From a virus (Duplodnaviria > Caudoviricetes), in the IMG/VR virus record IMGVR_UViG_3300025084_000024, positions 1 through 59,032 of that record: a stretch of 59,032 nt of DNA. One strand, given 5' to 3'. The translations under genes and the position numbers were made by a program. Within the stretch, counting starts at the first letter, position 1; every line of letters begins with the position of its first letter. The notes under the pieces are model-generated. The model saw only the letters and a program-made list of their open reading frames with translations. It was not told the DNA's origin and searched no databases. This document shows, piece by piece, positions 1 through 59,032 of this stretch.

Positions 1-143
1 AACAATTTTGTATTGTTTACAGCTTCTGCATAGACTATTATTGTAAGGATAAGGGGTATCATAGTGGTGCCCCTTACTTTACATTTTTATTAATTATTTA
101 ATTATATTATATCATGGCTAAAAAAGCTAACTCCGCAGTAGAA
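1..143. repeat. Terminal direct repeat / circular overlap, left copy
   Basis: Identical to 58890..59032 except at position 9 (T vs C) and 126 (G vs A). Contains the end of the capsid gene and the start of ORF 114. Confidence 0.97.
42..88 (+). terminator. Intrinsic terminator after the major capsid gene (duplicated at 58931..58977)
   Basis: Stem TAAGGGGTATCA-tag-TGGTGCCCCTTA, extended by TGTAAGG/CTTTACA, followed by TTTTTATT. Lies just after the capsid stop codon. Confidence 0.8.
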
Positions 144-950
144 AATATTGAGGTTGCACCTCAAGTAGTAAAAGAAAAAGCTGTTGCTAAAGCACCAGTA
201 AAGCCTTCAAAACCAAAGTGGGAAATTAAAGATAAAACCTATTTGTTAAAAGGGGCCCACCAACCTATAACATTTACAATTCAATCCCGTCACTCACAAA
301 GATGGCCATTGTTATGGTTTAATGAAAGTACAGGAGAGCAACAAGAACTTAGATATGCTACTAATCAAAATTCACCTTTAGTATCAGAACAAAAGGGTGA
401 AGCAACACTAGGGCACATAATGTTTGAAAATGGTGTATTGTTTGTTCCTAAGGAAAAACAAAATTTACAAAAATTACTTTCTTTATACCATCCTAAAAAA
501 GGTGTGTTATATTATGAATATGATCAAGTAGAAGTAGCTTCTGATGATCTTGAAGAATTAGAATTAGAAATAGATGCGTTAAATCTAGCAAGAAATATGG
601 ATATTGATCATATGGAGGCTATTTTGCGCGTTGAAGCTGGATCTAAAGTGTCTGACATGGCTTCTAAAGAAATTAAAAGAGATTTACTAATATTTGCTAA
701 AAACAATCCTAGTTTGTTCTTAAACTTGGCTAATGACGAAAATGTAGAATTAAGAAATTTTGCAATAAAAGCTTCCGAAGCTGGAATTATTAATTTATCA
801 CCTGATCAACAAAGTATTCATTGGTCATCGAATAATAAAAAATTAATGGTTGTTCCTTTTGAAGAAAATCCATTTTCTGCATTTGCGTCTTATTTAAAAA
901 CAGACGAAGGCGTTGAAGTATATAAATCTATAGAGAAAAAACTATATTAA
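114..950 (+). CDS. Hypothetical virion-module protein directly downstream of the capsid gene
   Basis: 278-aa ORF with A-rich start context, positioned after the capsid gene across the circular junction. Confidence 0.6.
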   Translation: MAKKANSAVENIEVAPQVVKEKAVAKAPVKPSKPKWEIKDKTYLLKGAHQPITFTIQSRHSQRWPLLWFNESTGEQQELRYATNQNSPLVSEQKGEATLGHIMFENGVLFVPKEKQNLQKLLSLYHPKKGVLYYEYDQVEVASDDLEELELEIDALNLARNMDIDHMEAILRVEAGSKVSDMASKEIKRDLLIFAKNNPSLFLNLANDENVELRNFAIKASEAGIINLSPDQQSIHWSSNNKKLMVVPFEENPFSAFASYLKTDEGVEVYKSIEKKLY

Positions 951-967
951 CGCGTAATATTAATATT

Positions 968-1000
968 AAGAACGCTGGGTGTAAAAGCTCAGCGTATCTT
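968..1000 (+). terminator. Intergenic GC-rich hairpin (terminator or RNA-processing site)
   Basis: ACGCTGGG/CTCAGCGT stem plus AAGA/TCTT extension. The U-tract is weak. Confidence 0.5.
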
Positions 1001-1021
1001 ATATTATAAAAAAAACAACAA

Positions 1022-1753
1022 ATGGCAGTAAACGTAAACACTGTATATCAAACAGTTTTATATATATTAAACAAAGAGCAGCGCGGATATATTCCACCAG
1101 CTGAGTTTAATAGTTTAGGAACACAGGTACAACTTGAGATATTTGAAAAGTATTTTGATGATTTAAATCAGCAAATACGCGTTCCTCAAACTGATGACAC
1201 GTATGCTAGCCGAGTAGAGAATATAGATGAAAAAATATCTATATTTAAAACTTTTGGAGATGCAGTTTATGATGATCAGTCTGTTCCTGGTTTACCATTT
1301 TTTAAGTTACCCGCTTCTGATATTTATGGAAATTCTGTTAATTTTTATAGATTAGGTGAGGTAATATATAATGATACCGTACAAGTTCAAAGATTGCAAA
1401 GAAGTGATTTTTACAATATTCAAAAATCAAAACTAACAAAAGCTTCCAAAACGTTTCCTGTTTATCTTTACGAAAATAATTTTTTATTAATTGAACCAGC
1501 CACTATAACGAACAACGTAGTGGTTGATTACGTTAAAAAGCCTAATGATATTAGTTGGGCATTTACGACAGGCACCTTAGGGCAATATATATATGATCCT
1601 GAAAATTCTATTCAGTTTGAGTTGCATGAATCAGAGCAAACCGAAATTATTTTAAAAATATTGCAGTATTCTGGAATAATAATAAGAGATCCTCAAATAG
1701 TGCAGGCAGCTTCTCAACAAATACAAAAAGAAGAAATAAACCAAAAAAGCTAA
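1022..1753 (+). CDS. Putative head-tail adaptor / tail ring structural protein
   Basis: 243 aa. Helical N-terminus, C-terminal 'VDYVKKP...FELHESEQ' pattern, and position in the virion module. Confidence 0.55.
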   Translation: MAVNVNTVYQTVLYILNKEQRGYIPPAEFNSLGTQVQLEIFEKYFDDLNQQIRVPQTDDTYASRVENIDEKISIFKTFGDAVYDDQSVPGLPFFKLPASDIYGNSVNFYRLGEVIYNDTVQVQRLQRSDFYNIQKSKLTKASKTFPVYLYENNFLLIEPATITNNVVVDYVKKPNDISWAFTTGTLGQYIYDPENSIQFELHESEQTEIILKILQYSGIIIRDPQIVQAASQQIQKEEINQKS

Positions 1754-1759
1754 TAAATT

Positions 1760-2977
1760 ATGGCATCACCTAATGGAGGTTTAATACAAGAAACAAATAG
1801 ACAGTACTACGCTGGAGCTCAAGGTTTTATAACGGCTAATAATCAAAAAACATTTACTACAACGTTTAATACAGATTTAGTATTCGGATCTGCCAATACA
1901 TTATCTCCTGATTATGCATTAAACAATTTTAAAATATACACAAGTACTACAGGAGAAGGTAGTACCTATATAGAATACACTTCTGATTTTACGGTTTCTG
2001 AAAATACTATAACACTTCCTGTATCTTTAGCTAATGGAACTTTTGTTGTAGTACAATTAAAAAGACTCAACGGTGGACATTATGGTAATGAAGATGCGTA
2101 TGGTAATATTGTTGAAAATAATTATGGAAGCTATGCTTATACGAAAGTTTCTGACTTAGTAAATAATTTTCAAGTTGCTTATGTAGGAGCGGGAAAACTT
2201 ATTCCTAGTGTTAAACGAACAGATATTATTTTTCATACAAAAAGAGCATTACAAGAATTAAGCTATGATACTTTAAATGCAATAAAATCACAAGAAGTCC
2301 AAATACCTCCAAACCTTTCAATTCCCCTTCCTCAAGATTACGTAAATTACGTAAGTATTTCCTGGGTAGATCAATTAGGCGTTAAACACCCTATATATCC
2401 TACAAGGTTGACTTCAAATCCAACAGAAATATTACCACAAGATTATACTGGCCAACCTTTGCAAGATAATTTTGATGAGAACATTACGGCTACTTCTATT
2501 ATTGAACAAAGATGGGATAAGGCTAATGATCGATTAATTAGTGGAGCGTTTGAAGGAACAGAAAGAGATGAGTCTATTTATTATGATTATCAATTTCCAG
2601 ATGCTTTATTAGGCAGGCGCTATGGTTTAGATCCTGAAATTTCTCAATCAAATGGATGGTTTACTATTAATCAAAGAGAAAATAGTATTTCTTTTTCAAG
2701 CAATTTGAATGCTGCATTGATAATATTCGAATATATTTCAGATGGAGTTGCTTATGAGCAAGATATGAAAGTACCTAAAATGGCAGAGCAGGCCATCTAT
2801 TCATATTTAAATCACGCAATACTTGCTTCAAAAATAAATACACCTGAATATATTGTAAATAGATATAAAAAAGAAAAATTTGCTGCAATAAGAAATGCTA
2901 AGATAAGATTATCTAATATAAAACCAGAAGAGTTTGTGCAAGTGATGCGAAACAAATCTAAATGGCTTAAAAATTAA
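1760..2977 (+). CDS. Putative structural (adaptor/tail ring) protein
   Basis: 405 aa. 'IPLPQDYVNYVSI' motif typical of podovirus adaptor-type proteins, plus synteny. Confidence 0.55.
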   Translation: MASPNGGLIQETNRQYYAGAQGFITANNQKTFTTTFNTDLVFGSANTLSPDYALNNFKIYTSTTGEGSTYIEYTSDFTVSENTITLPVSLANGTFVVVQLKRLNGGHYGNEDAYGNIVENNYGSYAYTKVSDLVNNFQVAYVGAGKLIPSVKRTDIIFHTKRALQELSYDTLNAIKSQEVQIPPNLSIPLPQDYVNYVSISWVDQLGVKHPIYPTRLTSNPTEILPQDYTGQPLQDNFDENITATSIIEQRWDKANDRLISGAFEGTERDESIYYDYQFPDALLGRRYGLDPEISQSNGWFTINQRENSISFSSNLNAALIIFEYISDGVAYEQDMKVPKMAEQAIYSYLNHAILASKINTPEYIVNRYKKEKFAAIRNAKIRLSNIKPEEFVQVMRNKSKWLKN

Positions 2978-2981
2978 ATAA

Positions 2982-5900
2982 ATGGCAGAAGTTAAAAATG
3001 CTTTTATAAAGTCTAAAATGAATCAAGACCTTGATGATAGATTAATACCATCAGGTGAATATCGGGAAGGCTTTAATATACAAGTAAGTAAATCTCAAGG
3101 TGAAGATGTAGGTGCTTTAGAAAACGTTTTAGGTAATCAAGATTTAATTGATTTTGAAGCTTTAACGACTACAGGCATACAAGTTATTGGGCAATTTACA
3201 AATCCATCAAAAAATACAATATACTTTTTTTTAACTAATTATACAGATTTAAATTACATAACAAATCCTACCTACGATCCTACTAAATTTAATTATATTT
3301 ACGAATATAATGTATTAAATGGGGATAGTGTAAGGTTAGCGGAAGGAGCATTTTTAAATTTTTCAACAACAAATCCTATTTATGGTGTTAATATGGTTGA
3401 AAATATATTATTTTTTACAGATAATAGAAACCAACCAAGAAGAATTGATATAACGCGAAGAAATGCAAGTGGCGGAGTATTTTATACAAATGAAGATTCT
3501 GTAAGCGTAGCCCAATATAATCCCTTTGATCCTATTTTAGTTTATAAAGATAGTACTACTCAAGGAGCTGCGGCTGCTCCAGAAACCACTATGTACGATG
3601 TTGTTAGTGAATTTCTACCTGACAATTCTACTGAAAACCCTTATTATAACGCAAGCTACGCTGGAGATCCTGATTATTTAGAAAATAAATTTGTAAGATT
3701 TAGTTATAGGTTTAGGTTTAATAGCGGAGAATATTCTTTACTTGCCCCATTTACACAAGCTTTATTTATACCTCAACAAGATGGATACTTTCTTGAAGGA
3801 GATGAGGAAAGTGCTTATCGAAGTACAATTGTAAAGTTTATGCAAAATAAAGTAAATAGGATATTATTACAAATTCCAATACCATCTGCCGACGGGGCTA
3901 CATTTGTAGAAAATTTTAATATTGATGAAATAGATGTAGTATTTAAAGAATCTGATGGTCAGGCTTTATATGTTGTAGACACTATTCCCGGATCAACAAT
4001 ATCAATGACAACTGGTAATTATGTAGAATATGATTACCAAGCAAAAAAACCATTTAAAACTTTACCAGATTCTACATTAATTAGAGTATATGACAAAGTT
4101 CCAGTAAAAGCTTTATCACAAGAAATAATAGGCAATAGAGTTGTGTATGGTAATTATCAAGATAAACATACACCTCCTAAGTCTTTGGTTTATGATGTGG
4201 GTATTTCAAGTAAATCTAATTTTAATGATGATGATGATCCTAATATAGGTAGAGTAGAAAATACAACAAGCATTGTAGAATACCCTAATCATAATTTAAA
4301 ACAAAATAGAAATTATCAAGTTGGTGTTGTATTATCAGATAGATATGGTAGAACATCAACAGTTATATTGTCTACTACAACAGAAGGACAAGATGTTAAT
4401 GCAGTATTATTTGGCGCTTCAACCGTGTATAATCCTTATAGATTAGGTTTATTAGGTGAAACTACTGTTTACGCTGCGTCTGTAAAAGATTGGCCGGGTG
4501 ATTCTTTAAAAATAAGATTTGATCAAGCAATTCAATCAACAAAAAGTATTGTAACTGGTGCTCCTGGATTATATAACGGTGATCCTTCTAGTGCTAACTA
4601 TAATCCTTTAGGGTGGTATTCTTATAAAATAGTTGTAAAGCAATTAGAACAAGAATATTATAATGTTTATTTAGGAGGAATACTAAATGGGTATCCTTCG
4701 GCTCCAGCTTCTCCTCCGGATCCTCAAAACAGTACTGCATTTATAACTTTAATAAATGACAATATAAACAAAGTGCCAAGAGATTTAAATGAAGTTGGCC
4801 CAGACCAAAAACAATATAGAAGCAGTGTGCAATTATTTGGTAGAGTAACACCGGATAGAAGCACTTCTCCAACTTATAATCAACAATTTTACCCGGGACA
4901 AATAGATAGTGTAACTACGCCTGCTGTTGAATCTATAACAATTTTACCTTCTTCGGATACTGTAAACACAATAGCTGAAGAAGAAAATATAGTCACAAGT
5001 GGCGCTACTATTGTTGATCTTTATCAAACAGATTCTAATCCATATATAGCCAGAATAACTCAAGGTAATGAGCAAAATCCAATTGGTTCTTTACCGGTAG
5101 CTTCAGGAAGTTATAATTTTTTATTAGGAGTTTATGAAACTGAACCTGTTACTTCAAGATTAGAAATATTTTGGGAAACATCTACAACTGGTTTAATATC
5201 AGATTTAAATGAAGCAATACGCACCGGTACAAACGAAACAGTAGGTTTAGTATACTTTGAATGGGATTTAGATGAAGCAACCGAAATAGGTACTTCAATT
5301 GCAGGTAGATTTGCACCAATTGACGAAGAAGGTAATAATCAACTTCCTAAAGAACCCCTAGAAGAAAGTGATTTGTCTATGAGCGTTACTGATATAGATG
5401 GAAATGATATTACCAAATTTTCTTTAAGAAAAATACCAAAAACTGCTCAATCAGTTTATGATCCGCTAGACAAGGATACATTTGATACATATGAAATTGA
5501 TACTACAGAAGAATTTTATTATGGACCTGATGCAGCTGTAAATCAAGTATTTTATTTTACTTTTACTGACGATACAACAGGAGAAAATGTTGCCGATGTA
5601 GTAGAAAGTTTATCTAATGTAGCTCCTACTATAACTAATGGAACCACAGTTTCTTTTGATGCAGATGATACAGGAGTAATATTTACTTATGAAGCAATTA
5701 ACGGAACAGTTGACACTACGCGGAATGCTTTAAATTTAACATGGAGCATGGAAGGAAACCCTCCTGAACTTACTTTAGATGCAAATACAGGCGAATTAAG
5801 TGTTAGCGATTCACTTGCAGGAAAAATTACATTAACAATAACTGTTCAAGATGCTGGGGGTTTAACTGATACTATAACAAGTGAATTAGTAGCGGGAGAA

Positions 5901-7304
5901 ATACCTGTTAATGAAGGATTTGGTTCAGGTAGCGCACTTATGTCAGGGGGAAGCGGATGGTCTGGAGCCCATTACTGGTCATCTGGAGATAATAACTCTA
6001 CAGCATCAACTCCATTGCCAGGCGAATCTACGGGTACGGTTGATATACGAACACCTTATTCGGGGCTTTCATTAACATCTACAAAAGAAAATAGCGGATT
6101 TGTAACGGCACCTGATTGTGATGGATATACTTTTTATAATGAAAATCATAAATCATTAGGAACTGACAATCCATCATCTGGTTTAAGTGGAGGCTTAACA
6201 CAAGGGACAGGTTTTATAGCTCTTGATGTTTTAGGAGAGCAATATGATTTTAGCGTTAATAATTCATTAACAACATATCCCTTTATTTTATATCCTACAT
6301 ATTTACAATATAGAAATCCAACTGGAGCAGGGTATCCAAATAATTGGGAAATAGCAAAAGATATAGAGGGCAAAGAAATTAAATTTGGAGGAACTCAAAA
6401 CAATTGGGATTCTATATCTGTTGATCCTTATGGTGCTATTCAGGCTACTGGTGTTATAACCAATGACGATTCCGCAAGAGACTATGATAATAGAGAAATA
6501 AATGAATTTCCTATAACTGATACTAATATTGATTCAGAAGATTGTATGCAGGCATCATTACAACCTCCTGTAACTGGGACATCAAATAGGTTTAGAGTAG
6601 CAGCAAGAAGAGTTTTTGTAATTGGCAAAAGCCAGCAGGAAGCATATACTAATGCGCCTGAGTACTATGGGGACTATAGATTGGTAGTACGCTACCCATG
6701 GGGACTTTCTGTTGCTGATGGGCCTAGTGGATATGGAGAAGATATTGTAGTAGGTTATGGAACAGACTCATGCCCAGTAGATGCCCAATATAAAAATGCA
6801 CAAATGAATTGGCGATCAGTATTAAGATATGGCGATTTATACTACCCACCTTATAGCCGCTCTACACCTAGGTCTTATAGCTATCAAGTTTCTACTTCAA
6901 CTGGAGCCGATGGTATAATTGCAACAGGCTTAGCTACTAGTAAAAATTTATTTGCTAGAGAATGGGCAATGAGATATGTAAGTAGATTTTATGAAGATGC
7001 TGAACTTACAATACCATGGGAATCTGGTTCATCAGGTTTTCAAGGTGCAGGATGGTATGGATTTAGATCTGTAGGGGCAAATTTTGATGTTAATGTTAAA
7101 TATGGAACAGATAATTCATTTCCTAAATTTGGAACAACATCTGCTACGGGTAGTCAAAGCATTGATTTTAGACAAACTGACCAAGACAGAAAATGGGCCG
7201 TGTATTTAGATAATAATGGTATAAAAGTTTTAACAGACGTTGAAAGCCAAACAACTGTTCAGCCTGGTGTTGCTCCAAACTCCCCTCAATTCCCTCCGGG
7301 TTAA
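2982..7304 (+). CDS. Tail nozzle/stabilisation protein, N-terminal part, with cadherin/Ig-like and variable C-terminal domains
   Basis: 1440 aa. N-terminal 'KMNQDLDDRLIPSGEYR' and 'FFTDNRNQPRRI' are typical of P22 gp10-like stabilisation proteins. Cadherin-like segment 'NVAPTIT...LDANTGEL...ITVQDAGGL'. Confidence 0.65.
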   Translation: MAEVKNAFIKSKMNQDLDDRLIPSGEYREGFNIQVSKSQGEDVGALENVLGNQDLIDFEALTTTGIQVIGQFTNPSKNTIYFFLTNYTDLNYITNPTYDPTKFNYIYEYNVLNGDSVRLAEGAFLNFSTTNPIYGVNMVENILFFTDNRNQPRRIDITRRNASGGVFYTNEDSVSVAQYNPFDPILVYKDSTTQGAAAAPETTMYDVVSEFLPDNSTENPYYNASYAGDPDYLENKFVRFSYRFRFNSGEYSLLAPFTQALFIPQQDGYFLEGDEESAYRSTIVKFMQNKVNRILLQIPIPSADGATFVENFNIDEIDVVFKESDGQALYVVDTIPGSTISMTTGNYVEYDYQAKKPFKTLPDSTLIRVYDKVPVKALSQEIIGNRVVYGNYQDKHTPPKSLVYDVGISSKSNFNDDDDPNIGRVENTTSIVEYPNHNLKQNRNYQVGVVLSDRYGRTSTVILSTTTEGQDVNAVLFGASTVYNPYRLGLLGETTVYAASVKDWPGDSLKIRFDQAIQSTKSIVTGAPGLYNGDPSSANYNPLGWYSYKIVVKQLEQEYYNVYLGGILNGYPSAPASPPDPQNSTAFITLINDNINKVPRDLNEVGPDQKQYRSSVQLFGRVTPDRSTSPTYNQQFYPGQIDSVTTPAVESITILPSSDTVNTIAEEENIVTSGATIVDLYQTDSNPYIARITQGNEQNPIGSLPVASGSYNFLLGVYETEPVTSRLEIFWETSTTGLISDLNEAIRTGTNETVGLVYFEWDLDEATEIGTSIAGRFAPIDEEGNNQLPKEPLEESDLSMSVTDIDGNDITKFSLRKIPKTAQSVYDPLDKDTFDTYEIDTTEEFYYGPDAAVNQVFYFTFTDDTTGENVADVVESLSNVAPTITNGTTVSFDADDTGVIFTYEAINGTVDTTRNALNLTWSMEGNPPELTLDANTGELSVSDSLAGKITLTITVQDAGGLTDTITSELVAGEIPVNEGFGSGSALMSGGSGWSGAHYWSSGDNNSTASTPLPGESTGTVDIRTPYSGLSLTSTKENSGFVTAPDCDGYTFYNENHKSLGTDNPSSGLSGGLTQGTGFIALDVLGEQYDFSVNNSLTTYPFILYPTYLQYRNPTGAGYPNNWEIAKDIEGKEIKFGGTQNNWDSISVDPYGAIQATGVITNDDSARDYDNREINEFPITDTNIDSEDCMQASLQPPVTGTSNRFRVAARRVFVIGKSQQEAYTNAPEYYGDYRLVVRYPWGLSVADGPSGYGEDIVVGYGTDSCPVDAQYKNAQMNWRSVLRYGDLYYPPYSRSTPRSYSYQVSTSTGADGIIATGLATSKNLFAREWAMRYVSRFYEDAELTIPWESGSSGFQGAGWYGFRSVGANFDVNVKYGTDNSFPKFGTTSATGSQSIDFRQTDQDRKWAVYLDNNGIKVLTDVESQTTVQPGVAPNSPQFPPG

Positions 7305-7305
7305 G

Positions 7306-7335
7306 TGTAACTTAAATAAGAAATAAGTAATAATA
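7306..7335 (+). promoter_or_regulatory. Class II promoter-like motif TGTAA-N16-GTAATAATA
   Basis: Same two boxes and exact 16-nt spacing as at 28823, 35401 and 45076. Intergenic. Confidence 0.6.
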
Positions 7336-7341
7336 AAAGAT

Positions 7342-8817
7342 ATGCCAGCAATAATAGAAGTTAAATATTTTAATAGTTTTATCTTAAGAAAAACTCTAAA
7401 TAATAGCGATGAACCGGTATGGAATGGCTCCAGAGGTATTCCTCAAGCTATTGGCGGATTTGATCAAGGTAATGTATCTTCTAATTCTGCTCAAATTACA
7501 AAAAATTGGGTTATAGAAGAAGCGCGTATTAGAGGTGGTTATAATAATACTTCTGCCGGGTATGGGGCTAAAGCTTATTTAGTAGAAGACGAACCTAATT
7601 CTTCCTTAAGATTTAATTCATTAATATATTCAGGTATATTTAATTCAACAACAGGAACAAATAATACAAATGTTTTTTCTATTGGAGCAGATATAACTAG
7701 AAGTTTAGATCCTGCACAAGGGTCAATTCAAAAGTTATATGCAGAAGACACTAATTTAATAATATTTCAAGAAAATAAAGTTAGTAATGCTTTAATTGAC
7801 AAAGACGCTATATATACTGCAGAAGGAACAGGCTTAACTACAACGGGTAAAGTTGTTATTGGCCCTGTAAGAGCATACGGAGGTAATTTTGGAATAAGTA
7901 GAAATCCTGAAAGCTTTGCTGTTTATGGTTATAGAAAATATTTTACAGATAAAGATAGAAATGCTGTATTAAGATTATCAGCTGATGGAATAACGGAAAT
8001 TTCTAATTACGGTATGATTGATTTTTTTAGAGATCAATTCGCATCTTTAGATAGTTATCAAGTCGGGCCTGGTAAAGCTGTTGGTATGTGGGATATATAT
8101 ACAAAACAATATGTTGTATCATTGCAGCCTGCTAACTCTAATGATTATAAAACGCTTTCTTTTGATGAAACCATAAATGGATGGACTAGTTTTTATAATT
8201 ATAAACCAGCTGCAGGAACAAGTTTAAAAAATCAATTTTATACAATAGACAACGGAAATTCTACAGATAAAAATGCTGCTTTATATAGACATTATAGTCA
8301 AAATGTTAATAGAGCACAATTTTATGGAACTACTTATAATTCATCTATAAAATTTGTATTAAATCCTTCGGTTAGCATGTCTAAAGTATTTAAAACAATT
8401 AATTATGAAGGAAGCAATGGTTGGCAAGTAGATTCATATGCTTCAGATTTTACAGGTGTTAGCTCAGTCAACACAGGAGGCGAATTTACAGAATTTAGCA
8501 ATACTAATACACAAGATGAAACTTCTTTAATATACAGCTACAATCAAGGGGCATATGATAACTTTGGTAATCAATACCCATCAACATTAACGCCTCCTAT
8601 AAATAGAGCTGGCTTTGACAGAAAAGAAAATAAATATTTTGCAAATTTAATTAATAACTCAGGGCCTGCTCCAGGTGAAATTATTTTTGGCAATCAAATA
8701 AGTGGTATAAAAGGACACTTTGTGACTGTTTCTATGTCAACTGATACTGTAACTAATTTTGGAAAAGCAAAAGAGTTGTTTGCTGTATCATCAGAATATG
8801 TAGAGTCCAGTTACTAA
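7342..8817 (+). CDS. Tail nozzle/stabilisation protein, C-terminal part
   Basis: 491 aa. 'GSIQKL', 'GISRNPESFA', 'SFDETINGWTSF' and 'KVFKTINYEG' resemble the C-terminal half of gp10-like proteins. Confidence 0.65.
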   Translation: MPAIIEVKYFNSFILRKTLNNSDEPVWNGSRGIPQAIGGFDQGNVSSNSAQITKNWVIEEARIRGGYNNTSAGYGAKAYLVEDEPNSSLRFNSLIYSGIFNSTTGTNNTNVFSIGADITRSLDPAQGSIQKLYAEDTNLIIFQENKVSNALIDKDAIYTAEGTGLTTTGKVVIGPVRAYGGNFGISRNPESFAVYGYRKYFTDKDRNAVLRLSADGITEISNYGMIDFFRDQFASLDSYQVGPGKAVGMWDIYTKQYVVSLQPANSNDYKTLSFDETINGWTSFYNYKPAAGTSLKNQFYTIDNGNSTDKNAALYRHYSQNVNRAQFYGTTYNSSIKFVLNPSVSMSKVFKTINYEGSNGWQVDSYASDFTGVSSVNTGGEFTEFSNTNTQDETSLIYSYNQGAYDNFGNQYPSTLTPPINRAGFDRKENKYFANLINNSGPAPGEIIFGNQISGIKGHFVTVSMSTDTVTNFGKAKELFAVSSEYVESSY

Positions 8818-8853
8818 AAATTTTAGTATCTTTATATAATTAAATTTTATTTT

Positions 8854-9273
8854 ATGAATGAGTTAAAAGTTAGAGTTTTAACTGAAAATGATTGGGAAAC
8901 ACTATGCAGTTGGTGGTTAGAATGGCCGGATTGGAAAGTGCATCCTACTAAGGAAATGTTACCCTTAAATGGTATAGGTGGGTTTATGGTGGAAAATGAT
9001 AATAAACCAATTGTAGCAGGCTTTTTATATCTTACAAATTCTAACATAGCATGGCTAGAATGGATAATTTCAGATCCTAATTACAAAGAAATAAACAAAA
9101 GGCAAGCAATTGAACTTTTAATAACATCTGCAGAAAGTGCGGCTAGAAATCAAGGTAAAGAAGTAATTTTTAGCGTTAGCAGAAATAAAGCTTTATTAAA
9201 AATGCATAAAAAATTAGGATATACGGTAGATAAAGATCCTTCTTATGAAATAACTAAAAATATAAAAAATTAA
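8854..9273 (+). CDS. GNAT-family acetyltransferase-like protein
   Basis: 139 aa with a GNAT pattern ('IVAGFLY...WIISDPNY...KKLGY'). Lies between tail and ejection genes, as in many podoviruses. Confidence 0.7.
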   Translation: MNELKVRVLTENDWETLCSWWLEWPDWKVHPTKEMLPLNGIGGFMVENDNKPIVAGFLYLTNSNIAWLEWIISDPNYKEINKRQAIELLITSAESAARNQGKEVIFSVSRNKALLKMHKKLGYTVDKDPSYEITKNIKN

Positions 9274-9279
9274 TATAAT

Positions 9280-10020
9280 ATGGCAGCAGCAACACTAATA
9301 GCCGCGGGTATTGGAGCAGCAGGTTCAATAGCTGGATCAGCAATAGGAGCAAGCTCAGCAAGAAAAGCTAGAAAAAGTGCCGCTAAAAAAGAAGGTGCTT
9401 TAAAAAAAGAAATGGACGCAGCGGAAAGAAATAGAACCCCTGTAATAAATCCATATGAGGGTGTTAAAGATCTTTCATCTCAAATAGAAGATTTAAGTGG
9501 TAATTTAAGTAATCCTTATGATAATTTAGGTGTTGCAACTAAAGCTGCTGAAATACAGATGGAACAGAGCGATATTGCTCTTGCTAATACTTTAGATACA
9601 TTAGCTGCTACAGGGGCTAGTGCTGGCGGAGCGACTGCTTTAGCTCAAGCTGCTTTGGCTAGTAAAAAAGGGGTTGCTGCTACAATAGAATCTCAAGAAG
9701 CTAACAATGAAAAGCTAAGAGCTCAAGGAGAGGCTAGCTTACAAAGCGCTAAAATGGCAGAGGCTCAAAGAGTTCAAACCGCTCAATACGCTGAAGCTGG
9801 AAGATTACAACAAGCTGATGTTGCAGGAAGACAATATGAATTTGAACAACAAGATAGACGCGAAGAGCAACAGTTAAATAGACTACAAGCGCAAATAACT
9901 GGTCAACAACAACAGCAAGCAGCAGCAAGGCAACAAAGTGCTAATGCAATTGCAGGAGGAGTTTCAGGAATAACTGGAATAGCTGCAAGCGCAGCGGGAA
10001 ATTCTGAATTTGGGGTATGA
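9280..10020 (+). CDS. Internal virion / DNA ejection (pilot) protein
   Basis: Ala/Gly-rich hydrophobic N-terminus, Gln/Ala-rich coiled coil, and synteny. Confidence 0.65.
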   Translation: MAAATLIAAGIGAAGSIAGSAIGASSARKARKSAAKKEGALKKEMDAAERNRTPVINPYEGVKDLSSQIEDLSGNLSNPYDNLGVATKAAEIQMEQSDIALANTLDTLAATGASAGGATALAQAALASKKGVAATIESQEANNEKLRAQGEASLQSAKMAEAQRVQTAQYAEAGRLQQADVAGRQYEFEQQDRREEQQLNRLQAQITGQQQQQAAARQQSANAIAGGVSGITGIAASAAGNSEFGV

Positions 10021-10049
10021 TAATAATATTATTAAAATAAACAAAAAAA

Positions 10050-11462
10050 ATGGGTGCATACGAAAATCCGCAAACAGTCATAGTTGATACTTCTTCTGCT
10101 TGGACAAATATGTCTAAGTCGATTGCTAATACTACTGTAAAATTTTTAGAAAAACAAACAGAGGTACAAAATGAAAAGTTAAAAAAGCAGCAAAAAGAAG
10201 ATTTAGCGTACAGCCAAAGACTTGTAAAAAATTTAAATACTCAACAATCAAAATTATATGGTTTAGATATTGAAAAGCAAACTAATGATTTGTTTAATCA
10301 AACCATATCTGATAAGACTACATTAGAGTTAAATCTTGAAAAAGCTACTACTCCAGAAGAAAGAAGTATGTATGCTGCTCAATTAGGGGACTACAATAAT
10401 AGACTTAATCAAATATTAGATTTTGCTAAAAATAAAGATACGTTTAAAGAAAATTTTTTAGATAAAAATGACCCTACTTCAAGAAATGGAGAAGGGCAAT
10501 GGTCTATACAAGGTGTTGAAGATTATTCTGATTGGATTAATTATGGGCAAAACTACGCTGCTTCTACCACTAATAGTTTCTTAAGTTTTGATGAATTAGG
10601 TGAATTAAAAATAAATATAGCTAATCCTGAAAATCAAGAAGAATTTAAGTCTTGGGGCACAACTGATTTCTTTTCTAAACAACCTCCTATAACGCCTATG
10701 GTTTCTAAAGGTTTGAGTGAAAGACTTTTAGATAGAGGTATATTAAATTCTAAAACACCTGGTAAATTAGCAGATGAATATAACACAATGAAAAGAAATG
10801 TTATGGATGCGATGGTTATTTCAGATGTTATTGAACCTTACGCAGAAAGTATTTTAACAGATCCCGATGCTGCTCAATCAGTTTGGATTAATGTTTTAAA
10901 ACAACCTGGTTTACTTGAAATGGCTACTGAAGAAGAGGGCAGATTTCCTATAGAAGGAAGCCCTTTTTCAAAAGAAAGCGCTGAAAAATTTATTGAGGCA
11001 TTTAATAATTTTGCTAAAAGCAAACTACCTAAAAATCACCCCGTAGCTGTAAAAGCTGTAAAAGATAGAATAGAAACAGCAGAAGAAATTGTTGAAGAAA
11101 AATTTAATAATTATATAAAAGAATTAGATACTTCTTGGACTGATGTTACAGGAGAAACAGCATCATTTGATCCTAAAACAAATATGCTTACCGTAACAGT
11201 AGAAATGGAAAATGAAGATGGCGATATAATTACAGAACCAGAATTATATGATTTAAGCCAACCGGGTCAATTTACTAATTATATTAGGTTATTATTAGAT
11301 AAATCACCTGACTTGGGTAATGATATTAAAAGCAGGGAAATAAAAAGAAGTATATTAGAAAAAGCTAAAGTTAAAGAAAAAGAATACCTTGCTAAATCAA
11401 ATGGAGCTGATGATTACAAGGGGTTTGAAGATTATCTAACTGGTCAAATTAAAAAAGACTAA
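10050..11462 (+). CDS. Putative internal virion/ejection protein
   Basis: 470-aa helical protein between the pilot protein and the giant protein. Confidence 0.5.
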   Translation: MGAYENPQTVIVDTSSAWTNMSKSIANTTVKFLEKQTEVQNEKLKKQQKEDLAYSQRLVKNLNTQQSKLYGLDIEKQTNDLFNQTISDKTTLELNLEKATTPEERSMYAAQLGDYNNRLNQILDFAKNKDTFKENFLDKNDPTSRNGEGQWSIQGVEDYSDWINYGQNYAASTTNSFLSFDELGELKINIANPENQEEFKSWGTTDFFSKQPPITPMVSKGLSERLLDRGILNSKTPGKLADEYNTMKRNVMDAMVISDVIEPYAESILTDPDAAQSVWINVLKQPGLLEMATEEEGRFPIEGSPFSKESAEKFIEAFNNFAKSKLPKNHPVAVKAVKDRIETAEEIVEEKFNNYIKELDTSWTDVTGETASFDPKTNMLTVTVEMENEDGDIITEPELYDLSQPGQFTNYIRLLLDKSPDLGNDIKSREIKRSILEKAKVKEKEYLAKSNGADDYKGFEDYLTGQIKKD

Positions 11463-11465
11463 AAC

Positions 11466-11707
11466 ATGTTTAAAACATTAAATCATAATGGCAATAGTTT
11501 TGAATTTCCTGATAATGAAAAAGGAAAAAATGATTATGAAGCTTTTATTGCTAAATTTCCTGATGCTACAGAGGTAGCAATTACCCCCGATCCCGACGAA
11601 GAGGGAAAGGAAACCCCTTCACAGGAGACAGTGGATGCAACTGTGGAGGTAAGCGATACGGCATCCAACTTGGAAAATGGTTCTTCGGAATCACAAAAAA
11701 TAGATAA
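11466..11707 (+). CDS. Predicted 80-aa -1 frameshift product of the giant gene
   Basis: 48 shared N-terminal residues followed by GNPFTGDSGCNCGGKRYGIQLGKWFFGITKNR, with stop TAA at 11705-11707. Confidence 0.55.
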
Positions 11708-14700
11708 CAGCCCCGAAGCTATATTTAAAAGAAAAAAACAAAACGCATTAGATCAAGCAAAAGTTTATAGCCAGCCTATTGAGCTAGAAGAAGTTGTAGT
11801 AACTTTTGATCCTTCGGAAAGAACAACCGAAGATTTAATAGACGATATTACAAAAGTTGATGATAGAATAAAACTTATAGCGGGAGACGATATGCAAATA
11901 GATGCGTTGGATTCTCCTAAAAGAATAAAAGAATATGCAACTCTTGCGAACAGAAGAAAAGAAATAAATGATAATTTAAGAAGTAAACTTAAAGAAGAAG
12001 GCAGCGCAAAGTCTTTATTAAGATCATTAAAAAAAGGTGATAAAGCTTTAGGCGAATATTTGCTATCAGTGCCTTCTTTTATTTATGAAATAGGATCCTT
12101 AGTGAGTGATCCTGTTAATAGAGCTTTAGGATTACCTAAAACAGATTTAACAAAATTTGAAGAATCTATAGGAACTCGGTCTTTATTAGATTCTTTAATA
12201 GATGAACAAGAAAAGTTAGGTAAAATACAAGAAGAATATAAAGACTTAAATAATATAAAAGGAGGTATTGGGGAAAATTTTTCTAAAGGTAATATCAGTG
12301 AAGGCTTTTATTTGCTAGGAGAAACATTAGCAGAATCTGCACCTGTAAGCTTATCTTTAATGTTTGGAGGCGCTGCTGGTTTGTCGAGAACTGCTTTAAC
12401 ATTAGGAGGCGGTATTCCTTTAGCTGCCGGAGAAGTGAGAACTCAAAAAGAAGAATACCCTGATCAAGAAAAAGCAGAAATGCTTTTAAAATCAACTTTA
12501 ATTGGTTTATCAGAAGGATTTTTTGAAGGAGTATTTGGCAGCGGTGCTATAGGTAAAACATACAAAAATATTATTGCTAAAGAAGGCGTTGAACAAGGAA
12601 CTAAAACTTTTAAAGATGGAATTATTTCAATGTACGAAGGGGCCTTGCAAAAATTTGGTGTTCCTATTGCGGCTGTTTCTGGAGGATTAGAAGAAGTAGG
12701 AACTCAAATAACCCAAAATTTAGTTAATGGTAAGCCTTTTAATGAAGGCGTTACAGACGCGTTTTTAGCTGGTGTTGGCGGTGGAGGATTATATGGGGCG
12801 CCAGTTAATTTAGCTAAAGGAGTTGAATTAGGCCGTAATCTAATACAGGAAATAAAAGTAAATGCTGAAATAAAACCAACCGAGTATACAAATATCTCTT
12901 ATGCATTTGATCCTATAGAAAAAACTACTGAAACACAAATAAAATTATCTCAATTAAAAAATTCAGATAAGGTATTACAAAGAAGTGTAGATTCTGAAAT
13001 TAAAAAAGGAAATATTACACAAGAACAAGGTGATGCTATAAAATTAAACTTTAGAGAAACTCAAGGTGCTACAAATCAAATAAAGTCTTTAAAATTAAAT
13101 GAACAAGATCAGGCTACTACTGTTCAGTTAATGAAAGAAAAAAAGCAATTAAAAAATCAAATTGAGCAAGTAGGTGAGCCAAATTTAACTACTGAACAAT
13201 CCGATAGAATAAAGCAGATTGATGAAGACTTAAAAGGTATTAGCTCAAAAGCTGTAACTCAACAAGTTGAAAAAGTAAGAGAGGCAGCTAAAGATATTAC
13301 AGATTTAGATATTCAAGAGTTTGCTACTACAGCAGAAACAGAGGCTTTTTTAAGTGAGCAAGATCAAAATGTTAAAGCATCCGCTAACCAAGGGTTTATA
13401 ATTCAAAATAAAGATGGGAAGCAAACCATTGTAATAAATAGAGAAGTTGCAGATAAAGAAATAGCGGTTGCCGCTCCTGCTCATGAGTTTTTACATGCTA
13501 TTTTATATAAAACCGTTAAAGATTCTCCTAATACAGCTTTACAATTAGGTAACTCCTTAATGGAATATATTAGTAAGATTGATATAAATCAAGTTAAAGA
13601 TAGTAATTTTGCACAAAGACTTCAACAGTATCAAGATCAGCCCGCTGCAGTTCAAGCTGAAGAAGCTATTACTTTATTTTCTGATGCTATTTTAACAGGA
13701 GATATAAAATTTAAAGAAAATATATTTACTAAACTTCGAGATGTAATTTCTAAAATATTACAGGTTGGCGGAGTTAAAGCTAGATTTGATACAGGAAGAG
13801 ATGTATATAATTTTATTAGAGATTATAATAAAAATATACAAGAAGGTAAATTAACTAGCCAGCAAATAAAAACAGCTGAAGAAGGGGTTAAATTAGATAT
13901 TCAAGAACAAGCCGTTAAAAAAGCAGAAACAGTAGTTAGAGAATCAAGGTCTGAAGAGGCATCTAATAAAGTTCAAGAGCTATATGAACAAAAAGGTGTT
14001 AATGCAGCTGTAGAAATAATAGAGCAATTTAAACCTATAACTAATAAGATAGTAGAGCAACGTAAAAATGCTCCAGGCTTTGATAGACAATTACTTACTG
14101 ATGAAATTGAAACAGGTGCTGGTGGCATACTTGACTTAATACAAGCATATGATCCTGCATCTAACGTTCCTTTAGCGGCTTATATTAATAAATTTTTGCC
14201 CGTAAGAGCCATCACAGCATCTCGTAGAGTGTTAGATGAAGAGTTTGTAGGTGATATTACAGAAGCACCGCAGGTAGCTACTGAAGCTGCACCAGAAACA
14301 GAGGTTGAGGTTCCGCCCACTAAAACTAAAAAGCAAGTTAAAAAAGAAACACTTAGTGAAGAAAATCAACAAGCTCTTAAAGATGTTGTTACAGATTTAA
14401 AATTAACAGAAGATCAGCTTACTTTTAAAACATTACCTAATGCTGCTATAGAGGTATTTGCTAAGCAAATTGATATACCTGCTAAAAAGTTTGCTGGAAA
14501 GTCTAATTTTAGACAAGCAGAGCTTGATAAAGTAATAAACTTTATTGAAGAAAACATAGATATTATTAGACAAGCATTACCCGAAGCAGCTGTGTTAGAA
14601 GGCGCTTCTGTTAGCGAGGGTCTTATAGGCACCGCAACTGGTGTACCTAATAATTTACTAAAAGATTCTAATTTATATACACGTAAAGAAAGAACTACAA

Positions 14701-17700
14701 AAAGAGCGGGTATAGTTCCTTTTGAAAAAAATAAAGGTATTGATAATAGCTCAATCTTAAAAGCTATAGGTATTATTGAAGGCAAAAGAACTGCCGGGCC
14801 CAGAGATAAACAAGCTCAAACAGCTAAAGGATTAATTAATGTGCTCGCCAAGTTTGCTACAAATCAAGAAGTACGACAGCAAAAAGATTTAACTCCACAA
14901 CAAAAAACTGATATTGAAACTGGTAAAGGAAGTAGATTATTATTTAGCAGATCATTAAGCGAAGTTTTTGGACTATCCGCTAATGAAGCCTTTAGCTTTA
15001 GCAATATATCTGATATTAATTCTGGTAGAATTGAATTAAAGGATTTATCGTCTGCTATGATTAAAGATGTTGGTATTCAAGAATGGATAGATATTATAGA
15101 TCCTGTTATAAGTAGGCAATACAAAGTTGGTGATAAACAACTATTAGATAATAAAATTGGCTTTGAAGCACTTGAATTAACAGAAAAAGAATTTAATGAA
15201 AATAAAAATATATTATTAGAGCGTTCTACTATTGATGGTAAAAAAAGATATAATCAATTTTTAACTCGTGGTAGAAAAGATTATTATGAAAATATATTAT
15301 CTAGCGCTATAAATAAAGAAGTAAAATGGATTCCAAGAGAAGGTGTGGAAATTGATGGAACCATATATAAAACTCCTATAGTTCCTAAACAAACCCCTGA
15401 AGGATTTGTAAATAAAAAAGCATGGAATGCTTCTTTACCGGAACGAATAAAATTTGCAGAAAATCAACAGAAAGGATTTAAAAAAATAATACAAAAGCTT
15501 ACCAATACATATCAGAATTCTAATAAAAGCAAAAAAGATAAAGCAAAAGTTGGTATGGTATTAAATACTTTTAATTCTAATATTAATGGTTTAATTAGAA
15601 CAGCAGCCACCCCAGGATTAGAGTTTAGAGTAGAAAAATTAAATAAAGATTCTGATTATAGATACGAGCATACTCAACCTGCTTCGGAAACATTAAGACA
15701 ATTAGCAAAAATAATTATTGGAGATAAAAATGCTCAAACATATGAAGAAATAATGGAAAACTTTAGGGTTGCTATTATTCCAAAAATATATGATGATATT
15801 ATAAATAAAGTAAGATTTAATGGAAAATTATTAAGATCAACATCTCCTTTAGACGAAAATAAAAACTTACAAAAACCAGTTGAATCAACTAAACCAACTC
15901 GCTATGAAGCCGCGGCAAAAGCTATAGCAAATGCAGGATTAGCCCCATTAATATTAACCGATGCTATAGTACCCACAGATAAAGCTCAAGTAAAATTAAG
16001 CAAATCAAAATCTAAAGCTGCAGTAAAAAACAATTTAGAATTACCTAAATCTCAACGCTTACCTAAAGGCAGCACTAATGAACAGGTATTAGCTAAAATG
16101 CAAGAGCTTGATAATGAAGCTAATGAAGCTAGAATTAAATACAGCAAATCACAAAACTTAGATGAAGCATTCAATGATATTATAGAAGCTAAAACTGGCA
16201 TTGAAACATATAAAAGATTTTCGCCGGCTAAAGCAGCTGTAAGAGGAGCAAGTAAAGGTAAATTTAATTTCTTTATCCCACCTAGTGCTGAAGACTTTAC
16301 AGGGTTATTATATAAAACATTAGCTAAAGGTAAATTGGGGGATAGACAAATGCAATGGTATAAAGATAATTTATTAGATCCTTATGCTAGAGCAATGAAT
16401 GATATATCCGCTGCCCGTGTAGCTATGTTTGAAGATTATAAATCACTTAAAAGTGATTTAGAAATTATTCCTAAAGATCTTAAAAAGAAAAGTGTTGATG
16501 AATATACAAGAGAACAAGCTGTAAGAGTTTATATATGGAATGATCAAGGTGATAATGTACCTGGTTTATTTAAAACAGATCAAAAGGATTTAGTTAATTA
16601 TGTAAATAATGATACTGAGCTTAAGCTGTTTGCAGAGCAACTTATAGCTATTCAAAAAAACGATGAATATTCTGCTCCTAAAGAAGGATGGCTTGCGGGC
16701 AGTATTACAACAGATTTATTAGAAGGCGTTAATTCTATTAAAAGAAAAAAATATTTAGAGCAGTGGCAAAATAATGCAGATGAAATATTTTCTGATGTTA
16801 ATATGAACAAATTAGAGGCAGCATTTGGAAAGCCTTATAGAAAAGCTTTAGAAAATATTCTTACAAGAATGAAAACGGGTAGAAATAAACCGTTTACAAG
16901 CGATTCACTTGCAGGTAGAGTTACCGACTGGTTAAATAATTCTGTTGGAGCGATCATGTTTTTTAATACACGATCTTCTGTATTACAAACAATATCGTCA
17001 ATTAACTTTGTTAACTGGAGTGATAATAATATTTATCAAGCTGGTAAAGCTTTTGCTAATCAACCACAATATTGGAAAGACTTTAAATTTTTATTTAATT
17101 CTGACTTTTTAAAAGAAAGGCGCGGAGGTTTAAGATTTAATGTAAGTGAATCTGAAATAGCTGATGCAGCTAAAAAAGGTGGTGCAAGGGGTGTTATAAG
17201 TAAAATACTTCAGGCTGGATTCCTACCTACGCAAATGGCGGACAGTTTTGCAATTGCATCAGGTGGAGCTACATTTTATAGAAATAGAGTTAAATCTTAT
17301 ATTAAAGAAGGATTAACAGAAACTGAAGCACAAGAAAAAGCATTTTTAGATTTTAGAGAAATAGCTGAAGAATCACAGCAGTCATCAAGACCCGATAGAA
17401 TTAGTGCACAACAAGCAGGGCCATTAGGGCGCACCATATTAGCTTTTGCAAACACACCGGCGCAATATGCTAGATTAACTAAAAAAGCCGCTAGTGATCT
17501 TATAAATGGCCGTGGTGATGCTAAAACAAATATATCTAAGCTACTTTATTACGGTGTAGTGCAAAATTTAATATTTAACACTTTACAGCAAGCGGCATTT
17601 GCAATTGCATTTGGTGATGATGATGAAGATGAAAAGAAAAAAGAAGAAAAATACATAAGTGTAGCTAATGGAATGGCAGACGGTTTACTCAGAGGTATTG

Positions 17701-18158
17701 GTGTTGGCGGTGCCGTAATCTCTACATTAAAGAATACTTTAATTAAAATTATTAAAGAATCAGAAAAGAAACGGCCCGATTATGCTGAAACTGCTGTAAT
17801 ACAATTATTAGGTATATCTCCACCTATTCAATCAAAAGCTCAAAAAATAAGGAGTGCTTTAAAATCTTATGAGTGGAATAAAGACGAAATGAAAGAAAAA
17901 GGATTTAGCTTAGATAATCCCGCTTATTTAGCAGGAGCTAATGTTATATCTGCAGCAACAAATATACCTCTTGATAGAGTTGTAAAAAAAGTAAACAACG
18001 TTAGAGCAGCCACAAGAGATGATATATCTAAACCGGAAAGAATGATGTTATTAGCAGGCTGGTCGGATTGGCAATTAGGTATACAAAAAGAAAAGGAAGT
18101 TAAACCTAAAAAGAAAAAAAAGCGTAAGCTTAAAAGAGTAACAAAAGGACAAAGATAA
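11466..18158 (+). CDS. Giant multi-domain internal virion (ejection/polyvalent) protein with a zincin HExxH motif and a sigma-region-2-like domain
   Basis: 2230 aa. Gly-rich hydrophobic segment, HEFLH at aa ~673-677, sigma-2-like segment at aa ~846-923, basic C-terminus. Confidence 0.7.
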   Translation: MFKTLNHNGNSFEFPDNEKGKNDYEAFIAKFPDATEVAITPDPDEEGKETPSQETVDATVEVSDTASNLENGSSESQKIDNSPEAIFKRKKQNALDQAKVYSQPIELEEVVVTFDPSERTTEDLIDDITKVDDRIKLIAGDDMQIDALDSPKRIKEYATLANRRKEINDNLRSKLKEEGSAKSLLRSLKKGDKALGEYLLSVPSFIYEIGSLVSDPVNRALGLPKTDLTKFEESIGTRSLLDSLIDEQEKLGKIQEEYKDLNNIKGGIGENFSKGNISEGFYLLGETLAESAPVSLSLMFGGAAGLSRTALTLGGGIPLAAGEVRTQKEEYPDQEKAEMLLKSTLIGLSEGFFEGVFGSGAIGKTYKNIIAKEGVEQGTKTFKDGIISMYEGALQKFGVPIAAVSGGLEEVGTQITQNLVNGKPFNEGVTDAFLAGVGGGGLYGAPVNLAKGVELGRNLIQEIKVNAEIKPTEYTNISYAFDPIEKTTETQIKLSQLKNSDKVLQRSVDSEIKKGNITQEQGDAIKLNFRETQGATNQIKSLKLNEQDQATTVQLMKEKKQLKNQIEQVGEPNLTTEQSDRIKQIDEDLKGISSKAVTQQVEKVREAAKDITDLDIQEFATTAETEAFLSEQDQNVKASANQGFIIQNKDGKQTIVINREVADKEIAVAAPAHEFLHAILYKTVKDSPNTALQLGNSLMEYISKIDINQVKDSNFAQRLQQYQDQPAAVQAEEAITLFSDAILTGDIKFKENIFTKLRDVISKILQVGGVKARFDTGRDVYNFIRDYNKNIQEGKLTSQQIKTAEEGVKLDIQEQAVKKAETVVRESRSEEASNKVQELYEQKGVNAAVEIIEQFKPITNKIVEQRKNAPGFDRQLLTDEIETGAGGILDLIQAYDPASNVPLAAYINKFLPVRAITASRRVLDEEFVGDITEAPQVATEAAPETEVEVPPTKTKKQVKKETLSEENQQALKDVVTDLKLTEDQLTFKTLPNAAIEVFAKQIDIPAKKFAGKSNFRQAELDKVINFIEENIDIIRQALPEAAVLEGASVSEGLIGTATGVPNNLLKDSNLYTRKERTTKRAGIVPFEKNKGIDNSSILKAIGIIEGKRTAGPRDKQAQTAKGLINVLAKFATNQEVRQQKDLTPQQKTDIETGKGSRLLFSRSLSEVFGLSANEAFSFSNISDINSGRIELKDLSSAMIKDVGIQEWIDIIDPVISRQYKVGDKQLLDNKIGFEALELTEKEFNENKNILLERSTIDGKKRYNQFLTRGRKDYYENILSSAINKEVKWIPREGVEIDGTIYKTPIVPKQTPEGFVNKKAWNASLPERIKFAENQQKGFKKIIQKLTNTYQNSNKSKKDKAKVGMVLNTFNSNINGLIRTAATPGLEFRVEKLNKDSDYRYEHTQPASETLRQLAKIIIGDKNAQTYEEIMENFRVAIIPKIYDDIINKVRFNGKLLRSTSPLDENKNLQKPVESTKPTRYEAAAKAIANAGLAPLILTDAIVPTDKAQVKLSKSKSKAAVKNNLELPKSQRLPKGSTNEQVLAKMQELDNEANEARIKYSKSQNLDEAFNDIIEAKTGIETYKRFSPAKAAVRGASKGKFNFFIPPSAEDFTGLLYKTLAKGKLGDRQMQWYKDNLLDPYARAMNDISAARVAMFEDYKSLKSDLEIIPKDLKKKSVDEYTREQAVRVYIWNDQGDNVPGLFKTDQKDLVNYVNNDTELKLFAEQLIAIQKNDEYSAPKEGWLAGSITTDLLEGVNSIKRKKYLEQWQNNADEIFSDVNMNKLEAAFGKPYRKALENILTRMKTGRNKPFTSDSLAGRVTDWLNNSVGAIMFFNTRSSVLQTISSINFVNWSDNNIYQAGKAFANQPQYWKDFKFLFNSDFLKERRGGLRFNVSESEIADAAKKGGARGVISKILQAGFLPTQMADSFAIASGGATFYRNRVKSYIKEGLTETEAQEKAFLDFREIAEESQQSSRPDRISAQQAGPLGRTILAFANTPAQYARLTKKAASDLINGRGDAKTNISKLLYYGVVQNLIFNTLQQAAFAIAFGDDDEDEKKKEEKYISVANGMADGLLRGIGVGGAVISTLKNTLIKIIKESEKKRPDYAETAVIQLLGISPPIQSKAQKIRSALKSYEWNKDEMKEKGFSLDNPAYLAGANVISAATNIPLDRVVKKVNNVRAATRDDISKPERMMLLAGWSDWQLGIQKEKEVKPKKKKKRKLKRVTKGQR
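11603..11667 (+). promoter_or_regulatory. Programmed -1 ribosomal frameshift signal (slippery heptamer + H-type pseudoknot)
   Basis: In-frame G GGA AAG (11603-11609), 6-nt spacer, stem 1 11616-11624/11641-11649 (9 bp), stem 2 11632-11638/11661-11667 (7 bp). Confidence 0.75.
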
Positions 18159-18163
18159 TCATT

Positions 18164-18301
18164 ATGGGAAAAATAAGTGGACCTTGCAAAGCTGCAGCAA
18201 AAAGAAAGTTTAAAGTATGGCCATCCGCATATGCTTCGGGATGGGGTGTGAGATGCACTCGAGCAGGTGGACCATTTAAAATGGGTAAAAAGAAAAAATA
18301 A
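18164..18301 (+). CDS. Small basic protein with PSAYA motif (DUF5872-like), 45 aa, not in the ORF track
   Basis: MGKISGPCKAAAKRKFKVWPSAYASGWGVRCTRAGGPFKMGKKKK. Its stop overlaps the next ATG (TAATG). Confidence 0.75.
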   Translation: MGKISGPCKAAAKRKFKVWPSAYASGWGVRCTRAGGPFKMGKKKK

Positions 18302-18576
18302 TGTACACACAGAATTCTCCTATTGCTAAAAAAATAAAAGGTGGAGGAACCACCAAAGCTTGTTTACCTCTTGCCAAAATACGTAGTATGAGCAAAGCCG
18401 AGCGTGATAAAGTTATTAGAGCTAAAAGAAAAGCCGGTAAAGCTGGTAAATACAAAAGAGATTCTAAAACAAACGTAAAAGGTGCTAGCAAAAAGGGTAA
18501 TACGTTACGGGATTGGTTTGAAAAAGAAGATTGGAGACAAGTAGCTAATCCAAGCAAAAAATGCGGTGAAAAATGA
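18301..18576 (+). CDS. Small basic protein, DUF5872-like motifs
   Basis: 'CLPLAKIRSMSKAER' and 'LRDWFEKEDW...KKCG'. Translationally coupled on both sides. Confidence 0.65.
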   Translation: MYTQNSPIAKKIKGGGTTKACLPLAKIRSMSKAERDKVIRAKRKAGKAGKYKRDSKTNVKGASKKGNTLRDWFEKEDWRQVANPSKKCGEK

Positions 18577-18923
18577 AATATTTTAAGAATAAAGAAGACT
18601 TTAGAGGGAACATGGACAAAATGGATCCTAAACTATTAACCATGCTTGATGAGCTTCGCGAAGAATATGGTCAACCTATTATTCTTAATTCCTCATATAG
18701 ACCCGCTTCTCACCCTATAGAAGTTGTAAAAAGCAAACCAGGAGAGCACACATATGGTGCCGCGGTAGATATTAAATGTATTGGCGGTGAAAATACATTT
18801 AATTTAGTAAGTGCAGCTATTAAAGTTGGATTTAGACGCATAGGTATATCGCGTAAAAGTAATTTTGTACACGTTGGAATTGGTTATCCTAGTGCGCCTA
18901 AAACAACTATTTGGACATATTAA
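18573..18923 (+). CDS. Peptidase M15A-family endolysin
   Basis: 'SSYR', 'HTYGAAVDI' and 'FVHVG' Zn-binding motifs. Confidence 0.85.
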   Translation: MKYFKNKEDFRGNMDKMDPKLLTMLDELREEYGQPIILNSSYRPASHPIEVVKSKPGEHTYGAAVDIKCIGGENTFNLVSAAIKVGFRRIGISRKSNFVHVGIGYPSAPKTTIWTY

Positions 18924-20668
18924 CCATCACAACTTAAACATTCAGGATCCATAGCCGCTGCTGCTATATCACCTCTTAGTACTGATTCTGTTCTAGTATA
19001 ATATAAAGTTTTTATTCCGCGTTTCCAAGCTTCTATATGAACTTGATTCATCCATTTGGGCGTTGCTTCAGAAGGAAATGCTAAGTTTAAACTTACAGAT
19101 TGATCTATATAGTCTTGTCTTATACCAGCTTGTCTAATCAATTCTAATTGATTTATTTCTTTAAATGTTTTAAATACATTTTTTACAGATTCTCCTTCTC
19201 CTTCTTTAGTAAGTCTTCCTCCGTGATCGTAAACCCATCCATCAAATTGTTTAATTCCTTGAATGGATCCACCATCTTCCAAAATTTTGTCCCAAGTTTC
19301 TTTATTGTCGATTCCAATTTTTCTTAATACTTTTTTAAGTTCTTTATTTTTACGTATAAATGTTCCTTTAGCAGATTGTTCTGTAAATACATTTGCGGCC
19401 CAGGGTTCAATACCTGGTGATACATTTCCTGATAATTTACTATTAGAAACTGTAGGCGCTACCGCTCTTAAATGCGTATTACGAAATCCTGTCCCTACAC
19501 ACCATAAAGGTTCACCATAAGTTTCCGCTAATGCTCTTGAAGCTCTTTCAGTTTCAATTTTTATTTTTGAAAAAATTTCTCGCGTTTTGAATTGCGCTAA
19601 TAAACTTTCGAAAGCGATTCCGTTTTTTTGTAGTAGGCTGTGCCATCCAAGGACACCAAGCCCAAGTGCCCTTCCTTTTTCCGCACTGCGTACAGAGTTC
19701 TCGAATCCCTTCATATTCTTTGCCTTCTGGATAAATTCTTCTAGCACACCGTCCAGGAACCATGTTGCGTCGTATATCAGATTGGTATTCTTCCATTCAT
19801 CATATTTATCTAAATTAACCGATGATAAGCAGCAAACAAAACTATGACTTTCATCTGTATGTAACACTATTTCGCTACAAATATTAGTCATATGTACTTT
19901 TAAACTATTTTTTTTGTATGCTGTTGGGTTATTTTTGTTTGCATTTCCCTTAAAAAGAATATAAGGTTCTCCAGTAGCTTTGCGCTTTTGGAGGAGTTTG
20001 GACCATTTCCCCCGTGCATCCTTATCTCCCGCTTCAAGTCTTCGCATAAACTTGTCACCGACCACAGCACACTGGTGTAAGTTAAGGGATTGTCTATTGA
20101 CATCTCCTTTAGGTTCTCTAATTTCAATCCATTCATCAAAGTCGGAATGTTCAATATTGATATTAACTGAAGCAGCTCCTCGTCTGACAGATCCTTGATT
20201 AGTGGCAAGTATTGTTGAATCGTATATTTTGCAAAACGGCACCACTCCATCACTTGTTCCATTACCTGTTATTTTAGCTCCAGCGGGACGAATCATATTA
20301 ATTCCGATACCAACACCCCCGCCGTGTTTTGCTAGTAACATCATTTCTAAATTTTTAGTACCAATATCATGCACACTATCTGCAACATCTATTCCAAAAC
20401 AGCTAATTGGTAATCCTCTATCTGCACCTGTGTTAGATAATACTGGTGAAGCTAAACATAACCATCCTTTCCATATATAATCAAAAAACTTTTCGGCTAA
20501 TTCAGGTTTATATAATCTTTTAGCTACAGCATTGCTTACTCTCCAATATGCATCTTTAGGAGATTCTCCATTAACTAAATAACCTCCCGCAATAGTTTTT
20601 TTGTAAACATCAGTATCACCCCAGCTGGGATAATCTTCTCCTTTTACCCAATTATCATTCCAACCCAT
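18920..20668 (-). CDS. nrdA: Class I ribonucleotide reductase alpha subunit, no ATP cone
   Basis: 'ISCF', 'TNICSEI', 'CCLSS', 'APTVSNS', 'QSVSLN', 'TLYY' and C-terminal CxxC. Confidence 0.96.
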   Translation of the reverse strand: MGWNDNWVKGEDYPSWGDTDVYKKTIAGGYLVNGESPKDAYWRVSNAVAKRLYKPELAEKFFDYIWKGWLCLASPVLSNTGADRGLPISCFGIDVADSVHDIGTKNLEMMLLAKHGGGVGIGINMIRPAGAKITGNGTSDGVVPFCKIYDSTILATNQGSVRRGAASVNINIEHSDFDEWIEIREPKGDVNRQSLNLHQCAVVGDKFMRRLEAGDKDARGKWSKLLQKRKATGEPYILFKGNANKNNPTAYKKNSLKVHMTNICSEIVLHTDESHSFVCCLSSVNLDKYDEWKNTNLIYDATWFLDGVLEEFIQKAKNMKGFENSVRSAEKGRALGLGVLGWHSLLQKNGIAFESLLAQFKTREIFSKIKIETERASRALAETYGEPLWCVGTGFRNTHLRAVAPTVSNSKLSGNVSPGIEPWAANVFTEQSAKGTFIRKNKELKKVLRKIGIDNKETWDKILEDGGSIQGIKQFDGWVYDHGGRLTKEGEGESVKNVFKTFKEINQLELIRQAGIRQDYIDQSVSLNLAFPSEATPKWMNQVHIEAWKRGIKTLYYTRTESVLRGDIAAAAMDPECLSCDG

Positions 20669-21012
20669 TAATATAATTTTACATATTCAATAGTTCCATT
20701 CCAATCACCTTTTATTTCTGCGCTTAATGAATCTTTATTTATTAATTTATAAACCACAAAGATCTTATGATCAATAGCAGGATTTACGCAAATAGTTTTT
20801 ATACTATCATTATTGAATAGTAAAGTTTTTTCAATAAGTCTATCATCTTGTTCAAAACTATAAGTTAATATATTTACTTCATTATAACTATCATTAACTA
20901 TAATGTTTGTTAAATAATCTGTTTCAACACTAGCCCATATTCCTTCAAAATCTTGTATTTGTCCGTAAGTAATGTTAAAAATTAAAGTTAAAAGTATTGC
21001 TAATTTTTTCAT
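20668..21012 (-). CDS. Secreted protein (Sec signal peptide), possible lipocalin-like beta-barrel
   Basis: MKKLAILLTLIFNITYG|Q signal with +1 Gln, followed by 'FEGIW'. Confidence 0.6.
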   Translation of the reverse strand: MKKLAILLTLIFNITYGQIQDFEGIWASVETDYLTNIIVNDSYNEVNILTYSFEQDDRLIEKTLLFNNDSIKTICVNPAIDHKIFVVYKLINKDSLSAEIKGDWNGTIEYVKLY

Positions 21013-21016
21013 AATA

Positions 21017-21235
21017 TTAAATTTCTAATTGTTTTTCGTTTTTTGTTTCAGTTGCTTTTTCTTTAAGTTTTTTAATTGCTTCATCATGACCAGGCATTAA
21101 TTTAATAGTTTCATGAGTACCAAAAGTCATAGTTCTTAAATTTTCATTTTCGGTAATAAGTTGTTGCAGCACATTTGTAATAGCTGCAATGCGTTGCTCT
21201 ACGCTGTCTAATCTACTTTGTTTTTTTGTTTTCAT
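21017..21235 (-). CDS. Hypothetical coiled-coil protein
   Basis: 72-aa ORF in the operon. Confidence 0.6.
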   Translation of the reverse strand: MKTKKQSRLDSVEQRIAAITNVLQQLITENENLRTMTFGTHETIKLMPGHDEAIKKLKEKATETKNEKQLEI

Positions 21236-21268
21236 ATTATTTGATTTTATAAAACATTACTAATACTA

Positions 21269-21523
21269 TTAAAAATTGTATAAATAAATTAAATATCCTA
21301 ATGTTACATTTAAATTTACTACTACTAAATTCCATTGTTTTGCTACAAATACCTGCGGCAACGATAGTATACCTCCTGCTACATATGTAATAGCACCTAC
21401 TGCATCAGGCAATAAATAAGGTGAAATCATTATAAAGCCTGCACCCATATACCCTAACCTATTAGATAATCTTTCTAATGGGGTTAGCTTTCTTTCTTTT
21501 ACAAGATTTTTTAAATTTACCAT
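21269..21523 (-). CDS. Small membrane protein (about 3 TM segments)
   Basis: Hydrophobic helices and an 'LPQ' motif. Overlaps the nrdB stop. Confidence 0.6.
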   Translation of the reverse strand: MVNLKNLVKERKLTPLERLSNRLGYMGAGFIMISPYLLPDAVGAITYVAGGILSLPQVFVAKQWNLVVVNLNVTLGYLIYLYNF

Positions 21524-22485
21524 ATATCTTCAAAATCCTCCCCTTCGTTTGCTTTAGAATAATCAGTCGGGCGAACAGCAAAAAAATCAGTATGAGTATG
21601 CCCCCCGGTAAGATGATAGAACCAGTCAAGATTGCCTGCTGCTTTTTTATTAAATTCAAAGTTGAACCCACTGTTCCCGTATCCAAGTTCTTGTAATTTT
21701 TCATTAAGACGTTTTCTGATAAATTGTTTAAGATCATAGGCTTTGAGGTTTTCAATGTCCCCCAATTCAAACATTTTATCAATGTATCGTTCCTCTGCGT
21801 TGAGTATTGTTTTAGCCGCTTCAAATATTTGTTCTTTACATTCATTTATTAAATTTGGCTCTTCTTCACACATATGCCTAAACAATTGACAACCCATTTT
21901 ACTGTGAAGTGATTCGTCGCGTACAGACCACTTCATTTGTTGTCCAATACCTTTTAGTAAATTTCTTAATTGAAAAGAATATAATACAGCAAAAGCAGAA
22001 TATAAACTAACTCCTTCAGCAAAAGCAGAAAATATAGCCAAAGATTTTGCAATACCAATTTTTTCAGATCCTTTATAAGCAACAAGGTTGTCAAACCTTT
22101 CCATAGTTGCTTCATCTTGTAGAAAAGCTTCAAAGTTTTCAAGTCCTAATGTTTCATTTAAATAACTATAGGCTACTGCATGAATTGTTTCTTGATTACC
22201 AAACATCATAGCCATCTGTTGAATTTCATGCTTAGGAAACCACGCAACTACCTTTTGTGTCCAATAATCGGACACTGCACATTCAGTTTGCGCAAAACCT
22301 AACAATATATTACCTACTAAATTTTTTTCTTCTTTGGTTAGTTTTTCATTCCAATCCTTTACGTCACCAGACATAGGTATTTCTGTGTGTAACCAAAATG
22401 CCTGTGCTTGTTTTAACCATCCTTCAGTATAATATTCTGGATAATCAAAAGGTTTATATGCTACTCTTAAATCAAATAGTCCCAT
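21517..22485 (-). CDS. nrdB: Class I ribonucleotide reductase beta subunit
   Basis: Ferritin-like ligands 'FAQTE', 'ETIHAVAY', 'FAEGVSLYSAF' and 'RDESLH'. Confidence 0.96.
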   Translation of the reverse strand: MGLFDLRVAYKPFDYPEYYTEGWLKQAQAFWLHTEIPMSGDVKDWNEKLTKEEKNLVGNILLGFAQTECAVSDYWTQKVVAWFPKHEIQQMAMMFGNQETIHAVAYSYLNETLGLENFEAFLQDEATMERFDNLVAYKGSEKIGIAKSLAIFSAFAEGVSLYSAFAVLYSFQLRNLLKGIGQQMKWSVRDESLHSKMGCQLFRHMCEEEPNLINECKEQIFEAAKTILNAEERYIDKMFELGDIENLKAYDLKQFIRKRLNEKLQELGYGNSGFNFEFNKKAAGNLDWFYHLTGGHTHTDFFAVRPTDYSKANEGEDFEDIW

Positions 22486-22488
22486 TTA

Positions 22489-22650
22489 TTATTTATCTAT
22501 TATTAAACAAAAATCTATGAAAGGTAAATATACAACATGCTCATTATAATCTTTATTAATATAAGATCTTATTCCTAACAATATACCCGGATACAACCCA
22601 ATACTAAGTTCCCATCCTTTAGCGTCCTTGCCCTCTGTATTTTTTAACAT
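22489..22650 (-). CDS. Hypothetical protein (start uncertain)
   Basis: 'WELSIGLYPGILLGIRSY...HVVYLPFID'. The start is placed at the internal Met because the upstream part overlaps another gene. Confidence 0.5.
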   Translation of the reverse strand: MLKNTEGKDAKGWELSIGLYPGILLGIRSYINKDYNEHVVYLPFIDFCLIIDK

Positions 22651-22753
22651 AGTTTTTACTTTTTTTAAGTTGTGAAGTTTTGCTTTTTGCGTGCACATTA
22701 GGACGCTTTACTTTATTTTTTGTTTTGTAATTATTTAATATTATTTTTGCCAT
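22619..22753 (-). CDS. Very basic 44-aa protein ending YRGQGR, not in the ORF track
   Basis: MAKIILNNYKTKNKVKRPNVHAKSKTSQLKKSKNYVKKYRGQGR, a motif recurrent in marine phages. Confidence 0.75.
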   Translation of the reverse strand: MAKIILNNYKTKNKVKRPNVHAKSKTSQLKKSKNYVKKYRGQGR

Positions 22754-22919
22754 AACATTTTATATTGTGCATTTCATGTAATTCAACAAGCTCTTTATAC
22801 AAAAGTCTTCCTCTTGTTTCTATACTCCATTTAATAAATTTATCAATTTGTCTATCCGCATATTTAATGCGAGCTATTTTTTTGCCTTTTCTAGGATCAA
22901 TTCTACCGTTCTGTCGCAT
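22731..22919 (-). CDS. Hypothetical protein
   Basis: 62-aa ORF overlapping its neighbours. Confidence 0.45.
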   Translation of the reverse strand: MRQNGRIDPRKGKKIARIKYADRQIDKFIKWSIETRGRLLYKELVELHEMHNIKCYGKNNIK

Positions 22920-23335
22920 TCTTTTTGATTCTGTGGTTTGTATAGTGTATAATTTGGGAACTGATTCATCACAAGTTGTTTAAATAGCTTCCAGCGCATT
23001 GGAAATGATTCATTAGCCCTTCCTTTTGTTTCAATTATAAAAGTATCTCCTATAAAGTCGGGTGTATATTTAATAGGCAATATTCTTTTGCAGCCTCTAT
23101 TCTTATAATCACCTTTGCCATTTGATTGTCTTTCATATACTTCGTTTTCAAAATGAAAACCATTTAACAAAACAAAAGTTTCTCCTTCATACTTTGTCCG
23201 TATTTTAGCTTTTTTTAAAGCCATATACATATACCTTTCTAAGCCTGAAGCAAAATTAATACCATCATATGACACTTTTTTTGAAACAACCGGTCCACGT
23301 TTTCTTTTTTTATATGGTCGCCGTTTAATCATCAT
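22874..23335 (-). CDS. T7 endonuclease I-like PD-(D/E)XK nuclease / resolvase
   Basis: 'FASGLE', 'YTPDF' and 'IIETKG' motifs. Confidence 0.85.
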   Translation of the reverse strand: MMIKRRPYKKRKRGPVVSKKVSYDGINFASGLERYMYMALKKAKIRTKYEGETFVLLNGFHFENEVYERQSNGKGDYKNRGCKRILPIKYTPDFIGDTFIIETKGRANESFPMRWKLFKQLVMNQFPNYTLYKPQNQKECDRTVELILEKAKK

Positions 23336-23585
23336 TAAATGTTTTATTTATGTTTTTTAGCATTACTTCCTGAAGCTCTTCTGTAGTATTTTCTTTAAGT
23401 TTTTGAAGATATAATACTGCATCCATTAATTCTTCTTGTAAATGATTCATCCAAATAAACATATTAGAAGGATCTTGGTCAAGAGTTATTTTATATTTTT
23501 CATAACCTACATCAGATCGCTCTACAAACTTATCTACTACACGTTCAACTACTGGATCCCTAAATTTAATTTTTTTCTTATTCAT
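23325..23585 (-). CDS. Small all-alpha NTP pyrophosphohydrolase-like protein
   Basis: 'GYEKY...WMNHLQEELMDAVLY' (EExxD helix). Confidence 0.6.
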   Translation of the reverse strand: MNKKKIKFRDPVVERVVDKFVERSDVGYEKYKITLDQDPSNMFIWMNHLQEELMDAVLYLQKLKENTTEELQEVMLKNINKTFNDD

Positions 23586-24354
23586 CTTTCACAAATGTTC
23601 CGTTAATCATTCTACCAGTTCTATTAGATATTTCATCATAAGCAGACTGAATGCAAGTTTCAATATCGGTACCGACAAGATGGGCAAGATTAGTAAGAAC
23701 AACAACGCTATCACCAATAGCATCAATAATATCTTCTTTATTATTTTTAAGTAAGGCTTGGGATAGTTCTCCAGATTCTTCATATAATTTAATTATTTGT
23801 GTTTTAGTATCACCCTTTTCATATAATCCTCTTTCTTCTGCCCAATTGCGTATATTATTAAATATATCTATTAATTCAACAGGTGGTATTAAATTGTTTT
23901 CAGGGTTTAAAAAAGCTTCATAATAAGCTTTGTTATAAATGTAACTGCGTTTTTCGTTGTACATAGATTTTTTGCAGTTAAGTAATATCCAATTAATTGT
24001 TTCAACATTAAGCTCAAAATCACCATGTGATGTTTCCCACGATAAGTCCATGTTATCCCTTAACCAATTGTTAAGTTGTAATTTAGGCACAGGAAATGTT
24101 GTAGTTTGTTCGGTAACGTTTATTTTCATTTTATTTAATTTTTGATTACATAAATTTTTATATTTTTGTCTGTCAACTTTATAGCCATAAGATTTTTGAA
24201 GTTCTATTTCCCGGTCAGATATATAATTTATATCATCACTAGAATCAAGAACTTCATATTCATCTAACTTATACCCTTGTACAGTCGTTACGCGTTTATT
24301 AAGATTACGTGTAACTCCTATTTTTTTACCCGGTATGTGATAAATAAAGTACAT
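23578..24354 (-). CDS. Fusion: GIY-YIG-like N-terminus, middle domain and MazG-like pyrophosphatase
   Basis: 'YFIYHI..KIGVT..LNKR..REIELQ' at the N-terminus. 'WAEERGL..KLYEESGEL..DAIGD' at the C-terminus. Confidence 0.75.
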   Translation of the reverse strand: MYFIYHIPGKKIGVTRNLNKRVTTVQGYKLDEYEVLDSSDDINYISDREIELQKSYGYKVDRQKYKNLCNQKLNKMKINVTEQTTTFPVPKLQLNNWLRDNMDLSWETSHGDFELNVETINWILLNCKKSMYNEKRSYIYNKAYYEAFLNPENNLIPPVELIDIFNNIRNWAEERGLYEKGDTKTQIIKLYEESGELSQALLKNNKEDIIDAIGDSVVVLTNLAHLVGTDIETCIQSAYDEISNRTGRMINGTFVKDE

Positions 24355-24357
24355 AGT

Positions 24358-25170
24358 TTATGTTGCTAATGGTGCTTTAATTAAAGTAGCAGGATTATAA
24401 TTAATTAAAGTTATATCCTCATGAGTTGGTATATCTACTTCATGTGTTAAAGATAGCCCTTTTTTTAATATTACTGTAGGTAATTTACCATCAGCCCTGT
24501 TTAAATATTTTAATGATTGTTCTAAATGATTATTATATAAGTGACAATCTCCCATAAAACAAATTAATTCGCCAGGTTTATATCCAAAACCTTTAGCTAA
24601 CATAAGTAGTAACAAACCATACATAGCTATATCATATGGTAAACCTAAAAAAACATCAACTGATCTTTGTGACCATGACAAGCTTAATTTACCATCATTT
24701 ATATAAACTTGAAAACCATAATGACAAGGAGGCAATGCCATATCATCCAATTCATGGGGATTCCATAAGCTTGCCATAATGCGCCGTGAGCTTGGTTCCT
24801 GTTTAATTTGCTTGAGAACTTGTTCAAGCTGATCAATACCATTAAAGTTACGAAGCTGCTTACCATAAACAGGACCAAGTGTATTATCGGTTCTTCCGGA
24901 TTTTTCATAATTCTCATTCCAGTAAGTAACACCGTGATGCTGCAAGTAATCCATGTCATTGCGACCTTGTAATATCCATAGTAATTCCGTAATTGCATGA
25001 TTAAAATATATTTTTTTAGCGGTTAATAATGGAAATCCGAGTTCCATATTATGTCTAAGAACTCTTCCGAAGACAGATCTCGTCCCAGTGCCAGTTCTAT
25101 CTTTCTTTTCCTTTCCTCCATTGAGTATTCCTGATAATAATCCTCTGTATTCATCTTGTACGTTTATCAT
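24358..25170 (-). CDS. thyA: Thymidylate synthase-family enzyme with Asn177->Asp (possible dCMP methyltransferase)
   Basis: 'DRTGTGT', 'FPLLT', 'SRR', 'LPPCH', 'QRSVDVFLGLPYD' and 'GDCHLYNNH'. Confidence 0.93.
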   Translation of the reverse strand: MINVQDEYRGLLSGILNGGKEKKDRTGTGTRSVFGRVLRHNMELGFPLLTAKKIYFNHAITELLWILQGRNDMDYLQHHGVTYWNENYEKSGRTDNTLGPVYGKQLRNFNGIDQLEQVLKQIKQEPSSRRIMASLWNPHELDDMALPPCHYGFQVYINDGKLSLSWSQRSVDVFLGLPYDIAMYGLLLLMLAKGFGYKPGELICFMGDCHLYNNHLEQSLKYLNRADGKLPTVILKKGLSLTHEVDIPTHEDITLINYNPATLIKAPLAT

Positions 25171-25444
25171 AATAATATTTCATTGTTTTTTTTATTGCTG
25201 GCCATATATCTTTATCATTGTACGATAGAGGAGATATATGTGCCTTTTCATTTTTTTTATATGGTCCTAGTCTTATTTCTATAAACCAAGCTTCAGGAAA
25301 TAATCCTTTTGTAGTAGGTTTAGGAGATATACGATAATTATTATTAATGCAATAATTAAAATGTAATTGTTCTTCCTTTGTTAATGTTGTAGCATATTTT
25401 GATAAACCTTTATAAGATTTTTTTTTAACTAAACCGCTTCCCAT
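25151..25444 (-). CDS. Hypothetical protein
   Basis: 97-aa ORF overlapping both neighbours. Confidence 0.55.
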   Translation of the reverse strand: MGSGLVKKKSYKGLSKYATTLTKEEQLHFNYCINNNYRISPKPTTKGLFPEAWFIEIRLGPYKKNEKAHISPLSYNDKDIWPAIKKTMKYYYDKRTR

Positions 25445-27153
25445 GGCATTGCTTCATTTATAACTGTTTCAGGGTATATGGGTATAAAACAACCTGATTT
25501 ATATTCCCATTTAAAATGGGCTTCCGCACCATTTTCACCTAAGTTTTGAAATTTAACCTTAAGCACCTTGGCTTTAACAGTTTTATTATCATAATCGCGG
25601 TGAACCAATAAACCGTGATAAGACGCATCATACCATTCACCACCGCCTTTAATATTATACATAGTTGGTTCTTCAATTTTTCCATCATTATTTTTATACA
25701 TTTTTGTTGGGTGAGCTACAACTATAACTAAAACATCATATTTTTTTGCAAATGTTTCAATTTTAGTTAAATATTCCATTGTATATCTATTAACATCTTC
25801 TGTTTTGCAATTTACATCTCTAATTTTATTAAATGGGTCAATAACTAAGCATTTAATACCTTTTCTTTTAACAAGTTCAGCACCTTTCTTTAAAACTGAT
25901 TCTAAAGTATAGCGCTCCATGTCTATAAAAAAGAAATTGTCATTAACATGCCCAGCTATTGATTTCCATTTTGCTCCACCAATGTCGGACTTGTGTGGCA
26001 TATCTTGCCATACTTTTCGCATTAGCTTATGAGCGTGTAAAAAAGTAGGTGCATTTTCGGGTGATGCAAAGGCTGTTTTCCATTGATAATTTTGATTATA
26101 ACCTACAACCATTTGATCCACAAAATCAGACTTACCACTGCTTGGTATACCAGTAACAGTAATAAACTGACCAGTATAAGTACTGAAAATATCGTCGAAA
26201 TTGCTAAGCCCAATTTGGTAACCTTTTTTAAAACCATTTTCAACAAAATCTGTAATTTCACCTTCAATGTCTTTGAATGTTGTAACGTTTTCAAGCGGGA
26301 CCGCTTTCGCTTGTTGTACAAGTTTTGATAATCCTTTAGTTCCATGCTTTAATAAATATTCGTTTGCATCTTTGCAATCATTGAAGTCTATAATAAAACA
26401 AACCTCTGCACCAAGACGTCTAATTAATTCTTGTTGCAAGGCTTGTCCTGCTTCATCTTTATCAACTGCTAAAATTATCTTTTCTTTATTTTCAAGATAG
26501 TCTATACAGTTATCTAAGTAATCTAAGTTATTACTATTTAAAGTTGCCCCGTTAGGGACAGAGATAGTATTAAATACACCAGCTTCATGGAAAGATAATA
26601 CATCCATTTCGCCTTCCACAATAATACAACTAGTGTGATTAGCAACGCTATTGATATTATAAAATACTTTTTCGGCTCCTTTAAATAGTTTAAAGTTTTT
26701 TCTAGCATCTCTATATTTTATATTAATTAATTCATTACCTATAAAATAATTAAACTTAATTGTATTTTCAAGTTTATTAGTTTGTGGCATCCATTCTTGG
26801 CCTTCTGAAACTTTTAAAGCTTTAAGGGTTTTAACAGATATACCTCTTGAATCAAACCACTTTTCAACCTTAGTGCTTTCTATGGGTGCTACACTTTGCC
26901 CAACTGGTCGCGTGTATTCCTTTAAGCTATTACCTTTTCTTTGGTAAGTATGTAACTGAAAAGTAGTATCACAATTATGACAAGTACCTAAACCGGTTTG
27001 CCAATCATAAGAAGCACATTTTAATTTTTGCTTTTGTGACTTCCTATCAGATGAACACAGGGGACAAATCCCCTGCGCTTTTCCTTCTTCAAGATCATAT
27101 TGGTTAAAATCTTCAATTTTATAACCATTTATTTCCTGAGTATTAATTTGCAT
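25429..27153 (-). CDS. T7 gp4/Twinkle-like primase-helicase
   Basis: Zn finger (CPLC...CHNC), TOPRIM ('IVEGEMD', 'DKD', 'KDANE'), Walker A 'GIPSSGKS', 'VIDP', 'VAHP'. Confidence 0.95.
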   Translation of the reverse strand: MQINTQEINGYKIEDFNQYDLEEGKAQGICPLCSSDRKSQKQKLKCASYDWQTGLGTCHNCDTTFQLHTYQRKGNSLKEYTRPVGQSVAPIESTKVEKWFDSRGISVKTLKALKVSEGQEWMPQTNKLENTIKFNYFIGNELINIKYRDARKNFKLFKGAEKVFYNINSVANHTSCIIVEGEMDVLSFHEAGVFNTISVPNGATLNSNNLDYLDNCIDYLENKEKIILAVDKDEAGQALQQELIRRLGAEVCFIIDFNDCKDANEYLLKHGTKGLSKLVQQAKAVPLENVTTFKDIEGEITDFVENGFKKGYQIGLSNFDDIFSTYTGQFITVTGIPSSGKSDFVDQMVVGYNQNYQWKTAFASPENAPTFLHAHKLMRKVWQDMPHKSDIGGAKWKSIAGHVNDNFFFIDMERYTLESVLKKGAELVKRKGIKCLVIDPFNKIRDVNCKTEDVNRYTMEYLTKIETFAKKYDVLVIVVAHPTKMYKNNDGKIEEPTMYNIKGGGEWYDASYHGLLVHRDYDNKTVKAKVLKVKFQNLGENGAEAHFKWEYKSGCFIPIYPETVINEAMPWEAV

Positions 27154-27255
27154 TTAATTTTCGTTTTTTAGTACTGGTTCGTTGTTTTCATCGTAATGAA
27201 CATAAATCCATTTTTCATCAATCACATCGTAATATTTATTAAAACGGTAAATCAT
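27154..27255 (-). CDS. 33-aa hypothetical protein, not in the ORF track
   Basis: MIYRFNKYYDVIDEKWIYVHYDENNEPVLKNEN fills the SSB-primase gap and its stop abuts the primase ATG. Confidence 0.5.
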   Translation of the reverse strand: MIYRFNKYYDVIDEKWIYVHYDENNEPVLKNEN

Positions 27256-27553
27256 CTGCTACGGGTTGAGGTTTGGGGGCCGCAGGCGCTGAAGAAATAT
27301 TATCTCTTGGCGCTGGCTCTACGTTTTGGCCATTCGTCCAAACAACATTAACATTGCCTAAATAAACCTTAGGCTCTTTGCTTTCACGTTGTTCTTTTGA
27401 TTGACGTACAGTTAATGATCCTTGTTGACCAAACTGGTCTATTTCATCATTAATTGTAATTGTTACAGGTAAATACTTACCTTTTTTTCCATCAATAATT
27501 TCGTTCTTTGGAACTTTTGATAGATTAATACTTGTGTTTAAGATAGTTGCCAT
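27239..27553 (-). CDS. Single-stranded DNA-binding protein
   Basis: Pro/Ala linker, C-terminal 'DDLPF', and position among the replication genes. Confidence 0.8.
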   Translation of the reverse strand: MATILNTSINLSKVPKNEIIDGKKGKYLPVTITINDEIDQFGQQGSLTVRQSKEQRESKEPKVYLGNVNVVWTNGQNVEPAPRDNISSAPAAPKPQPVADDLPF

Positions 27554-27565
27554 ATAAAATAAAAT

Positions 27566-28297
27566 TTAAAGTGTTTCATTAATAAAATATTGTTGAGGGT
27601 CAAAGTTAGGTGTATTATAATGTAAATCAAACATTTCACACGCTTTAATTACTTTATCTTCACCTTTTTGTAAAAACTTTTCAGAACAATCACATAGTTT
27701 AATTTTATGTGTATTTTTATCCATTACAATAAAAACCATTTCAAATCCAAATAGTTTATTATAAATATAAGATTGACTGTCATAATTAAACTTATTTGCA
27801 CTGAAGCGAAAATTATCAAGATTTGTTGTAGTTTTTAAATCAATAACTAAACGTTCATCATAATTAATAATATCAGCCTTAGCTTTCCAATTAAAATCAA
27901 AGATTTTACCTACAGCAGGTTCTTCATAAATTATATTAGATCCTGTAATTAAGCTTTCAATAAACTTATTTTTAAGTAATTTGTCCGTCATAGCTTCTAC
28001 CATATCAGCTTCCTGTTGAAGTAAACACATTTCACCATCAGATATTTCTTTATAGTGTTTAGTGTTTCTACTTGAGCTTTCTATAATTTTAAAAGATTTA
28101 ACTTTTTCAGGTTCTAATATAATAGTATGAAAATATCCACCAATAAGCATAGCAGCTGTTTTTTCAACTGTATCATATAACTTTTCAGGTTCACTAAGTA
28201 AAGTTCTAATGTTTGAATTGCTTAAATATTGCTGTCCAAACTTACCATAGTAATGTTCATCTTCTCTTAGCTTATCTACTATTTCCTTGCTATTCAT
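27566..28297 (-). CDS. RecE/exonuclease VIII-like PD-(D/E)XK exonuclease
   Basis: 'LSNS', 'GGYFHTIILEP', 'KAKADI...IDLKTT', 'YDSQSYIY'. Confidence 0.85.
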   Translation of the reverse strand: MNSKEIVDKLREDEHYYGKFGQQYLSNSNIRTLLSEPEKLYDTVEKTAAMLIGGYFHTIILEPEKVKSFKIIESSSRNTKHYKEISDGEMCLLQQEADMVEAMTDKLLKNKFIESLITGSNIIYEEPAVGKIFDFNWKAKADIINYDERLVIDLKTTTNLDNFRFSANKFNYDSQSYIYNKLFGFEMVFIVMDKNTHKIKLCDCSEKFLQKGEDKVIKACEMFDLHYNTPNFDPQQYFINETL

Positions 28298-28798
28298 TTA
28301 AAGTGTGCTTAATTCTTTTTCTAATTCAGGTGTAAGTTTATATTTATTTTTAATCTTTTCAAGTGATCCACCTTTTTTCAAATATTCTTTAGCCTCTGGG
28401 ACCCAGTTGTTATTTGAAGCTGTAGTTGCATCAGCATCTGCGGTATCATCAATTAAAAATAGATTACCTAAAGCATACTTTTTAGCATAAGAACTAGCTG
28501 TGCCATATCTTTGAGGCATTGCTTGGCCTTTAAACATAACATCAACTCCTACGACTGCAGTTGCTGAAAGCTCATTTAGATTATCTCTAATGGTTGCTGT
28601 TGATTGAATTACCGAAGGATCGTTAGATATAAGTTCTTCAGTTGTAGTAACGGTTACATCAAGCTCTAGTAAGAATGGTTTTAAAGCTTCTAAGATGTCT
28701 TCGGCTGATCTATAGTAATAGTTTCCGAATTTGTTAAAGCGACTTTTTTTTGCTTTTAACTTGGTTTGAATGGTTGCTAATTTTTGTGTCAATTCCAT
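28298..28798 (-). CDS. ERF-family ssDNA annealing protein
   Basis: 'FNKFGNYYYRSAEDILEALKP' and 'GTASSYAKKYALGNLFLIDD'. Start set at MELTQKL, downstream of the promoter motif. Confidence 0.88.
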   Translation of the reverse strand: MELTQKLATIQTKLKAKKSRFNKFGNYYYRSAEDILEALKPFLLELDVTVTTTEELISNDPSVIQSTATIRDNLNELSATAVVGVDVMFKGQAMPQRYGTASSYAKKYALGNLFLIDDTADADATTASNNNWVPEAKEYLKKGGSLEKIKNKYKLTPELEKELSTL

Positions 28799-28822
28799 AA
28801 AAAAAATTAGATTGGTTAATAA

Positions 28823-28852
28823 TATAATCACGCATCTCGTGTATTATTTACA
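28823..28852 (-). promoter_or_regulatory. Class II promoter-like motif (TGTAA-N16-GTGATTATA) heading the replication operon
   Basis: Reverse-complement match with exact spacing, located between the sigma and ERF genes. Confidence 0.6.
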
Positions 28853-28870
28853 CGGAATCTCCTATTTAAC

Positions 28871-29623
28871 TTACAGATAATCAAGCACTTGCGAACTATC
28901 TACGTTGTCAATTAGTTTTTGTATTGCTGCTTTTTTAATTTCGGATACTCTTACGTAAGAACTAGGTCCTTCAATACCTATAATCTTTGCGATGTCATTA
29001 GCAGAATGCTTATCGCAATCCAATCCGTAAGATAAGCGTAATACTTCATATTCTTTTGGATTTAAGTTCTTTTTTAGTATACTTTTTAAATATATATTAA
29101 GCATACCTAAATTATATGGTTCAGATCTGTCTGGCACTTGATCAAAATAACTTTCTTCGTTATCAATTTGTTCGTCTATACTTAAAAATATACTATTAAA
29201 AAATATTTCAACTATTTTTTTATCCTCAGGATTTTGGCGCATTTCGTTTAATCTATGTTCTGGTATACGTATATGTCCTCTAGTTATATCTATTGATCTG
29301 CGTATTGCACCTTTAATTCTTTTAGATAGAAAAGATTTAATTGTTTTTTCAGGATCTTCTGATTCAACTATCTTACTCATTTCTATTTTATCAACTGCAG
29401 CAACTAATCCTTTACTTCCTTCTTGTATAAGGTCAGTTATATCTAATATACCTGATGCTTGTTGTGATGTTGCAAATTTATGTGCCATGTTTTCTACTAA
29501 TGGTAAGAATCTTATGATTAGCTCATCTCTAGTGTAAAGATCATACGTTTGTTTATCTTCTGGCATACTGTTTTGTAAATCAGTTTTATACCGAATGTAG
29601 TTCTTTACATTATATTTTTTCAT
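28871..29623 (-). CDS. Phage sigma-70-family factor
   Basis: Region 2 'LIIRFLPLV..DLIQEGSKGL..RIKGAIRR..IRIP'. Region 4 'LNPKEYEVLRLSYGL..DIAKIIGI..RVSEIKKAAIQKL'. Confidence 0.92.
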   Translation of the reverse strand: MKKYNVKNYIRYKTDLQNSMPEDKQTYDLYTRDELIIRFLPLVENMAHKFATSQQASGILDITDLIQEGSKGLVAAVDKIEMSKIVESEDPEKTIKSFLSKRIKGAIRRSIDITRGHIRIPEHRLNEMRQNPEDKKIVEIFFNSIFLSIDEQIDNEESYFDQVPDRSEPYNLGMLNIYLKSILKKNLNPKEYEVLRLSYGLDCDKHSANDIAKIIGIEGPSSYVRVSEIKKAAIQKLIDNVDSSQVLDYL

Positions 29624-29627
29624 GTGC

Positions 29628-30242
29628 TTAAATCATAGAGTTCAATAAATTTTTTTCGGTTTTTAATTGGTTATCAAGGTTTCTGTACACGGTTCGGGTT
29701 GAACAGCCAAGCATCCGTGCGATGGTTTGAACTGTTATGCATTCATGCATATCGTGTATAGCATTCATGCATTCATATATATTTTCTTTTGTTGCAATCT
29801 TAGATCGACCAATTAGTTTGCCTACAATACTTAACTTTTCTGATCGGGTTAACCCAGTAATATCATTGAATATTATTTTACGCGATTTATTTTTTGGTGG
29901 TCGTTCCAAATCTAATTTATAAATGTCATTAATAATACTCATCAATATATCCTCAGATATTTCAAAGGTAATAAAATTATTTGGTTTATATGCAATATGT
30001 TTGCATAAACTTTTAAATCCTTGCTCTGATAGGTTAGGATTTAAATATGTTAACACAAGTAAATGCCATTTCAAAGATCTATATGTATTGATCTTAGCTT
30101 TGCTTCTGAATAGTTCGTAACATTCATGCGTGCCGTCTTTATAAAACTTTCCCCATTCAAATACATTAGAAGGTTTATCTGTAACTGGATCTCTCCGATA
30201 TATTATTCTATTATTATTTAAATATTCCATCCTGCGTGACAT
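29628..30242 (-). CDS. HTH DNA-binding protein, possibly a Rep-like replication initiator
   Basis: C-terminal 'TIARMLGCSTRTVYRNL' HTH preceded by 'EKLSIVGKLIGR'. The start may be at 30230. Confidence 0.7.
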   Translation of the reverse strand: MSRRMEYLNNNRIIYRRDPVTDKPSNVFEWGKFYKDGTHECYELFRSKAKINTYRSLKWHLLVLTYLNPNLSEQGFKSLCKHIAYKPNNFITFEISEDILMSIINDIYKLDLERPPKNKSRKIIFNDITGLTRSEKLSIVGKLIGRSKIATKENIYECMNAIHDMHECITVQTIARMLGCSTRTVYRNLDNQLKTEKNLLNSMI

Positions 30243-30283
30243 TAGCCTGCTACTCGTTATATATTAATTAGCTTACGTCGCAT
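30234..30283 (-). promoter_or_regulatory. ~50-bp quasi-palindromic element, copy 1
   Basis: Reverse complement ATGCGACGTAAGCTAATTAATATATAACGAGTAGCAGGCTAATGTCACGC aligns with the copies at 33859 and 35338. Confidence 0.75.
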
Positions 30284-30501
30284 CACATTTCAAGAAGTTT
30301 TAGCCTTTGGCTATACTTTTTAATAAGGTCTGCTTTATGTTTTAATATTTTTACTGGTATAATACCGCTGTGATTATAAGACAGAACGTCTTCAATTATT
30401 TCTTGCCTTAATAAGTATATATTATTCCATATATAATCTTTATGATCTTTAGTTCTGTTTACCCAGATTACAATTTGTTTATTACCTATTTTAATTTTCA
30501 T
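30283..30501 (-). CDS. Hypothetical protein
   Basis: 72-aa ORF, translationally coupled. Confidence 0.55.
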   Translation of the reverse strand: MKIKIGNKQIVIWVNRTKDHKDYIWNNIYLLRQEIIEDVLSYNHSGIIPVKILKHKADLIKKYSQRLKLLEM

Positions 30502-30716
30502 AATATATTATCAATTTTTCTTTGTATATGTTCAAGCCTTCGTTTAATTATACTTGCTCTTTCATATTGTTCAGACTCTTCACACTGTTCTAACAATTCG
30601 CTTAAGCGGCTATGTTCGTCTAGCAATATTAAGAAATTATTTCCTTCGCCGGTAATTTTTTTATATAATTTATCTGCAATCATTTCAGCAATTACTTTAG
30701 CTTCCTTTTCAGTCAT
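30498..30716 (-). CDS. Small protein with UVR-like coiled-coil motif
   Basis: 'LEQCEESEQYERASIIKRRL' resembles the UvrB/C motif. Confidence 0.6.
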   Translation of the reverse strand: MTEKEAKVIAEMIADKLYKKITGEGNNFLILLDEHSRLSELLEQCEESEQYERASIIKRRLEHIQRKIDNIL

Positions 30717-30918
30717 CAGTTGTTTCTATTAATTTATAGATATAATTTAACACCTTAAGTTCTGTCTGAGCACCTTCAATAAGGCTATTCATTTCTTCAC
30801 GTGTAATATTACCTTTAAACACACCGCTTTTAAGTTCACGACGTAAATCGTTTAAGTGTATATTGGCGTGTATTACTTTAGCATAGATTTTATTGTTTGC
30901 TCTTTCTTTAGTTGTCAT
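30709..30918 (-). CDS. Hypothetical protein
   Basis: Start set at MTTKERA, downstream of the early motif copy at 30944. Confidence 0.55.
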   Translation of the reverse strand: MTTKERANNKIYAKVIHANIHLNDLRRELKSGVFKGNITREEMNSLIEGAQTELKVLNYIYKLIETTDD

Positions 30919-31390
30919 GTTTAAATTGTTTATCATCAATTATATTATCAAGTTGACTACGTAAAACATCTGTAAATTTATGCCCCATTGATTCCATTTT
31001 AATTAAACAATTACGGGTAAAGGTATACATTTCTTTATTTTGTAATAATTTAATTCTATATTTATCACGGTAGAATCTATTAGGATCAATGCTTTTAACT
31101 TGCAATCGCATTTTATTATCCAACTGTTCTTTTAGTTTTAAATATTTATTGTGATAATTTTTTTCCCATAAAGGATTAATTACATTTTCAAATAATTTAA
31201 GACCGTGAATAACGGTTGCGTGATCTTTGCTTACTGTTCTTCCAATAGAAGTTAATGATTCTCCTGAATAATCTTGAGCTAATTTATAATAAATTGCTCT
31301 GGGATACACTACATCACGTCGGCGTGTAGTTTCTTGTATTCTTTTATTAAATGCGTTGTTTACTGCGTTTCTAATAGCTATCGAGTTCAT
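30908..31390 (-). CDS. DnaA C-terminal (domain IV) HTH-like protein
   Basis: 'RRRDVVYPRAIYYKLA..SLTSIGRTVSKDHATVIHGLK' matches the DnaA domain IV signature. Confidence 0.85.
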   Translation of the reverse strand: MNSIAIRNAVNNAFNKRIQETTRRRDVVYPRAIYYKLAQDYSGESLTSIGRTVSKDHATVIHGLKLFENVINPLWEKNYHNKYLKLKEQLDNKMRLQVKSIDPNRFYRDKYRIKLLQNKEMYTFTRNCLIKMESMGHKFTDVLRSQLDNIIDDKQFKHDN

Positions 31391-31505
31391 GTGGTTTTGT
31401 TTTTGCGTGTGGGTTAATAGTTGGTTGTTTCCATTTATATCCTAATATGGGATGTATTTTGTAATCGTGTACATCCGAAAACATTAATTCTTTTTCTTTT
31501 TTCAT
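31371..31505 (-). CDS. 44-aa hypothetical protein, not in the ORF track
   Basis: MKKEKELMFSDVHDYKIHPILGYKWKQPT..., coupled (TAATG) to the upstream ORF. Confidence 0.5.
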   Translation of the reverse strand: MKKEKELMFSDVHDYKIHPILGYKWKQPTINPHAKTKPHELDSY

Positions 31506-31711
31506 TATACTATTTCTAAATTAAGTTCATGTGCTACGTAATTAATGTGTCTGCTTGTTGTAGGACTGCTTGCGCCTACGCCATCTACCCACCAAGGCAT
31601 TTTCTTTAGTGTGTTACCGTAGATTGTTGCAACGTGTGTATCATATGAAATAATTGCGTCGCCACATCTTTTAAGGTTTTGTTTGTATCTGTCAAATCTT
31701 ACTGGTCTCAT
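31505..31711 (-). CDS. Hypothetical early protein
   Basis: 'ISYDTHVATI...SPTTSRHINY' motif recurrent in small phage proteins. Confidence 0.65.
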   Translation of the reverse strand: MRPVRFDRYKQNLKRCGDAIISYDTHVATIYGNTLKKMPWWVDGVGASSPTTSRHINYVAHELNLEIV

Positions 31712-31929
31712 AGTTTTATAAATGTTAATGGTTTAATATATTTGTTAATGAATTTGCCAATTGATTCAGCATTGCGCATGCCTTCAAACATAAAGGGTTC
31801 AACGCTTTTGTAAAGGTATTCTCGGTTGTTTACAAATGTAAGCGTGAGCTCACTGGTTTCGTAGTTGTACTCCGCAAGTTTAATTGCTGCAGAGTTTACA
31901 TTGATTCTTTCTTTAATTAGTTTTTTCAT
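31708..31929 (-). CDS. KTSC-domain protein
   Basis: 'VNSAAIKLAEYN..LTLTF..EYLYKSV..AESIGKFINKYIK'. Confidence 0.88.
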   Translation of the reverse strand: MKKLIKERINVNSAAIKLAEYNYETSELTLTFVNNREYLYKSVEPFMFEGMRNAESIGKFINKYIKPLTFIKL

Positions 31930-32137
31930 GGTTATTTAATTTTATTATATTATCAAGGGTCTTGCGTGTTAATTCTGCAGATGGTATTCCGTCTACAATA
32001 TCTGTTGTTATATCTTTGGGGTAATGTTTTAATATGTTTTGAATTACCCCGTCAAGTACATGATCATCCAGCTCGTTGTTGAGTGTGTAGTGATCAGTTT
32101 TATTTTTATACGTTACAGATAGCTTACTCAGTCCCAT
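31913..32137 (-). CDS. Hypothetical early protein
   Basis: 74-aa ORF. Confidence 0.5.
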   Translation of the reverse strand: MGLSKLSVTYKNKTDHYTLNNELDDHVLDGVIQNILKHYPKDITTDIVDGIPSAELTRKTLDNIIKLNNHEKTN

Positions 32138-32453
32138 CGTCGTCTATATTTTCGCTTAGCCATCTTTCAATCTCAGACTCGTCCATGTATTCATCTACGT
32201 CATCCATAAGGATTCTAGCCTCAGGAATATCTTCAGCTACCTGCACAATGCGTTCCATGATAGTATCAAAGTCAGGTTGATAGTAGTATACATCATTTTC
32301 CCAGTTGAGGCAGCCAGGGTCTTCGGTTAAAATATAAACGTTGTATCCGTCTGCTGTCATGTACTCAGTTAATTGTAAATCATTATCACAATAGTCGTCA
32401 AAGTTTGTAATGGTTATATTTAGATGTTGTTCTAGTCTTTCTAATGGTGTCAT
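32124..32453 (-). CDS. Highly acidic early protein (possible DNA mimic)
   Basis: 109 aa, strongly Asp/Glu-rich with few basic residues. Confidence 0.65.
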   Translation of the reverse strand: MTPLERLEQHLNITITNFDDYCDNDLQLTEYMTADGYNVYILTEDPGCLNWENDVYYYQPDFDTIMERIVQVAEDIPEARILMDDVDEYMDESEIERWLSENIDDDGTE

Positions 32454-32482
32454 AATTTTTGGTTTTAAGGTTTATAATATTG

Positions 32483-32551
32483 TACGGAGGAGGAGGAACA
32501 TTACCCTCGCTTTATCTCGAGATTTTATTTGCCCGTCGGCAATCCCCCGTA
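32483..32551 (-). ncRNA. Candidate 69-nt multi-stem structured RNA
   Basis: GC-rich intergenic island. 9-bp closing stem TACGGGGGA/TCCTCCGTA encloses hairpins TTGCC/GGCAA and GAGGG/TCCTC. Strand inferred from local transcription direction. Confidence 0.45.
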
Positions 32552-32583
32552 GTTGATTACACATATATGTATGTGTATAGCAT

Positions 32584-32799
32584 TTAGTCTTCGACCTGTT
32601 CAGGTGCTTTGTATTTGTTATCAATGTAGTCAATCAATCTTACCGTGAAGTATTCGATTAAGTCATTGCCTTCAAAGCCATCATCAAGTAATGGTTTAAG
32701 CTTTTCAATGTTGTAGTCAAACGCCCAGTCGTCAACTAAACCTCTCATGCGTTCGTGCTTTCTTTTAAGTTCTAAATAGTTTTCTAGTTTGTTACTCAT
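32584..32799 (-). CDS. Hypothetical early protein
   Basis: 71 aa, downstream of motif copy 32826. Confidence 0.6.
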   Translation of the reverse strand: MSNKLENYLELKRKHERMRGLVDDWAFDYNIEKLKPLLDDGFEGNDLIEYFTVRLIDYIDNKYKAPEQVED

Positions 32800-32846
32800 A
32801 ATTATTATTTTTTAGATTCATATATATTATCAATAGCCTTGCGTAT

Positions 32847-32999
32847 TTATTCTGTAAGAGCGTGAGCTATCTTAAGTAATTCAACTGTGCTTTCGTGTTC
32901 GGCTTCAACACGCCATGAGTTCTTTTCCTTTACTTCTAATCTCCAACTATTCATATTGAACCCACCTCGGATCTGCCAGTCTTGTATGTTTCTTTTCAT
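32847..32999 (-). CDS. 50-aa early protein, not in the ORF track
   Basis: MKRNIQDWQIRGG...AHALTE. The stop lies inside the promoter motif. Confidence 0.55.
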   Translation of the reverse strand: MKRNIQDWQIRGGFNMNSWRLEVKEKNSWRVEAEHESTVELLKIAHALTE

Positions 33000-33166
33000 T
33001 TTGTTACGCGTTTAATTAATGTAAATAATATTTGTTGCTTTACTTTTAGTTCGAGTTCATTAACATCTGGGTAGTTAGTTCCATCCAATGTCCAGTGGAC
33101 TGTCTTGTTAATATAATTTTCAATATCATCTGTGCACTCTTGTGCAAATCTTTCAACTGCTTTCAT
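32996..33166 (-). CDS. 56-aa early protein, not in the ORF track
   Basis: MKAVERFAQECTDDIENY..., ATGA-coupled on both sides. Confidence 0.6.
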   Translation of the reverse strand: MKAVERFAQECTDDIENYINKTVHWTLDGTNYPDVNELELKVKQQILFTLIKRVTK

Positions 33167-33309
33167 CCTATATATTCTAATAAGTTTTTAATCTTCTTTA
33201 AATTCTTGTGTGCAATTTGTGCATTCATAAAGTGTGCATAGTCTGGGCCAAGTTCAACCAGATCATCGATCGTTTGGCGTAGCTCATAGAGTTTGTCTTT
33301 TGTTTTCAT
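33163..33309 (-). CDS. 48-aa early protein, not in the ORF track
   Basis: MKTKDKLYELRQTIDDLVELG..., ATGA-coupled. Confidence 0.6.
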   Translation of the reverse strand: MKTKDKLYELRQTIDDLVELGPDYAHFMNAQIAHKNLKKIKNLLEYIG

Positions 33310-33310
33310 A

Positions 33311-33457
33311 TTATTTGTTCTTTAAATATATATTATAATCTTCTTTTACTTTATCTAATACCCTGCTTAAATCTTGTGGGTCATAATCAAAGGTTGAAAC
33401 TTTCATCCAGTGTGCAACGGATTCTAAGGATTCAATTGCTTGTTCTTTATTTGTCAT
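33311..33457 (-). CDS. 48-aa early protein, not in the ORF track
   Basis: MTNKEQAIESLESVAHW..., tightly packed between neighbours. Confidence 0.55.
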   Translation of the reverse strand: MTNKEQAIESLESVAHWMKVSTFDYDPQDLSRVLDKVKEDYNIYLKNK

Positions 33458-33468
33458 AGTGTATAATA

Positions 33469-33729
33469 TTATGTTCCGCTATAGCCCCAGGCCCCAGCTT
33501 CACTGTTTAAATATTCATCTTGCATTTTATCAAGCTCAACCTTAGTATCATACTTAGATACATGTTCTCTAATAGTATCAACAGCCTCAGAAATATCATC
33601 GAAGTTGATGTGTGTATGTGCTGACGGTCTTTTAAGTATTACCGTGGCACCCAGTGAACTGATCTTATTACCCATATAGTCATAAGTACCAAGCTTAAAG
33701 TCATATTTTTCGTTTGATAAGTTTTTCAT
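33469..33729 (-). CDS. Hypothetical early protein
   Basis: 86 aa, downstream of motif copy 33818. Confidence 0.6.
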   Translation of the reverse strand: MKNLSNEKYDFKLGTYDYMGNKISSLGATVILKRPSAHTHINFDDISEAVDTIREHVSKYDTKVELDKMQDEYLNSEAGAWGYSGT

Positions 33730-33858
33730 TTGTAAAGGTGTTAAGTTATTTGTATATATTTTTTTTAGGTTAGTTATAATGCATAATCAGTATGCACATA
33801 TATAATTATTTATAATTATTATCGGGTTGATTACGTATTTATTCTGTAAGCTTCCTGA

Positions 33859-33907
33859 GTGCGACATTAGGTACTTAATATAGATTAATAACAGGCTATT
33901 GTCACAC
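33859..33907 (+). promoter_or_regulatory. ~50-bp quasi-palindromic element, copy 2
   Basis: GTGCGACATTAGGTACTTAATATAGATTAATAACAGGCTATTGTCACAC. Confidence 0.75.
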
Positions 33908-33949
33908 ACTTTAATCGTGTTGGAATTTTGGATTCGATGTTATGAAATC

Positions 33950-34057
33950 TAATTCACTTTTCCACTGTTCAGGTGTTATTTGTTTTTGCATTGCTTTAAG
34001 GTATAGACTGGTGACGTCTACATTATATCCATCTTTACTTTTAATTGTTACCATCAT
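33950..34057 (-). CDS. 35-aa early protein, not in the ORF track
   Basis: MMVTIKSKDGYNVDVTSLY..., directly downstream of motif copy 34075. Confidence 0.5.
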
Positions 34058-34094
34058 AGTTTTATATTTATTATATTATCAGATCATTAACGTA

Positions 34095-34289
34095 TTATTT
34101 TTGTAAAGTCTCTTTTATATCTTCAAGTTCTACTAGGTCTTGGTTGATTAAGAATGATAATTCTCTGTTATCATTTTTCATTATATATTCTATTAGATCT
34201 AATCTATCTGTGATATCATAGTGACTTTCATCGTTATAAATTTGGATTAAAGAATTGTAAACTTCATCTCTGTCAATAGTGTGTGTCAT
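34095..34289 (-). CDS. Acidic hypothetical early protein
   Basis: 64 aa. Motif upstream, stop inside the next motif. Confidence 0.6.
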   Translation of the reverse strand: MTHTIDRDEVYNSLIQIYNDESHYDITDRLDLIEYIMKNDNRELSFLINQDLVELEDIKETLQK

Positions 34290-34333
34290 AATTTTATATT
34301 TTAAGTTTATTATATTATCAAGTCAAGGACGTA

Positions 34334-34510
34334 TTATTTCTGTAAGGACTCACTTTGGTCGACGACGGAGGTGAGGTTCAGATCGATCTTCTCGATGACT
34401 TCGTTTACGTGTTCTTCAAATTTTGGTGGCACATCGTCTTTGTGTCGATTTATTAATAGGTCTTCAACTGCGTACCTCATCAGGTTCAATTCGTTCTTTG
34501 TAAATTTCAT
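34334..34510 (-). CDS. 58-aa early protein, not in the ORF track
   Basis: MKFTKNELNLMRYAVEDLL...ESLQK. Stop inside motif copy 34314. Confidence 0.55.
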   Translation of the reverse strand: MKFTKNELNLMRYAVEDLLINRHKDDVPPKFEEHVNEVIEKIDLNLTSVVDQSESLQK

Positions 34511-34511
34511 A

Positions 34512-34634
34512 TTATATATTTTTATTATAGTTATAATTCATTAGTGCCATGTGTGCATCCCAGAGCTCGTCGGCTTCTTCTTGTCGTTCGGGATCGTGTT
34601 CGATTAGTCGGTATTTTTCTAGGTATTCACTCAT
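34512..34634 (-). CDS. 40-aa early protein, not in the ORF track
   Basis: MSEYLEKYRLIEHDPERQEEADELW..., downstream of motif copy 34648. Confidence 0.5.
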   Translation of the reverse strand: MSEYLEKYRLIEHDPERQEEADELWDAHMALMNYNYNKNI

Positions 34635-34668
34635 ATTATTTTATATTATTATCAATTGTATTACGTAT

Positions 34669-34830
34669 TTATTCTGTAACCTCTATCACTTCTTTTATTT
34701 CGTCTAAGCCCCATTTTGCAGCTGCATATTTAGTTGCTTCCATTATACTATTAGCTCTTACATAACTATAGAAGTTTCTTAAATTTCTTTTTGAATCTAT
34801 CCAATGTGATTCTTTAATTACTTTGTACAT
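34669..34830 (-). CDS. 53-aa early protein, not in the ORF track
   Basis: MYKVIKESHWIDSKRN...IEVTE. Bounded by two motif copies. Confidence 0.55.
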   Translation of the reverse strand: MYKVIKESHWIDSKRNLRNFYSYVRANSIMEATKYAAAKWGLDEIKEVIEVTE

Positions 34831-34883
34831 ATCTTTTATTTTATATTATTATCAAATTAGTTGCGTATTATTTCTGTAAGGTT

Positions 34884-35084
34884 TTAGATTAGATCTGGAT
34901 TTGCATTAGGTTGTAAGTGATATACTCTATAGTAGTATTCTTCTATACTTTCATTATATTTCATTTCTATTGTACTTTCAACATAAATTAAATTTTCATT
35001 TTTAATTTGTTCTTCACTTCCATAGTAATTTGGTAAATGAATCTTTTCCATTTCGTTTAGTATTAAACTTGTTAGATCTAGCAT
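34884..35084 (-). CDS. Hypothetical early protein (first gene of the minus arm)
   Basis: 66 aa, downstream of motif copy 35113. Confidence 0.6.
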   Translation of the reverse strand: MLDLTSLILNEMEKIHLPNYYGSEEQIKNENLIYVESTIEMKYNESIEEYYYRVYHLQPNANPDLI

Positions 35085-35144
35085 AGTATTTATATTTATT
35101 AGTTACATTTATATTATCAAATGGATAACGTATTATTTCTGCAA

Positions 35145-35400
35145 ACTTTCAAAATAGTTTTCAAATGAAAAAGATCAAAAAGTACGTGATTTTTCTGTAA
35201 AACCTAAAACCTTCCGTGTTTTTTCTGTAAAAAAGGGGGAACCCGGTAAAACTAAAACAACTTTCTGTAAAGTACTGGTACTCAAATATATACATACAAC
35301 ACAAAATCTATACATATCTAACGTATTTTTTAACCCAGTGTGACGTTAGGTAGTTATAAATACTTTAGTAGTAGGCTAATGTCGCATACGATGTAAAATT
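35145..35400. other. Divergent non-coding control region (candidate physical end / origin)
   Basis: Longest non-coding stretch, at the strand switch. Contains TTTCTGTAAA x3, a GGGGG run and quasi-palindrome copy 3. Confidence 0.55.
35338..35387 (+). promoter_or_regulatory. ~50-bp quasi-palindromic element, copy 3
   Basis: GTGTGACGTTAGGTAGTTATAAATACTTTAGTAGTAGGCTAATGTCGCAT. Confidence 0.75.
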
Positions 35401-35430
35401 TGTAAGTTGTGTGTAACTTATGCGATTATA
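35401..35430 (+). promoter_or_regulatory. Class II promoter-like motif (TGTAA-N16-GCGATTATA) heading the plus arm
   Basis: Exact spacing, 23 nt upstream of the first plus-strand ATG. Confidence 0.6.
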
Positions 35431-35453
35431 AAAGAATAGAATTATATTTAATT

Positions 35454-35657
35454 ATGAAAAAGAATGAGGTTCTAGTTAAGTCCAATGGGCTGAGGAATGA
35501 ATTAAAGGAAATACGTAAGAGTATTGACAAACTAACGAACGCAATGATAGAAATACACATTGCACAAACAAACCAACATGAAAGTATTAATAACAAGCTT
35601 TGCACTTGCAACACTAATGATGAGCTGCGGGACAATAAGAGAAGCACGAATAAATGA
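35454..35657 (+). CDS. Hypothetical coiled-coil protein
   Basis: Start set at MKKNEV, which has a good context. Confidence 0.5.
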   Translation: MKKNEVLVKSNGLRNELKEIRKSIDKLTNAMIEIHIAQTNQHESINNKLCTCNTNDELRDNKRSTNK

Positions 35658-35763
35658 ATTTAAGGAACTAACTAAGGATATGCGTATAAAAACGCAAGAT
35701 GAAGCTAGGATAGCTCAAGTTTTATATTTAAAAATAGTAAATAAACGCAATTATGAAAAATAA
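35578..35763 (+). CDS. Small lipoprotein
   Basis: MKVLITSFALATLMMS|C lipobox. Confidence 0.65.
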   Translation: MKVLITSFALATLMMSCGTIREARINEFKELTKDMRIKTQDEARIAQVLYLKIVNKRNYEK

Positions 35764-35965
35764 AATGGATTCTCCTGTAGAAGGTAATGCTTTTGGAGGG
35801 CTAATGGCCAAAAATTTAGATGCAGGTATGTCAAAAAGCGAGGCGGCTGCTAATGCTGCAGCAACTCTTAAGCAAAGAAACGACAGTGTAGCTAGTTATA
35901 AAAACTTTGGAGTATCAGCTAGCCCCAGTATGATGAATTTAATGGGCAAAAGCTATAAAAAATAA
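35753..35965 (+). CDS. Hypothetical protein
   Basis: 70-aa ORF. Confidence 0.55.
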   Translation: MKNKMDSPVEGNAFGGLMAKNLDAGMSKSEAAANAAATLKQRNDSVASYKNFGVSASPSMMNLMGKSYKK

Positions 35966-35967
35966 TA

Positions 35968-36204
35968 ATGCCCCAAAATTTAACCCCTGGTGCTCGTAAA
36001 AGAAAAGCAATACGGGACAAAGAATATGCTATGACGCCTAGAAGACGGCGTATGAAAGCAGAAAATCAACGCCTTCGGCGTAAAGCTATTAAAAGGGGCT
36101 TCAATCTGGCCGGTCTAGATTACGATCACGAAGATAAAAAATTTGAATCAATAAAAAGGAATAGAGGTAACGACGGAAACGGCACCAAAACAGAAACAGC
36201 ATAA
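35968..36204 (+). CDS. Basic protein with a degenerate HNH-like motif
   Basis: Arg-rich N-terminus followed by 'GLDYDHEDKKFESIKRNRG'. Confidence 0.55.
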   Translation: MPQNLTPGARKRKAIRDKEYAMTPRRRRMKAENQRLRRKAIKRGFNLAGLDYDHEDKKFESIKRNRGNDGNGTKTETA

Positions 36205-36214
36205 AAATTAGCAC

Positions 36215-37243
36215 ATGGCAATAATTTATTCATACCCTCAAGCAACACCAACTGCTTCAGACTTACTAATCGGTACACTACTATCGGATGATAGTGGAGA
36301 AAATCCAACAAAATCATTTACTATAGCGGATATTATTGGTTTGGTACCCGCAGCCGGAACAGGAGGGACAGTTACATCAATAGGCCTAACTAATACAGAT
36401 GGTTTTTTAACAATTCAAAACACTCCTATAACTACAGCTGGTAATATAGGGGTTAATCTTTTTACATCGGGAGGTACCCCCGGGGCTACTACATTCTATA
36501 GAGGAGATGGCCAATGGGCCGAGCCGACTGGAACAGGTACACAGGTAACTTACACTATACAATCACAAACTAACGGTCCTAACATTGACATAGAGCTTTT
36601 AGATGATCCATCAACAAACCCAACAACTGTAACTTTAATACCGGGGAATGATATAGCTTTAGTCAATGCATCAAATGAAATAACAATTGCATCTGAGGCT
36701 GTTTCAACGGTGGTTGGTGGTACTTTTATAAATGTTGATTCTACTAATACACTAAGCCCTATAGTAAATTTATCCGCAACCGGCACCCCTGATGCTACCA
36801 GCTTTTTAAGAGGAGACAATACCTGGGCTGTTCCTAGTGGCGGAGGCGGTGGAGGAAGCATGAGCTCCTGGGATTTATTAGCAGACACCGGAACCACTCA
36901 AAATATTACTGATGGTGAAGATGTAAAACTTATTGGTGGCTCTGGTATTAGCACAGCTGTAGCGGATAATGCAGGTGTTGCTGAAGTAACAATAAATTTA
37001 TCAGGCACAGCGGTAGGTAGCTTAACCACGGCAGCTACAACATATGACAATTCAGCGGATGCTTTAAATGTTTCCGCATCTGGTAATGACTATACCATTA
37101 ATGCTAAAAATGTTATTACCCCCGGAGTTAATCCAGTGGGAACTCCGACAATATCTCAAATAAGAAACATAGTTTCTCTTACATCCGCTCAATATACAGC
37201 AATCACAACAAAAGATCCAAACACACTTTATATAGTAGTATAA
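36215..37243 (+). CDS. Short tail/head fibre protein
   Basis: N-terminus paralogous to ORF 38667, FxRGDxxW repeats, C-terminal 'QYTAITTKDPNTLYIVV'. Confidence 0.75.
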   Translation: MAIIYSYPQATPTASDLLIGTLLSDDSGENPTKSFTIADIIGLVPAAGTGGTVTSIGLTNTDGFLTIQNTPITTAGNIGVNLFTSGGTPGATTFYRGDGQWAEPTGTGTQVTYTIQSQTNGPNIDIELLDDPSTNPTTVTLIPGNDIALVNASNEITIASEAVSTVVGGTFINVDSTNTLSPIVNLSATGTPDATSFLRGDNTWAVPSGGGGGGSMSSWDLLADTGTTQNITDGEDVKLIGGSGISTAVADNAGVAEVTINLSGTAVGSLTTAATTYDNSADALNVSASGNDYTINAKNVITPGVNPVGTPTISQIRNIVSLTSAQYTAITTKDPNTLYIVV

Positions 37244-37244
37244 T

Positions 37245-38639
37245 ATGGCCATATATTTAGGTACCCAAGCAATTTCAAACTTATATCTGGGAAACCAAGA
37301 AATATGTGAATCTTTTTTAGAATCTACACAAATTTATGATGGATGTGCATTTACACCTGTAGTAGTAACACTGCAAGTAAATAATAATATATCGGGTCCA
37401 TCTGCAGGATATACTATTGGTGGTGATCAAAATGGCGCACAGCAGTCAGGAGAAGGCGGGGTTGGCTCATATGCTTTTAATACTACAGTTTCGGTAAATA
37501 GTGGCTATCAATTTTCTTCAGGCCCTACTGTGAATAATGCGAGCGGAACTTTACCATTATCAGATCAGACCGTAACAACTACGTTATCAGGAACAGTAGC
37601 ATTAATTCCTACAAATAGAACAGTGACGTTAAATATAGTTGATAATGTTAATGACCCCGGTGTCAGTCATACTTTTTCAGGTGATCCGGACGGGGACACC
37701 GTAACAGGACTACCAGGATCTTCATACAGCTTTACTTCTACATTAAATATAGCGTCAGAGTGGGAGGGGTCTATAACGCCAAATACAACTCAAACCGTAA
37801 GTGGATCAATACCCAGCTCAAATACTACTGTTAATATGACATTTAATGGTACATTGACTCAAAAAACATATACAGTAAATCATTCTTACGATACCTCTGG
37901 TGTTACTGGCACCCAATATAGTGCGCCTTCATCATCGGTAACTGGGGCAAATTCTGATGTTGTTTCACAAACAGGAAGTTCTGTTACAGGGCGAGCAGGA
38001 GCAGCTTGGAATTTTGTAACATCTGGATTACAAGCAAATTCTACGTACGAATGGACTAGTGGTCCAACTCTATCTCCAACATCACCAAGAGCAGTAACTA
38101 TAACAGGAGGACAAACAACACCGTCTACTCTTACAACCTTTGTTACAGGAACCGTTTCACAAATTGTAAACCAAGTTACTTTAGGTGGTGTACCTAGACC
38201 TTGTGCAAATTATTCATGTATAATTCCAGGGTCAGGGAGTCAACAAAGTAATGTTTGGTATTATTCAGGAACTTTAAGTGTAGGCACTGTTCTTTGGTCA
38301 AATAATGATTTAACAGGAAGTAATCCTGCGGCTGGTTTTTACGGAAAACTTAGTGGAGGTACAGGAAGTGTACAATATGGTTCTAGTGCTGTTATAGCAT
38401 TACCTTCTTGTGTAAGTTCTCTTAATGCTGTAACTCTTAAGTTTGATAGCACACCGGCTTTCGCGTGCGCAGCAGCTACTGATGAAGCTGGCTATATGGA
38501 TGGCTTCGCATTAACAACTTCTAGCAATTTTTATACTGATAGTACAGGTTGTTCCTTTGGTTCAAACGGTTATTATTCAGATGGAACGTATGTCCGTGAA
38601 TTAAGTAATGGAGCATTTATATCTTTTGCATCTTGTTAA
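37245..38639 (+). CDS. Fibre-tip/adhesin with repeated beta-sandwich-like units
   Basis: S/T/G-rich, about three ~90-aa repeats, Cys-containing C-terminal domains, N-terminal 'MAIYLGT' module. Confidence 0.65.
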   Translation: MAIYLGTQAISNLYLGNQEICESFLESTQIYDGCAFTPVVVTLQVNNNISGPSAGYTIGGDQNGAQQSGEGGVGSYAFNTTVSVNSGYQFSSGPTVNNASGTLPLSDQTVTTTLSGTVALIPTNRTVTLNIVDNVNDPGVSHTFSGDPDGDTVTGLPGSSYSFTSTLNIASEWEGSITPNTTQTVSGSIPSSNTTVNMTFNGTLTQKTYTVNHSYDTSGVTGTQYSAPSSSVTGANSDVVSQTGSSVTGRAGAAWNFVTSGLQANSTYEWTSGPTLSPTSPRAVTITGGQTTPSTLTTFVTGTVSQIVNQVTLGGVPRPCANYSCIIPGSGSQQSNVWYYSGTLSVGTVLWSNNDLTGSNPAAGFYGKLSGGTGSVQYGSSAVIALPSCVSSLNAVTLKFDSTPAFACAAATDEAGYMDGFALTTSSNFYTDSTGCSFGSNGYYSDGTYVRELSNGAFISFASC

Positions 38640-38666
38640 AAATAAAAAAAATAAAAAACATATAAA

Positions 38667-41600
38667 ATGGCAATAATATATACTTACCCGGTAGTTGCAC
38701 CCGCACTATCAGATCTGGTTATAGGTACAGATTTAGGCGGTAAAAACCCAACTAAAAATTTTACAATACAAAGTATTGCAGATTTGGTTGGAGGGGTAAA
38801 GCAAATAGTTGCCGGAACAGATATATCAGTAGACCCAACAGATGGAACAGGCATTGTAACAGTAAATTCAACGCTTGATCCTGGGGTTACTTCTTTAATA
38901 GCTGGGGACAATATTAATTTATCACCTGCTGATGGGACAGGGGATGTTACTATTGGTGTAAGCAATGTTGTGTTATCTGTATCTACCGGTGATGCTGATA
39001 CAATATTAATAGGCGGCACAAACGTAAGTCCTACAGTTTCTGCTAATGTTACATCAACAATAGCTTCTGGAGGAGCTAATTTGGTAGCGGCAGGCACAAT
39101 ATATGATTTTGTAGATACAAATTATATTCCTTATGCGGAAACCTCAACTTCACAAATACAGTTTGTTGATAATAACTCTGCTTTAGGAACATCAGATACT
39201 GTGGTACCTACTCAATTAGCTGTTAAAACTTATGTAGATAATGCTGTTACAGGCCAGTTAATATATCAAGGTGGTTATAATGCCGCAACTAATACTCCAG
39301 ATCTTACAACTTCTCCTAATAGTATTTTACAAGGGTGGACATATACAGTTACGACTGCGGGAACATTTTTTACCGAAACGGTTGAGGTTGGCGATTTATT
39401 AATAGCCGAAAGTGATAATCCAACTTCGTTAAGCAATTGGACAACAGTACAAAATAATATTGGTATTGCGACCGATACGATACAAGGTATTGCTAATTTT
39501 CCAATTTCAGGTGGTTTATCAATAAACGCAGGAGCGGTTTCATTGCCTGATTCAGGTGTAACTGCAGGGTCTTATACACTTTCTGATATAACGGTAGATG
39601 CTAAAGGAAGGATAACTTCAGCGTCAAGTGGAACAGTAAATATAGGAGTATCTGACTTATCTTCTGCTTCAGGTACCTTTATAACAATTGCTAATTTATC
39701 TTCAGCAACAGGGGCTATTGATTTAGGTACTGTTGATTTATCAGCTACTGGAACCCCTAGCAGTACTACTTTTTTAAGAGGGGATAATACTTGGGCTACT
39801 GTTATTTCTGAAAATGACTATGTTGATGGCATACAATTTGATACAGGAACTGGTGTACTAACTTTAGAAAGAACTGGAGCTTTAGCGGATTTAACTCAAG
39901 ATTTAGATGGTAGATATGCATTAGCATCTGATGTACCATCCAATATAGTACAAACAGTTGACACAACTAGTGGTGCGTTCATAGATCTTACACCGGCATC
40001 ACCAACATCTGGTGCTGTAACGGTTACTGCGGCACTTTCTGCAACCGGCACTCCTAGTGCATCAACATTTTTAAGGGGGGATAATGCTTGGAGTACTGCA
40101 CTTACAAGTGTGGGCATAACAAGCACGCTTTCAACTATAGCAATAAGTAATTCCCCATTAACAGCTAATGGGAATATAAACATAGATTTATCAACATCAG
40201 GAGTTAGCCCTGGTTCTTACACAAATTCTAATATAACCGTAGATCAATATGGTAGGATAACGGTTGCTAATAGTGGGGCCGCAGGAGGGGTTTCTGATTT
40301 TACAAATTCTAATGGTACTTTTATTAGTTATACTACAGAAAATGCAGCGGCTACAGGAAGTGTTACTACGGGACAAGTAGATTTATCAGCCCTTGGCACT
40401 CCTTCTGCTACTACATTCTTAAGAGGAGACAATGCTTGGGCAGAACAATCTGATATTGTAGCGGGAGCATCGACTCTTGTGGAAATAGAGGTTAAAAATT
40501 TAGAGGGTGCAGCTTTAACTCAAGGAACCCCTGTATATTTACTAGGCACGGTTGGTGCTTCAATTATAGTTGAAGTAGGCAAGGCAGACGCAAGTAATGC
40601 TAATAAAATGCCTAGCGTTGGTATATTAAAGCAAGACTTAGCAATTAATGGACAGGGGTATGCAATTGTATCAGGTACTTTAAAAAATGTGTCTACCAGT
40701 CCTATAGATTCAGTAACACCATCTACAGGTGATACGCTATATGTTAAATCTGGAGGCGGATTAACAACTACAAAGCCAACTGGTTCAACAAACTTTATAC
40801 AAAATATTGGACAAATAGGTAGGGTTAACAGCGTTGGTGGATCTATTTTAGCATCTTGTATTATGAGATCTAATGATATACCTAATTTACCTACAGGTAA
40901 AATATGGGTAGGTAATAATAATACCACAGTTTCTGATGTAGTTTATTTAGATGAAACTAATTTAAGATTAGGGTTAAATACAATAACACCATCACAAAGT
41001 CTGCATGTAGATGGTAATACTAGAATAACAGGGGCAATATACGATTCGAATAATGTACCAGGAACCTCTGGAGAAATATTAAGTTCTACTGCAACCGGAA
41101 CAGCTTGGGTTTCTGCTGGGGGTAGTGGTACAGTAACATCAGTAGCAACAAGCTCCCCTATTACTGGGGGTGTTATTACATCTAGTGGAACTATAGGTAT
41201 TACACAATCTAGTACTGCTACCGATGGATACTTATCGTCTGCCGATTGGAATACATTTAATAATAAAACATCAAATGCTGGTACAGTCACATCGGTGGCT
41301 ATTACAGAAACAGGTACAGCATTAACTATAACAGGCTCACCAATAACAAGTAGTGGCGTAATTGACATAGCTGGAGCAGGAACATCCTCACAGGTTATAC
41401 TAGGCGATCTTACTTTAGGCACTTACACTACAGGAACAGTTACTAGTGTAGGCATATCCGCTGGATCTGGAATAGGTGTAACAGGAAGTCCTATAACAAC
41501 GAGTGGAATTATAACTGTAACTAATACAGATACAGGTTCATCTCAAAATATATTTAAAACAATAGCTGTTTCCGGTCAATCAGATATTGTAGCTGGCAGC

Positions 41601-42926
41601 AATAGCGATACTTTAACTGTTGCAGCAGGGTCAGGAATAACTGTTACTACAAATTCTGGAACAAATGAATTAACAATAGCTACTAGTGGTGGCGGAGGAA
41701 CCGTAACAAGTGTGGGACTTTCGATGCCTTCTGCATTTACTGTTGCTAATTCACCTATTACTTCAAGCGGAACTCTTACAGTAACCGGAAGCGGATCAAT
41801 TTCTCAATATATAAGAGGAGATGGTACTTTAGCAACATATGACGAAGGTACAGTAACATCAATAGGAACAACGGGACCAATTACCGGTGGTACAATAACA
41901 AATACAGGTACTATTGGTATTACACAGTCAAGTACCTCTGCCGATGGTTATTTATCTTCAACTGACTGGAACACCTTCAATAATAAAGGCAGTGGCACGG
42001 TTACAAGCGTAGGAGCAATTACAGGTACAACGGGTACGGATTTTAATATACAAAATTCTCCTATAACTAGCTCCGGTAATCTAGAATTTAATTTGCCAGT
42101 TGCAAGTGCAACAAATACAGGTAAATTGTCATCAACAGATTGGAATACATTTAATAATAAAGGCAGTGGTACATTAACGGGAAGCGGTTCATCCACTCAA
42201 GTTGCTTTTTGGTCCTCATCATCAGGATTAACTGGAAGTAATAGTTTATACTGGGATTCAGTCAATAATAGACTAGGAATAGGAACATCTAGCCCACAAG
42301 AAGCGTTGGATGTCAGTGGGTTTATACAATCAGGCTCTATTGTAGTTGATCAAACCAGCTTATTTATAAATTCTAATCAGAGTCCTAATGTAGGAATGGG
42401 TACAAATTCCCCTAGCGAAAGATTAGACGTGTCAGGAGTAGTGAAATCAACAGGTCTTAAGGTTAATAACAATATTATTTATGTTGCTAACTCTGGCACA
42501 AATGTAGGAATAGGAACATCTAGCCCACAAGAAGCATTGGACGTTAGTGGGTTTATACAGTCAGATTCTATTATAGTTGACCAAGGCAGTTTATTTATAA
42601 ATTCCAATCAAAGCCCCAATGTAGGAATGGGAACGACTAGTCCTAGTGAAAGATTAGACGTATCAGGTGTGGTAAAATCAACAGGGCTTAAAGTTAACGG
42701 CGATGTTCGAGTAGATGCTCGTTATTATGATGCGGGTAATTCATCTGGAACAAGTGGCCAGCTATTAAGCTCAACAGGAAGTGCTACTGATTGGATTGAT
42801 GTACCTACCGCTCCTAGTACAGACAATCAAAACGGCGGGTCAGCATTACAATATTGGTCAGGAACACAAGCCCAATACGATTCTATATCAACTCCCGATG
42901 CTAATACAATTTATTTTATTACATAA
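38667..42926 (+). CDS. Long tail fibre protein
   Basis: 1419 aa. GTVTSV, ITVDxxGRIT, FLRGDNxW, LSSxDWNTFNNK and GIGTSSP repeats. Confidence 0.85.
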   Translation: MAIIYTYPVVAPALSDLVIGTDLGGKNPTKNFTIQSIADLVGGVKQIVAGTDISVDPTDGTGIVTVNSTLDPGVTSLIAGDNINLSPADGTGDVTIGVSNVVLSVSTGDADTILIGGTNVSPTVSANVTSTIASGGANLVAAGTIYDFVDTNYIPYAETSTSQIQFVDNNSALGTSDTVVPTQLAVKTYVDNAVTGQLIYQGGYNAATNTPDLTTSPNSILQGWTYTVTTAGTFFTETVEVGDLLIAESDNPTSLSNWTTVQNNIGIATDTIQGIANFPISGGLSINAGAVSLPDSGVTAGSYTLSDITVDAKGRITSASSGTVNIGVSDLSSASGTFITIANLSSATGAIDLGTVDLSATGTPSSTTFLRGDNTWATVISENDYVDGIQFDTGTGVLTLERTGALADLTQDLDGRYALASDVPSNIVQTVDTTSGAFIDLTPASPTSGAVTVTAALSATGTPSASTFLRGDNAWSTALTSVGITSTLSTIAISNSPLTANGNINIDLSTSGVSPGSYTNSNITVDQYGRITVANSGAAGGVSDFTNSNGTFISYTTENAAATGSVTTGQVDLSALGTPSATTFLRGDNAWAEQSDIVAGASTLVEIEVKNLEGAALTQGTPVYLLGTVGASIIVEVGKADASNANKMPSVGILKQDLAINGQGYAIVSGTLKNVSTSPIDSVTPSTGDTLYVKSGGGLTTTKPTGSTNFIQNIGQIGRVNSVGGSILASCIMRSNDIPNLPTGKIWVGNNNTTVSDVVYLDETNLRLGLNTITPSQSLHVDGNTRITGAIYDSNNVPGTSGEILSSTATGTAWVSAGGSGTVTSVATSSPITGGVITSSGTIGITQSSTATDGYLSSADWNTFNNKTSNAGTVTSVAITETGTALTITGSPITSSGVIDIAGAGTSSQVILGDLTLGTYTTGTVTSVGISAGSGIGVTGSPITTSGIITVTNTDTGSSQNIFKTIAVSGQSDIVAGSNSDTLTVAAGSGITVTTNSGTNELTIATSGGGGTVTSVGLSMPSAFTVANSPITSSGTLTVTGSGSISQYIRGDGTLATYDEGTVTSIGTTGPITGGTITNTGTIGITQSSTSADGYLSSTDWNTFNNKGSGTVTSVGAITGTTGTDFNIQNSPITSSGNLEFNLPVASATNTGKLSSTDWNTFNNKGSGTLTGSGSSTQVAFWSSSSGLTGSNSLYWDSVNNRLGIGTSSPQEALDVSGFIQSGSIVVDQTSLFINSNQSPNVGMGTNSPSERLDVSGVVKSTGLKVNNNIIYVANSGTNVGIGTSSPQEALDVSGFIQSDSIIVDQGSLFINSNQSPNVGMGTTSPSERLDVSGVVKSTGLKVNGDVRVDARYYDAGNSSGTSGQLLSSTGSATDWIDVPTAPSTDNQNGGSALQYWSGTQAQYDSISTPDANTIYFIT
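42274..42697 (+). repeat. Tandem 231-bp (77-codon) duplication in the fibre gene
   Basis: Units start at 42274 and 42505 (TAGGAATAGGAACATCTAGCCCACAAGAAGC...). Differences are mostly synonymous. Confidence 0.85.
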
Positions 42927-43885
42927 TGTCAATATACAGAGGCACATCAGAACTTTTAGCCGTATACAAAGGTGGTACTCAATTATCAAAAATATACGCT
43001 GGAACAACACAAATTTTTCCGCAACCATTTACTGCTTATAATTTAGAGTGGTTAGTTGTAGCCGGAGGTGCCCCTGGTGGGTATTCGAGAACTAATGATG
43101 ATGCTGGAGGTGGTGGAGCAGGCGAATTTAGGGATTCAGCTACTCAAGGACCTGAATCTATATCATTTGCTGGAATTACAATCCAGGTTGCCGTAGGAGC
43201 AGGGTCTGCATCTGTAACTAACCATCAGAACATTCAAAACAACGGAAATGATAGTTATTTTACTTATAGTAGTACAGTAATAAGTTGCTACGGCGGAGGT
43301 GGTGGTGGAAATAGAAATGGATCTGGATCATCTTCCTACGGCCAAGACGGTGGATCAGGTGGTGGTGGTGGTGGTTCTGGTAGATCTGGGGGATCAGCTA
43401 TTGCTCAATATTACGGTAATGCTGGAGGTAATGGAGATAGTGGTGATGGCGGCGGCGGCGGCGGTGGCGCAGATTTTCCTGGTAATGACGGTAGGCAAGG
43501 AGGAAGTAATAACGGAGGCGACGGAGGTGATGGTCGTGGTAATTCAATTACAGGCAATACAGTTGTTTATGCTGGTGGTGGCGGTGGTTCTGGCGATAGT
43601 GGCGGAACTGGTGGTGCTGGAGGCGATGGTGGCGGCGGAAATGGCGGAAACGGTACAGATGGTGGTATTATGCCAGACGCTGGAACATCTAATACAGGCG
43701 GCGGCGGTGGCGGCGGCGGTTGGGATAATAACTCTATTTATGGAGGTTCAGGTGGATCGGGAATTGTTATTTTAAAATTACCAACTGCATCATATTCTGG
43801 AACCACAACTGGATCACCAATAGTAACTACTGTTGGAACAGACACTATTTTACAATTTACAGGTTCTGGTACTTATACAACATAA
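42926..43885 (+). CDS. Glycine-rich domain tip protein
   Basis: 'WLVVAGG..GGGGAG..GGSGGSGIVIL' glycine-rich domain, with an N-terminal 'MSIYRGT' module. Confidence 0.8.
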   Translation: MSIYRGTSELLAVYKGGTQLSKIYAGTTQIFPQPFTAYNLEWLVVAGGAPGGYSRTNDDAGGGGAGEFRDSATQGPESISFAGITIQVAVGAGSASVTNHQNIQNNGNDSYFTYSSTVISCYGGGGGGNRNGSGSSSYGQDGGSGGGGGGSGRSGGSAIAQYYGNAGGNGDSGDGGGGGGGADFPGNDGRQGGSNNGGDGGDGRGNSITGNTVVYAGGGGGSGDSGGTGGAGGDGGGGNGGNGTDGGIMPDAGTSNTGGGGGGGGWDNNSIYGGSGGSGIVILKLPTASYSGTTTGSPIVTTVGTDTILQFTGSGTYTT

Positions 43886-43887
43886 TT

Positions 43888-44253
43888 ATGGCACATTTTG
43901 CAGAATTAAATCAAGATAATATAGTACAAAGAGTTATTGTTGTTAATAATGAAGTAATAACAAATAATAATAATGAAGAACAGGAATCATTAGGCGTAAG
44001 CTTTTGTCAGTCATTATTTGGAAATGATACAAATTGGGTGCAAACATCATATAATAATTCGTTTAGGGTAAGATTTGCAGCAAAAGGTTATACTTTTGAT
44101 ACTGCAAAAAATGCTTTTATTGCCCCAAAACCTTTTGAAAGCTGGATATTAAATGAAAGCACATGCTCTTGGGAAGCTCCTGTAACTTATCCAACAGATG
44201 GCAATCAATATGAATGGAACGAAGAATCTAGAACTTGGCATTTAACAACATAA
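43888..44253 (+). CDS. Fibre-associated protein (partner of glycine-rich proteins)
   Basis: 'MAHFAEL..VQRVIVV..WVQTSYN..FIAPKPFESW'. Confidence 0.7.
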   Translation: MAHFAELNQDNIVQRVIVVNNEVITNNNNEEQESLGVSFCQSLFGNDTNWVQTSYNNSFRVRFAAKGYTFDTAKNAFIAPKPFESWILNESTCSWEAPVTYPTDGNQYEWNEESRTWHLTT

Positions 44254-44262
44254 TTATAAAAA

Positions 44263-44586
44263 ATGATTTACACTTGGAATAATAAAACAGTGGACACTTA
44301 TCCTGCATTAGAAGGAAACAATGATGTAATCTTTAAGGTACATTGGGGGCTGATAGGAATGGATGACAATGAAAATGTAGGTAGTGTTTACGGAACGCAA
44401 TTACTAGATACTTCTAATTTATCAGGCTTTATTTCTTTTGCAGATATAACAGAAGAGCAGATAAATGAATGGGTAGAAGCAGCAATGGGTGGGGAAGAAG
44501 TGCAAGCTAAAAAAAATGCTATTAACGCACAAATAGCAGAGAAAGCAAATCCATCAGTAATAACTAAACAGATTGGCGAAGAATAA
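44263..44586 (+). CDS. Fibre-associated/chaperone-like protein
   Basis: 'YTW..DVIFKVHW..FISFADITEEQINEWV'. Confidence 0.6.
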   Translation: MIYTWNNKTVDTYPALEGNNDVIFKVHWGLIGMDDNENVGSVYGTQLLDTSNLSGFISFADITEEQINEWVEAAMGGEEVQAKKNAINAQIAEKANPSVITKQIGEE

Positions 44587-44628
44587 TTATTAACTAAGCT
44601 TTGTATTTAAAAAAATTTAAAATAAGAT

Positions 44629-45090
44629 ATGAAATTACCAAAAAATGGAGTAGCTAGAGAAATACGCCATTATATAGGCAGCTTATTTATATTCCTTTTA
44701 ATTATATCTATCGTATTTATATTAATGCGATTTCCAGTATTAGAAACAAATAAAGAAGTTGTTATGATGCTCATAGGTACTCTTGCTGCATCTATAGGGC
44801 TTGTCGTTAGCACAATAACAGGTGCAAAACCTGACGATGTAAACGCATTAAAAGGTGATGTAGAAAAAAAACAATTACAAATAGATTATTTAACTAAAGC
44901 AAAAGATGATTTAGAATCCATGGTAATTAATCTCCAAAAAGAAATGCTAAAAAACCAAGACGACGTAATGGATAAAATTATATTAAAAGCTGCATTAGAT
45001 TATGATGATAGGGCCGGAGCGCATAAACAGCTAGTGTCACAAAAAAAATGTACATGTGGCGAAGAAAGCTGTTTTTGTAAAGGTGAGTAA
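44629..45090 (+). CDS. Membrane protein (2 TM + coiled coil + Cys-rich tail)
   Basis: Two hydrophobic helices, heptad region, C-terminal CTCGEESCFC. Confidence 0.6.
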   Translation: MKLPKNGVAREIRHYIGSLFIFLLIISIVFILMRFPVLETNKEVVMMLIGTLAASIGLVVSTITGAKPDDVNALKGDVEKKQLQIDYLTKAKDDLESMVINLQKEMLKNQDDVMDKIILKAALDYDDRAGAHKQLVSQKKCTCGEESCFCKGE

Positions 45091-45105
45091 TTACAAGTAA
45101 TAATA
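45076..45105 (+). promoter_or_regulatory. Class II promoter-like motif TGTAA-N16-GTAATAATA upstream of the GroEL operon
   Basis: Exact spacing, 34 nt before the ATG at 45140. Confidence 0.6.
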
Positions 45106-45139
45106 AACTATAAACCTAACTAATTTTAAACCAATACCA

Positions 45140-45421
45140 ATGACACTATTTTACCAGACTCAATCGTGGTCTAGTCAACCACAAGTATCCGAAGAAACCA
45201 AAAAAATTTGGAAGCGTTATTCAAAGAAAAAAAATTGGAGAATAACACAACTTCCGAACGGCTATTACCAAGCTGAATGGATTGACTTCAACGATAACTG
45301 GAACGGAATTACAAGGCGTGAAACAATTGAAGGGGCTGAAAAAGCAATTGAATCTTCAATTGAACATTACATTAAAAAATTAAAACTTTCCGAAGGTCCA
45401 GTTGTTGTAAAAACCTTTTAA
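45140..45421 (+). CDS. Hypothetical protein
   Basis: 93 aa, Trp-rich. Confidence 0.65.
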   Translation: MTLFYQTQSWSSQPQVSEETKKIWKRYSKKKNWRITQLPNGYYQAEWIDFNDNWNGITRRETIEGAEKAIESSIEHYIKKLKLSEGPVVVKTF

Positions 45422-45452
45422 ATAAAATACTTAAATTAAATTTAATTAAATC

Positions 45453-47006
45453 ATGTCAGACGCAATTGTCAAAAATCTAAGCTTTGGTAAAGAAGCTAAG
45501 GATAAACTATTTGAAGGTATAAACAAACTCACAAAAGCCGTTAGTTCTACACTTGGAGCTAGCGGTAAACGTGTGATATTAGAAGATGGTGCAGGAAAAC
45601 CTGTTATTACTAAAGATGGAGTAACTGTAGCTGATTCAATTATATTATTAGACCCTATTGAAAATATGGGTGCTACGCTTTTAAAGGAAGCTGCTAGGAA
45701 AACTGTTAAAGAAGCTGGCGACGGAACGACAACGGCTACAGTGCTAGCGCACTCAATTTTAAATGAAGCATATCCTAAATTAAAAGAATTAGGGGCTAGA
45801 AGCTTAAAAGAGGGTATTGATAGTGCTGTGCAAAAAGTTGTACAATATTTAGAAAAAAATTCAGTAAAAGTTACTGGTAAAATGATTGATCAAGTAGCTA
45901 TTATATCCACTAATAATGATGAAAAGTTAGGAAAAATTATAGCTGAAGCTTTTAGATCAGTAGATGAAACAGGTATTGTTATGATGGAGCAGACTGAATT
46001 ATCTGAAACTACTGCGGAATTAATAGATGGTATTCAATATAATCAGGGACTAACTAATCCTAATTTCATTACTAAAAAAGATAATAATACTGCGGAATTA
46101 GAAAAAGCGCATGTACTGCTTATAGAATCTCCCGTAGAAAACATAAGAAAAATACAAAGTATTTTAGAATACGTTATTAAAAATAATAAGCCATTATTAA
46201 TAGTTGCTGATATGGATCCAACAGTGATTTCTGCTTTAGCAATGAATAAAATTAAAGGAAATATAAAAGTAAATGTAGTTAATGCTCCTACGTATGGAGT
46301 TAATAGAAAAGATATGTTTTCTGATTTAGCTATGTTAACTGGCTCTACGGTAATAAACGAAGATTTAGGGGATGATATGGATTTAATTCAACCCGAACAT
46401 TTAGGGTTTTGTGAAAAATCAATTACTGATAATAATGAAACTATTATTAAAGTTTCTAATATTCCTGATGAAGTAAAAAATATAATAAAAAAACTTCAAG
46501 AAGAATTAAAAAGCACTACTGTTCCTCCTGAAATTCAAAGAATAGAAAAAAGAATAGCAAGATTATCCGCTAAAATTGCTAGTGTTAAAATAGGAGCGGA
46601 TTCAAGTATTGAATTAAAAGAAAAATCAGATAGAGTGGAAGATGCTATTTGTGCCACTAAAGCTGCCATTAAAGAGGGTATTGTTGCCGGCGGTGGAGTT
46701 GCCTTATTAAACGCATCAACATTAATTAAAAGTAAAAGTAAAGCTGAAGACATATTATTAAAAGCTATTCAAGCCCCTTATACAACAATATTAGAAAATG
46801 CAAATCTTAATATTTTAGAATCTAATAAAAAAGGATGGGGTGTGGATGCTATTTCTGGTAAAGAAAAAAATATGATTAAATCAGGAATAATTGATCCTTT
46901 ACTGGTAACCAAAACAGCATTAAAAAATGCAGCTTCAGTTGCAACTACAATATTGTCTACAGATTGTATAATTAATAATTTAAGAATTAATGAAAGCAAT
47001 AGGTAG
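45453..47006 (+). CDS. groEL: Phage chaperonin GroEL
   Basis: 'ITKDGVTVA', 'AGDGTTTATVLA', 'GIVAGGGVAL', 'GIIDP'. No GGM tail. Confidence 0.97.
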   Translation: MSDAIVKNLSFGKEAKDKLFEGINKLTKAVSSTLGASGKRVILEDGAGKPVITKDGVTVADSIILLDPIENMGATLLKEAARKTVKEAGDGTTTATVLAHSILNEAYPKLKELGARSLKEGIDSAVQKVVQYLEKNSVKVTGKMIDQVAIISTNNDEKLGKIIAEAFRSVDETGIVMMEQTELSETTAELIDGIQYNQGLTNPNFITKKDNNTAELEKAHVLLIESPVENIRKIQSILEYVIKNNKPLLIVADMDPTVISALAMNKIKGNIKVNVVNAPTYGVNRKDMFSDLAMLTGSTVINEDLGDDMDLIQPEHLGFCEKSITDNNETIIKVSNIPDEVKNIIKKLQEELKSTTVPPEIQRIEKRIARLSAKIASVKIGADSSIELKEKSDRVEDAICATKAAIKEGIVAGGGVALLNASTLIKSKSKAEDILLKAIQAPYTTILENANLNILESNKKGWGVDAISGKEKNMIKSGIIDPLLVTKTALKNAASVATTILSTDCIINNLRINESNR

Positions 47007-47250
47007 AAATTTAATAATAGAAAAAGAAAAGCAGGGATCTTCTAAAACAAAAGGCGGTTTAATATTATCTGAAACACAAAGAGAAGATTTAAGATATAAT
47101 AAAGCTAAAGTTATATCAATAGGAAATCATATAGAAGGTATTAAAGAAAATGACTCTATATATTATGATAGGCATGCTGGCCATAATATTGAAATAAATA
47201 AAACAATATATCAAGTTATAAAAGAACAAGATGTAGTTATTGTTTTATGA
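46990..47250 (+). CDS. groES: Co-chaperonin GroES
   Basis: 'KTKGGLIL' mobile loop, 'AKVISIG', 'VIKEQDVVIVL'. Adjacent to groEL. Confidence 0.9.
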   Translation: MKAIGRNLIIEKEKQGSSKTKGGLILSETQREDLRYNKAKVISIGNHIEGIKENDSIYYDRHAGHNIEINKTIYQVIKEQDVVIVL

Positions 47251-47693
47251 AAAGATTTGAAGCTAAAGATCTTAAAGAGCATAATTTACTAAAGCATTAT
47301 AGAATTATACGTAAATGGGCCGCAAGAAATAATGATTTAACAGAGTCTGATTTAGAGCTTTTAATATATTTAGATTGTATAGATTTATTTAGTAAAATAG
47401 ATTTTAAAATGGGTGCATACTCATATAGCTGGGACAATAGAAGATGGAATAGATTATTAAAAAGCGGTTGGATAGTTGTTTGGCGCAAGAGAAATCATAC
47501 TACGCAAAAATACAATTTATATAAAATTTCTTTTAAAGGCAAACATCTTATAAATAAAATTTACAAAATAATGCTCGGCGAAGAAGATGTTCCTACTAGC
47601 GATAGAAGAAACAAAATAATGAAAGGTGAAACTTATACAGATAAAGTTTTAAAAGTTTCAATTAATAATATTAATAAAGATAAACATAGATAA
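47247..47693 (+). CDS. Putative winged-helix protein
   Basis: 'LTESDLELLIYL...RLLKSGWI...YKISFKGK' MarR-like pattern. Confidence 0.55.
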   Translation: MKRFEAKDLKEHNLLKHYRIIRKWAARNNDLTESDLELLIYLDCIDLFSKIDFKMGAYSYSWDNRRWNRLLKSGWIVVWRKRNHTTQKYNLYKISFKGKHLINKIYKIMLGEEDVPTSDRRNKIMKGETYTDKVLKVSINNINKDKHR

Positions 47694-47695
47694 TT

Positions 47696-47899
47696 ATGAA
47701 AATCAAAGATCCAAAAATTCAAACTATTGAAAAAGCTGGTGTGGTCGGCGCAAATGCTGTATGGGATGGCCCTTTAGACACAGATGGCTTTCCTATGGGT
47801 AATGGTTCTAGTTCTGGTATTAATGGAATGGAAGTAAAAAAATTTCCAACTAATTATTCCGCAGGTCCTATTACTCAAAGAGCTAAAGGCATTAGGTAA
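47696..47899 (+). CDS. Hypothetical protein
   Basis: 67-aa ORF. Confidence 0.6.
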   Translation: MKIKDPKIQTIEKAGVVGANAVWDGPLDTDGFPMGNGSSSGINGMEVKKFPTNYSAGPITQRAKGIR

Positions 47900-47900
47900 A

Positions 47901-48047
47901 ATGGAATTTTCTGATTTTAAAATGTATGGCATAAATACACTTGCATTAGGTGTAACTATGCTTGATATTGAAATTCCGTTAAAAATAATTCTTTTAACCG
48001 TTACTATTGGCTATACTATTGATAAATGGATGAAATTAAAAAAATAA
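47901..48047 (+). CDS. 48-aa membrane protein (holin-like), not in the ORF track
   Basis: MEFSDFKMYGINTLALGVTMLDIEIPLKIILLTVTIGYTIDKWMKLKK fills the gap exactly. Confidence 0.7.
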   Translation: MEFSDFKMYGINTLALGVTMLDIEIPLKIILLTVTIGYTIDKWMKLKK

Positions 48048-48048
48048 T

Positions 48049-48366
48049 ATGGCATATACTCAGTTAAACTCTCCGCTGTTAAAAAAAGGTGATGCACCTT
48101 CTCGTAAAAAATCCAAAGGTTATTATGCTAAAGTAAAATCTGGGAGCGGCACAGGTTCTAAGGCTGGTGGAGGAATGACGGCAAAAGGTGTAGCTAAATA
48201 TAGAAAAGATAATCCTGGTTCTAAACTAAAAACAGCGGTAACCACGCCGCCTTCAAAACTTAAGAGGGGAAGTAAAGCTTGGAAACGTAGAAAAGCTTTT
48301 TGCGCTAGATCAAAAAGTTGGAAGTCAGAGCGTGGCAAAGCAGCGCGCCGCAAATGGAACTGTTAA
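48049..48366 (+). CDS. Small basic protein (DUF6321-like)
   Basis: 'GGMTAKGVAKYRKDNPGSKLKTAVT..RRKAFCAR..RRKWNC'. Confidence 0.75.
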   Translation: MAYTQLNSPLLKKGDAPSRKKSKGYYAKVKSGSGTGSKAGGGMTAKGVAKYRKDNPGSKLKTAVTTPPSKLKRGSKAWKRRKAFCARSKSWKSERGKAARRKWNC

Positions 48367-48391
48367 GCAAATAATAATTAAAAATAATAAA

Positions 48392-48754
48392 ATGGGAAAA
48401 GCTGAAAAGTATAATTTAAAAGAGGCATATAATAAAAATCTTAATGATAAAGCAAGATTACATTATTTAGAAAATTACGAGCACGATTCTCACAGTAGAA
48501 AAGGTGGTTCAGGATCTTATACTGGAAATCACCCTAAATTTACTTCTCCTGTAGGTATGGCTGGGCAATTAACAGGGCAAATGCCTACACAAACAGGAGT
48601 TGCTCAACCACAAACTATTGTTGATCCTACGCAAATAGGAACAATTCCGGCTCAAAACATTATAAATGCTAACGCTGCAAATACTCAACCGCAATATTCT
48701 GCACAAGAACAAATTGCTATGGCTAATACAAGAGGATTAGTAAATGGAATCTAA
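48392..48754 (+). CDS. Hypothetical protein
   Basis: Start set at MGKAEK (A-rich context). Gln-rich C-terminus. Confidence 0.6.
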   Translation: MGKAEKYNLKEAYNKNLNDKARLHYLENYEHDSHSRKGGSGSYTGNHPKFTSPVGMAGQLTGQMPTQTGVAQPQTIVDPTQIGTIPAQNIINANAANTQPQYSAQEQIAMANTRGLVNGI

Positions 48755-48896
48755 AGGATTAGGCGATACTATAGAAAAAATTACTAAAGTTACAAGAATT
48801 AAATCTGTGGTAGATAGAGTAGCAGAAGGTTTAAATATTCCGTGTGGTTGTAATAAGCGAAAAGAAAAATTAAACAAAATATTTCCTTATAAATAA
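48744..48896 (+). CDS. 50-aa CGC-motif protein, not in the ORF track
   Basis: MESKGLGDTIEKITKVTRIKSVVDRVAEGLNIPCGCNKRKEKLNKIFPYK, TAATG-coupled to the next gene. Confidence 0.75.
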   Translation: MESKGLGDTIEKITKVTRIKSVVDRVAEGLNIPCGCNKRKEKLNKIFPYK

Positions 48897-49207
48897 TGGC
48901 TTTTAAAATAAACCCACCTTATTCTTTAGACAATACACCAATTTATACGGTAGATTTAGATAATAATGTGTTAGGTAAGGCCAATAACAATGGAACTATT
49001 ATTGTAAATAAAAATTTAGATCCTAATGATTTAAAAAAAGTAATAGATCACGAAATGGTGCATGTAGACCAATTTAAAAGAGGTGATTTAGATTATGATG
49101 ATAAAAATGTATATTGGAAAGGTAAAACTTATTCAAGATCTAAAATGAATGAAGGATCCCCAACCTTAGCCTGGGAAAAAGAAGCTTATAACAAAACCAA
49201 TAAATAA
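48896..49207 (+). CDS. Small zincin metallopeptidase
   Basis: 'VIDHEMVHVDQ' (HExxH) and downstream 'WEKEAY'. Confidence 0.75.
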   Translation: MAFKINPPYSLDNTPIYTVDLDNNVLGKANNNGTIIVNKNLDPNDLKKVIDHEMVHVDQFKRGDLDYDDKNVYWKGKTYSRSKMNEGSPTLAWEKEAYNKTNK

Positions 49208-49222
49208 CTTAAAATTAATATT

Positions 49223-49858
49223 ATGCCTAAAGGATTTGGATATGGCGGTGAGTCCGCTAATCAAGAAAAGAAAAATTTAAATAAAGACATGCCGGTGGTT
49301 AGCCGCGCTTCAGGTAATTCTTGGATGAATAAACATTCAGTTGCTGCTGGGTCACCTGTAGGAATGGGTGGATCTTACAAAGGCTCTGCTATAAAATTAC
49401 ATAAACCCGGTCATGGTCCCGATCCAAAAAGCGGTCAGTTTAAAAAAGGCCCATCTGGAAGACCAGTAGCTGTTAGAGAAACTAGTGAAAGCGGGGGTTT
49501 TATACAACCAACTTCTGAAGGCGTAAAAGCTGCACAACAAAATACTGGTATTTTTGATCCAAAGACAACCAATATTGCCGACTATAAAGGGTATTATTTA
49601 GAATCCGGAAGTGGAAAACAAACTCAAGATCCTAGTAAGGCTTATGGGTTTGTATCGCATTCAGGTAAATTTACTAGATTTGGAAGCACGGACAATTCAA
49701 GTCGTAGAGAAGCAATTAAAGAAGCTGAAAGAAAAAAGAAATTATATATGCAAGAGCAGTCTAGATTAAGAACAATGCGACAGGACCGCATTGATTATGC
49801 AGAAGCAGGTGGCGTAATTAAGCCGGCTAAGAAAAAAGACCCCAAATCAGGAGCATAA
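49223..49858 (+). CDS. Basic low-complexity hypothetical protein
   Basis: 211 aa, G/K/S-rich. Confidence 0.6.
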   Translation: MPKGFGYGGESANQEKKNLNKDMPVVSRASGNSWMNKHSVAAGSPVGMGGSYKGSAIKLHKPGHGPDPKSGQFKKGPSGRPVAVRETSESGGFIQPTSEGVKAAQQNTGIFDPKTTNIADYKGYYLESGSGKQTQDPSKAYGFVSHSGKFTRFGSTDNSSRREAIKEAERKKKLYMQEQSRLRTMRQDRIDYAEAGGVIKPAKKKDPKSGA

Positions 49859-49859
49859 A

Positions 49860-50240
49860 ATGTGGAAATTGCTTGTTGGATTACTAAAAGGCGGTGATAA
49901 TAGAAAATCCGTTGCTGGTAATTTAGCCTGGGAAATACGAGAAGCCATAAAAGGCAAAGAGTTAGATCCTAATGAATTAATTTCTATACAAACAAAAATA
50001 AATGAAATAGAAGCTGGCCATCGAACTGTATTTGTTGCTGGCTGGCGCCCATTTATTGGCTGGGTTTGTGGTGTAGCTTTAGCATATAATTTTGTAATAA
50101 GAGATTTGTTTATATGGGCATTACAACCGCAAGATGTACCTCCAGCATTACAGATGGAACATTTAATGACCGTTTTGTTAGGTATGTTAGGATTAGGTGG
50201 CTTGCGAACATATGAAAAGATAAAAGATAAAGTAAAGTAA
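49860..50240 (+). CDS. Holin (3TM GTA-type family)
   Basis: 'AGWRPFIGWVCG' and 'LLGMLGLGGLRTYEK'. Confidence 0.85.
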   Translation: MWKLLVGLLKGGDNRKSVAGNLAWEIREAIKGKELDPNELISIQTKINEIEAGHRTVFVAGWRPFIGWVCGVALAYNFVIRDLFIWALQPQDVPPALQMEHLMTVLLGMLGLGGLRTYEKIKDKVK

Positions 50241-50265
50241 TAATAATCAATTTAAATTTAATCAA

Positions 50266-50514
50266 ATGGAAAAAGTAGAAAAAAAAGTAACTGAAGAGCA
50301 ATTAGCTAAAATTAAAGAGAATCAAACTGCAATGAATAACAAGCTTAGGGATTTAGGTTTTTTAGAAAATCAAAAGCATATCTTATTGCATGAATTTGCC
50401 GGATTAACGCAAGATAGTGATGATCATAAAAAAGAGCTTGAAAAAGAATATGGAGCGGTTAGCATCGATTTAGAAACGGGGATTTATACTGAAATAGAAG
50501 AATCTAATAAATAA
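50266..50514 (+). CDS. Coiled-coil hypothetical protein
   Basis: 'ELEKEYGAVSIDLETG' C-terminal motif. Confidence 0.65.
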   Translation: MEKVEKKVTEEQLAKIKENQTAMNNKLRDLGFLENQKHILLHEFAGLTQDSDDHKKELEKEYGAVSIDLETGIYTEIEESNK

Positions 50515-50519
50515 TATAA

Positions 50520-50750
50520 ATGTCACGTGTTATAAGAAAAATCAGCATTGGATCTGATTATAAAAATGATGCTATGCATTATTCCCTTGAACAAGAAGTT
50601 TACGGAGGTCACAAAATAGCTTATATCATATTTGAAGATACTGATAATTCTTATAATATACATATAAAAAAGAATAATGAGGTGGTGCCATGGAAAAAAT
50701 TTAATTCTAATATGGCAATTTCAGTAGAGTATGATTTAAAATATGAATAG
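50520..50750 (+). CDS. Hypothetical protein
   Basis: 'IRKISIGSDYKNDAMHY', in the operon. Confidence 0.65.
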   Translation: MSRVIRKISIGSDYKNDAMHYSLEQEVYGGHKIAYIIFEDTDNSYNIHIKKNNEVVPWKKFNSNMAISVEYDLKYE

Positions 50751-51348
50751 TCTTTATAATTTTATAGTAGAGCCTATAGGTGAAAGATATAATAATTCAA
50801 TTAATATAGGTGAAAATAAATTAGTATTAAATTCTAGCATAGAATCTTTTAAGTTTATAAATAAACTAGCAAAAGTAATTAGTACACCTTTAGCTTTCAA
50901 AACTGTTATAAAACCGGGTGATGAAATAATAATACATCATAATGTTTTTAGAAGGTATTATGATATAAGAGGTAAAGAAAAAAATAGTAGTAAATACTTT
51001 AAAAACAATCTTTACTTTTGCCAACCGGATCAAGTGTATCTTTATAAAAAAAGTAATAAATGGCATTCGTTTATGGATAGATGCTTTGTAAAACCGGTTA
51101 TTAATAAAGATTATTTAAAGCAAGAAAAAACTAAAAGCCTTGTTGGTATACTAAAATACGGAAATAGCTCGTTAGAAGCTCTTGAAATAAGCCCAGGAGA
51201 CACCGTTGGGTTTACGCCAAATGGCGAATGGGAGTTTATAGTAGATAATGAGCTTTTATATTGTATGAAATCAAATGATATTGTTATTAAATATGGACAT
51301 CAAAAAAACGAAACTGAATATAATCCAAGCTGGGCAAAGAGCAGTTGA
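50743..51348 (+). CDS. Tandem GroES-like domain protein
   Basis: Two GroES-like halves: 'FIVEP..AKVISTP..IKPGDEIII' and 'DRCFVKP..ISPGDTVGF..LYCMKSNDIV'. Confidence 0.65.
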   Translation: MNSLYNFIVEPIGERYNNSINIGENKLVLNSSIESFKFINKLAKVISTPLAFKTVIKPGDEIIIHHNVFRRYYDIRGKEKNSSKYFKNNLYFCQPDQVYLYKKSNKWHSFMDRCFVKPVINKDYLKQEKTKSLVGILKYGNSSLEALEISPGDTVGFTPNGEWEFIVDNELLYCMKSNDIVIKYGHQKNETEYNPSWAKSS

Positions 51349-51559
51349 AGAATTAATTAAAGTAGCAAAAGAAGATATTGTAGATTCTGATGATGACATA
51401 TCTGCTGATAGATTAAAAAACGCTGCTGCAACTAAAAAATTAGCAATATTTGACGCTTTTGAAATATTAAACAGAATAGATCAAGAAGAAAAATTATTGC
51501 AAGAAATTCCAGAATCTAAAAAACAATTTGGTGGATTTGCGGAAAAAAGATCTAAATAA
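51293..51559 (+). CDS. Putative terminase small subunit
   Basis: Helical protein coupled (TAATG) to the large terminase. Start set at MDIKKT. Confidence 0.6.
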   Translation: MDIKKTKLNIIQAGQRAVEELIKVAKEDIVDSDDDISADRLKNAAATKKLAIFDAFEILNRIDQEEKLLQEIPESKKQFGGFAEKRSK

Positions 51560-53778
51560 TGTACCAACAGAATCTATATTTTATAGCTAAAGACTATATA
51601 AAACCTAAAATTATAAATAGAAATAATAGGTATAAAAAATGGGAATATGGCTATAATAAAGAATATGATATTATAATAATAAGTAAAACAGGTAAAATAG
51701 GTGAAATATATAATATACAAGGTTTATATATTGCTTTACCATTAATTGAACAATGTTATAAAAAATCAAATAAAAAAGAAGATCAATACTGGCAAAAATT
51801 TGAATATCCTAAAGTATTAAAAAAAATAAAATCAGTTTTTGATTGGGAACAATACCCTGATAATTTTAAAGAAAACTGGTACGATTTTATAGATAATGAA
51901 TTTAAATATAGAGAAGAAGGTTTTTCGTTCTATAATAATGGTATCAAAACTTATATTACTGGGACTCATTACATGTACTTGCAGTGGACTAAAATTGACG
52001 TTGGGGCCGCTGAGTTTAGGGAATCAAACAGATTATTCTATATTTTTTGGGAAGCGTGCAAAGCAGATACCAGATGTTATGGAATATGCTATCTTAAAAA
52101 CAGACGGTCTGGGTTTAGCTTCATGGCATCGAACGAAACTGTTAACCAAGCAACCATGTCAAGCGACTCGAGATTTGGAATTTTATCGAAAACTGGGGCT
52201 GATGCCAAAAAAATGTTTACAGATAAAGTCGTTCCAATATCAACCAATTATCCTTTCTTCTTTAAACCAGTTCAAGATGGAATGGATAGACCAAAAACAG
52301 AACTTGCTTATAGAGTACCCGCTTCCAAATTAACTAGACGTAAAATAGAAGTAGGAGAGCAATTAAAAGATATTGACGGTCTTGATACTACAATTGATTG
52401 GAAAAATACAGGTGACAATAGTTATGACGGTGAAAAATTAAAACTTTTAGTTCATGATGAATCCGGGAAATGGGAAAGGCCTGATAATATAATAAACAAC
52501 TGGCGAGTAACAAAAACAACTTTAAGATTAGGAAGTCGTATTGTGGGAAAATGCATGATGGGATCAACATCAAATGCATTAGATAAAGGCGGAGAAAATT
52601 TTAAAAAAGTATATGAAGGATCAGATGTTACAAAAAGAAATAATAATGGTCAGACTAGTTCAGGACTATATTCTTTGTTCATACCTATGGAATGGAACTA
52701 CGAAGGCTTCATTAATATGTATGGAATACCTGTATTCGACACTCCAAAAACCCCAGTTAAAAGTATTGATGGAACCGAAATAGAAATAGGTGTAATAGAT
52801 TATTGGAATAATGAGGTAGAGGGTTTGAAGCAAGATCAAGATGCTTTAAATGAATTTTATAGACAATTTCCTCGTACAATTCAACATGCTTTTAGAGATG
52901 AAACTAAACAATCTTTATTTAATCTAACTAAAATTTATGAACAAATAGATTATGTTGATGATATTAAATATAGTAGTTTAGTTACTCAAGGAAATTTTCA
53001 GTGGGAAAATGGCGTAAAAGATACAAGAGTAATTTTTATGCCAAATAATCAAGGAAGATTTTTTGTTTCTTGGGTACCACCTTATCATTTGCAAAATAAA
53101 ATAATAATAAAAAATAATATAAAGCATCCTGGTAATGAAGATTTAGGAGCATTTGGATGCGATAGTTACGATATTTCAGGCACAGTAGATGGCCGAGGTT
53201 CTAAAGGTTCTTTACATGGGCTAACAAAGTTTACTATGGAAGACGCTCCCCCTAATCAATTTTTTTTAGAATACATATCTAGACCCGATAATGCAGAAAT
53301 ATTTTTTGAAGATGTATTAATGGCATTAATATTTTATGGAATGCCAATACTAGCGGAAAATAACAAACCTAGACTTTTATATTATATAAAGCGTAGGGGA
53401 TATAGAGGATATTCAATGAATAGACCTGATAAAATTTACAATAAGCTTTCAGTAACAGAAAGAGAAATAGGAGGAGTACCAAATTCCAGTGAAGATATGA
53501 AGCAAGCTCATGCAGCAGCTATTGAAACATATATAGATACTCATATAGGCTTTAATGGAACAGATTACGGTAATATGTACTTTATAAGAACTTTAAATGA
53601 TTGGTCTAAATTTAATTTAAATAATAGAACAAAACACGATGCTTCTATTAGTTCAGGATTAGCTATTATGGCTTGTAATAAAAATAAATATGCACCTGTA
53701 TCTAAAAAAGTATTTATGCCTTTGAATTTAAAAATGAGAAAATACAACAACGATGGAATTACGTCAAAAATAATTTAA
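51559..53778 (+). CDS. terL: Terminase large subunit
   Basis: 'KNRRSGFS' Walker A variant, 'LLVHDESGK' Walker B, 'GST' coupling motif, nuclease 'GCDSYD', 'ENN' and 'HDA'. Confidence 0.92.
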   Translation: MYQQNLYFIAKDYIKPKIINRNNRYKKWEYGYNKEYDIIIISKTGKIGEIYNIQGLYIALPLIEQCYKKSNKKEDQYWQKFEYPKVLKKIKSVFDWEQYPDNFKENWYDFIDNEFKYREEGFSFYNNGIKTYITGTHYMYLQWTKIDVGAAEFRESNRLFYIFWEACKADTRCYGICYLKNRRSGFSFMASNETVNQATMSSDSRFGILSKTGADAKKMFTDKVVPISTNYPFFFKPVQDGMDRPKTELAYRVPASKLTRRKIEVGEQLKDIDGLDTTIDWKNTGDNSYDGEKLKLLVHDESGKWERPDNIINNWRVTKTTLRLGSRIVGKCMMGSTSNALDKGGENFKKVYEGSDVTKRNNNGQTSSGLYSLFIPMEWNYEGFINMYGIPVFDTPKTPVKSIDGTEIEIGVIDYWNNEVEGLKQDQDALNEFYRQFPRTIQHAFRDETKQSLFNLTKIYEQIDYVDDIKYSSLVTQGNFQWENGVKDTRVIFMPNNQGRFFVSWVPPYHLQNKIIIKNNIKHPGNEDLGAFGCDSYDISGTVDGRGSKGSLHGLTKFTMEDAPPNQFFLEYISRPDNAEIFFEDVLMALIFYGMPILAENNKPRLLYYIKRRGYRGYSMNRPDKIYNKLSVTEREIGGVPNSSEDMKQAHAAAIETYIDTHIGFNGTDYGNMYFIRTLNDWSKFNLNNRTKHDASISSGLAIMACNKNKYAPVSKKVFMPLNLKMRKYNNDGITSKII

Positions 53779-53782
53779 ATAG

Positions 53783-56197
53783 ATGGTTTATACAAATTAC
53801 AATAGTTCATTTCCAGACCAAGTAGTATCTGATGAAATAAAAAACAGCTACGATTATGGCGTACAAGTTGGACAAGCTATTGAAAATGAATGGTTTAGAC
53901 AAGACACCGGAGGAGATAGGTATTTACAAAATTTTCAAAATTATCATAATTTAAGATTATATGCTAGAGGTGAGCAATCAGTTCAAAAATATAAAGATGA
54001 ATTATCTATAAATGGGGATTTATCCTATTTAAATTTAGATTGGAAAATTGTACCAATTATTCCTAAGTTTGTTGATATTATAGTAAATGGCATGACAGAT
54101 AAAGGCTACGAGATACAAGCTTACGCCTCTGATCCTTTTGCTTTAGAAGAAAGAACACAGTTTGCATTTAATGCTTTAAGGGATATTCAAAATAAAGAAT
54201 ATATAGAAGAATTAAATAAAGCTACAGGGCAAAACTTTTTTTCTAGTTCTCAACCTGAAAAACTACCAGCTTCAAGAGAAGAATTAGATGTTATGTTGCA
54301 ATTAGACTATAAACAAAGCATTGAAATTGCAGAAGAAGAAGCTATAACAAATGTTTTTGATTATAATAAGTATAATGAAATAAAAAGAAGAATTGCATAT
54401 GATTTAGCGGTTTTAGGGATTGGAGCTTCAAAAACAAATTTTAATTTATCAGAGGGAGTTAAAGTAGAGTATGTTGATCCCGCTTCTCTTGTGTACTCAT
54501 ATACAGAAGATCCTAACTTTGATGACATATATTATGTAGGTGAAGTTAAAAATTTAAGCTTATCAGAAGTTAAAAGACAATTTCCTTATTTAACAGATGC
54601 TGATTTAGAAGAAATACAAAAATATAAGGGGCCTAGTAATTATAGCAATTATGTTAGAAATTACAATGGAAACACAGATGATAATTTAGTTTCTATTTTA
54701 TTTTTTGAGTATAAAACTTATAATAATCAAGTTTTTAAATTAAAGTATACAGACCAAGGATTAGAAAAAATATTAGAAAAGCCTGATACATTTAATCCAC
54801 CAGAAAGTGATAACTTTGAAAGAATAAGTAGAAGTATTGAAGTATTATACACCGGAGCAAAAGTTTTAGGAATGCCTAAAGTATTAGAATGGAAAATGTC
54901 AGAAAATATGACACGACCATACGGAGATATTACTAAAGTAAATATGAATTATTCTCTTTGTGCTCCTAGAATGTACAAAGGAAGAATTAGTTCGGTTGTT
55001 GAAAAAATTACAACATTTGCTGATATGATACAACTTACTCATTTAAAATTACAACAGGTTTTATCTAGAGTAGTTCCAGATGGGGTTTATCTTGATATGG
55101 ATGGATTATCTGAAGTAGATTTAGGAAATGGTACTAATTATAATCCAGCAGAAGCACTAAATATGTATTTCCAAACAGGAAGTATAGTTGGTAGATCTTT
55201 AACCCAGGAGGGTGATTTAAATCGTGGTAAAGTGCCTATTCAAGAATTGCAGACATCCAACGGTATGGCTAAAATACAATCCTTAATAACTACATACCAA
55301 TATTATTTACAAATGATCCGCGATGCTACAGGACTAAATGAAGCTGTTGATGCTAGCACTCCTGATAAAAATGCATTGGTTGGATTACAAAAAATTGCAG
55401 CTGCTAATTCTAATACTGCTACAAGACATATATTAAAAGCTTTAATGTATATTACTATAAAAACTGCAGAAAAAGTAGGATTAAGAATTAATGACGCATT
55501 ACAATTTCCTTTAACTAAAAAAGCATTGCTGAGTAGCATTAATACATTTAACGTTAGCACTTTAGAAGAAATACAAAAATTAGATATACATAATTTTGGA
55601 ATATTTTTAGAATTAGAGCCAGACGCCGAAGAGAAAGCGCTATTAGAACAAAATATACAAGTTTCTTTACAGCAAAATGCTTTGAATCTTGAAGATGCTA
55701 TTGATATTCGTGAAATACGAAATATGAAATTAGCTAATCAAGTATTAAAATTAAGAAGAATACAAAGACAAGAGCAACAACAAGCTGCTCAATTAGCTAA
55801 TATACAAGCACAAGCTCAAGCAAATGCTAAAACAGCTGAATCTGCAGCATTGTCAGAAGTACAGAAGCAACAAGCTTTAGCTGATACCAAAGTACAAATT
55901 GAAAAAGCTAAATCTGATTTTGAAATAAATAAAATGGAACAAGAAGCCTTCATTAAAAAACAGTTAATGGCAGAAGAGTTTCAATATAAAATGAAATTAG
56001 CTCAAATACAAGCAGATGCTTTAGCTAATAAAGAAAAGCAAATAGAAGATAGAAAAGACGAAAGAGTAAGAATACAGGGAACACAACAATCTGAACTTAT
56101 TGATCAAAGAAAAAACGACTTATTACCTAAAGATTTTGAGTCAGCAGGTAATGATAGCTTAGGCGGCTTTGGATTAGAGCAATTTGAGCCTAGGTAA
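53783..56197 (+). CDS. Portal protein
   Basis: 804 aa after terL. 'PIIPKFVDIIVNG' and a Gln-rich C-terminal barrel typical of podovirus portals. Confidence 0.88.
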   Translation: MVYTNYNSSFPDQVVSDEIKNSYDYGVQVGQAIENEWFRQDTGGDRYLQNFQNYHNLRLYARGEQSVQKYKDELSINGDLSYLNLDWKIVPIIPKFVDIIVNGMTDKGYEIQAYASDPFALEERTQFAFNALRDIQNKEYIEELNKATGQNFFSSSQPEKLPASREELDVMLQLDYKQSIEIAEEEAITNVFDYNKYNEIKRRIAYDLAVLGIGASKTNFNLSEGVKVEYVDPASLVYSYTEDPNFDDIYYVGEVKNLSLSEVKRQFPYLTDADLEEIQKYKGPSNYSNYVRNYNGNTDDNLVSILFFEYKTYNNQVFKLKYTDQGLEKILEKPDTFNPPESDNFERISRSIEVLYTGAKVLGMPKVLEWKMSENMTRPYGDITKVNMNYSLCAPRMYKGRISSVVEKITTFADMIQLTHLKLQQVLSRVVPDGVYLDMDGLSEVDLGNGTNYNPAEALNMYFQTGSIVGRSLTQEGDLNRGKVPIQELQTSNGMAKIQSLITTYQYYLQMIRDATGLNEAVDASTPDKNALVGLQKIAAANSNTATRHILKALMYITIKTAEKVGLRINDALQFPLTKKALLSSINTFNVSTLEEIQKLDIHNFGIFLELEPDAEEKALLEQNIQVSLQQNALNLEDAIDIREIRNMKLANQVLKLRRIQRQEQQQAAQLANIQAQAQANAKTAESAALSEVQKQQALADTKVQIEKAKSDFEINKMEQEAFIKKQLMAEEFQYKMKLAQIQADALANKEKQIEDRKDERVRIQGTQQSELIDQRKNDLLPKDFESAGNDSLGGFGLEQFEPR

Positions 56198-56228
56198 TTT
56201 TTATTAATTAATTTTATATTATTATATT

Positions 56229-57461
56229 ATGTCAACAGAAGTAAGACAAGAAGGAGAGTTTAAAATGAAAAAGCCCTCTAAGCCAAAAAAACTGGTAGAT
56301 GAAAACAAAATTACAAAAGTTGAATTAAAAGATTCAAAACCAGTTGAACAAATTCCAGATGAAGTTACCAAAGTGGTAATACCTAACGAACCAGAAAATA
56401 AAACTAATGCCGTTCAAACACAAGAGACAGATGATAGCAATGCTGTTGTCAAAGAACCCGAAGACGGTAAAGACAGCGAAGGAGTGGCTGAAGAAGTACG
56501 GGACACCGAAAAAGAAGTAGAGTCCCCTATTAAGCTAGTAACTGAAGATAAAGAAAATAATTCTGAAGATGCTCAAATAGTTAAAAGCAATGAAACTTCT
56601 AATGCTACACAGCAAAAAGAAATATTACCGCAAGAAAAACCACAAGAATTACCTGAAGGTGTAAATAAACTTCTAAAATTCATGGAAGAAACCGGGGGTA
56701 CTGTAGAAGATTATGCTAGGTTGAATGCGGATTATTCTAATGTAGATAATAATACATTATTAAGAGAATATTATAAAACAAGTAGACCTCATTTAGATTC
56801 AGAAGATGTGTCTTTAATATTAGAAGACTTTACATGGGATGAAGAAATTGATGAGGAAAGAGACATACGCAAGAAAAAAATTGCGTTTAAAGAAGAGGTT
56901 GCGAAAGCTAAAAACTTTTTGGAAGAAACTAAAAGTAAATATTACGAGGAAATAAAATTACGTCCTGGTGTTACTCAAGAACAACAAAAAGCAGTAGATT
57001 TTTTCAATCGCTATAATAAAGAACAGCAAAATAAAGAAGTTTATGTAAAACAGTTTCATGAAACTACTGATAATTATTTTTCTAAAAATTTCGAAGGTTT
57101 CGATTTTAATGTAGGAGATAAAAAATTCAGATATGCTATAAAAGATCCTGTTTCTACGGCTAATAACCAGAAAGATTTAACCCAATTCGTTGAGACGTTC
57201 TTAAACGATAAAGGTGAATTACAAGATCCTGGAAATTACCATAAAGCTCTTTATACCGCTAGGAATACTGACCAAGTTGCAAATCATTTTTATGAGCAAG
57301 GCCGTGCCGATGCTATTAAAGAACAAATTGCTAAATCAAAAAACATAACAACGGAACCTAGGCAAACTGCCGCTGGAGAAGTTTTTATCAATGGTTTAAA
57401 AGTTAGGGCTATTAGTGGAGCTGATTCAAGTAAATTAAAAATAAAAAGTAAAAAATTCTAA
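56229..57461 (+). CDS. Scaffolding protein
   Basis: Acidic disordered N-terminus, located between portal and capsid genes. Confidence 0.7.
   Translation: MSTEVRQEGEFKMKKPSKPKKLVDENKITKVELKDSKPVEQIPDEVTKVVIPNEPENKTNAVQTQETDDSNAVVKEPEDGKDSEGVAEEVRDTEKEVESPIKLVTEDKENNSEDAQIVKSNETSNATQQKEILPQEKPQELPEGVNKLLKFMEETGGTVEDYARLNADYSNVDNNTLLREYYKTSRPHLDSEDVSLILEDFTWDEEIDEERDIRKKKIAFKEEVAKAKNFLEETKSKYYEEIKLRPGVTQEQQKAVDFFNRYNKEQQNKEVYVKQFHETTDNYFSKNFEGFDFNVGDKKFRYAIKDPVSTANNQKDLTQFVETFLNDKGELQDPGNYHKALYTARNTDQVANHFYEQGRADAIKEQIAKSKNITTEPRQTAAGEVFINGLKVRAISGADSSKLKIKSKKF
56407..56520 (+). CDS. Overprinted 37-aa basic protein in the +1 frame of the scaffold gene
   Basis: MPFKHKRQMIAMLLSKNPKTVKTAKEWLKKYGTPKKK. 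A-rich start context (AAATAAAACTA-ATG) and a local GC rise. Confidence 0.65.
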   Translation: MPFKHKRQMIAMLLSKNPKTVKTAKEWLKKYGTPKKK

Positions 57462-57482
57462 CTAATTTAAAAAAATTAAAAA

Positions 57483-58922
57483 ATGGCAAATGTTGCACCC
57501 GCTTTTGGCTCGATTAAACCAAGCCAGAAGCAACAAGTACTTATTGACAATTACCTAAGTTTTACGGATGGTACTAATGACTTCGCTCAACAGTATCTAC
57601 CTGAAATTTACGAACAAGAAGTAGAAAGATATGGAAATAGAACTCTTTCTGGTTTCTTGAGAATGGTTGGCGCTGAAATGCCAATGACTTCCGACCAAGT
57701 TGTATGGTCTGAACAAAATAGACTACATGTAGCTTATGACAATGTAACTGTTGCAACAGGTACTACTTTAACATTCGTATTGGATGCTACTGCTGGAGCC
57801 GGTTTTGTTGCAAACGTTATTTCTGCAAATGACACTATTGTCCTTATGGATCCTGCTACAGGAAAAGAACTAAAGTGTTTTGTAGAAACTAGTGTTGATA
57901 CTTCGGCTACTTTGGCTACCCTAACTGTTAAGCCTTATACTCAAGGAGATCTAGTTGCTACTGGTGGTGGTTCTGAAGTTGATTTTACAGGATTAACAAC
58001 TGGTAAGATTTTCGTTTATGGTTCTGAATTTAAAAAAGGAACCGCTGACGGTCGTGAGCGTTCTATCACACCTTCTTTTACTCAATACAACAATTCACCT
58101 ATCATCATTAAAGACAAATTTGCTGTTAACGGTTCTGACGCTGCTCAAATTGGGTGGGTTGAAGTTGCAACTGAAGATGGTACTTCTGGATATTTATGGT
58201 ATTTAAAAGCTGAGTCTGAAACAAGACTACGTTTTGAAGACTACTTAGAAATGGCTGTTGTTGAAGGTGAATTAGTAAGCGGAACTTCTACGTTGACTGT
58301 AAAAGGTACTGAAGGACTTTTTGCTTCTATTCAATCAAGAGGTAATGTTCTTAACAACTTTAGTGGCGGCACTGGTGGACTTACTGAATTTGATAGTGTT
58401 CTAAAAAATCTAGATACTCAAGGCGCTATTGAAGAAAATATGCTTTTTGTAAATAGAAGCCTAGCACTTGATATTGACGGAATGCTAGCTACTGTTTCTG
58501 ACGGCGCTCAAGGTGGTACTGCTTATGGATTGTTTGAAAATTCTGAAGAGATGGCTTTGAATCTTGGATTCAGTGGTTTCCGCAGAGGATCTTACGATTT
58601 TTATAAGACAGATTGGAAATATCTAAATGATGCTTCCACAAGAGGTGCAGTAGCAGTTTCTGGTATTGAAGGAGTTTTGATTCCTGCAGGTACTTCAACT
58701 GTTTATGACCAAATTTTGGGAACTAACATCCGTAGACCTTTCTTGCACGTAAGGTATAGAGCTTCTCAGGCTGATGATCGAAGAATGAAATCTTGGATTA
58801 CTGGTTCTGTTGGAGGTGCTTATACTTCAGCGCTTGATGCTATGGAGGTACACTTCCTATCTGAAAGATGTCTTGTTACTCAAGGTGCTAACAATTTCGT
58901 ATTGTTTACAGCTTCTGCATAG
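57483..58922 (+). CDS. Major capsid protein
   Basis: 479 aa after the scaffold gene, highly-expressed codon bias, 'GTEGLFASI', strong terminator downstream. Confidence 0.88.
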   Translation: MANVAPAFGSIKPSQKQQVLIDNYLSFTDGTNDFAQQYLPEIYEQEVERYGNRTLSGFLRMVGAEMPMTSDQVVWSEQNRLHVAYDNVTVATGTTLTFVLDATAGAGFVANVISANDTIVLMDPATGKELKCFVETSVDTSATLATLTVKPYTQGDLVATGGGSEVDFTGLTTGKIFVYGSEFKKGTADGRERSITPSFTQYNNSPIIIKDKFAVNGSDAAQIGWVEVATEDGTSGYLWYLKAESETRLRFEDYLEMAVVEGELVSGTSTLTVKGTEGLFASIQSRGNVLNNFSGGTGGLTEFDSVLKNLDTQGAIEENMLFVNRSLALDIDGMLATVSDGAQGGTAYGLFENSEEMALNLGFSGFRRGSYDFYKTDWKYLNDASTRGAVAVSGIEGVLIPAGTSTVYDQILGTNIRRPFLHVRYRASQADDRRMKSWITGSVGGAYTSALDAMEVHFLSERCLVTQGANNFVLFTASA

Positions 58923-59032
58923 ACTATTATTGTAAGGATAAGGGGTATCATAGTGGTGCCCCTTACTTTACATTTTTATTAATTATTTAATTATATTATA
59001 TCATGGCTAAAAAAACTAACTCCGCAGTAGAA
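58890..59032. repeat. Terminal direct repeat / circular overlap, right copy
   Basis: Matches 1..143 with 2 mismatches. Confidence 0.97.

What the first reader, a model, noticed from the sequence alone, without database searches (positions are those of the whole stretch)
11466..11707. -1 frameshift cassette (lambda-type G GGA AAG + H-type pseudoknot) at the very start of the giant ejection protein gene
Seen: codons 46-48 read GAG GGA AAG, placing G GGA AAG exactly in the X XXY YYZ frame. After a 6-nt spacer there is a 9-bp stem (CCTTCACAG/CTGTGGAGG). Its loop (TGGATGC) pairs with downstream GCATCCA, forming a textbook pseudoknot in a GC-rich island of an AT-rich gene. The -1 frame stays open for 32 codons with protein-like sequence (GNPFTGDSGCNCGGKRYGIQLGKWFFGITKNR: CxC motif, aromatic/basic tail). 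Known: GGGAAAG is the lambda gpG/gpGT slip site, where shifting extends a tail chaperone. Inference: here the logic is inverted. Shifting yields an 80-aa mini-protein sharing the N-terminal (targeting?) domain and limits the copy number of the 2230-aa protein.
Basis: partly seen in the sequence, partly recalled or inferred. Interest (0 to 1): 0.88.

Follow-up and report, generated by a model that had tools for sequence, protein, structure and literature searches.

The report
Conserved -1 frameshift site in phage gene
Near the start of a giant virion gene of an uncultured marine crAss-like phage, a slippery site and an RNA pseudoknot very probably send some ribosomes into the -1 frame, where they make a small conserved protein that nobody has described.

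Summary
Every sequence detail in the finding is correct. On this one sequence the signal is weak: the nested fold has z = -1.03. The case rests on comparison. In 50 of 76 homologous sources a profile of the -1-frame peptide hits only at this position (E <= 5e-9; next best hit 0.82). That peptide is Cys-rich, followed by an [RK]YG[IF]x[IF]G[RK][WY]FFG hairpin and a basic tail. Its nucleotides vary most at the third position of -1-frame codons, which is the second position of 0-frame codons, so the -1 frame is under protein-level selection. 87 of 89 unique -1 ORFs have no start codon. In four loci a -1-frame stop directly abuts GGG AAA. Slip sites are G GGA AAG (42 of 89), other NNA AAG (39) or T TTT (6). 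In-frame G GGA AAG encodes 0 of 1252 Gly-Lys pairs elsewhere in these genes. A two-stem pseudoknot lies 5-7 nt downstream in 39 of 40 sequences, with compensatory changes in both stems. The case for real -1 frameshifting is strong. The function of the ~80-aa product, the shifting efficiency and the "ejection protein" label are all untested. I found no published description.

The parts
11466..18158 (+). Zero-frame gene for a 2230-aa protein of unknown family. It is the last large gene of the virion module, downstream of the muzzle gene at 7342-8817.
   Evidence: ORF list and translation. No Pfam, PHROG or PDB match. For its C-terminal 640 aa, 6895 of 8000 scored proteins reach E <= 1e-3, all unnamed or 'hypothetical'.
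11466..11609 (+). Codons 1-48: the N-terminal module shared by the giant protein and the predicted transframe protein.
   Evidence: Homologues carry several unrelated N-terminal modules of 32-93 aa upstream of the same cassette.
11603..11609 (+). Slippery heptamer G GGA AAG in the X XXY YYZ phase.
   Evidence: The same heptamer is in phase in 24 of 73 assessable homologues, counting the window, and in 42 of 89 unique cassettes. It is never used for Gly-Lys elsewhere in these genes: 0 of 1252.
11610..11615 (+). 6-nt spacer.
   Evidence: The spacer is 5-7 nt in 39 of 40 unique homologous cassettes.
11616..11624 (+). Pseudoknot stem 1, 5' arm.
   Evidence: Covariation of the equivalent stem in homologues.
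11641..11649 (+). Pseudoknot stem 1, 3' arm. In the -1 frame it overlaps the CxC codons.
11632..11638 (+). Pseudoknot stem 2, 5' arm, lying in the loop of stem 1.
   Evidence: Compensatory changes in homologues.
11661..11667 (+). Pseudoknot stem 2, 3' arm.
11609..11707 (+). -1-frame coding stretch of 32 codons plus TAA at 11705-11707. It encodes a Cys-containing segment, a YGIxLGKWFFG hairpin and a basic tail.
   Evidence: Conserved peptide family. Coding signature in the -1 frame. AF2 predicts a beta-hairpin at residues 17-23 and 26-32 of the 34-aa query (window 11603-11704); mean pLDDT 59.8.

Best explanation
This is a genuine -1 programmed ribosomal frameshift cassette.

Proposed mechanism:
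1. The ribosome holds GGA in the P site and AAG in the A site (codons 47-48).
2. The leading edge of an H-type pseudoknot starts 6 nt downstream and resists unwinding.
3. In a fraction of ribosomes tRNA-Gly and tRNA-Lys re-pair on GGG and AAA.
4. Those ribosomes read 32 codons in the -1 frame and stop at 11705-11707.

Outcome: the shifted ribosomes make an ~80-aa protein. It has the N-terminal module of the giant protein followed by a basic, Cys-containing segment and an aromatic beta-hairpin tail. Ribosomes that do not shift make the 2230-aa virion protein, whose own sequence here is an acidic, poorly conserved linker.

Shown here: the anatomy; conservation of the slip site, the spacing and the pseudoknot; protein-level selection on the -1 frame; and the lack of any start codon for it.

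Inferred: that shifting actually happens, how often, and what the small protein does. My best guess is a co-factor made in a fixed ratio to the giant protein, acting in its assembly or packaging or in the virion through the shared N-terminal module. The tail would add nucleic-acid, metal or membrane binding.
For: 1. -1-frame peptide family. The regex motif is found in 43 of 73 assessable giant-gene starts, always in the -1 frame. A profile HMM of 41 peptides, run against 48,005 six-frame ORFs of 1.43 Mb, hits 50 of 76 sources at E <= 5.3e-9. Each hit is near the start of the giant gene and 7 were not in the training set. The next best hit has E = 0.82.

2. Coding signature. Over 15 codons in 40 unique sequences, nucleotide entropy by -1-frame codon position is 0.82, 0.66 and 1.30. 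Pairwise amino-acid identity is 0.54 in the -1 frame against 0.35 in the 0 frame.

3. No independent start. 87 of 89 unique -1 ORFs have no ATG, GTG or TTG before the Cys-rich part, and none has an ATG. In L022, L023, L024 and L045 a -1-frame TGA or TAA directly precedes GGG AAA, which pins the shift site.

4. Slip site. GGGAAAG within the first 400 nt is in phase in all 24 cases. The only other copy within the first 900 nt is out of phase, in L083. In the bodies of 74 unique genes, 0 of 1252 Gly-Lys pairs use G GGA AAG and 0 of 21 GGGAAAG are in phase. AAG is only 17% of Lys codons. G_GGA_AAG is described as highly shift-prone in E. coli, and Z_ZZN / A_AAG as the minimal -1 site (passages in PMC5009743, and PMC6815119).

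5. Pseudoknot.
- 32 of 40 unique cassettes beat at least 95 of 100 dinucleotide shuffles.
- The score is >= 31 in 35 of 40 cassettes against 19 of 546 other in-frame NNA AAG sites of the same genes.
- The spacer is 5-7 nt in 39 of 40.
- Covariation: A3 (17 sequences, stem 1) has 78.9% of cells paired against 25-47% when partners are slid, 7 pairs changed on both sides, and 0 of 500 shuffles reach the score.
- A4 (9 sequences) and A5 (8 sequences), both stems: 90.3% and 90.6% paired against 24-41% slid, with double changes in both helices.

6. More cassettes. Loci fetched through the tail or N-module show the same arrangement in 19 of 19 viral and 29 of 29 metagenome loci that carry the motif.

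7. Fused small proteins. 28 small proteins of 54-131 aa among 1.84 billion representatives carry the same tail fused in frame to the same kinds of N-terminal module.
Against: - There are no experimental data of any kind: no reporter assay, peptide or ribosome profiling.
- On the window alone the nested fold is not significant (z = -1.03).
- 23 of 73 assessable homologues lack the cassette.
- About half of the cassettes have a P-site codon that cannot re-pair (A GTA AAG, A GCA AAG), so efficiency there may be low.
- L075 keeps the heptamer, but its -1 frame closes after 6 codons.
- L049 has no pseudoknot by my strict finder.
- The stems overlap conserved -1-frame codons. The subgroups used for pair counts were chosen with my own finder, and the sequences are related. 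Both the shuffle and the slide controls are therefore optimistic.
Their nearest DNA relatives all need the shift. They may be frame-corrected gene calls or indel variants rather than independent evidence.
- The tail has no known family, and the AF2 model is of low confidence.
Confidence: 0.87

Rival explanations
1. There is no recoding. The conserved stretch is a peptide or linker motif of the giant protein, for example a protease or targeting site such as ..SEDGSLEL... The -1 ORF and the stems are by-products of that motif or of recent recombination of a mobile module.
For: The 0-frame has a loose recurring pattern, [ST]..SE[DN]GS[LS]E[L]. The N-terminal region is clearly mosaic. The window and L011 are nearly identical in nucleotides across the cassette although the proteins are only 56% identical overall.
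Against: Variation is concentrated at the 0-frame second codon position, which is always non-synonymous there, and the -1 frame is the better conserved protein. The in-phase heptamer is kept despite strongly opposed codon usage and is avoided elsewhere. The stems covary. The -1 frame stays open for 29-52 codons in 96 unique cassettes.
Confidence: 0.04
2. The -1 ORF is expressed, but not by ribosomal slippage at the heptamer. The route could be internal non-canonical initiation, transcriptional slippage, or genomic indel variants in the phage population that fuse the frames.
For: Database proteins such as P0006 and P0011 look like indel or deletion variants with the tail fused in frame. About half of the slip sites are only tetramers.
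Against: 87 of 89 -1 ORFs have no ATG, GTG or TTG, and four open exactly at GGG AAA. The sites contain no homopolymer run long enough for polymerase slippage: the longest runs are 3-4 nt, and the review describes slippage on runs of 9 (PMC5009743 passage). A conserved pseudoknot at 5-7 nt is the signature of ribosomal -1 shifting. All 48 motif-bearing loci fetched afterwards need the shift.
Confidence: 0.05
3. The shift is real but mainly regulatory. The pseudoknot and shift serve to attenuate or tune translation of the giant gene, or to feed mRNA decay. The transframe peptide itself would have no function.
Against: A functionless tail would not show purifying selection, a fixed length of 29-52 aa, a conserved hairpin motif and a conserved basic C-terminus across very divergent phages.
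Confidence: 0.04

Closest known systems
Phage lambda G/GT (tail assembly chaperone) -1 frameshift
   Same: It is a phage structural-module gene with the same G GGA AAG heptamer (recalled; the heptamer's shiftiness is from PMC5009743 passages). Two products share an N-terminus and are presumably made in a fixed ratio.
   Different: In lambda the shift is near the end of G and extends the protein into T, and (from recall) needs no pseudoknot. Here the shift is 46 codons into a 2230-codon gene, shortens the product to about 80 aa, and has a conserved H-type pseudoknot. The gene has no similarity to chaperone families (no Pfam or PHROG hit).
E. coli dnaX (tau/gamma)
   Same: A -1 shift on an ..A AAG site with a 3' RNA structure yields a shorter product that lacks the C-terminal domains (PMC5009743 passages).
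   Different: [quoted passage not shown] Here there is a 29-52-codon conserved new-frame domain, a 5'-proximal site and a pseudoknot.
E. coli copA / CopA(Z)
   Same: From recall, it is a 5'-proximal -1 shift on an ..A AAG heptamer with a downstream pseudoknot, which releases the N-terminal domain of a large protein as a separate small protein. I saw only the paper's title, in the reference list of PMC7558416. The paper itself is not held.
   Different: From recall, the CopA(Z) product ends almost at once in the -1 frame. Here the -1 frame adds a conserved basic Cys and hairpin domain. The gene family and biology also differ: a phage virion protein against a copper ATPase.
Viral transframe proteins (alphavirus TF, cardiovirus 2B*, arterivirus nsp2TF)
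   Same: A -1 shift gives a short protein with a functional new-frame C-terminal segment overlapping the main ORF (recalled; the general principle is in PMC5009743 passages).
   Different: Those are eukaryotic RNA viruses with different stimulators and unrelated proteins.

Membership tests
-1 programmed ribosomal frameshift cassette | A slippery site in the zero-frame phase: X XXY YYZ, or at least Z ZZN. | tested here: met
   G GGA AAG at 11603-11609 is in phase. Of 89 unique cassettes, 42 have G GGA AAG in phase, 39 another NNA AAG and 6 T TTT.
-1 programmed ribosomal frameshift cassette | A stable RNA structure starting about 5-9 nt after the slip site, conserved through compensatory changes. 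| tested here: met
   The spacer is 5-7 nt in 39 of 40. 35 of 40 cassettes score >= 31 against 19 of 546 control sites. Both stems covary. On the window alone, only stem 1 is significant.
-1 programmed ribosomal frameshift cassette | A -1 frame that is open after the site and shows coding constraint, with no initiation codon of its own. | tested here: met
   the entropy pattern is 0.82, 0.66, 1.30, and 87 of 89 ORFs have no start codon.
-1 programmed ribosomal frameshift cassette | A transframe product or measurable shifting shown experimentally. | not testable with these tools
   No cultured phage is known (tblastn of P0001 against GenBank phages: no match). I examined no proteomic or profiling data.
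Lambda-type G/GT tail assembly chaperone pair | The shift lies near the 3' end of a small chaperone gene located between the tail-tube and tape-measure genes, and extends it. | tested here: not met
   The site is at codon 46-48 of a 2230-codon gene that follows a crAss-type muzzle gene, and the product is shortened. There is no chaperone family hit.
Truncating PRF of the dnaX / copA type | The shifted product is essentially the N-terminal part alone, with the -1 stop within a codon or two. | tested here: not met
   The -1 frame runs for 32 codons here and 29-52 in homologues, and is conserved as a protein.
crAss-like (Crassvirales-type) phage | A crAss-type virion module with muzzle protein, TerL, portal and major capsid protein. 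| tested here: met
   PF25729 crAss_MUZ_C at 7342-8817, E = 1.2e-12. TerL, portal and a capsid-like structural protein by PHROGs. I did not test taxonomic placement further.
   There is no Pfam, PHROG or PDB sequence match. Only the gene position after the muzzle gene suggests it.

The most novel reading that the evidence does not exclude
A large, globally distributed group of uncultured marine crAss-like phages uses obligatory recoding. Its giant-protein family numbers at least 6895 database proteins. A -1 frameshift would build a previously unseen small protein class from a swappable N-terminal module plus a new basic Cys/His-knuckle and aromatic beta-hairpin domain. That domain exists only in an overlapping reading frame and so is invisible to every gene caller. 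It would act as an essential partner of the giant virion protein, for example in packaging or ejection, or by binding DNA or membrane.
Probability: 0.45. Interest if true: 0.85.

Novelty: new variant of a known kind. Interest (0 to 1): 0.8.

Why it matters
If the shift occurs as predicted, three things follow.

- Scale and quality of the case. It would be one of the best comparatively supported bacterial-virus frameshift sites outside the tail-chaperone and capsid cases. It comes with dozens of natural "mutants" of slip site and pseudoknot. These include heptamer-to-tetramer series and many stem variants, which together form a ready-made data set on what bacterial ribosomes need in order to shift.
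- A hidden protein domain. It exposes a conserved protein domain encoded only in an overlapping frame, and therefore absent from annotation and protein databases. It lies in an abundant group of marine phages whose giant virion protein has no known function.
- Annotation. It shows that phage annotation pipelines looking for frameshifts only in tail chaperones miss real recoding events.

The small protein also gives a handle on what the giant protein binds, because both share the N-terminal module.

Tried and rejected
Searches and tests that gave nothing:
- DNA search (blastn) of 11000-13000 and protein search (tblastn) of P0001 against GenBank phages: no match. No cultured relative could therefore be used.
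- Pfam on the -1 peptides: one sub-threshold RING-like hit, 16 bits against a cut-off of 27. I rejected it.
- ESM Atlas on the tail: no usable hit.
- Rfam on 11400-11900: only a chance snoRNA hit, E = 0.28.
- PDB by sequence for P0001: nothing.
- tRNA genes in the window: none.
- Whole-cassette MFE z-score on the single sequence: not significant.

Methods that did not work as planned:
- The global MAFFT alignment of 40 cassettes (A2) did not keep the stems in register across classes. I counted pairs on three in-register subgroups instead: 17, 9 and 8 of the 40 sequences (A3, A4, A5). Some sequences are in two subgroups, and the classes containing the window itself were compared only through the table.
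- In my first pseudoknot run the script took the last NNA AAG candidate, which was wrong for L005, L015, L022 and L038. One search uses the first candidate. One search uses the best-scoring of at most 2 candidates.

The in-frame small proteins P0002-P0029:
- I could not establish whether they are natural genes. Scans with P0011, P0003, P0019 and P0013 returned only loci that need the shift.
- The nearest DNA relatives of P0011 (94%) and P0019 (72%) differ from them by 3n-1 nt.
- I therefore treat these proteins as suggestive, not independent, evidence.

Steps I decided against:
- I considered a complex-prediction job and an RNA-read search, and did not run either. I do not claim a binding partner, and reads cannot show frameshifting.
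- I did not build or submit the joined transframe protein, so its whole fold was not predicted. Only the -1 part was folded (low confidence).

Literature:
- Searches for a published description found none: with terms on frameshift plus crAss-like, Crassvirales cargo, pseudoknot/GGGAAAG, and transframe/metagenome.
- I did not consult any supplementary files of papers.

Full report
**1. The observation**

The window is a 59-kb virus record, about 93% complete. ORF 11466-18158 on the + strand encodes 2230 aa.

- Codons 46-48 are GAG GGA AAG, so G GGA AAG (11603-11609) is in the X XXY YYZ phase.
- After a 6-nt spacer, 11616-11624 pairs with 11641-11649: 9 bp with one G-U.
- 11632-11638, inside that loop, pairs with 11661-11667: 7 bp. 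The loops are 7, 2 and 11 nt.
- The -1 frame runs 32 codons from 11609 to TAA at 11705-11707, which gives a predicted 80-aa product.
- GC content is 52% at 11550-11649 against roughly 25-35% around it.

The window alone is not statistically convincing:

- GGGAAAG occurs 3 times against 5.4 expected.
- The nested fold of the cassette has z = -1.03, with 26 of 200 shuffles as good.
- Only the stem-1 hairpin stands out: -14.2 kcal/mol, z = -3.2.

**2. Context**

- The phage has a crAss-type virion module. The muzzle protein domain PF25729 is at 7342-8817.
- TerL, portal and a capsid-like protein lie at 51559-58922, and replication genes are on the minus strand.
- The 2230-aa gene closes the virion module.
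- The gene has no Pfam, PHROG or PDB sequence match and no GenBank phage relative.
- Its C-terminal third has thousands of metagenomic relatives: 6895 proteins at E <= 1e-3 among 8000 scored, all unnamed.
- "Ejection protein" is therefore a guess from position, not a finding.

**3. Homologues**

Two IMG/VR scans gave 8 and 73 loci. After dropping re-fetched duplicates I analysed 76 sources, counting the window. Three of them are cut at the 5' end.

The N-terminal 30-90 aa are mosaic, with several unrelated module types. The heptamer nevertheless recurs. GGGAAAG lies within the first 400 nt in 24 of 73 assessable genes, every time in the X XXY YYZ phase. The only other copy in the first 900 nt, in L083, is out of phase.

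**4. The -1 frame is a conserved protein**

- After the site, the -1 frame encodes a recognisable family. It has a Cys-rich segment (CxC, CCGxGCxC or HxxGHxCxC), then [RK]YG[IF]x[IFL]G[RKS][WY]F[FI]G, then 3-6 mostly basic residues and a stop.
- A regex finds the family in 43 of 73 genes, always in the -1 frame.
- A profile HMM of the 41 unique peptides was searched against 48,005 six-frame ORFs. It hits 50 of 76 sources at E <= 5.3e-9, once per source, at the gene start. Seven of these sources were not used to build the profile. The next best hit has E = 0.82.
- In a 15-codon block of 40 unique sequences, nucleotide entropy by -1-frame codon position is 0.82, 0.66 and 1.30. The most variable position is the -1 frame's third, which is the 0 frame's second. 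Selection is therefore acting on the -1 reading.
- Amino-acid identity is 0.54 in the -1 frame against 0.35 in the 0 frame.
- The same nucleotides give a tail of mean charge +4.6 in the -1 frame and a linker of -5.7 in the 0 frame. 71 of 96 tails have 3 or 4 cysteines.

**5. It cannot start on its own, and the site is pinned**

- Of 89 unique -1 ORFs, 87 have no ATG, GTG or TTG upstream of the Cys-rich part, and none has an ATG.
- In L022, L023, L024 and L045 a -1-frame stop lies immediately before GGG AAA. Entry into the -1 frame must therefore happen at or after the heptamer and before the conserved peptide a few codons later.
- Slip sites across cassettes are G GGA AAG (42), other NNA AAG (39; mainly G GAA AAG, A GTA AAG and A GCA AAG, and one A AAA AAG) and T TTT (6). 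Two more G GGA AAG sites were missed by the script's window.
- The common element is A AAG. The Atkins review describes it as the classic minimal -1 site in bacteria, and G_GGA_AAG as highly shift-prone (passages in PMC5009743; also PMC6815119).
- Codon usage argues for nucleotide-level selection. In the bodies of 74 unique giant genes, AAG is 17% of Lys codons, GGA is 24% of Gly codons, and G is 9% of third positions.
- None of 1252 Gly-Lys pairs is written G GGA AAG, and none of 21 GGGAAAG copies is in phase.

**6. The pseudoknot**

I wrote a simple finder. It requires stem 1 to start 4-9 nt after the site and accepts perfect stems of at least 5 bp, G-U included.

- It recovers an H-type pseudoknot in 39 of 40 unique cassettes, with a spacer of 5-7 nt, stem 1 of 5-11 bp, stem 2 of 5-9 bp and loop 3 of 6-16 nt.
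- 32 of 40 cassettes beat at least 95 of 100 dinucleotide shuffles.
- 35 of 40 score >= 31, against 19 of 546 other in-frame NNA AAG sites in the same genes.
- The stem sequences differ widely between classes.

Pair counts on in-register subgroups:

| Alignment | Sequences | Stems counted | Cells paired | Paired when partners are slid | Double changes |
|---|---|---|---|---|---|
| A3 | 17 | stem 1 | 78.9% | 25-47% | 7 pairs |
| A4 | 9 | both | 90.3% | 28-41% | 3 in each helix |
| A5 | 8 | both | 90.6% | 24-41% | 4 in stem 1, 2 in stem 2 |

In A3 the nine core pairs are almost always paired, and one pair shows up to 5 pair types. For all three alignments, 0 of 500 shuffles reach the covariation score.

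Caveats on these counts:

- The subgroups and structures came from my own finder.
- The sequences are related.
- The stems overlap conserved -1 codons.

The controls are therefore optimistic. The multiple independent compensatory pair types remain hard to explain otherwise.

**7. More cassettes, and fused proteins**

- A profile of 46 tails (A6) was searched against 1.84 billion representative proteins. It found 28 small proteins of 54-131 aa at E <= 1e-3. In these the tail is fused in frame to N-terminal modules of the same types, which is exactly the predicted transframe architecture.
- Scans seeded with four of them returned 19 of 37 viral and 29 of 34 metagenome loci carrying the motif. 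All 48 have the overlapping, shift-requiring arrangement.
- The closest relatives of P0011 and P0019 differ from them by 3n-1 nt.
- These proteins may be natural fused variants or frame-corrected gene calls. I count them as consistent with the reading, not decisive.

**8. What speaks against**

- No experiment exists.
- 23 of 73 homologues lack the cassette.
- About half of the sites are only tetramers.
- L075 has the heptamer but a 6-codon -1 frame.
- L049 lacks a pseudoknot by the strict finder.
- The tail matches no known family. The AF2 model of the 34-aa query (window 11603-11704) predicts a beta-hairpin at residues 17-23 and 26-32 with mean pLDDT only 59.8.

**9. Mechanism and function**

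The best-supported reading is classical tandem or A-site -1 slippage, stimulated by a downstream pseudoknot. It yields a small protein of about 78 aa (median N-terminal part 46 aa, tail 33 aa) alongside the giant protein.

The efficiency is unknown. Strong selection on the tail means the small protein itself is functional.

Because unrelated N-modules are combined with the same cassette, the module probably docks both products to a phage-specific partner, while the tail supplies a generic activity. Its basic, Cys/His-rich and aromatic make-up suggests metal, nucleic-acid or membrane binding. This part is inference.

**10. Comparison with known systems, and novelty**

- The cassette works like known bacterial -1 PRF sites.
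- It shares its heptamer with lambda G/GT (recalled).
- It shares the truncating logic of dnaX and, from recall, of copA/CopA(Z).
- It differs from all of these in gene context, in its 5'-proximal position, and in encoding a conserved new-frame domain. It fails the defining features of the G/GT family and of the dnaX/copA type.
- Four literature searches found no description of it, and Rfam has no matching family.
- I rate it a new variant of a known kind, of high interest.

Noticed in passing
window 45453-47006 (+): The phage encodes a full-length GroEL-like chaperonin (phrog_5725, E = 1.3e-132).
   Followed up: no
giant genes of L005, L008, L011-L083 and the window, beyond nt 600: In-phase G GGA AAG is completely avoided in the gene bodies. 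0 of 1252 Gly-Lys pairs use it, and 0 of 21 GGGAAAG copies are in phase (16 are in phase 1 and 5 in phase 0). This suggests selection against accidental shifting.
   Followed up: yes
first 30-90 codons of the giant genes (L011-L083, L084-L168): The N-terminal modules upstream of the cassette are mosaic. At least five unrelated types are combined with the same cassette, for example MEELExIVQRMIDAGE.., MFExxGxxYSLEE.. and MPxYxxNxKxYxxP... This implies frequent module swapping.
   Followed up: partly
P0002-P0029 (database proteins): These are small predicted proteins with the tail fused in frame to an N-module. P0006 looks like a 1-nt insertion variant of an L008/L046-type cassette. P0011 looks like a 47-nt deletion variant of an L084/L121-type cassette. 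Their origin could not be traced.
   Followed up: partly
L075 (heptamer at offset 140 of the gene); L122 5782-6045: Two odd cassettes. L075 keeps G GGA AAG, but its -1 frame closes after 6 codons. In L122 the zero-frame ORF carrying the cassette is only 88 aa, so the large gene may be split there.
   Followed up: no
L024 3767-3883 and L045 3939-4088: In these two loci the cassette lies about 5.8 kb upstream of the point where my in-frame walk from the conserved C-terminal part stopped. The giant gene is therefore interrupted or split in these genomes.
   Followed up: no
window 2982-7304 (+) and 38667-42926 (+): There are two further very large genes, of 1440 and 1419 aa. The first matches only a 'virion structural protein' PHROG. 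The second matches almost nothing.
   Followed up: no
relatives of P0001 (P0039, P0042, P0070, P0071, P0088, P0098, P0102): Some giant-protein relatives carry a precomputed Pfam domain, PF22028, which the window's protein lacks. I did not look up what it is.
   Followed up: no

Follow-up and report, generated by a model that had tools for sequence, protein, structure and literature searches.

Phages are known to start early transcription with the unmodified host RNA polymerase holoenzyme or with an injected polymerase. The latter route is taken by N4-like, crAss-like and phiKZ-like phages, and in crAss-like phages the polymerases are carried in the virion. Phages also encode sigma factors of the sigma-70 family. 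These are free proteins of 170–300 amino acids. The late sigma factor of phage T4, gp55, has region 2 only.

Two described systems deliver, or are proposed to deliver, proteins together with DNA. Short-tailed phages encapsidate three ejection proteins, the genes for which lie together; in N4, the genes for gp52, gp51 and gp50 are consecutive in one operon (PMC13434306). Polyvalent proteins of phages and plasmids are giant, multi-domain polypeptides with swapped cargo, for which delivery with DNA is proposed. Zincin peptidases, the hub domain of these proteins, have been proposed as the enzymes that process them. "Jump-start transcription" is named as a theme, the word "sigma" is absent from the main text, and the transcription cargo described there is a whole N4-like polymerase (Iyer et al. 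2017, PMC5512222).

Here, we describe a phage locus that resembles each of these systems in part. The window, meaning the whole 59,032-nucleotide stretch analysed (IMG/VR record IMGVR_UViG_3300025084_000024), is a podovirus-type genome whose closest relatives in culture are phages of Flavobacteriia. Like gp50, the virion RNA polymerase of N4, the protein studied here is encoded by the largest of three consecutive genes that end the structural genes, and the role proposed for it is to begin early transcription immediately after ejection. Unlike gp50, its putative transcription part is sigma-like and would need host core polymerase. Like phage sigma factors, this part has a predicted region 2 fold and the order region-2-like domain, linker, candidate helix-turn-helix. 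However, this module is embedded at residues ~825–1040 of a 2230-residue protein.

A giant gene ends the structural module

The giant open reading frame (P0001; positions 11466–18158, plus strand) was taken from the ORF list and its translation. It encodes a candidate polyvalent, ejection-type virion protein of 2230 amino acids. The gene is the last of the structural module and an endolysin-like gene comes next. Three consecutive genes of rising size close the module (246, 470 and 2230 codons' worth of protein). By position only, the first two (9280–10020, 246 aa, and 10050–11462, 470 aa; both plus strand) are candidate smaller ejection proteins. Neither has a PHROG or Pfam match.

More than 1066 relatives of the giant protein were found, with lengths of 1226–3903 aa. 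Alignment of 88 divergent relatives reveals two conserved blocks with variable segments in between. Identity is 69–74% across residues 841–920 and 20–45% in the variable parts. The second block, at the C-terminus (positions 16083–18065, plus strand; aa 1540–2200), has coverage of 0.88–0.97 and identity of 0.5–0.88 in the same 88 proteins. Cargo differs between relatives; some giant proteins carry DUF6934 or an AAA_33/zeta-toxin-like kinase, and a variant of the sigma2-like module is present in relatives P0021, P0028 and G004. In P0021 and P0028, the region-4-like part stays the same although the sigma2-like domain is a variant. Hence, to judge by its several domains, zincin motif and swapped cargo, the protein fits the polyvalent pattern (PMC5512222).

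Searches for described homologues gave little. Queried with the giant protein or its gene, 50,697 phage records gave no match by tblastn or megablast. A PHROGs search matched nothing, nor does any structural family in Pfam match the protein. Pfam searches with the whole protein and three sub-segments (E ≤ 10) matched no sigma profile. A search of bacterial genomes for a host link turned up two short MAG contigs and nothing more; one is labelled Parvibaculum, the other Arcobacter, and both are probably mis-binned phage DNA.

The syntenic giant proteins of phi38:1 (gp101) and Elemovirus (gp18) are annotated "structural protein". Among the syntenic giants, weak sequence similarity was detected for the Elemovirus gene only (aa 286–634 against gp18 523–898, E 5e-4); the N-terminal region compared with phi38:1 gp101 gave E 0.17. 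The syntenic giants of Elemovirus, MW202828 and phi38:1 are without the sigma-like domain. From synteny with genes annotated structural, we infer that the giant protein may be packaged in virions. Similarity to known ejection proteins was not found, either by sequence (PHROGs) or by Foldseek with a poor AF2 model of the C-terminal block (mean pLDDT 50.7). The latter gave generic helical matches only (prob ≤0.12), with the PhiM1 ejectosome (8vb2_A) at rank 36. The N-terminal part of the giant protein includes a Gly/Ala-rich hydrophobic region (positions 12303–12875, plus strand; aa 280–470). A membrane role may be suggested from its sequence; no 19-residue segment reaches a Kyte-Doolittle value of 1.4.

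A conserved domain with a predicted sigma region 2 fold

A domain resembling sigma-70 regions 1.2 and 2 (positions 13938–14237, plus strand; aa 825–924) was delimited using AF2, Foldseek, ESM Atlas and hhalign. The first-pass annotation had reported a region 2 pattern here. The peptide that it quoted is present exactly (aa 850–921, positions 14013–14228), and both the predicted fold and the language-model features of the stretch are sigma-like. In the AF2 model, pLDDT is 80–90 over residues 809–924.

The Foldseek check proposed alongside that pattern was run against the PDB and BFVD. Matches were mostly sigma factors, though no E-value reached 1e-3 (0.009–1.6 over both libraries; 0 PDB matches at E ≤ 1e-3). 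Sigma chains, or chains of RNA polymerase–sigma complexes, account for 37 of the 48 PDB rows listed. The other 11 are mostly designed helical repeat proteins. One sigma row is the isolated SigE N-domain (8b3z_C), with prob 0.92 and TMt 0.67 at an rmsd of 2.8 across 75 columns; another is an RpoS region 1.2–2 fragment (5h6x_A, TMt 0.62). Against the viral structures of BFVD, phage sigma factors were on top (E 8.9e-3, prob 0.99; next prob 0.98), and the best matches include two-domain ECF-like factors. In ESM Atlas, 18 of 30 neighbours of residues 820–950 were Sigma70_r2 clusters with a score of 0.96, on a scale where shuffled proteins score 0.95 about once in 100.

Sequence profiles gave weaker signals. 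An hhalign comparison with group 1–3 sigma factors and the phage's own sigma gave a weak match in the correct register (P 0.0063; reversed query, P 0.25). No signal was obtained against 10 bacterial sigma region 2 sequences, mostly of ECF type (P 0.52). Neither phmmer nor a family profile found sigma among PDB sequences. A six-frame scan of the genome with PF04542 had no match at the module; the sole match (29297–29521, minus strand) is in a separate gene.

The domain is strongly conserved. Many of its columns are invariant among 13 sequences of 36–86% identity. Positions that hhalign pairs with sigma regions 2.3–2.4 equal the core-binding helix in invariance. Representative clusters that contain the module number 407 (E ≤ 1e-3); each of the best 150 is either a giant protein, up to 3294 aa long, or a fragment. 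A search for free-standing copies returned 126 shorter matches and no clear case; the six that were inspected resemble truncated or split pieces. The P0021/P0028 variant had no significant hhalign match to sigma region 2 alignments or to the domain of the window (P 0.52, 0.58 and 0.043). By eye, the G004 version shares the pattern. A predicted complex of the sigma2-like domain (A1 residues 20–135) with residues 200–400 of Swiss-Prot RPOC_FLAJ1, a guessed range for the clamp helices, scored 0.25 and 0.19 against a mark of 0.32, in runs without controls; these scores do not weigh on binding in either direction. We conclude that the sigma-like module is real and conserved. As modelled, residues ~825–924 plausibly adopt a sigma region 2 fold, with no significant sequence-profile match.

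A linker and a candidate region-4-like part follow

Downstream of the domain lies an acidic, Pro/Glu-rich linker (positions 14238–14348, plus strand; aa 925–961). It is predicted to be disordered from its composition and from pLDDT below 50 (residues 127–162 of the modelled segment). The next part (positions 14349–14585, plus strand; aa 962–1040) is helical and contains a candidate helix-turn-helix. Here, "LSEENQQAL" begins at residue 963 and "FAKQIDIP" at residue 998.

This part had been annotated as a weak region-4-like stretch. The description stands in so far as hhalign pairs it with a sigma region 4 alignment and places the helix-turn-helix in register (prob 19%, P 0.0012; P 0.24 for the reversed control). 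Conversely, ESM Atlas returned only chance-level matches for residues 955–1055 (0.80, to an unrelated family), and the part varies among relatives. Scans with PF04545 and PF08281 had no match at the site, and pLDDT is only 47–75. Foldseek alignments to ~200-aa ECF-type phage sigma factors in BFVD extend over 200–240 columns. Overall, support for a region-4-like helix-turn-helix behind the linker is weak.

A zincin-like motif lies directly upstream

The sigma-like module is preceded by a zincin-like metallopeptidase region (positions 13383–13865, plus strand; aa 640–800), as the first-pass annotation had noted. Its HExxH motif (aa 673–677) occurs once in the giant protein and is followed by a Glu-Glu pair (aa 732–733). 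Every one of the 112 aligned relatives keeps H673, E674, H677, E732 and E733. The Pfam family DUF3267, "putative zincin peptidase", matches the giant protein weakly and under the cut-off (E 0.052). The HExxH region also resembles that of Elemovirus gp18 (E 0.015).

This layout recalls bacterial pro-sigma factors, which proteolysis activates, such as pro-sigmaK with SpoIVFB; PDB entry 8vjl_B is among the matches of the module. In both cases, a sigma-like domain in a larger precursor adjoins a metalloprotease motif and release by cleavage is proposed. In the giant protein, however, protease motif and sigma-like domain share one polypeptide, a virion-type precursor of 2230 aa, and cleavage is purely conjectural.

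The first-pass annotation found no DxDGD-type RNA polymerase motif here, and our searches agree. The lone D.D.D motif is part of an acidic low-complexity run at residue 2051, and Pfam found nothing on the whole protein. A PF00940 search had no match but tells little, since its control likewise matched no genome. Because a sigma gene is present, and a polymerase match is absent, the phage presumably relies on host core polymerase.

A standalone sigma-family gene and an early promoter-like motif

Pfam and six-frame scans identified a separate sigma-70-family gene (positions 28871–29623, minus strand) encoding 250 aa. This gene does not feature in the first-pass annotation. Its matches to Sigma70_r2 (E 6e-4) and Sigma70_r4 (E 3e-4) are both below the cut-offs; hhalign against bacterial region 2 gives E 2e-6. 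At least 8000 relatives were found in public metagenomes, with the JGI name "sigma-70 family". The giant protein and the standalone sigma co-occur in three of three near-complete genomes (the window, G003 and G004).

From repeat families, with copies read in the direction of transcription, we located bipartite, early promoter-like motifs that cluster in front of small ORFs (positions 30919–35230, minus strand). The motif is strongly conserved, and copies lie at 34345 and 34879, among others. The upstream half of the motif has 12 matches in the whole window against 1.6 expected. Nine of these are on the minus strand at 32.8–35.2 kb. Promoters of the Bacteroidetes type follow the pattern TTTG...TAnnTTTG. 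This pattern has nine matches against 3.7 expected, and nine were reached in 2 of 100 shuffles. None of the nine was seen at an early motif site. For plus-strand genes, no shared upstream late-promoter motif was evident by eye, and a 20-nt repeat has just two exact copies.

The standalone sigma is a rival reader of the early promoters and could serve the motif in place of the module. Covariation of module and promoter could be followed in one relative, G004; G006 and G007 are fragments, and the G005 contig, with a P0021-type module, begins at the ERF gene and is without the early region. The sigma2-like domain of G004 has diverged strongly, and a different segment comes after it. Within the early motif, the change is confined to the upstream half, the -10-like half being the same as in the window. 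Hence, the comparison gives the module no advantage as -10 reader. Since the standalone sigma of G004 also differs (64% identity), the comparison cannot discriminate between module and standalone sigma.

Discussion

We propose that the giant open reading frame encodes a polyvalent internal virion protein whose sigma-like module is packaged, ejected, recruits host core polymerase and reads early promoters. We hold this tentatively, as a serious possibility that falls somewhat short of probable. The domain order would be a variable N-terminus with the Gly-rich region, the zincin motif, the sigma-like module, variable cargo and the C-terminal block. Short-tailed phages expel a third, largest ejection protein, and the giant protein would likewise be packaged and leave with the DNA. 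Inside the cell, the neighbouring peptidase may excise the sigma-like module. The module would then bind the beta' clamp helices of host core RNA polymerase, which would initiate at the early promoters (30.9–35.2 kb, minus strand). The standalone sigma, encoded downstream of the early genes, would be made only later. In its fullest form, in which a zincin-processed sigma2/sigma4 module enters with DNA, captures host core and fires early promoters without new protein synthesis, the proposal is possible but on the doubtful side. We infer packaging, ejection, cleavage, polymerase binding and promoter reading alike, and regard an injected sigma as plausible but unproven.

The module might instead bind RNA polymerase through its sigma2-like face and set no promoter specificity. 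As a decoy, it would displace host sigma and cause host shut-off. As a tether, it would keep a polymerase at the channel through which DNA enters, with transcription helping to draw the genome in. Reading of the early motif would then fall to the standalone sigma or to host holoenzyme. Strong conservation is indeed restricted to the region-2-like half, the region-4-like half being variable. A full standalone sigma exists; were a host-type promoter to drive its first expression, it could read this motif. Furthermore, G004 keeps the -10-like half of its motif despite a diverged sigma2-like domain. Yet the invariance of regions 2.3–2.4, equal to that of the core-binding helix, would be needless in a mere binder, and a colinear region-4-like signal is seen. 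We consider such a role unlikely, with an appreciable chance of being correct.

Rather less likely is that the domain is a helical bundle that serves structure or packaging inside the capsid or ejection channel and takes no part in transcription; its resemblance to sigma would then be remote or convergent. All sequence-profile matches are below significance, Foldseek E-values are 0.009–1.6, small helical domains are prone to chance structural matches, and the three syntenic giants do without the domain. Conversely, a chance resemblance sits poorly with the small non-sigma share of the PDB rows (just 11 of 48, mostly designed repeats), with Sigma70_r2 among 18 of 30 neighbours in an independent language-model search, and with the alignment of both halves to sigma in register and in the right order while reversed controls fail. 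It is also conceivable, but quite improbable, that the giant protein is made late, stays in the cytoplasm and is unpackaged. The module would then act in the producing cell, for instance in late transcription or as an anti-sigma-like regulator. The lack of a PHROG or Pfam structural match agrees with this. However, the gene ends a structural operon and is syntenic with genes annotated structural in phi38:1 and Elemovirus, the architecture is polyvalent with a zincin hub and cargo swapped among relatives, and the size is within the range of ejection proteins.

In the literature covered by our search, we found no description of a sigma domain in a virion or ejection protein; this does not prove the idea unpublished. 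If the module is an injected sigma factor, it would represent a third route to phage transcription, beside host holoenzyme and an injected whole polymerase. It would be an economical intermediate, with ~220 residues of cargo compared to a polymerase of thousands. The list of effector domains in polyvalent proteins would grow. An injected sigma would also explain how Bacteroidota phages use early promoters unlike those of the host, and where relatives carry variant modules, promoter specificity would have been swapped. The mechanism would concern an abundant group of ~60-kb marine phages, represented by 407 module clusters and at least 8000 relatives of the standalone sigma.

A sigma-like module in a giant protein

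The giant ORF (11466-18158, + strand) encodes 2230 residues. The first-pass annotation placed a sigma region 2-like domain in this product, which it took to be a virion ejection protein, and proposed that the phage injects a sigma factor. The sigma-like stretch is real, not chance. The quoted peptide is present at residues 850-921 (nucleotides 14013-14228). The HExxH motif reported upstream is the only one in the protein, at residue 673.

The phage record collection contained no match to the giant protein. Metagenomes yielded more than 1066 relatives of 1226-3903 residues; none of the 120 listed had an informative name. Alignment with 88 divergent relatives identified two conserved blocks, residues 600-960 and 1540-2200. 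The N-terminal 600 residues and residues 960-1540 are variable. The first block comprises the HExxH region and the sigma2-like domain, and H673, E674, H677, E732 and E733 are invariant in all 112 aligned relatives. The second gave a poor structural model, and a fold search with that model was uninformative. The variable middle of relatives P0003, P0021, P0041 and P0079 carries differing inserts, either DUF6934 or an AAA_33/zeta-toxin-like P-loop kinase (residues 1455-1617 of P0079). Judged by these sequences, this is cargo swapping. The giant protein has a polyvalent-protein architecture, as that term is used in the main text of Iyer et al. 2017 (PMC5512222). There, the hub domain is a zincin-like peptidase, and autoproteolytic release of domains is proposed before or after delivery. 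The word 'sigma' is absent from that main text.

Evidence for a sigma region 2 fold

Conventional profile searches did not detect the domain. Neither Pfam (E ≤ 10) nor PHROGs matched the giant protein. No sigma factor was found among PDB sequences using the sigma2-like stretch as a single sequence or 13-sequence profile, and a six-frame Sigma70_r2 scan of the genome gave a match only at another gene. Profile-profile alignment (hhalign) against ten bacterial sigma region 2 segments, drawn from two MAGs and mostly of ECF type, gave P 0.52; the phage's own standalone sigma, run on this alignment as positive control, gave E 2e-6. Against region 2 of group 1-3 sigma factors plus the phage's own sigma family, P was 0.0063 (reversed-query control, 0.25). 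The register was as expected. Residues 847-911 fell on sigma regions 2.1-2.3, and the helix at about residues 877-895 aligned with the core-binding helix.

An AlphaFold2 model of residues 800-1100, built on 13 aligned sequences, had pLDDT values of 80-90 across residues 809-924. Foldseek, the comparison proposed in the first-pass annotation, returned no PDB match at E ≤ 1e-3 but mostly sigma chains. Of the 48 listed PDB rows, 37 were sigma chains or came from RNAP-sigma complexes; a few titles name the chain as sigma, and for the others this was deduced from chain letter and length. We took 'RPSD' and 'RPSH' in two titles to mean sigma D and sigma H. The cleanest matches were the isolated-domain entries 8b3z_C (SigE N-terminal domain; prob 0.92, TMt 0.67, rmsd 2.8 over 75 columns) and 5h6x_A (RpoS region 1.2-2; TMt 0.62). 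In BFVD, phage sigma factors ranked top (E 8.9e-3, prob 0.99; E 3.2e-2, prob 0.98). Among 50 listed rows, 12 were named sigma factor and three 'DNA directed RNA polymerase subunit'. An ESM Atlas feature search with residues 820-950 placed Sigma70_r2 clusters in 18 of 30 matches (score 0.96), and the 140-159 shared features of 256 are consistent with a distant relative. On this evidence, a sigma region 2 fold is very probable for the domain. Its sequence has drifted out of HMM reach.

Evidence for region 4 is mixed. The two strings noted in the first-pass annotation begin at residues 963 and 998. In the model, a disordered acidic linker (residues 925-961) precedes five short helices (pLDDT 47-75). 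Alignment of residues 955-1050, using 38 distinct relatives, with a sigma4 alignment gave P 0.0012 (prob 19%; reversed control, 0.24) and put a candidate helix-turn-helix in register. Foldseek alignments to ECF-like phage sigmas of about 200 residues in BFVD extended over 200-240 columns. Conversely, ESM Atlas matches to this part were at chance level, PF04545 and PF08281 did not match the site, and several different sequences occupy this place among relatives.

Distribution of the module

A profile of residues 800-1100 matched 407 representative clusters among 1.84 billion proteins at E ≤ 1e-3 (342 at ≤ 1e-10; 232 at ≤ 1e-30). The best 150 of the 407 were all giant proteins (up to 3294 residues) or fragments; a distant free-standing module could sit among the other 257. 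When shorter proteins were searched, 126 matched, and the six inspected look like truncated or split pieces. P0021, P0028 and the giant ORF of related phage genome G004 (residues 836-970; locus L039) carry a sigma2-like domain that is strongly diverged and contains an insertion. Its pattern, compared by eye, is shared with the window's domain; hhalign, with two sequences only, was not significant. Matches in bacterial genomes were confined to short contigs of two MAGs, labelled Parvibaculum (L010) and Arcobacter (L011). These contigs are probably mis-binned phage DNA and therefore provide no host evidence.

Genomic context and host

The window, a virus record of 59,032 bp, is 93% complete (CheckV) with a G+C content of about 31%. 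Structural genes run on from its end into its start, and replication genes (RNR, primase/helicase, ERF, exonuclease) occupy the minus strand. The terminase (51559-53778) and portal (53783-56197) each matched 87 phage records: Flavobacterium 68, Cellulophaga 15, Tenacibaculum 2, Maribacter 1 and uncultured 'Podoviridae sp.' 1. Because these proteins match records of such phages, we infer a Flavobacteriia host and podovirus morphology. A G+C-richer island (36215-43885, + strand; 0.38-0.41 against about 0.31) spans tail-fibre-like genes, two of which (342 and 1419 residues) end in a Pfam Phage_tail_C tip domain. On this basis, the host-recognition module may have been swapped or acquired. A GroEL-like chaperonin gene (45453-47006, + strand; phrog_5725, E 1e-132) has a counterpart in Cellulophaga phage phi38:1.

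Three consecutive genes (246, 470 and 2230 residues) close the structural module. The giant gene is the last and largest, and an endolysin-like gene follows directly. Short-tailed phages encode together three ejection proteins that are encapsidated; those of N4 are gp52 (150 residues), gp51 (644) and the polymerase gp50 (3500), as described in PMC13434306. By position, the giant protein would have a virion or ejection role. The same place is occupied by gp101 of phi38:1 (1691 residues) and gp18 of Elemovirus (3694 residues; L009, 16852-27936), both annotated 'structural protein', and by a 3859-residue ORF in MW202828 (L006, 741-12320). The Elemovirus and MW202828 proteins, from the closest relatives, cultured and uncultured, are about 1500 residues longer than the window's and have no sigma-like domain. 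Similarity to gp18 was weak, both in the Gly-rich N-terminal region (E 5e-4) and near HExxH (E 0.015); phi38:1 gp101 and the MW202828 ORF had no significant similarity to the giant protein. Elsewhere in the structural module, a small acetyltransferase-like gene (8854-9273, + strand; phrog_17252, weakly phrog_1249 acetyltransferase) is syntenic with an MW202828 gene annotated N-terminal acetyltransferase subunit.

Two candidate readers of the early motif

The first-pass annotation did not mention a standalone sigma-70-family gene, which we found at 28871-29623 (- strand; 250 residues; weak region 2 and 4 Pfam matches). It has at least 8000 metagenomic relatives, named sigma-70 family by JGI. 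It adjoins a gene (29628-30242, - strand) whose 204-residue product has a helix-turn-helix at its C terminus and weakly matches Sigma70_r4_2. The early gene cluster lies immediately upstream of both. Using tblastn, the standalone sigma found no match in the phage-collection records of Elemovirus and MW202828. Small ORFs clustered in the same orientation lie upstream of the standalone sigma gene, and the early motif, a conserved bipartite promoter-like sequence, precedes them by 10-35 nt, in 9-11 copies (30919-35230, - strand). In each, about 16 nt of upstream half and about 10 nt of spacer lead to a -10-like half, in which a TG stands two bases ahead of TAATAT. For the upstream half, the window contains 12 matches where 1.6 would be expected; nine of these fall within 32.8-35.2 kb.

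Related genome G003 has the same sigma2-like domain, a 96% identical standalone sigma and eight motif copies (39.3-41.7 kb). In G004, the sigma2-like domain is strongly diverged, the following segment is different and the standalone sigma is 64% identical. Its eight copies (L037, 0.7-6.0 kb) keep the -10-like half and spacing; the upstream half is different. As far as sequence can tell, this shows the early motif to be a conserved, putative promoter class of the phage group. The comparison does not distinguish between the two sigmas as its reader. If anything, the virion module would not be favoured as the -10 reader, because the -10-like half is unchanged in G004. The standalone sigma is a serious candidate competitor for the early promoters. 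Injection of the module remains the best single reading, held tentatively. The giant protein would be packaged, and the module released to bind core RNA polymerase and choose promoters; we infer all four steps.

Virion-delivered transcription start and polyvalent proteins are both known already. In the literature searched, we found no sigma domain described within a virion or ejection protein. On the modelled fold, the phage encodes such a candidate: a conserved, highly divergent sigma-like module within a polyvalent structural-module protein.

What the first reader, a model, noticed from the sequence alone, without database searches (positions are those of the whole stretch)
23325..25170. Thymidylate synthase with Asn177->Asp next to two NTP pyrophosphatases: candidate 5-methylcytosine DNA pathway
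Seen: the canonical ThyA motif QRSxDxxLGxPFNIA reads QRSVDVFLGLPYDIA (Asp codon at 24631-24633), while the catalytic PCH and other motifs are intact. Known: this Asn (E. coli N177 / L. casei N229) determines dUMP specificity. N->D mutants methylate dCMP, and T4 dCMP hydroxymethylase has Asp here. The two genes downstream are MazG-like/all-alpha pyrophosphatases that could convert dCTP to dCMP. Inference: the phage may make 5-methyl-dCMP and replace C with 5mC as an anti-restriction strategy. Caveats: I see no dNMP kinase or own polymerase, and the His after the catalytic Cys is retained.
Basis: partly seen in the sequence, partly recalled or inferred. Interest (0 to 1): 0.82.

Follow-up and report, generated by a model that had tools for sequence, protein, structure and literature searches.

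The report
Phage ThyA-like dCMP methylase (Asp177)
An uncultured marine phage of Flavobacteria-type hosts carries a thymidylate synthase whose base-selecting residue is switched from Asn to Asp, so it most likely methylates dCMP to give 5-methylcytosine DNA, a trick already documented in other phages and viromes.

Summary
The 270-aa ThyA-family gene (24358-25170, minus strand) reads QRSVDVFLGLPYDIA, with GAT (Asp) at 24631-24633 where E. coli ThyA has Asn177. All other catalytic residues are intact.

The Asp is not a private variant. It occurs in 119 of 120 nearest protein clusters, in 35 of 35 readable syntenic viral contigs and in 3 of 3 MAG-binned contigs. All 41 comparator synthases at 45% identity or less have Asn.

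By published residue rules the predicted product is 5-methyl-dCMP: Asp177 means dCMP, Leu143 plus a C-terminal tail means methyl, and Asp169 rules out 5-hydroxy.

Only the first downstream gene is a MazG-type pyrophosphatase, fused to a GIY-YIG-clan domain. The 86-aa gene has no detectable pyrophosphatase kinship.

The genome has no second synthase, deaminase, DHFR, dNMP kinase, DNA polymerase or C5 DNA methylase.

No direct evidence of modified DNA exists, and C-containing restriction sites such as GATATC are still avoided.

The principle is in print (MetaGPA 2021; 5 of 7 Asp177 homologs made 5mdC in vivo, 2024 preprint). This scan has already reported the same thing in related phages. I class it as a new member of a known kind.

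The parts
24358..25170 (-). ThyA-family enzyme with Asp at the E. coli N177 position; predicted dCMP C5-methyltransferase (5-methyl-dCMP synthase)
   Evidence: PF00303 at 291.9 bits. 46% identical to E. coli ThyA and 28% to the Xp12 enzyme. Active-site signature is L143, C146, H147, D169, Y176, D177, with the C-terminal tail present.
24631..24633 (-). Asp codon (GAT) at the pyrimidine-specificity position
   Evidence: Read directly from the sequence. Column N177 in alignment A1. 37 GAT and 2 GAC in 39 clade genes.
23578..24354 (-). 258-aa three-part protein. The N-terminal domain belongs to the GIY-YIG clan (T5orf172 type). The middle domain is conserved and of unknown function. The C-terminal domain is a MazG-type NTP pyrophosphohydrolase and candidate dCTPase. 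The start codon lies 4 nt after the synthase stop.
   Evidence: phrog_1992 at 1.9e-35 and phrog_715 at 2.3e-31. Profile hits to PDB 1vmg (2.9e-7) and 2yxh (0.0024). Foldseek best hits are MazG, S-2L MazG-like and DCTPP1 structures, with TM-score on target up to 0.80. Invariant EExGE, DAIGD and E232.
23581..23877 (-). MazG-type domain of the 258-aa protein (about residues 160-258)
   Evidence: Stretches matched. Helices 164-243 in the model.
24160..24354 (-). N-terminal domain (about residues 1-65) of the T5orf172/MUG113 type, which I recall as GIY-YIG clan families
   Evidence: PF10544 is above its 20-bit cut-off in 6 of 8 orthologous N-termini. The window copy scores 15.7 bits, below the cut-off. 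The model shows beta-beta-alpha-beta-alpha topology at pLDDT 86-93.
23325..23585 (-). 86-aa conserved protein of unknown function (two-helix hairpin, invariant QEELxDA..Y motif); not shown to be a pyrophosphatase
   Evidence: Present after the MazG gene in 36 related loci.
25151..25444 (-). 97-aa conserved protein of unknown function, directly upstream of the synthase and overlapping it by 20 nt
   Evidence: No family hit. Syntenic in 33 of the 35 syntenic IMG/VR loci, L002-L034.
22874..23335 (-). DUF1064 / resolvase-like nuclease, the next gene of the same tightly packed block
   Evidence: PF06356 at 33.9 bits. phrog_190, Holliday junction resolvase.
21517..22485 (-). Ribonucleotide reductase small subunit (supplies deoxynucleotides, including dCDP)
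   Evidence: PF00268 at 196.5 bits.
18920..20668 (-). Ribonucleotide reductase large subunit
   Evidence: phrog_84 at 1.2e-149.
25429..27153 (-). Primase-helicase, the only replication enzyme found; there is no phage DNA polymerase
   Evidence: Toprim_2 and DnaB_C hits. PF00476 absent from the genome.

Best explanation
The gene encodes a natural 'N177D' thymidylate synthase, that is, a deoxycytidylate C5-methyltransferase.

Inferred mechanism:
- Cys146 attacks C6 of dCMP.
- Asp177 reads N3 and the 4-amino group of cytosine in place of uracil.
- The one-carbon unit of methylene-tetrahydrofolate is transferred to C5.
- Because Leu143, Trp80, Asp169 and the C-terminal lid are kept, the exocyclic methylene is reduced by hydride transfer rather than hydrated. 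The products are 5-methyl-dCMP and dihydrofolate.

Inferred pathway:
- The MazG-type domain encoded 4 nt downstream most likely converts dCTP to dCMP. This removes the competing normal nucleotide and feeds the methylase.
- The phage ribonucleotide reductase raises the deoxynucleotide supply.
- The phage encodes no nucleotide kinase, DHFR or DNA polymerase. Host kinases would therefore phosphorylate 5-methyl-dCMP, host DHFR would recycle the folate, and the host replicase would incorporate 5-methyl-dCTP. The resulting phage DNA would have C largely replaced by 5mC and would resist many restriction enzymes.

Shown here: the sequence signature, its strict conservation in a large phage clade, the gene order, and the MazG fold.

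Inferred only: substrate, product, the dCTPase role, use of host kinases, and the modified state of virion DNA.
For: 1. Asp at N177, with every other catalytic residue intact.
2. The Asp is fixed. It occurs in 119 of 120 nearest clusters, 35 of 35 readable syntenic viral loci and 3 of 3 MAG-binned contigs, and both Asp codons are used. All 41 comparators have Asn.
3. Six further positions are fixed differently from the Asn enzymes: F62I, N68D, I79Y, V→I at residue 157, F176Y and S180M. This indicates a distinct, selected function. Tyr176-Asp177 is shared with the Xp12 enzyme.
4. In a 108-tip tree the window's clade of 16 tips is all Asp, with support 1.0.
5. It is the only synthase gene in a 93%-complete genome.
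6. Literature, passages read:
- Asn-to-Asp switches ThyA to dCMP, and position 177 is the top residue separating modified from unmodified virome contigs (PMC8670742).
- 5 of 7 metagenomic Asp177 homologs, and the Xp12 enzyme, produced 5mdC in vivo (bioRxiv 10.1101/2024.12.05.627091).
- Leu143 correlates with methyl and Asp/Glu143 with hydroxymethyl; D169N marks 5-hydroxy-dCMP synthases (PMC13326640).
- The T4 hydroxymethylase signature is Asp/Glu three residues before the Cys, Ser-x-Tyr, and no C-terminal tail (PMC6400193). None of these is present here.
7. An all-alpha NTP pyrophosphohydrolase lies next to the synthase here. The same arrangement is seen in Xp12, where the neighbour matches PRA-PH at 55.7 bits, and in Pamexvirus. 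PRA-PH also co-occurs with the synthase in modified contigs.
8. The gene order primase-helicase / p97 / synthase / MazG protein / p86 / DUF1064 holds in 35 IMG/VR loci.
Against: - No experiment or read-level signal shows modified DNA for this phage or its clade.
- C-containing palindromes are still avoided. In the window, GATATC occurs 1 time against 12.8 expected, GAATTC 2 against 13.4, and CATG 86 against 141.9.
- Pooled over 35 related, non-independent loci, GATATC occurs 13 times against 67.9 expected. That is not what a fully protective cytosine modification predicts. It could, however, reflect enzymes insensitive to 5mC or an older history.
- The phage lacks the helpers seen in Xp12-type 5mC phages: dCMP/dCTP deaminase, DHFR and its own polymerase. 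It also lacks any kinase.
- The published in vivo assays co-expressed the T4 dNMP kinase, so host kinases may not suffice.
- 2 of the 7 predicted enzymes in that preprint did not give 5mdC.
- MazG genes are common in marine phages without modified DNA (recalled), so the adjacency is not specific.
- The validated Xp12 enzyme has Asn143 and Pro147 and no C-terminal tail. The Leu143 rule is therefore not universal.
Confidence: 0.62

Rival explanations
1. The enzyme makes 5-methyl-dCMP, but mainly as a route to thymidylate. A host (or undetected phage) deaminase converts 5-methyl-dCMP or 5-methyl-dCTP to dTMP or dTTP, and virion DNA carries little or no 5mC.
For: Deamination of methylated cytosine nucleotides to thymine nucleotides is documented for Xp12-type phages. 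The genome is AT-rich (30-39% G+C) and has no other thymidylate synthase. Persisting avoidance of C-containing restriction sites fits unmodified DNA.
Against: No deaminase domain is found in the genome (PF00383). In the published cases the deaminase is phage-encoded next to the synthase, and the DNA is still 5mC-substituted. A detour through dCMP has no obvious advantage over an ordinary ThyA.
Confidence: 0.13
2. It is still a working thymidylate synthase (dUMP to dTMP), or a dual dUMP/dCMP methylase. The Asp is tolerated in this sequence background, and the phage DNA is ordinary.
For: The protein is 46% identical to E. coli ThyA, with the complete catalytic set, His147 and the C-terminal lid. 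Annotation models call it thymidylate synthase: TIGR03284 at 269.7 bits against a cut-off of 108. Restriction-site avoidance persists. No kinase for 5-methyl-dCMP is encoded.
Against: All 41 Asn-type comparators keep Asn. The Asn-to-Asp change is the documented specificity switch. Strict fixation of Asp, together with six co-varying positions, across a clade that diverges to 56% identity argues for a selected new specificity.
Confidence: 0.13
3. It is a dCMP hydroxymethylase (T4 gp42-like) or a 5-hydroxy-dCMP synthase. The DNA would then carry 5hmC, 5hoC or a derivative.
For: Asp177 is shared with these enzymes. Trp83 of E. coli ThyA is replaced here by Asn, and by Asp or Asn in the three clade relatives aligned. 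One paper links that position to solvent access.
Against: Leu143 is present, not Asp/Glu. The sequence reads GPVY, with no Ser-x-Tyr. A full C-terminal tail is present. Asp169 is present, not Asn. No glycosyl-, carbamoyl- or other transferase was found among the ORFs scanned.
Confidence: 0.07

Closest known systems
Deoxycytidylate C5-methyltransferase (ThyA homolog) of Xanthomonas phage Xp12 and Pamexvirus relatives (GenBank MT664984, 45326-46195)
   Same: ThyA fold, catalytic Cys, and Tyr176-Asp177 at the specificity position. An all-alpha NTP pyrophosphohydrolase gene lies next to it. Xp12 DNA has 5mC replacing C, and the enzyme makes 5mdC in vivo.
   Different: Only 28% identical, and in a separate part of the tree. 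Xp12 has Asn143 and Pro147 and lacks the ThyA C-terminal tail, whereas the window enzyme keeps Leu143, His147 and the tail. Xp12 also encodes a dCMP deaminase, DHFR and DNA polymerase I in the same arm, and none of these is present here. The two pyrophosphatases show no BLASTP similarity.
Engineered E. coli ThyA N177D and L. casei TS N229D (dCMP methylases)
   Same: A canonical ThyA scaffold (46% identity to E. coli ThyA) with the single specificity residue changed to Asp and everything else retained. The mutants methylate dCMP, as cited.
   Different: The window enzyme is natural. It carries six further clade-fixed changes: F62I, N68D, I79Y, V→I at residue 157, F176Y and S180M. Its activity is untested.
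Asp177 thymidylate synthase homologs of cytosine-modified virome contigs (MetaGPA, Yang et al. 2021; 5mC-selective deaminase preprint 2024)
   Same: Same predictive signature, same environmental-phage setting, and the same association with a PRA-PH/MazG-type gene.
   Different: Most of those were picked because a dCMP deaminase lies beside the synthase, which is absent here. I could not check whether this clade is among their sequences, because the supplements are closed.
T4 gp42 dCMP hydroxymethylase, with gp56 dCTPase
   Same: Asp at the specificity position, and the logic of a dCTPase feeding a dCMP-modifying ThyA homolog.
   Different: The hydroxymethylase signature is not met: there is no Asp/Glu143, no Ser-x-Tyr, and the C-terminal tail is present. 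No dNMP kinase or glucosyltransferase is present.

Membership tests
Thymidylate synthase ThyA fold family (PF00303) | Full-length match to the family profile, with the catalytic Cys and the phosphate-binding arginines | tested here: met
   291.9 bits over profile positions 2-265 of 266. R21, R126, R127, C146, R166, S167, D169, H207 and Y209 are conserved.
Canonical dUMP-specific thymidylate synthase (EC 2.1.1.45) | Asn at E. coli position 177, which reads O4/N3 of uracil | tested here: not met
   Asp (GAT, 24631-24633). All 41 comparator synthases have Asn.
Canonical dUMP-specific thymidylate synthase (EC 2.1.1.45) | Catalytic preference for dUMP; complements thyA | not testable with these tools
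   Needs an enzyme assay or a complementation test.
Phage dCMP C5-methyltransferase (5-methyl-dCMP synthase, Xp12 type) | Asp at position 177 | tested here: met
   Tyr176-Asp177 is shared with the Xp12 enzyme.
Phage dCMP C5-methyltransferase (5-methyl-dCMP synthase, Xp12 type) | Methyl (not hydroxymethyl or hydroxy) product: no acidic residue at 143, and Asp169 kept | tested here: met
   Leu143 and Asp169 are present, judged by the rules. This is a sequence prediction only.
Phage dCMP C5-methyltransferase (5-methyl-dCMP synthase, Xp12 type) | Same evolutionary lineage as the Xp12/PaMx74 enzyme | tested here: not met
   28% identity. Separate clades in the tree, with the window clade nested among Asn-type ThyAs.
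Phage dCMP C5-methyltransferase (5-methyl-dCMP synthase, Xp12 type) | Virion DNA with 5mC replacing C | not testable with these tools
   All 20 runs that hold the stretch are kept as assembled contigs only. Indirect signals (palindrome avoidance) are ambiguous.
T4-type dCMP hydroxymethylase | Asp/Glu three residues before the catalytic Cys, Ser-x-Tyr, and no ThyA C-terminal tail (PMC6400193) | tested here: not met
   Leu143, GPVY, and the tail IKAPLAT is present.
5-hydroxy-dCMP synthase (RB69 gp48 type) | Asn at E. coli position 169 (PMC13326640) | tested here: not met
   Asp169 is invariant.
MazG / all-alpha NTP pyrophosphohydrolase (258-aa protein, C-terminal domain) | Four-helix fold with EExxE and ExxD-type metal-binding motifs | tested here: met
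   Invariant E192, E193, E196, D211, D215 and E232. PDB 1vmg at 2.9e-7. Foldseek hits to MazG and DCTPP1 structures. Pfam MazG scores 21.5 bits, just under its 22-bit cut-off.
MazG / all-alpha NTP pyrophosphohydrolase (258-aa protein, C-terminal domain) | dCTP-specific hydrolysis that spares 5-methyl-dCTP | not testable with these tools
   Needs substrate profiling.
MazG / all-alpha NTP pyrophosphohydrolase (86-aa protein) | Detectable homology or fold match to the family | tested here: not met
   No Pfam or NCBIfam hit. hhalign probability 0.14%. No PDB hit. The model is a two-helix hairpin only.

The most novel reading that the evidence does not exclude
A large, globally distributed lineage of uncultured marine flavobacterial podophages fully replaces C by 5mC with a minimal module. 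The module arose independently of Xp12 by an Asn177-to-Asp switch inside an otherwise canonical ThyA.

On this reading the phage needs no kinase, deaminase, DHFR or polymerase of its own, because host enzymes do the rest.

The neighbouring three-part protein would unite a GIY-YIG-type nuclease with the dCTPase. The nuclease would attack unmodified, cytosine-containing host DNA, by analogy with T4 endonuclease II (recalled). The conserved 86-aa and 97-aa proteins would be further, still unknown parts of the pathway.
Probability: 0.15. Interest if true: 0.6.

Novelty: new member of a known kind. Interest (0 to 1): 0.33.

Why it matters
Standard annotation names this gene 'thymidylate synthase'. 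That label hides a probable DNA-modification pathway in a phage group that is common in marine metagenomes. 20 listed runs from 13 studies hold at least half of the sampled words of the stretch. More than 120 protein clusters at 90% identity belong to the clade.

If the DNA is 5mC-substituted, several things would need to take it into account:
- host range and restriction escape of flavobacterial phages;
- methylation-aware virome sequencing;
- thymidine and cytosine budgets during algal-bloom infections.

The enzyme is also a natural counterpart of the classic N177D ThyA mutants. Its six co-evolved substitutions may show how specificity was optimised.

The principle itself is already published, and this scan has already found it in related phages. 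The gain here is therefore incremental.

Tried and rejected
- Nucleotide search of the phage collection with 22000-27000 found no match. The nearest deposited relatives by terminase are MW202828 (61%) and Flavobacterium phage elemoB (45%). Neither has any PF00303 gene, so no cultured relative can stand in.
- The 86-aa protein as a second pyrophosphatase: rejected as unsupported.
- Homology between the window's MazG protein and the Xp12 neighbour: none by BLASTP. The link is only at superfamily level.
- Search for a dNMP kinase, DHFR, deaminase, family A polymerase or C5 DNA methylase in the genome: all negative. The record is 93% complete, so a gene in the missing part cannot be excluded.
- Public runs: all holders are kept as assembled contigs, which cannot show base modification.
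- Palindrome statistics as a proxy for modification are ambiguous. The main text of PMC7653180 gives no EcoRI, EcoRV or NlaIII result for Xp12 DNA, and its supplementary tables are closed.
- Fold search with the whole 258-aa model returned only MazG-type hits. The N-terminal domain could not be searched alone. Its assignment rests on Pfam T5orf172/MUG113 hits in orthologs.
- Literature searches for this clade or for flavobacterial phages with modified cytosine found nothing specific. None of the 15 papers listed contains 'Cellulophaga phage'. This is not proof that nothing is in print.
Full report
WHAT IS THERE

The window is a whole IMG/VR virus record of 59,032 bp, estimated 93% complete.

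Its terminase, portal, GroEL/GroES and structural genes place it among podophages of Flavobacteriia. The terminase is 61% identical to the uncultured record MW202828 and 45% to Flavobacterium phage elemoB. Weaker matches go to Cellulophaga, Tenacibaculum and Maribacter phages.

On the minus strand from 27153 to 18920 lies a tightly packed block, with overlaps or gaps of a few bases. In order it encodes:
- a primase-helicase;
- a 97-aa protein of unknown function;
- the ThyA homolog (24358-25170);
- a 258-aa MazG-containing protein (23578-24354);
- an 86-aa protein of unknown function (23325-23585);
- a DUF1064 nuclease;
- small ORFs;
- the ribonucleotide reductase small and large subunits.

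THE OBSERVATION

The ThyA homolog matches PF00303 end to end at 291.9 bits. It is 46% identical to E. coli K-12 ThyA.

In that alignment the motif QRSVDVFLGLPYDIA places Asp at column N177. The codon is GAT, read as atc on the + strand at 24631-24633.

R21, E58, W80, Y94, R126, R127, C146, R166, S167, D169, H207 and Y209 are conserved. Leu143 and His147 are retained. The C-terminus IKAPLAT matches the E. coli tail IKAPVAI.

The Asp is fixed in the clade:
- 119 of 120 nearest 90%-identity clusters have it, at 64-99% identity. The exception has Tyr.
- 35 of 35 syntenic IMG/VR loci that reach the motif have it. One further gene is cut by its contig end.
- 3 of 3 short contigs binned into MAGs have it.
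- Among 39 clade genes, 37 use GAT and 2 use GAC.
- All 41 Asn-type comparators have Asn: 30 from cellular genomes and 11 from other viral contigs, all at 45% identity or less.

Six further positions are fixed differently from the comparators: F62I, N68D, I79Y, V→I at residue 157, F176Y and S180M.

WIDER DISTRIBUTION

Among the best 150 representatives of a library of 1.84 billion proteins, 17 carry Asp at this position, 130 carry Asn, 1 carries Ser, and 2 could not be parsed.

I built a FastTree of 108 sequences, leaving out the 45 representatives longer than 360 aa. In it:
- the window's clade plus two representatives forms an all-Asp group of 16 tips with support 1.0;
- this group is nested among Asn-type ThyAs;
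- it lies apart from the Xp12 enzyme;
- parsimony needs about 10 Asn/Asp changes over the tree.

The switch has therefore happened many times, and this clade is one independent case. The two nearest deposited relatives, MW202828 and elemoB, have no ThyA-family gene at all.

WHICH PRODUCT

Published rules, from passages I read:
- Asp177 selects dCMP (PMC8670742; PMC5175136; PMC13326640).
- A hydrophobic Leu143 goes with methyl, and Asp/Glu143 with hydroxymethyl.
- D169N marks 5-hydroxy-dCMP synthases.
- T4 hydroxymethylase also has Ser-x-Tyr and lacks the ThyA C-terminal lid that seals the site for hydride transfer (PMC6400193).

The window enzyme has Asp177, Leu143, Asp169, GPVY and the full tail. 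This predicts 5-methyl-dCMP plus dihydrofolate.

In the 2024 preprint, 5 of 7 metagenomic Asp177 homologs, and the Xp12 enzyme, gave 5mdC in E. coli when co-expressed with the T4 dNMP kinase.

The rule is imperfect. The validated Xp12 enzyme has Asn143 and Pro147 and no tail.

One unexplained difference remains. E. coli Trp83 is Asn here, and Asp or Asn in the three clade relatives aligned. One paper connects that position with solvent access.

THE NEIGHBOURS

The 258-aa protein has three parts.
- Its C-terminal domain is MazG-type. It matches phrog_1992 and phrog_715. E192, E193, E196, D211, D215 and E232 are invariant. It hits PDB 1vmg at 2.9e-7. Foldseek hits go to MazG, cyanophage S-2L MazG-like and mammalian dCTPase structures.
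- Its N-terminal 65 residues model as beta-beta-alpha-beta-alpha. They match Pfam T5orf172 above the cut-off in 6 of 8 orthologs, though not in the window copy (15.7 bits). I recall T5orf172 and MUG113 as GIY-YIG clan families.
- The middle domain is conserved but unassigned.

The 86-aa protein is conserved in 36 related loci. It has no detectable relation to pyrophosphatases.

In Xp12 the gene next to the synthase is also an all-alpha pyrophosphohydrolase (PRA-PH, 55.7 bits). It is not similar to the window protein by BLASTP.

WHAT IS MISSING

- There is no second ThyA gene.
- There is no PF00383 deaminase, no DHFR, no thymidylate-kinase family protein, no family A DNA polymerase and no C5 DNA methylase.
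- There is no Walker A motif outside the primase-helicase and a 2230-aa protein without family hits in the structural arm.
- The remaining ORFs scanned are structural, lysis, recombination, sigma factor and chaperonin genes.
- Xp12, by contrast, encodes a deaminase, DHFR and polymerase I beside its synthase.

If this phage makes 5mC DNA, it must use host kinases, host DHFR and the host replicase.

EVIDENCE THAT CUTS THE OTHER WAY

- Several C-containing palindromes are depleted against a maximal-order Markov expectation. In the window, GATATC occurs 1 time against 12.8 expected, GAATTC 2 against 13.4, and CATG 86 against 141.9.
- In 279 kb of 35 related loci, GATATC occurs 13 times against 67.9, GAATTC 34 against 58.6, and CATG 650 against 925. 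These loci are related to one another, so they are not independent counts.
- Continued avoidance suggests restriction pressure that a complete 5mC substitution would be expected to relieve for 5mC-sensitive enzymes.
- I could not find Xp12 data for these enzymes in the main text of PMC7653180. Its supplements are closed.
- No read-level data are available, since all 20 holder runs are stored as contigs.

COMPARISON AND NOVELTY

The enzyme works like the Xp12 dCMP methyltransferase and the engineered N177D/N229D ThyA mutants. It is not of the Xp12 lineage: identity is 28% and it falls in a separate clade.

The principle is in print. So are its use to screen viromes and IMG/VR, and the in vivo proof for several metagenomic enzymes.

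My searches found no paper on this flavobacterial-phage clade. The supplementary sequence lists that I could not open may include it.

This scan has reported the same reading on four look-alike windows of other genomes, and on at least 16 findings in all. I saw those notes after my own analysis, and they agree with it.

VERDICT

- Confidence is 0.62 for a dCMP methylase feeding 5mC DNA.
- It is a new member of a known kind, of modest interest.

Noticed in passing
window 23578-24354 (minus strand); orthologs in L002-L036: The MazG protein is a three-domain fusion. The N-terminal domain is T5orf172/MUG113-type (recalled as GIY-YIG clan), the middle domain is conserved and unassigned (invariant TTTF and YNK motifs), and the C-terminal domain is MazG. 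A nuclease-like domain fused to a putative dCTPase beside a dCMP methylase recalls the T4 pairing of endonuclease II with dCTPase (recalled). This is untested.
   Followed up: partly
window, whole; L002-L036: There is strong clade-wide avoidance of GATATC. It occurs 1 time against 12.8 expected in the window and 13 against 67.9 in related loci. GAATTC and CATG are avoided more weakly, while GATC is not avoided (O/E 1.07).
   Followed up: partly
window 23325-23585 and 25151-25444 (minus strand): Two small proteins of unknown function (86 aa and 97 aa) flank the synthase/MazG pair and stay syntenic across the clade. The 86-aa protein has an invariant R..G..KY...L..D......W..H.QEEL.DA..Y..K pattern and models as a helical hairpin.
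   Followed up: partly
window 45453-47006 and 50743-51348 (plus strand): The phage encodes GroEL-like (phrog_5725, 1.3e-132) and GroES-like (phrog_13932) chaperonins near the terminase gene.
   Followed up: no
window 36001-45000: This stretch has a higher G+C content (0.38-0.39, against 0.30-0.35 elsewhere). It covers two proteins ending in the Phage_tail_C tip domain (342 aa and 1419 aa) and a glycine-rich-domain protein. It may be an exchanged host-recognition module.
   Followed up: no
window 28871-29623 and 30908-31390 (minus strand): The replication arm holds a phage sigma-factor-like gene (phrog_351) and a small protein with a DnaA C-terminal helix-turn-helix domain (PF08299, 43.4 bits).
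   Followed up: no
L050, L051, L052 (genome contigs): Short contigs (7.8-11.8 kb) carrying this phage module are binned into MAGs labelled Acidimicrobiaceae and Rickettsiales. These are most likely phage contigs mis-binned into those MAGs, not evidence of those hosts.
   Followed up: no
L047 2258-3076: A distant viral ThyA homolog (37% identity) has Ser176-Asp177 (LGLPSDI) and PPCHL. It represents another independent Asp-type lineage.
   Followed up: no
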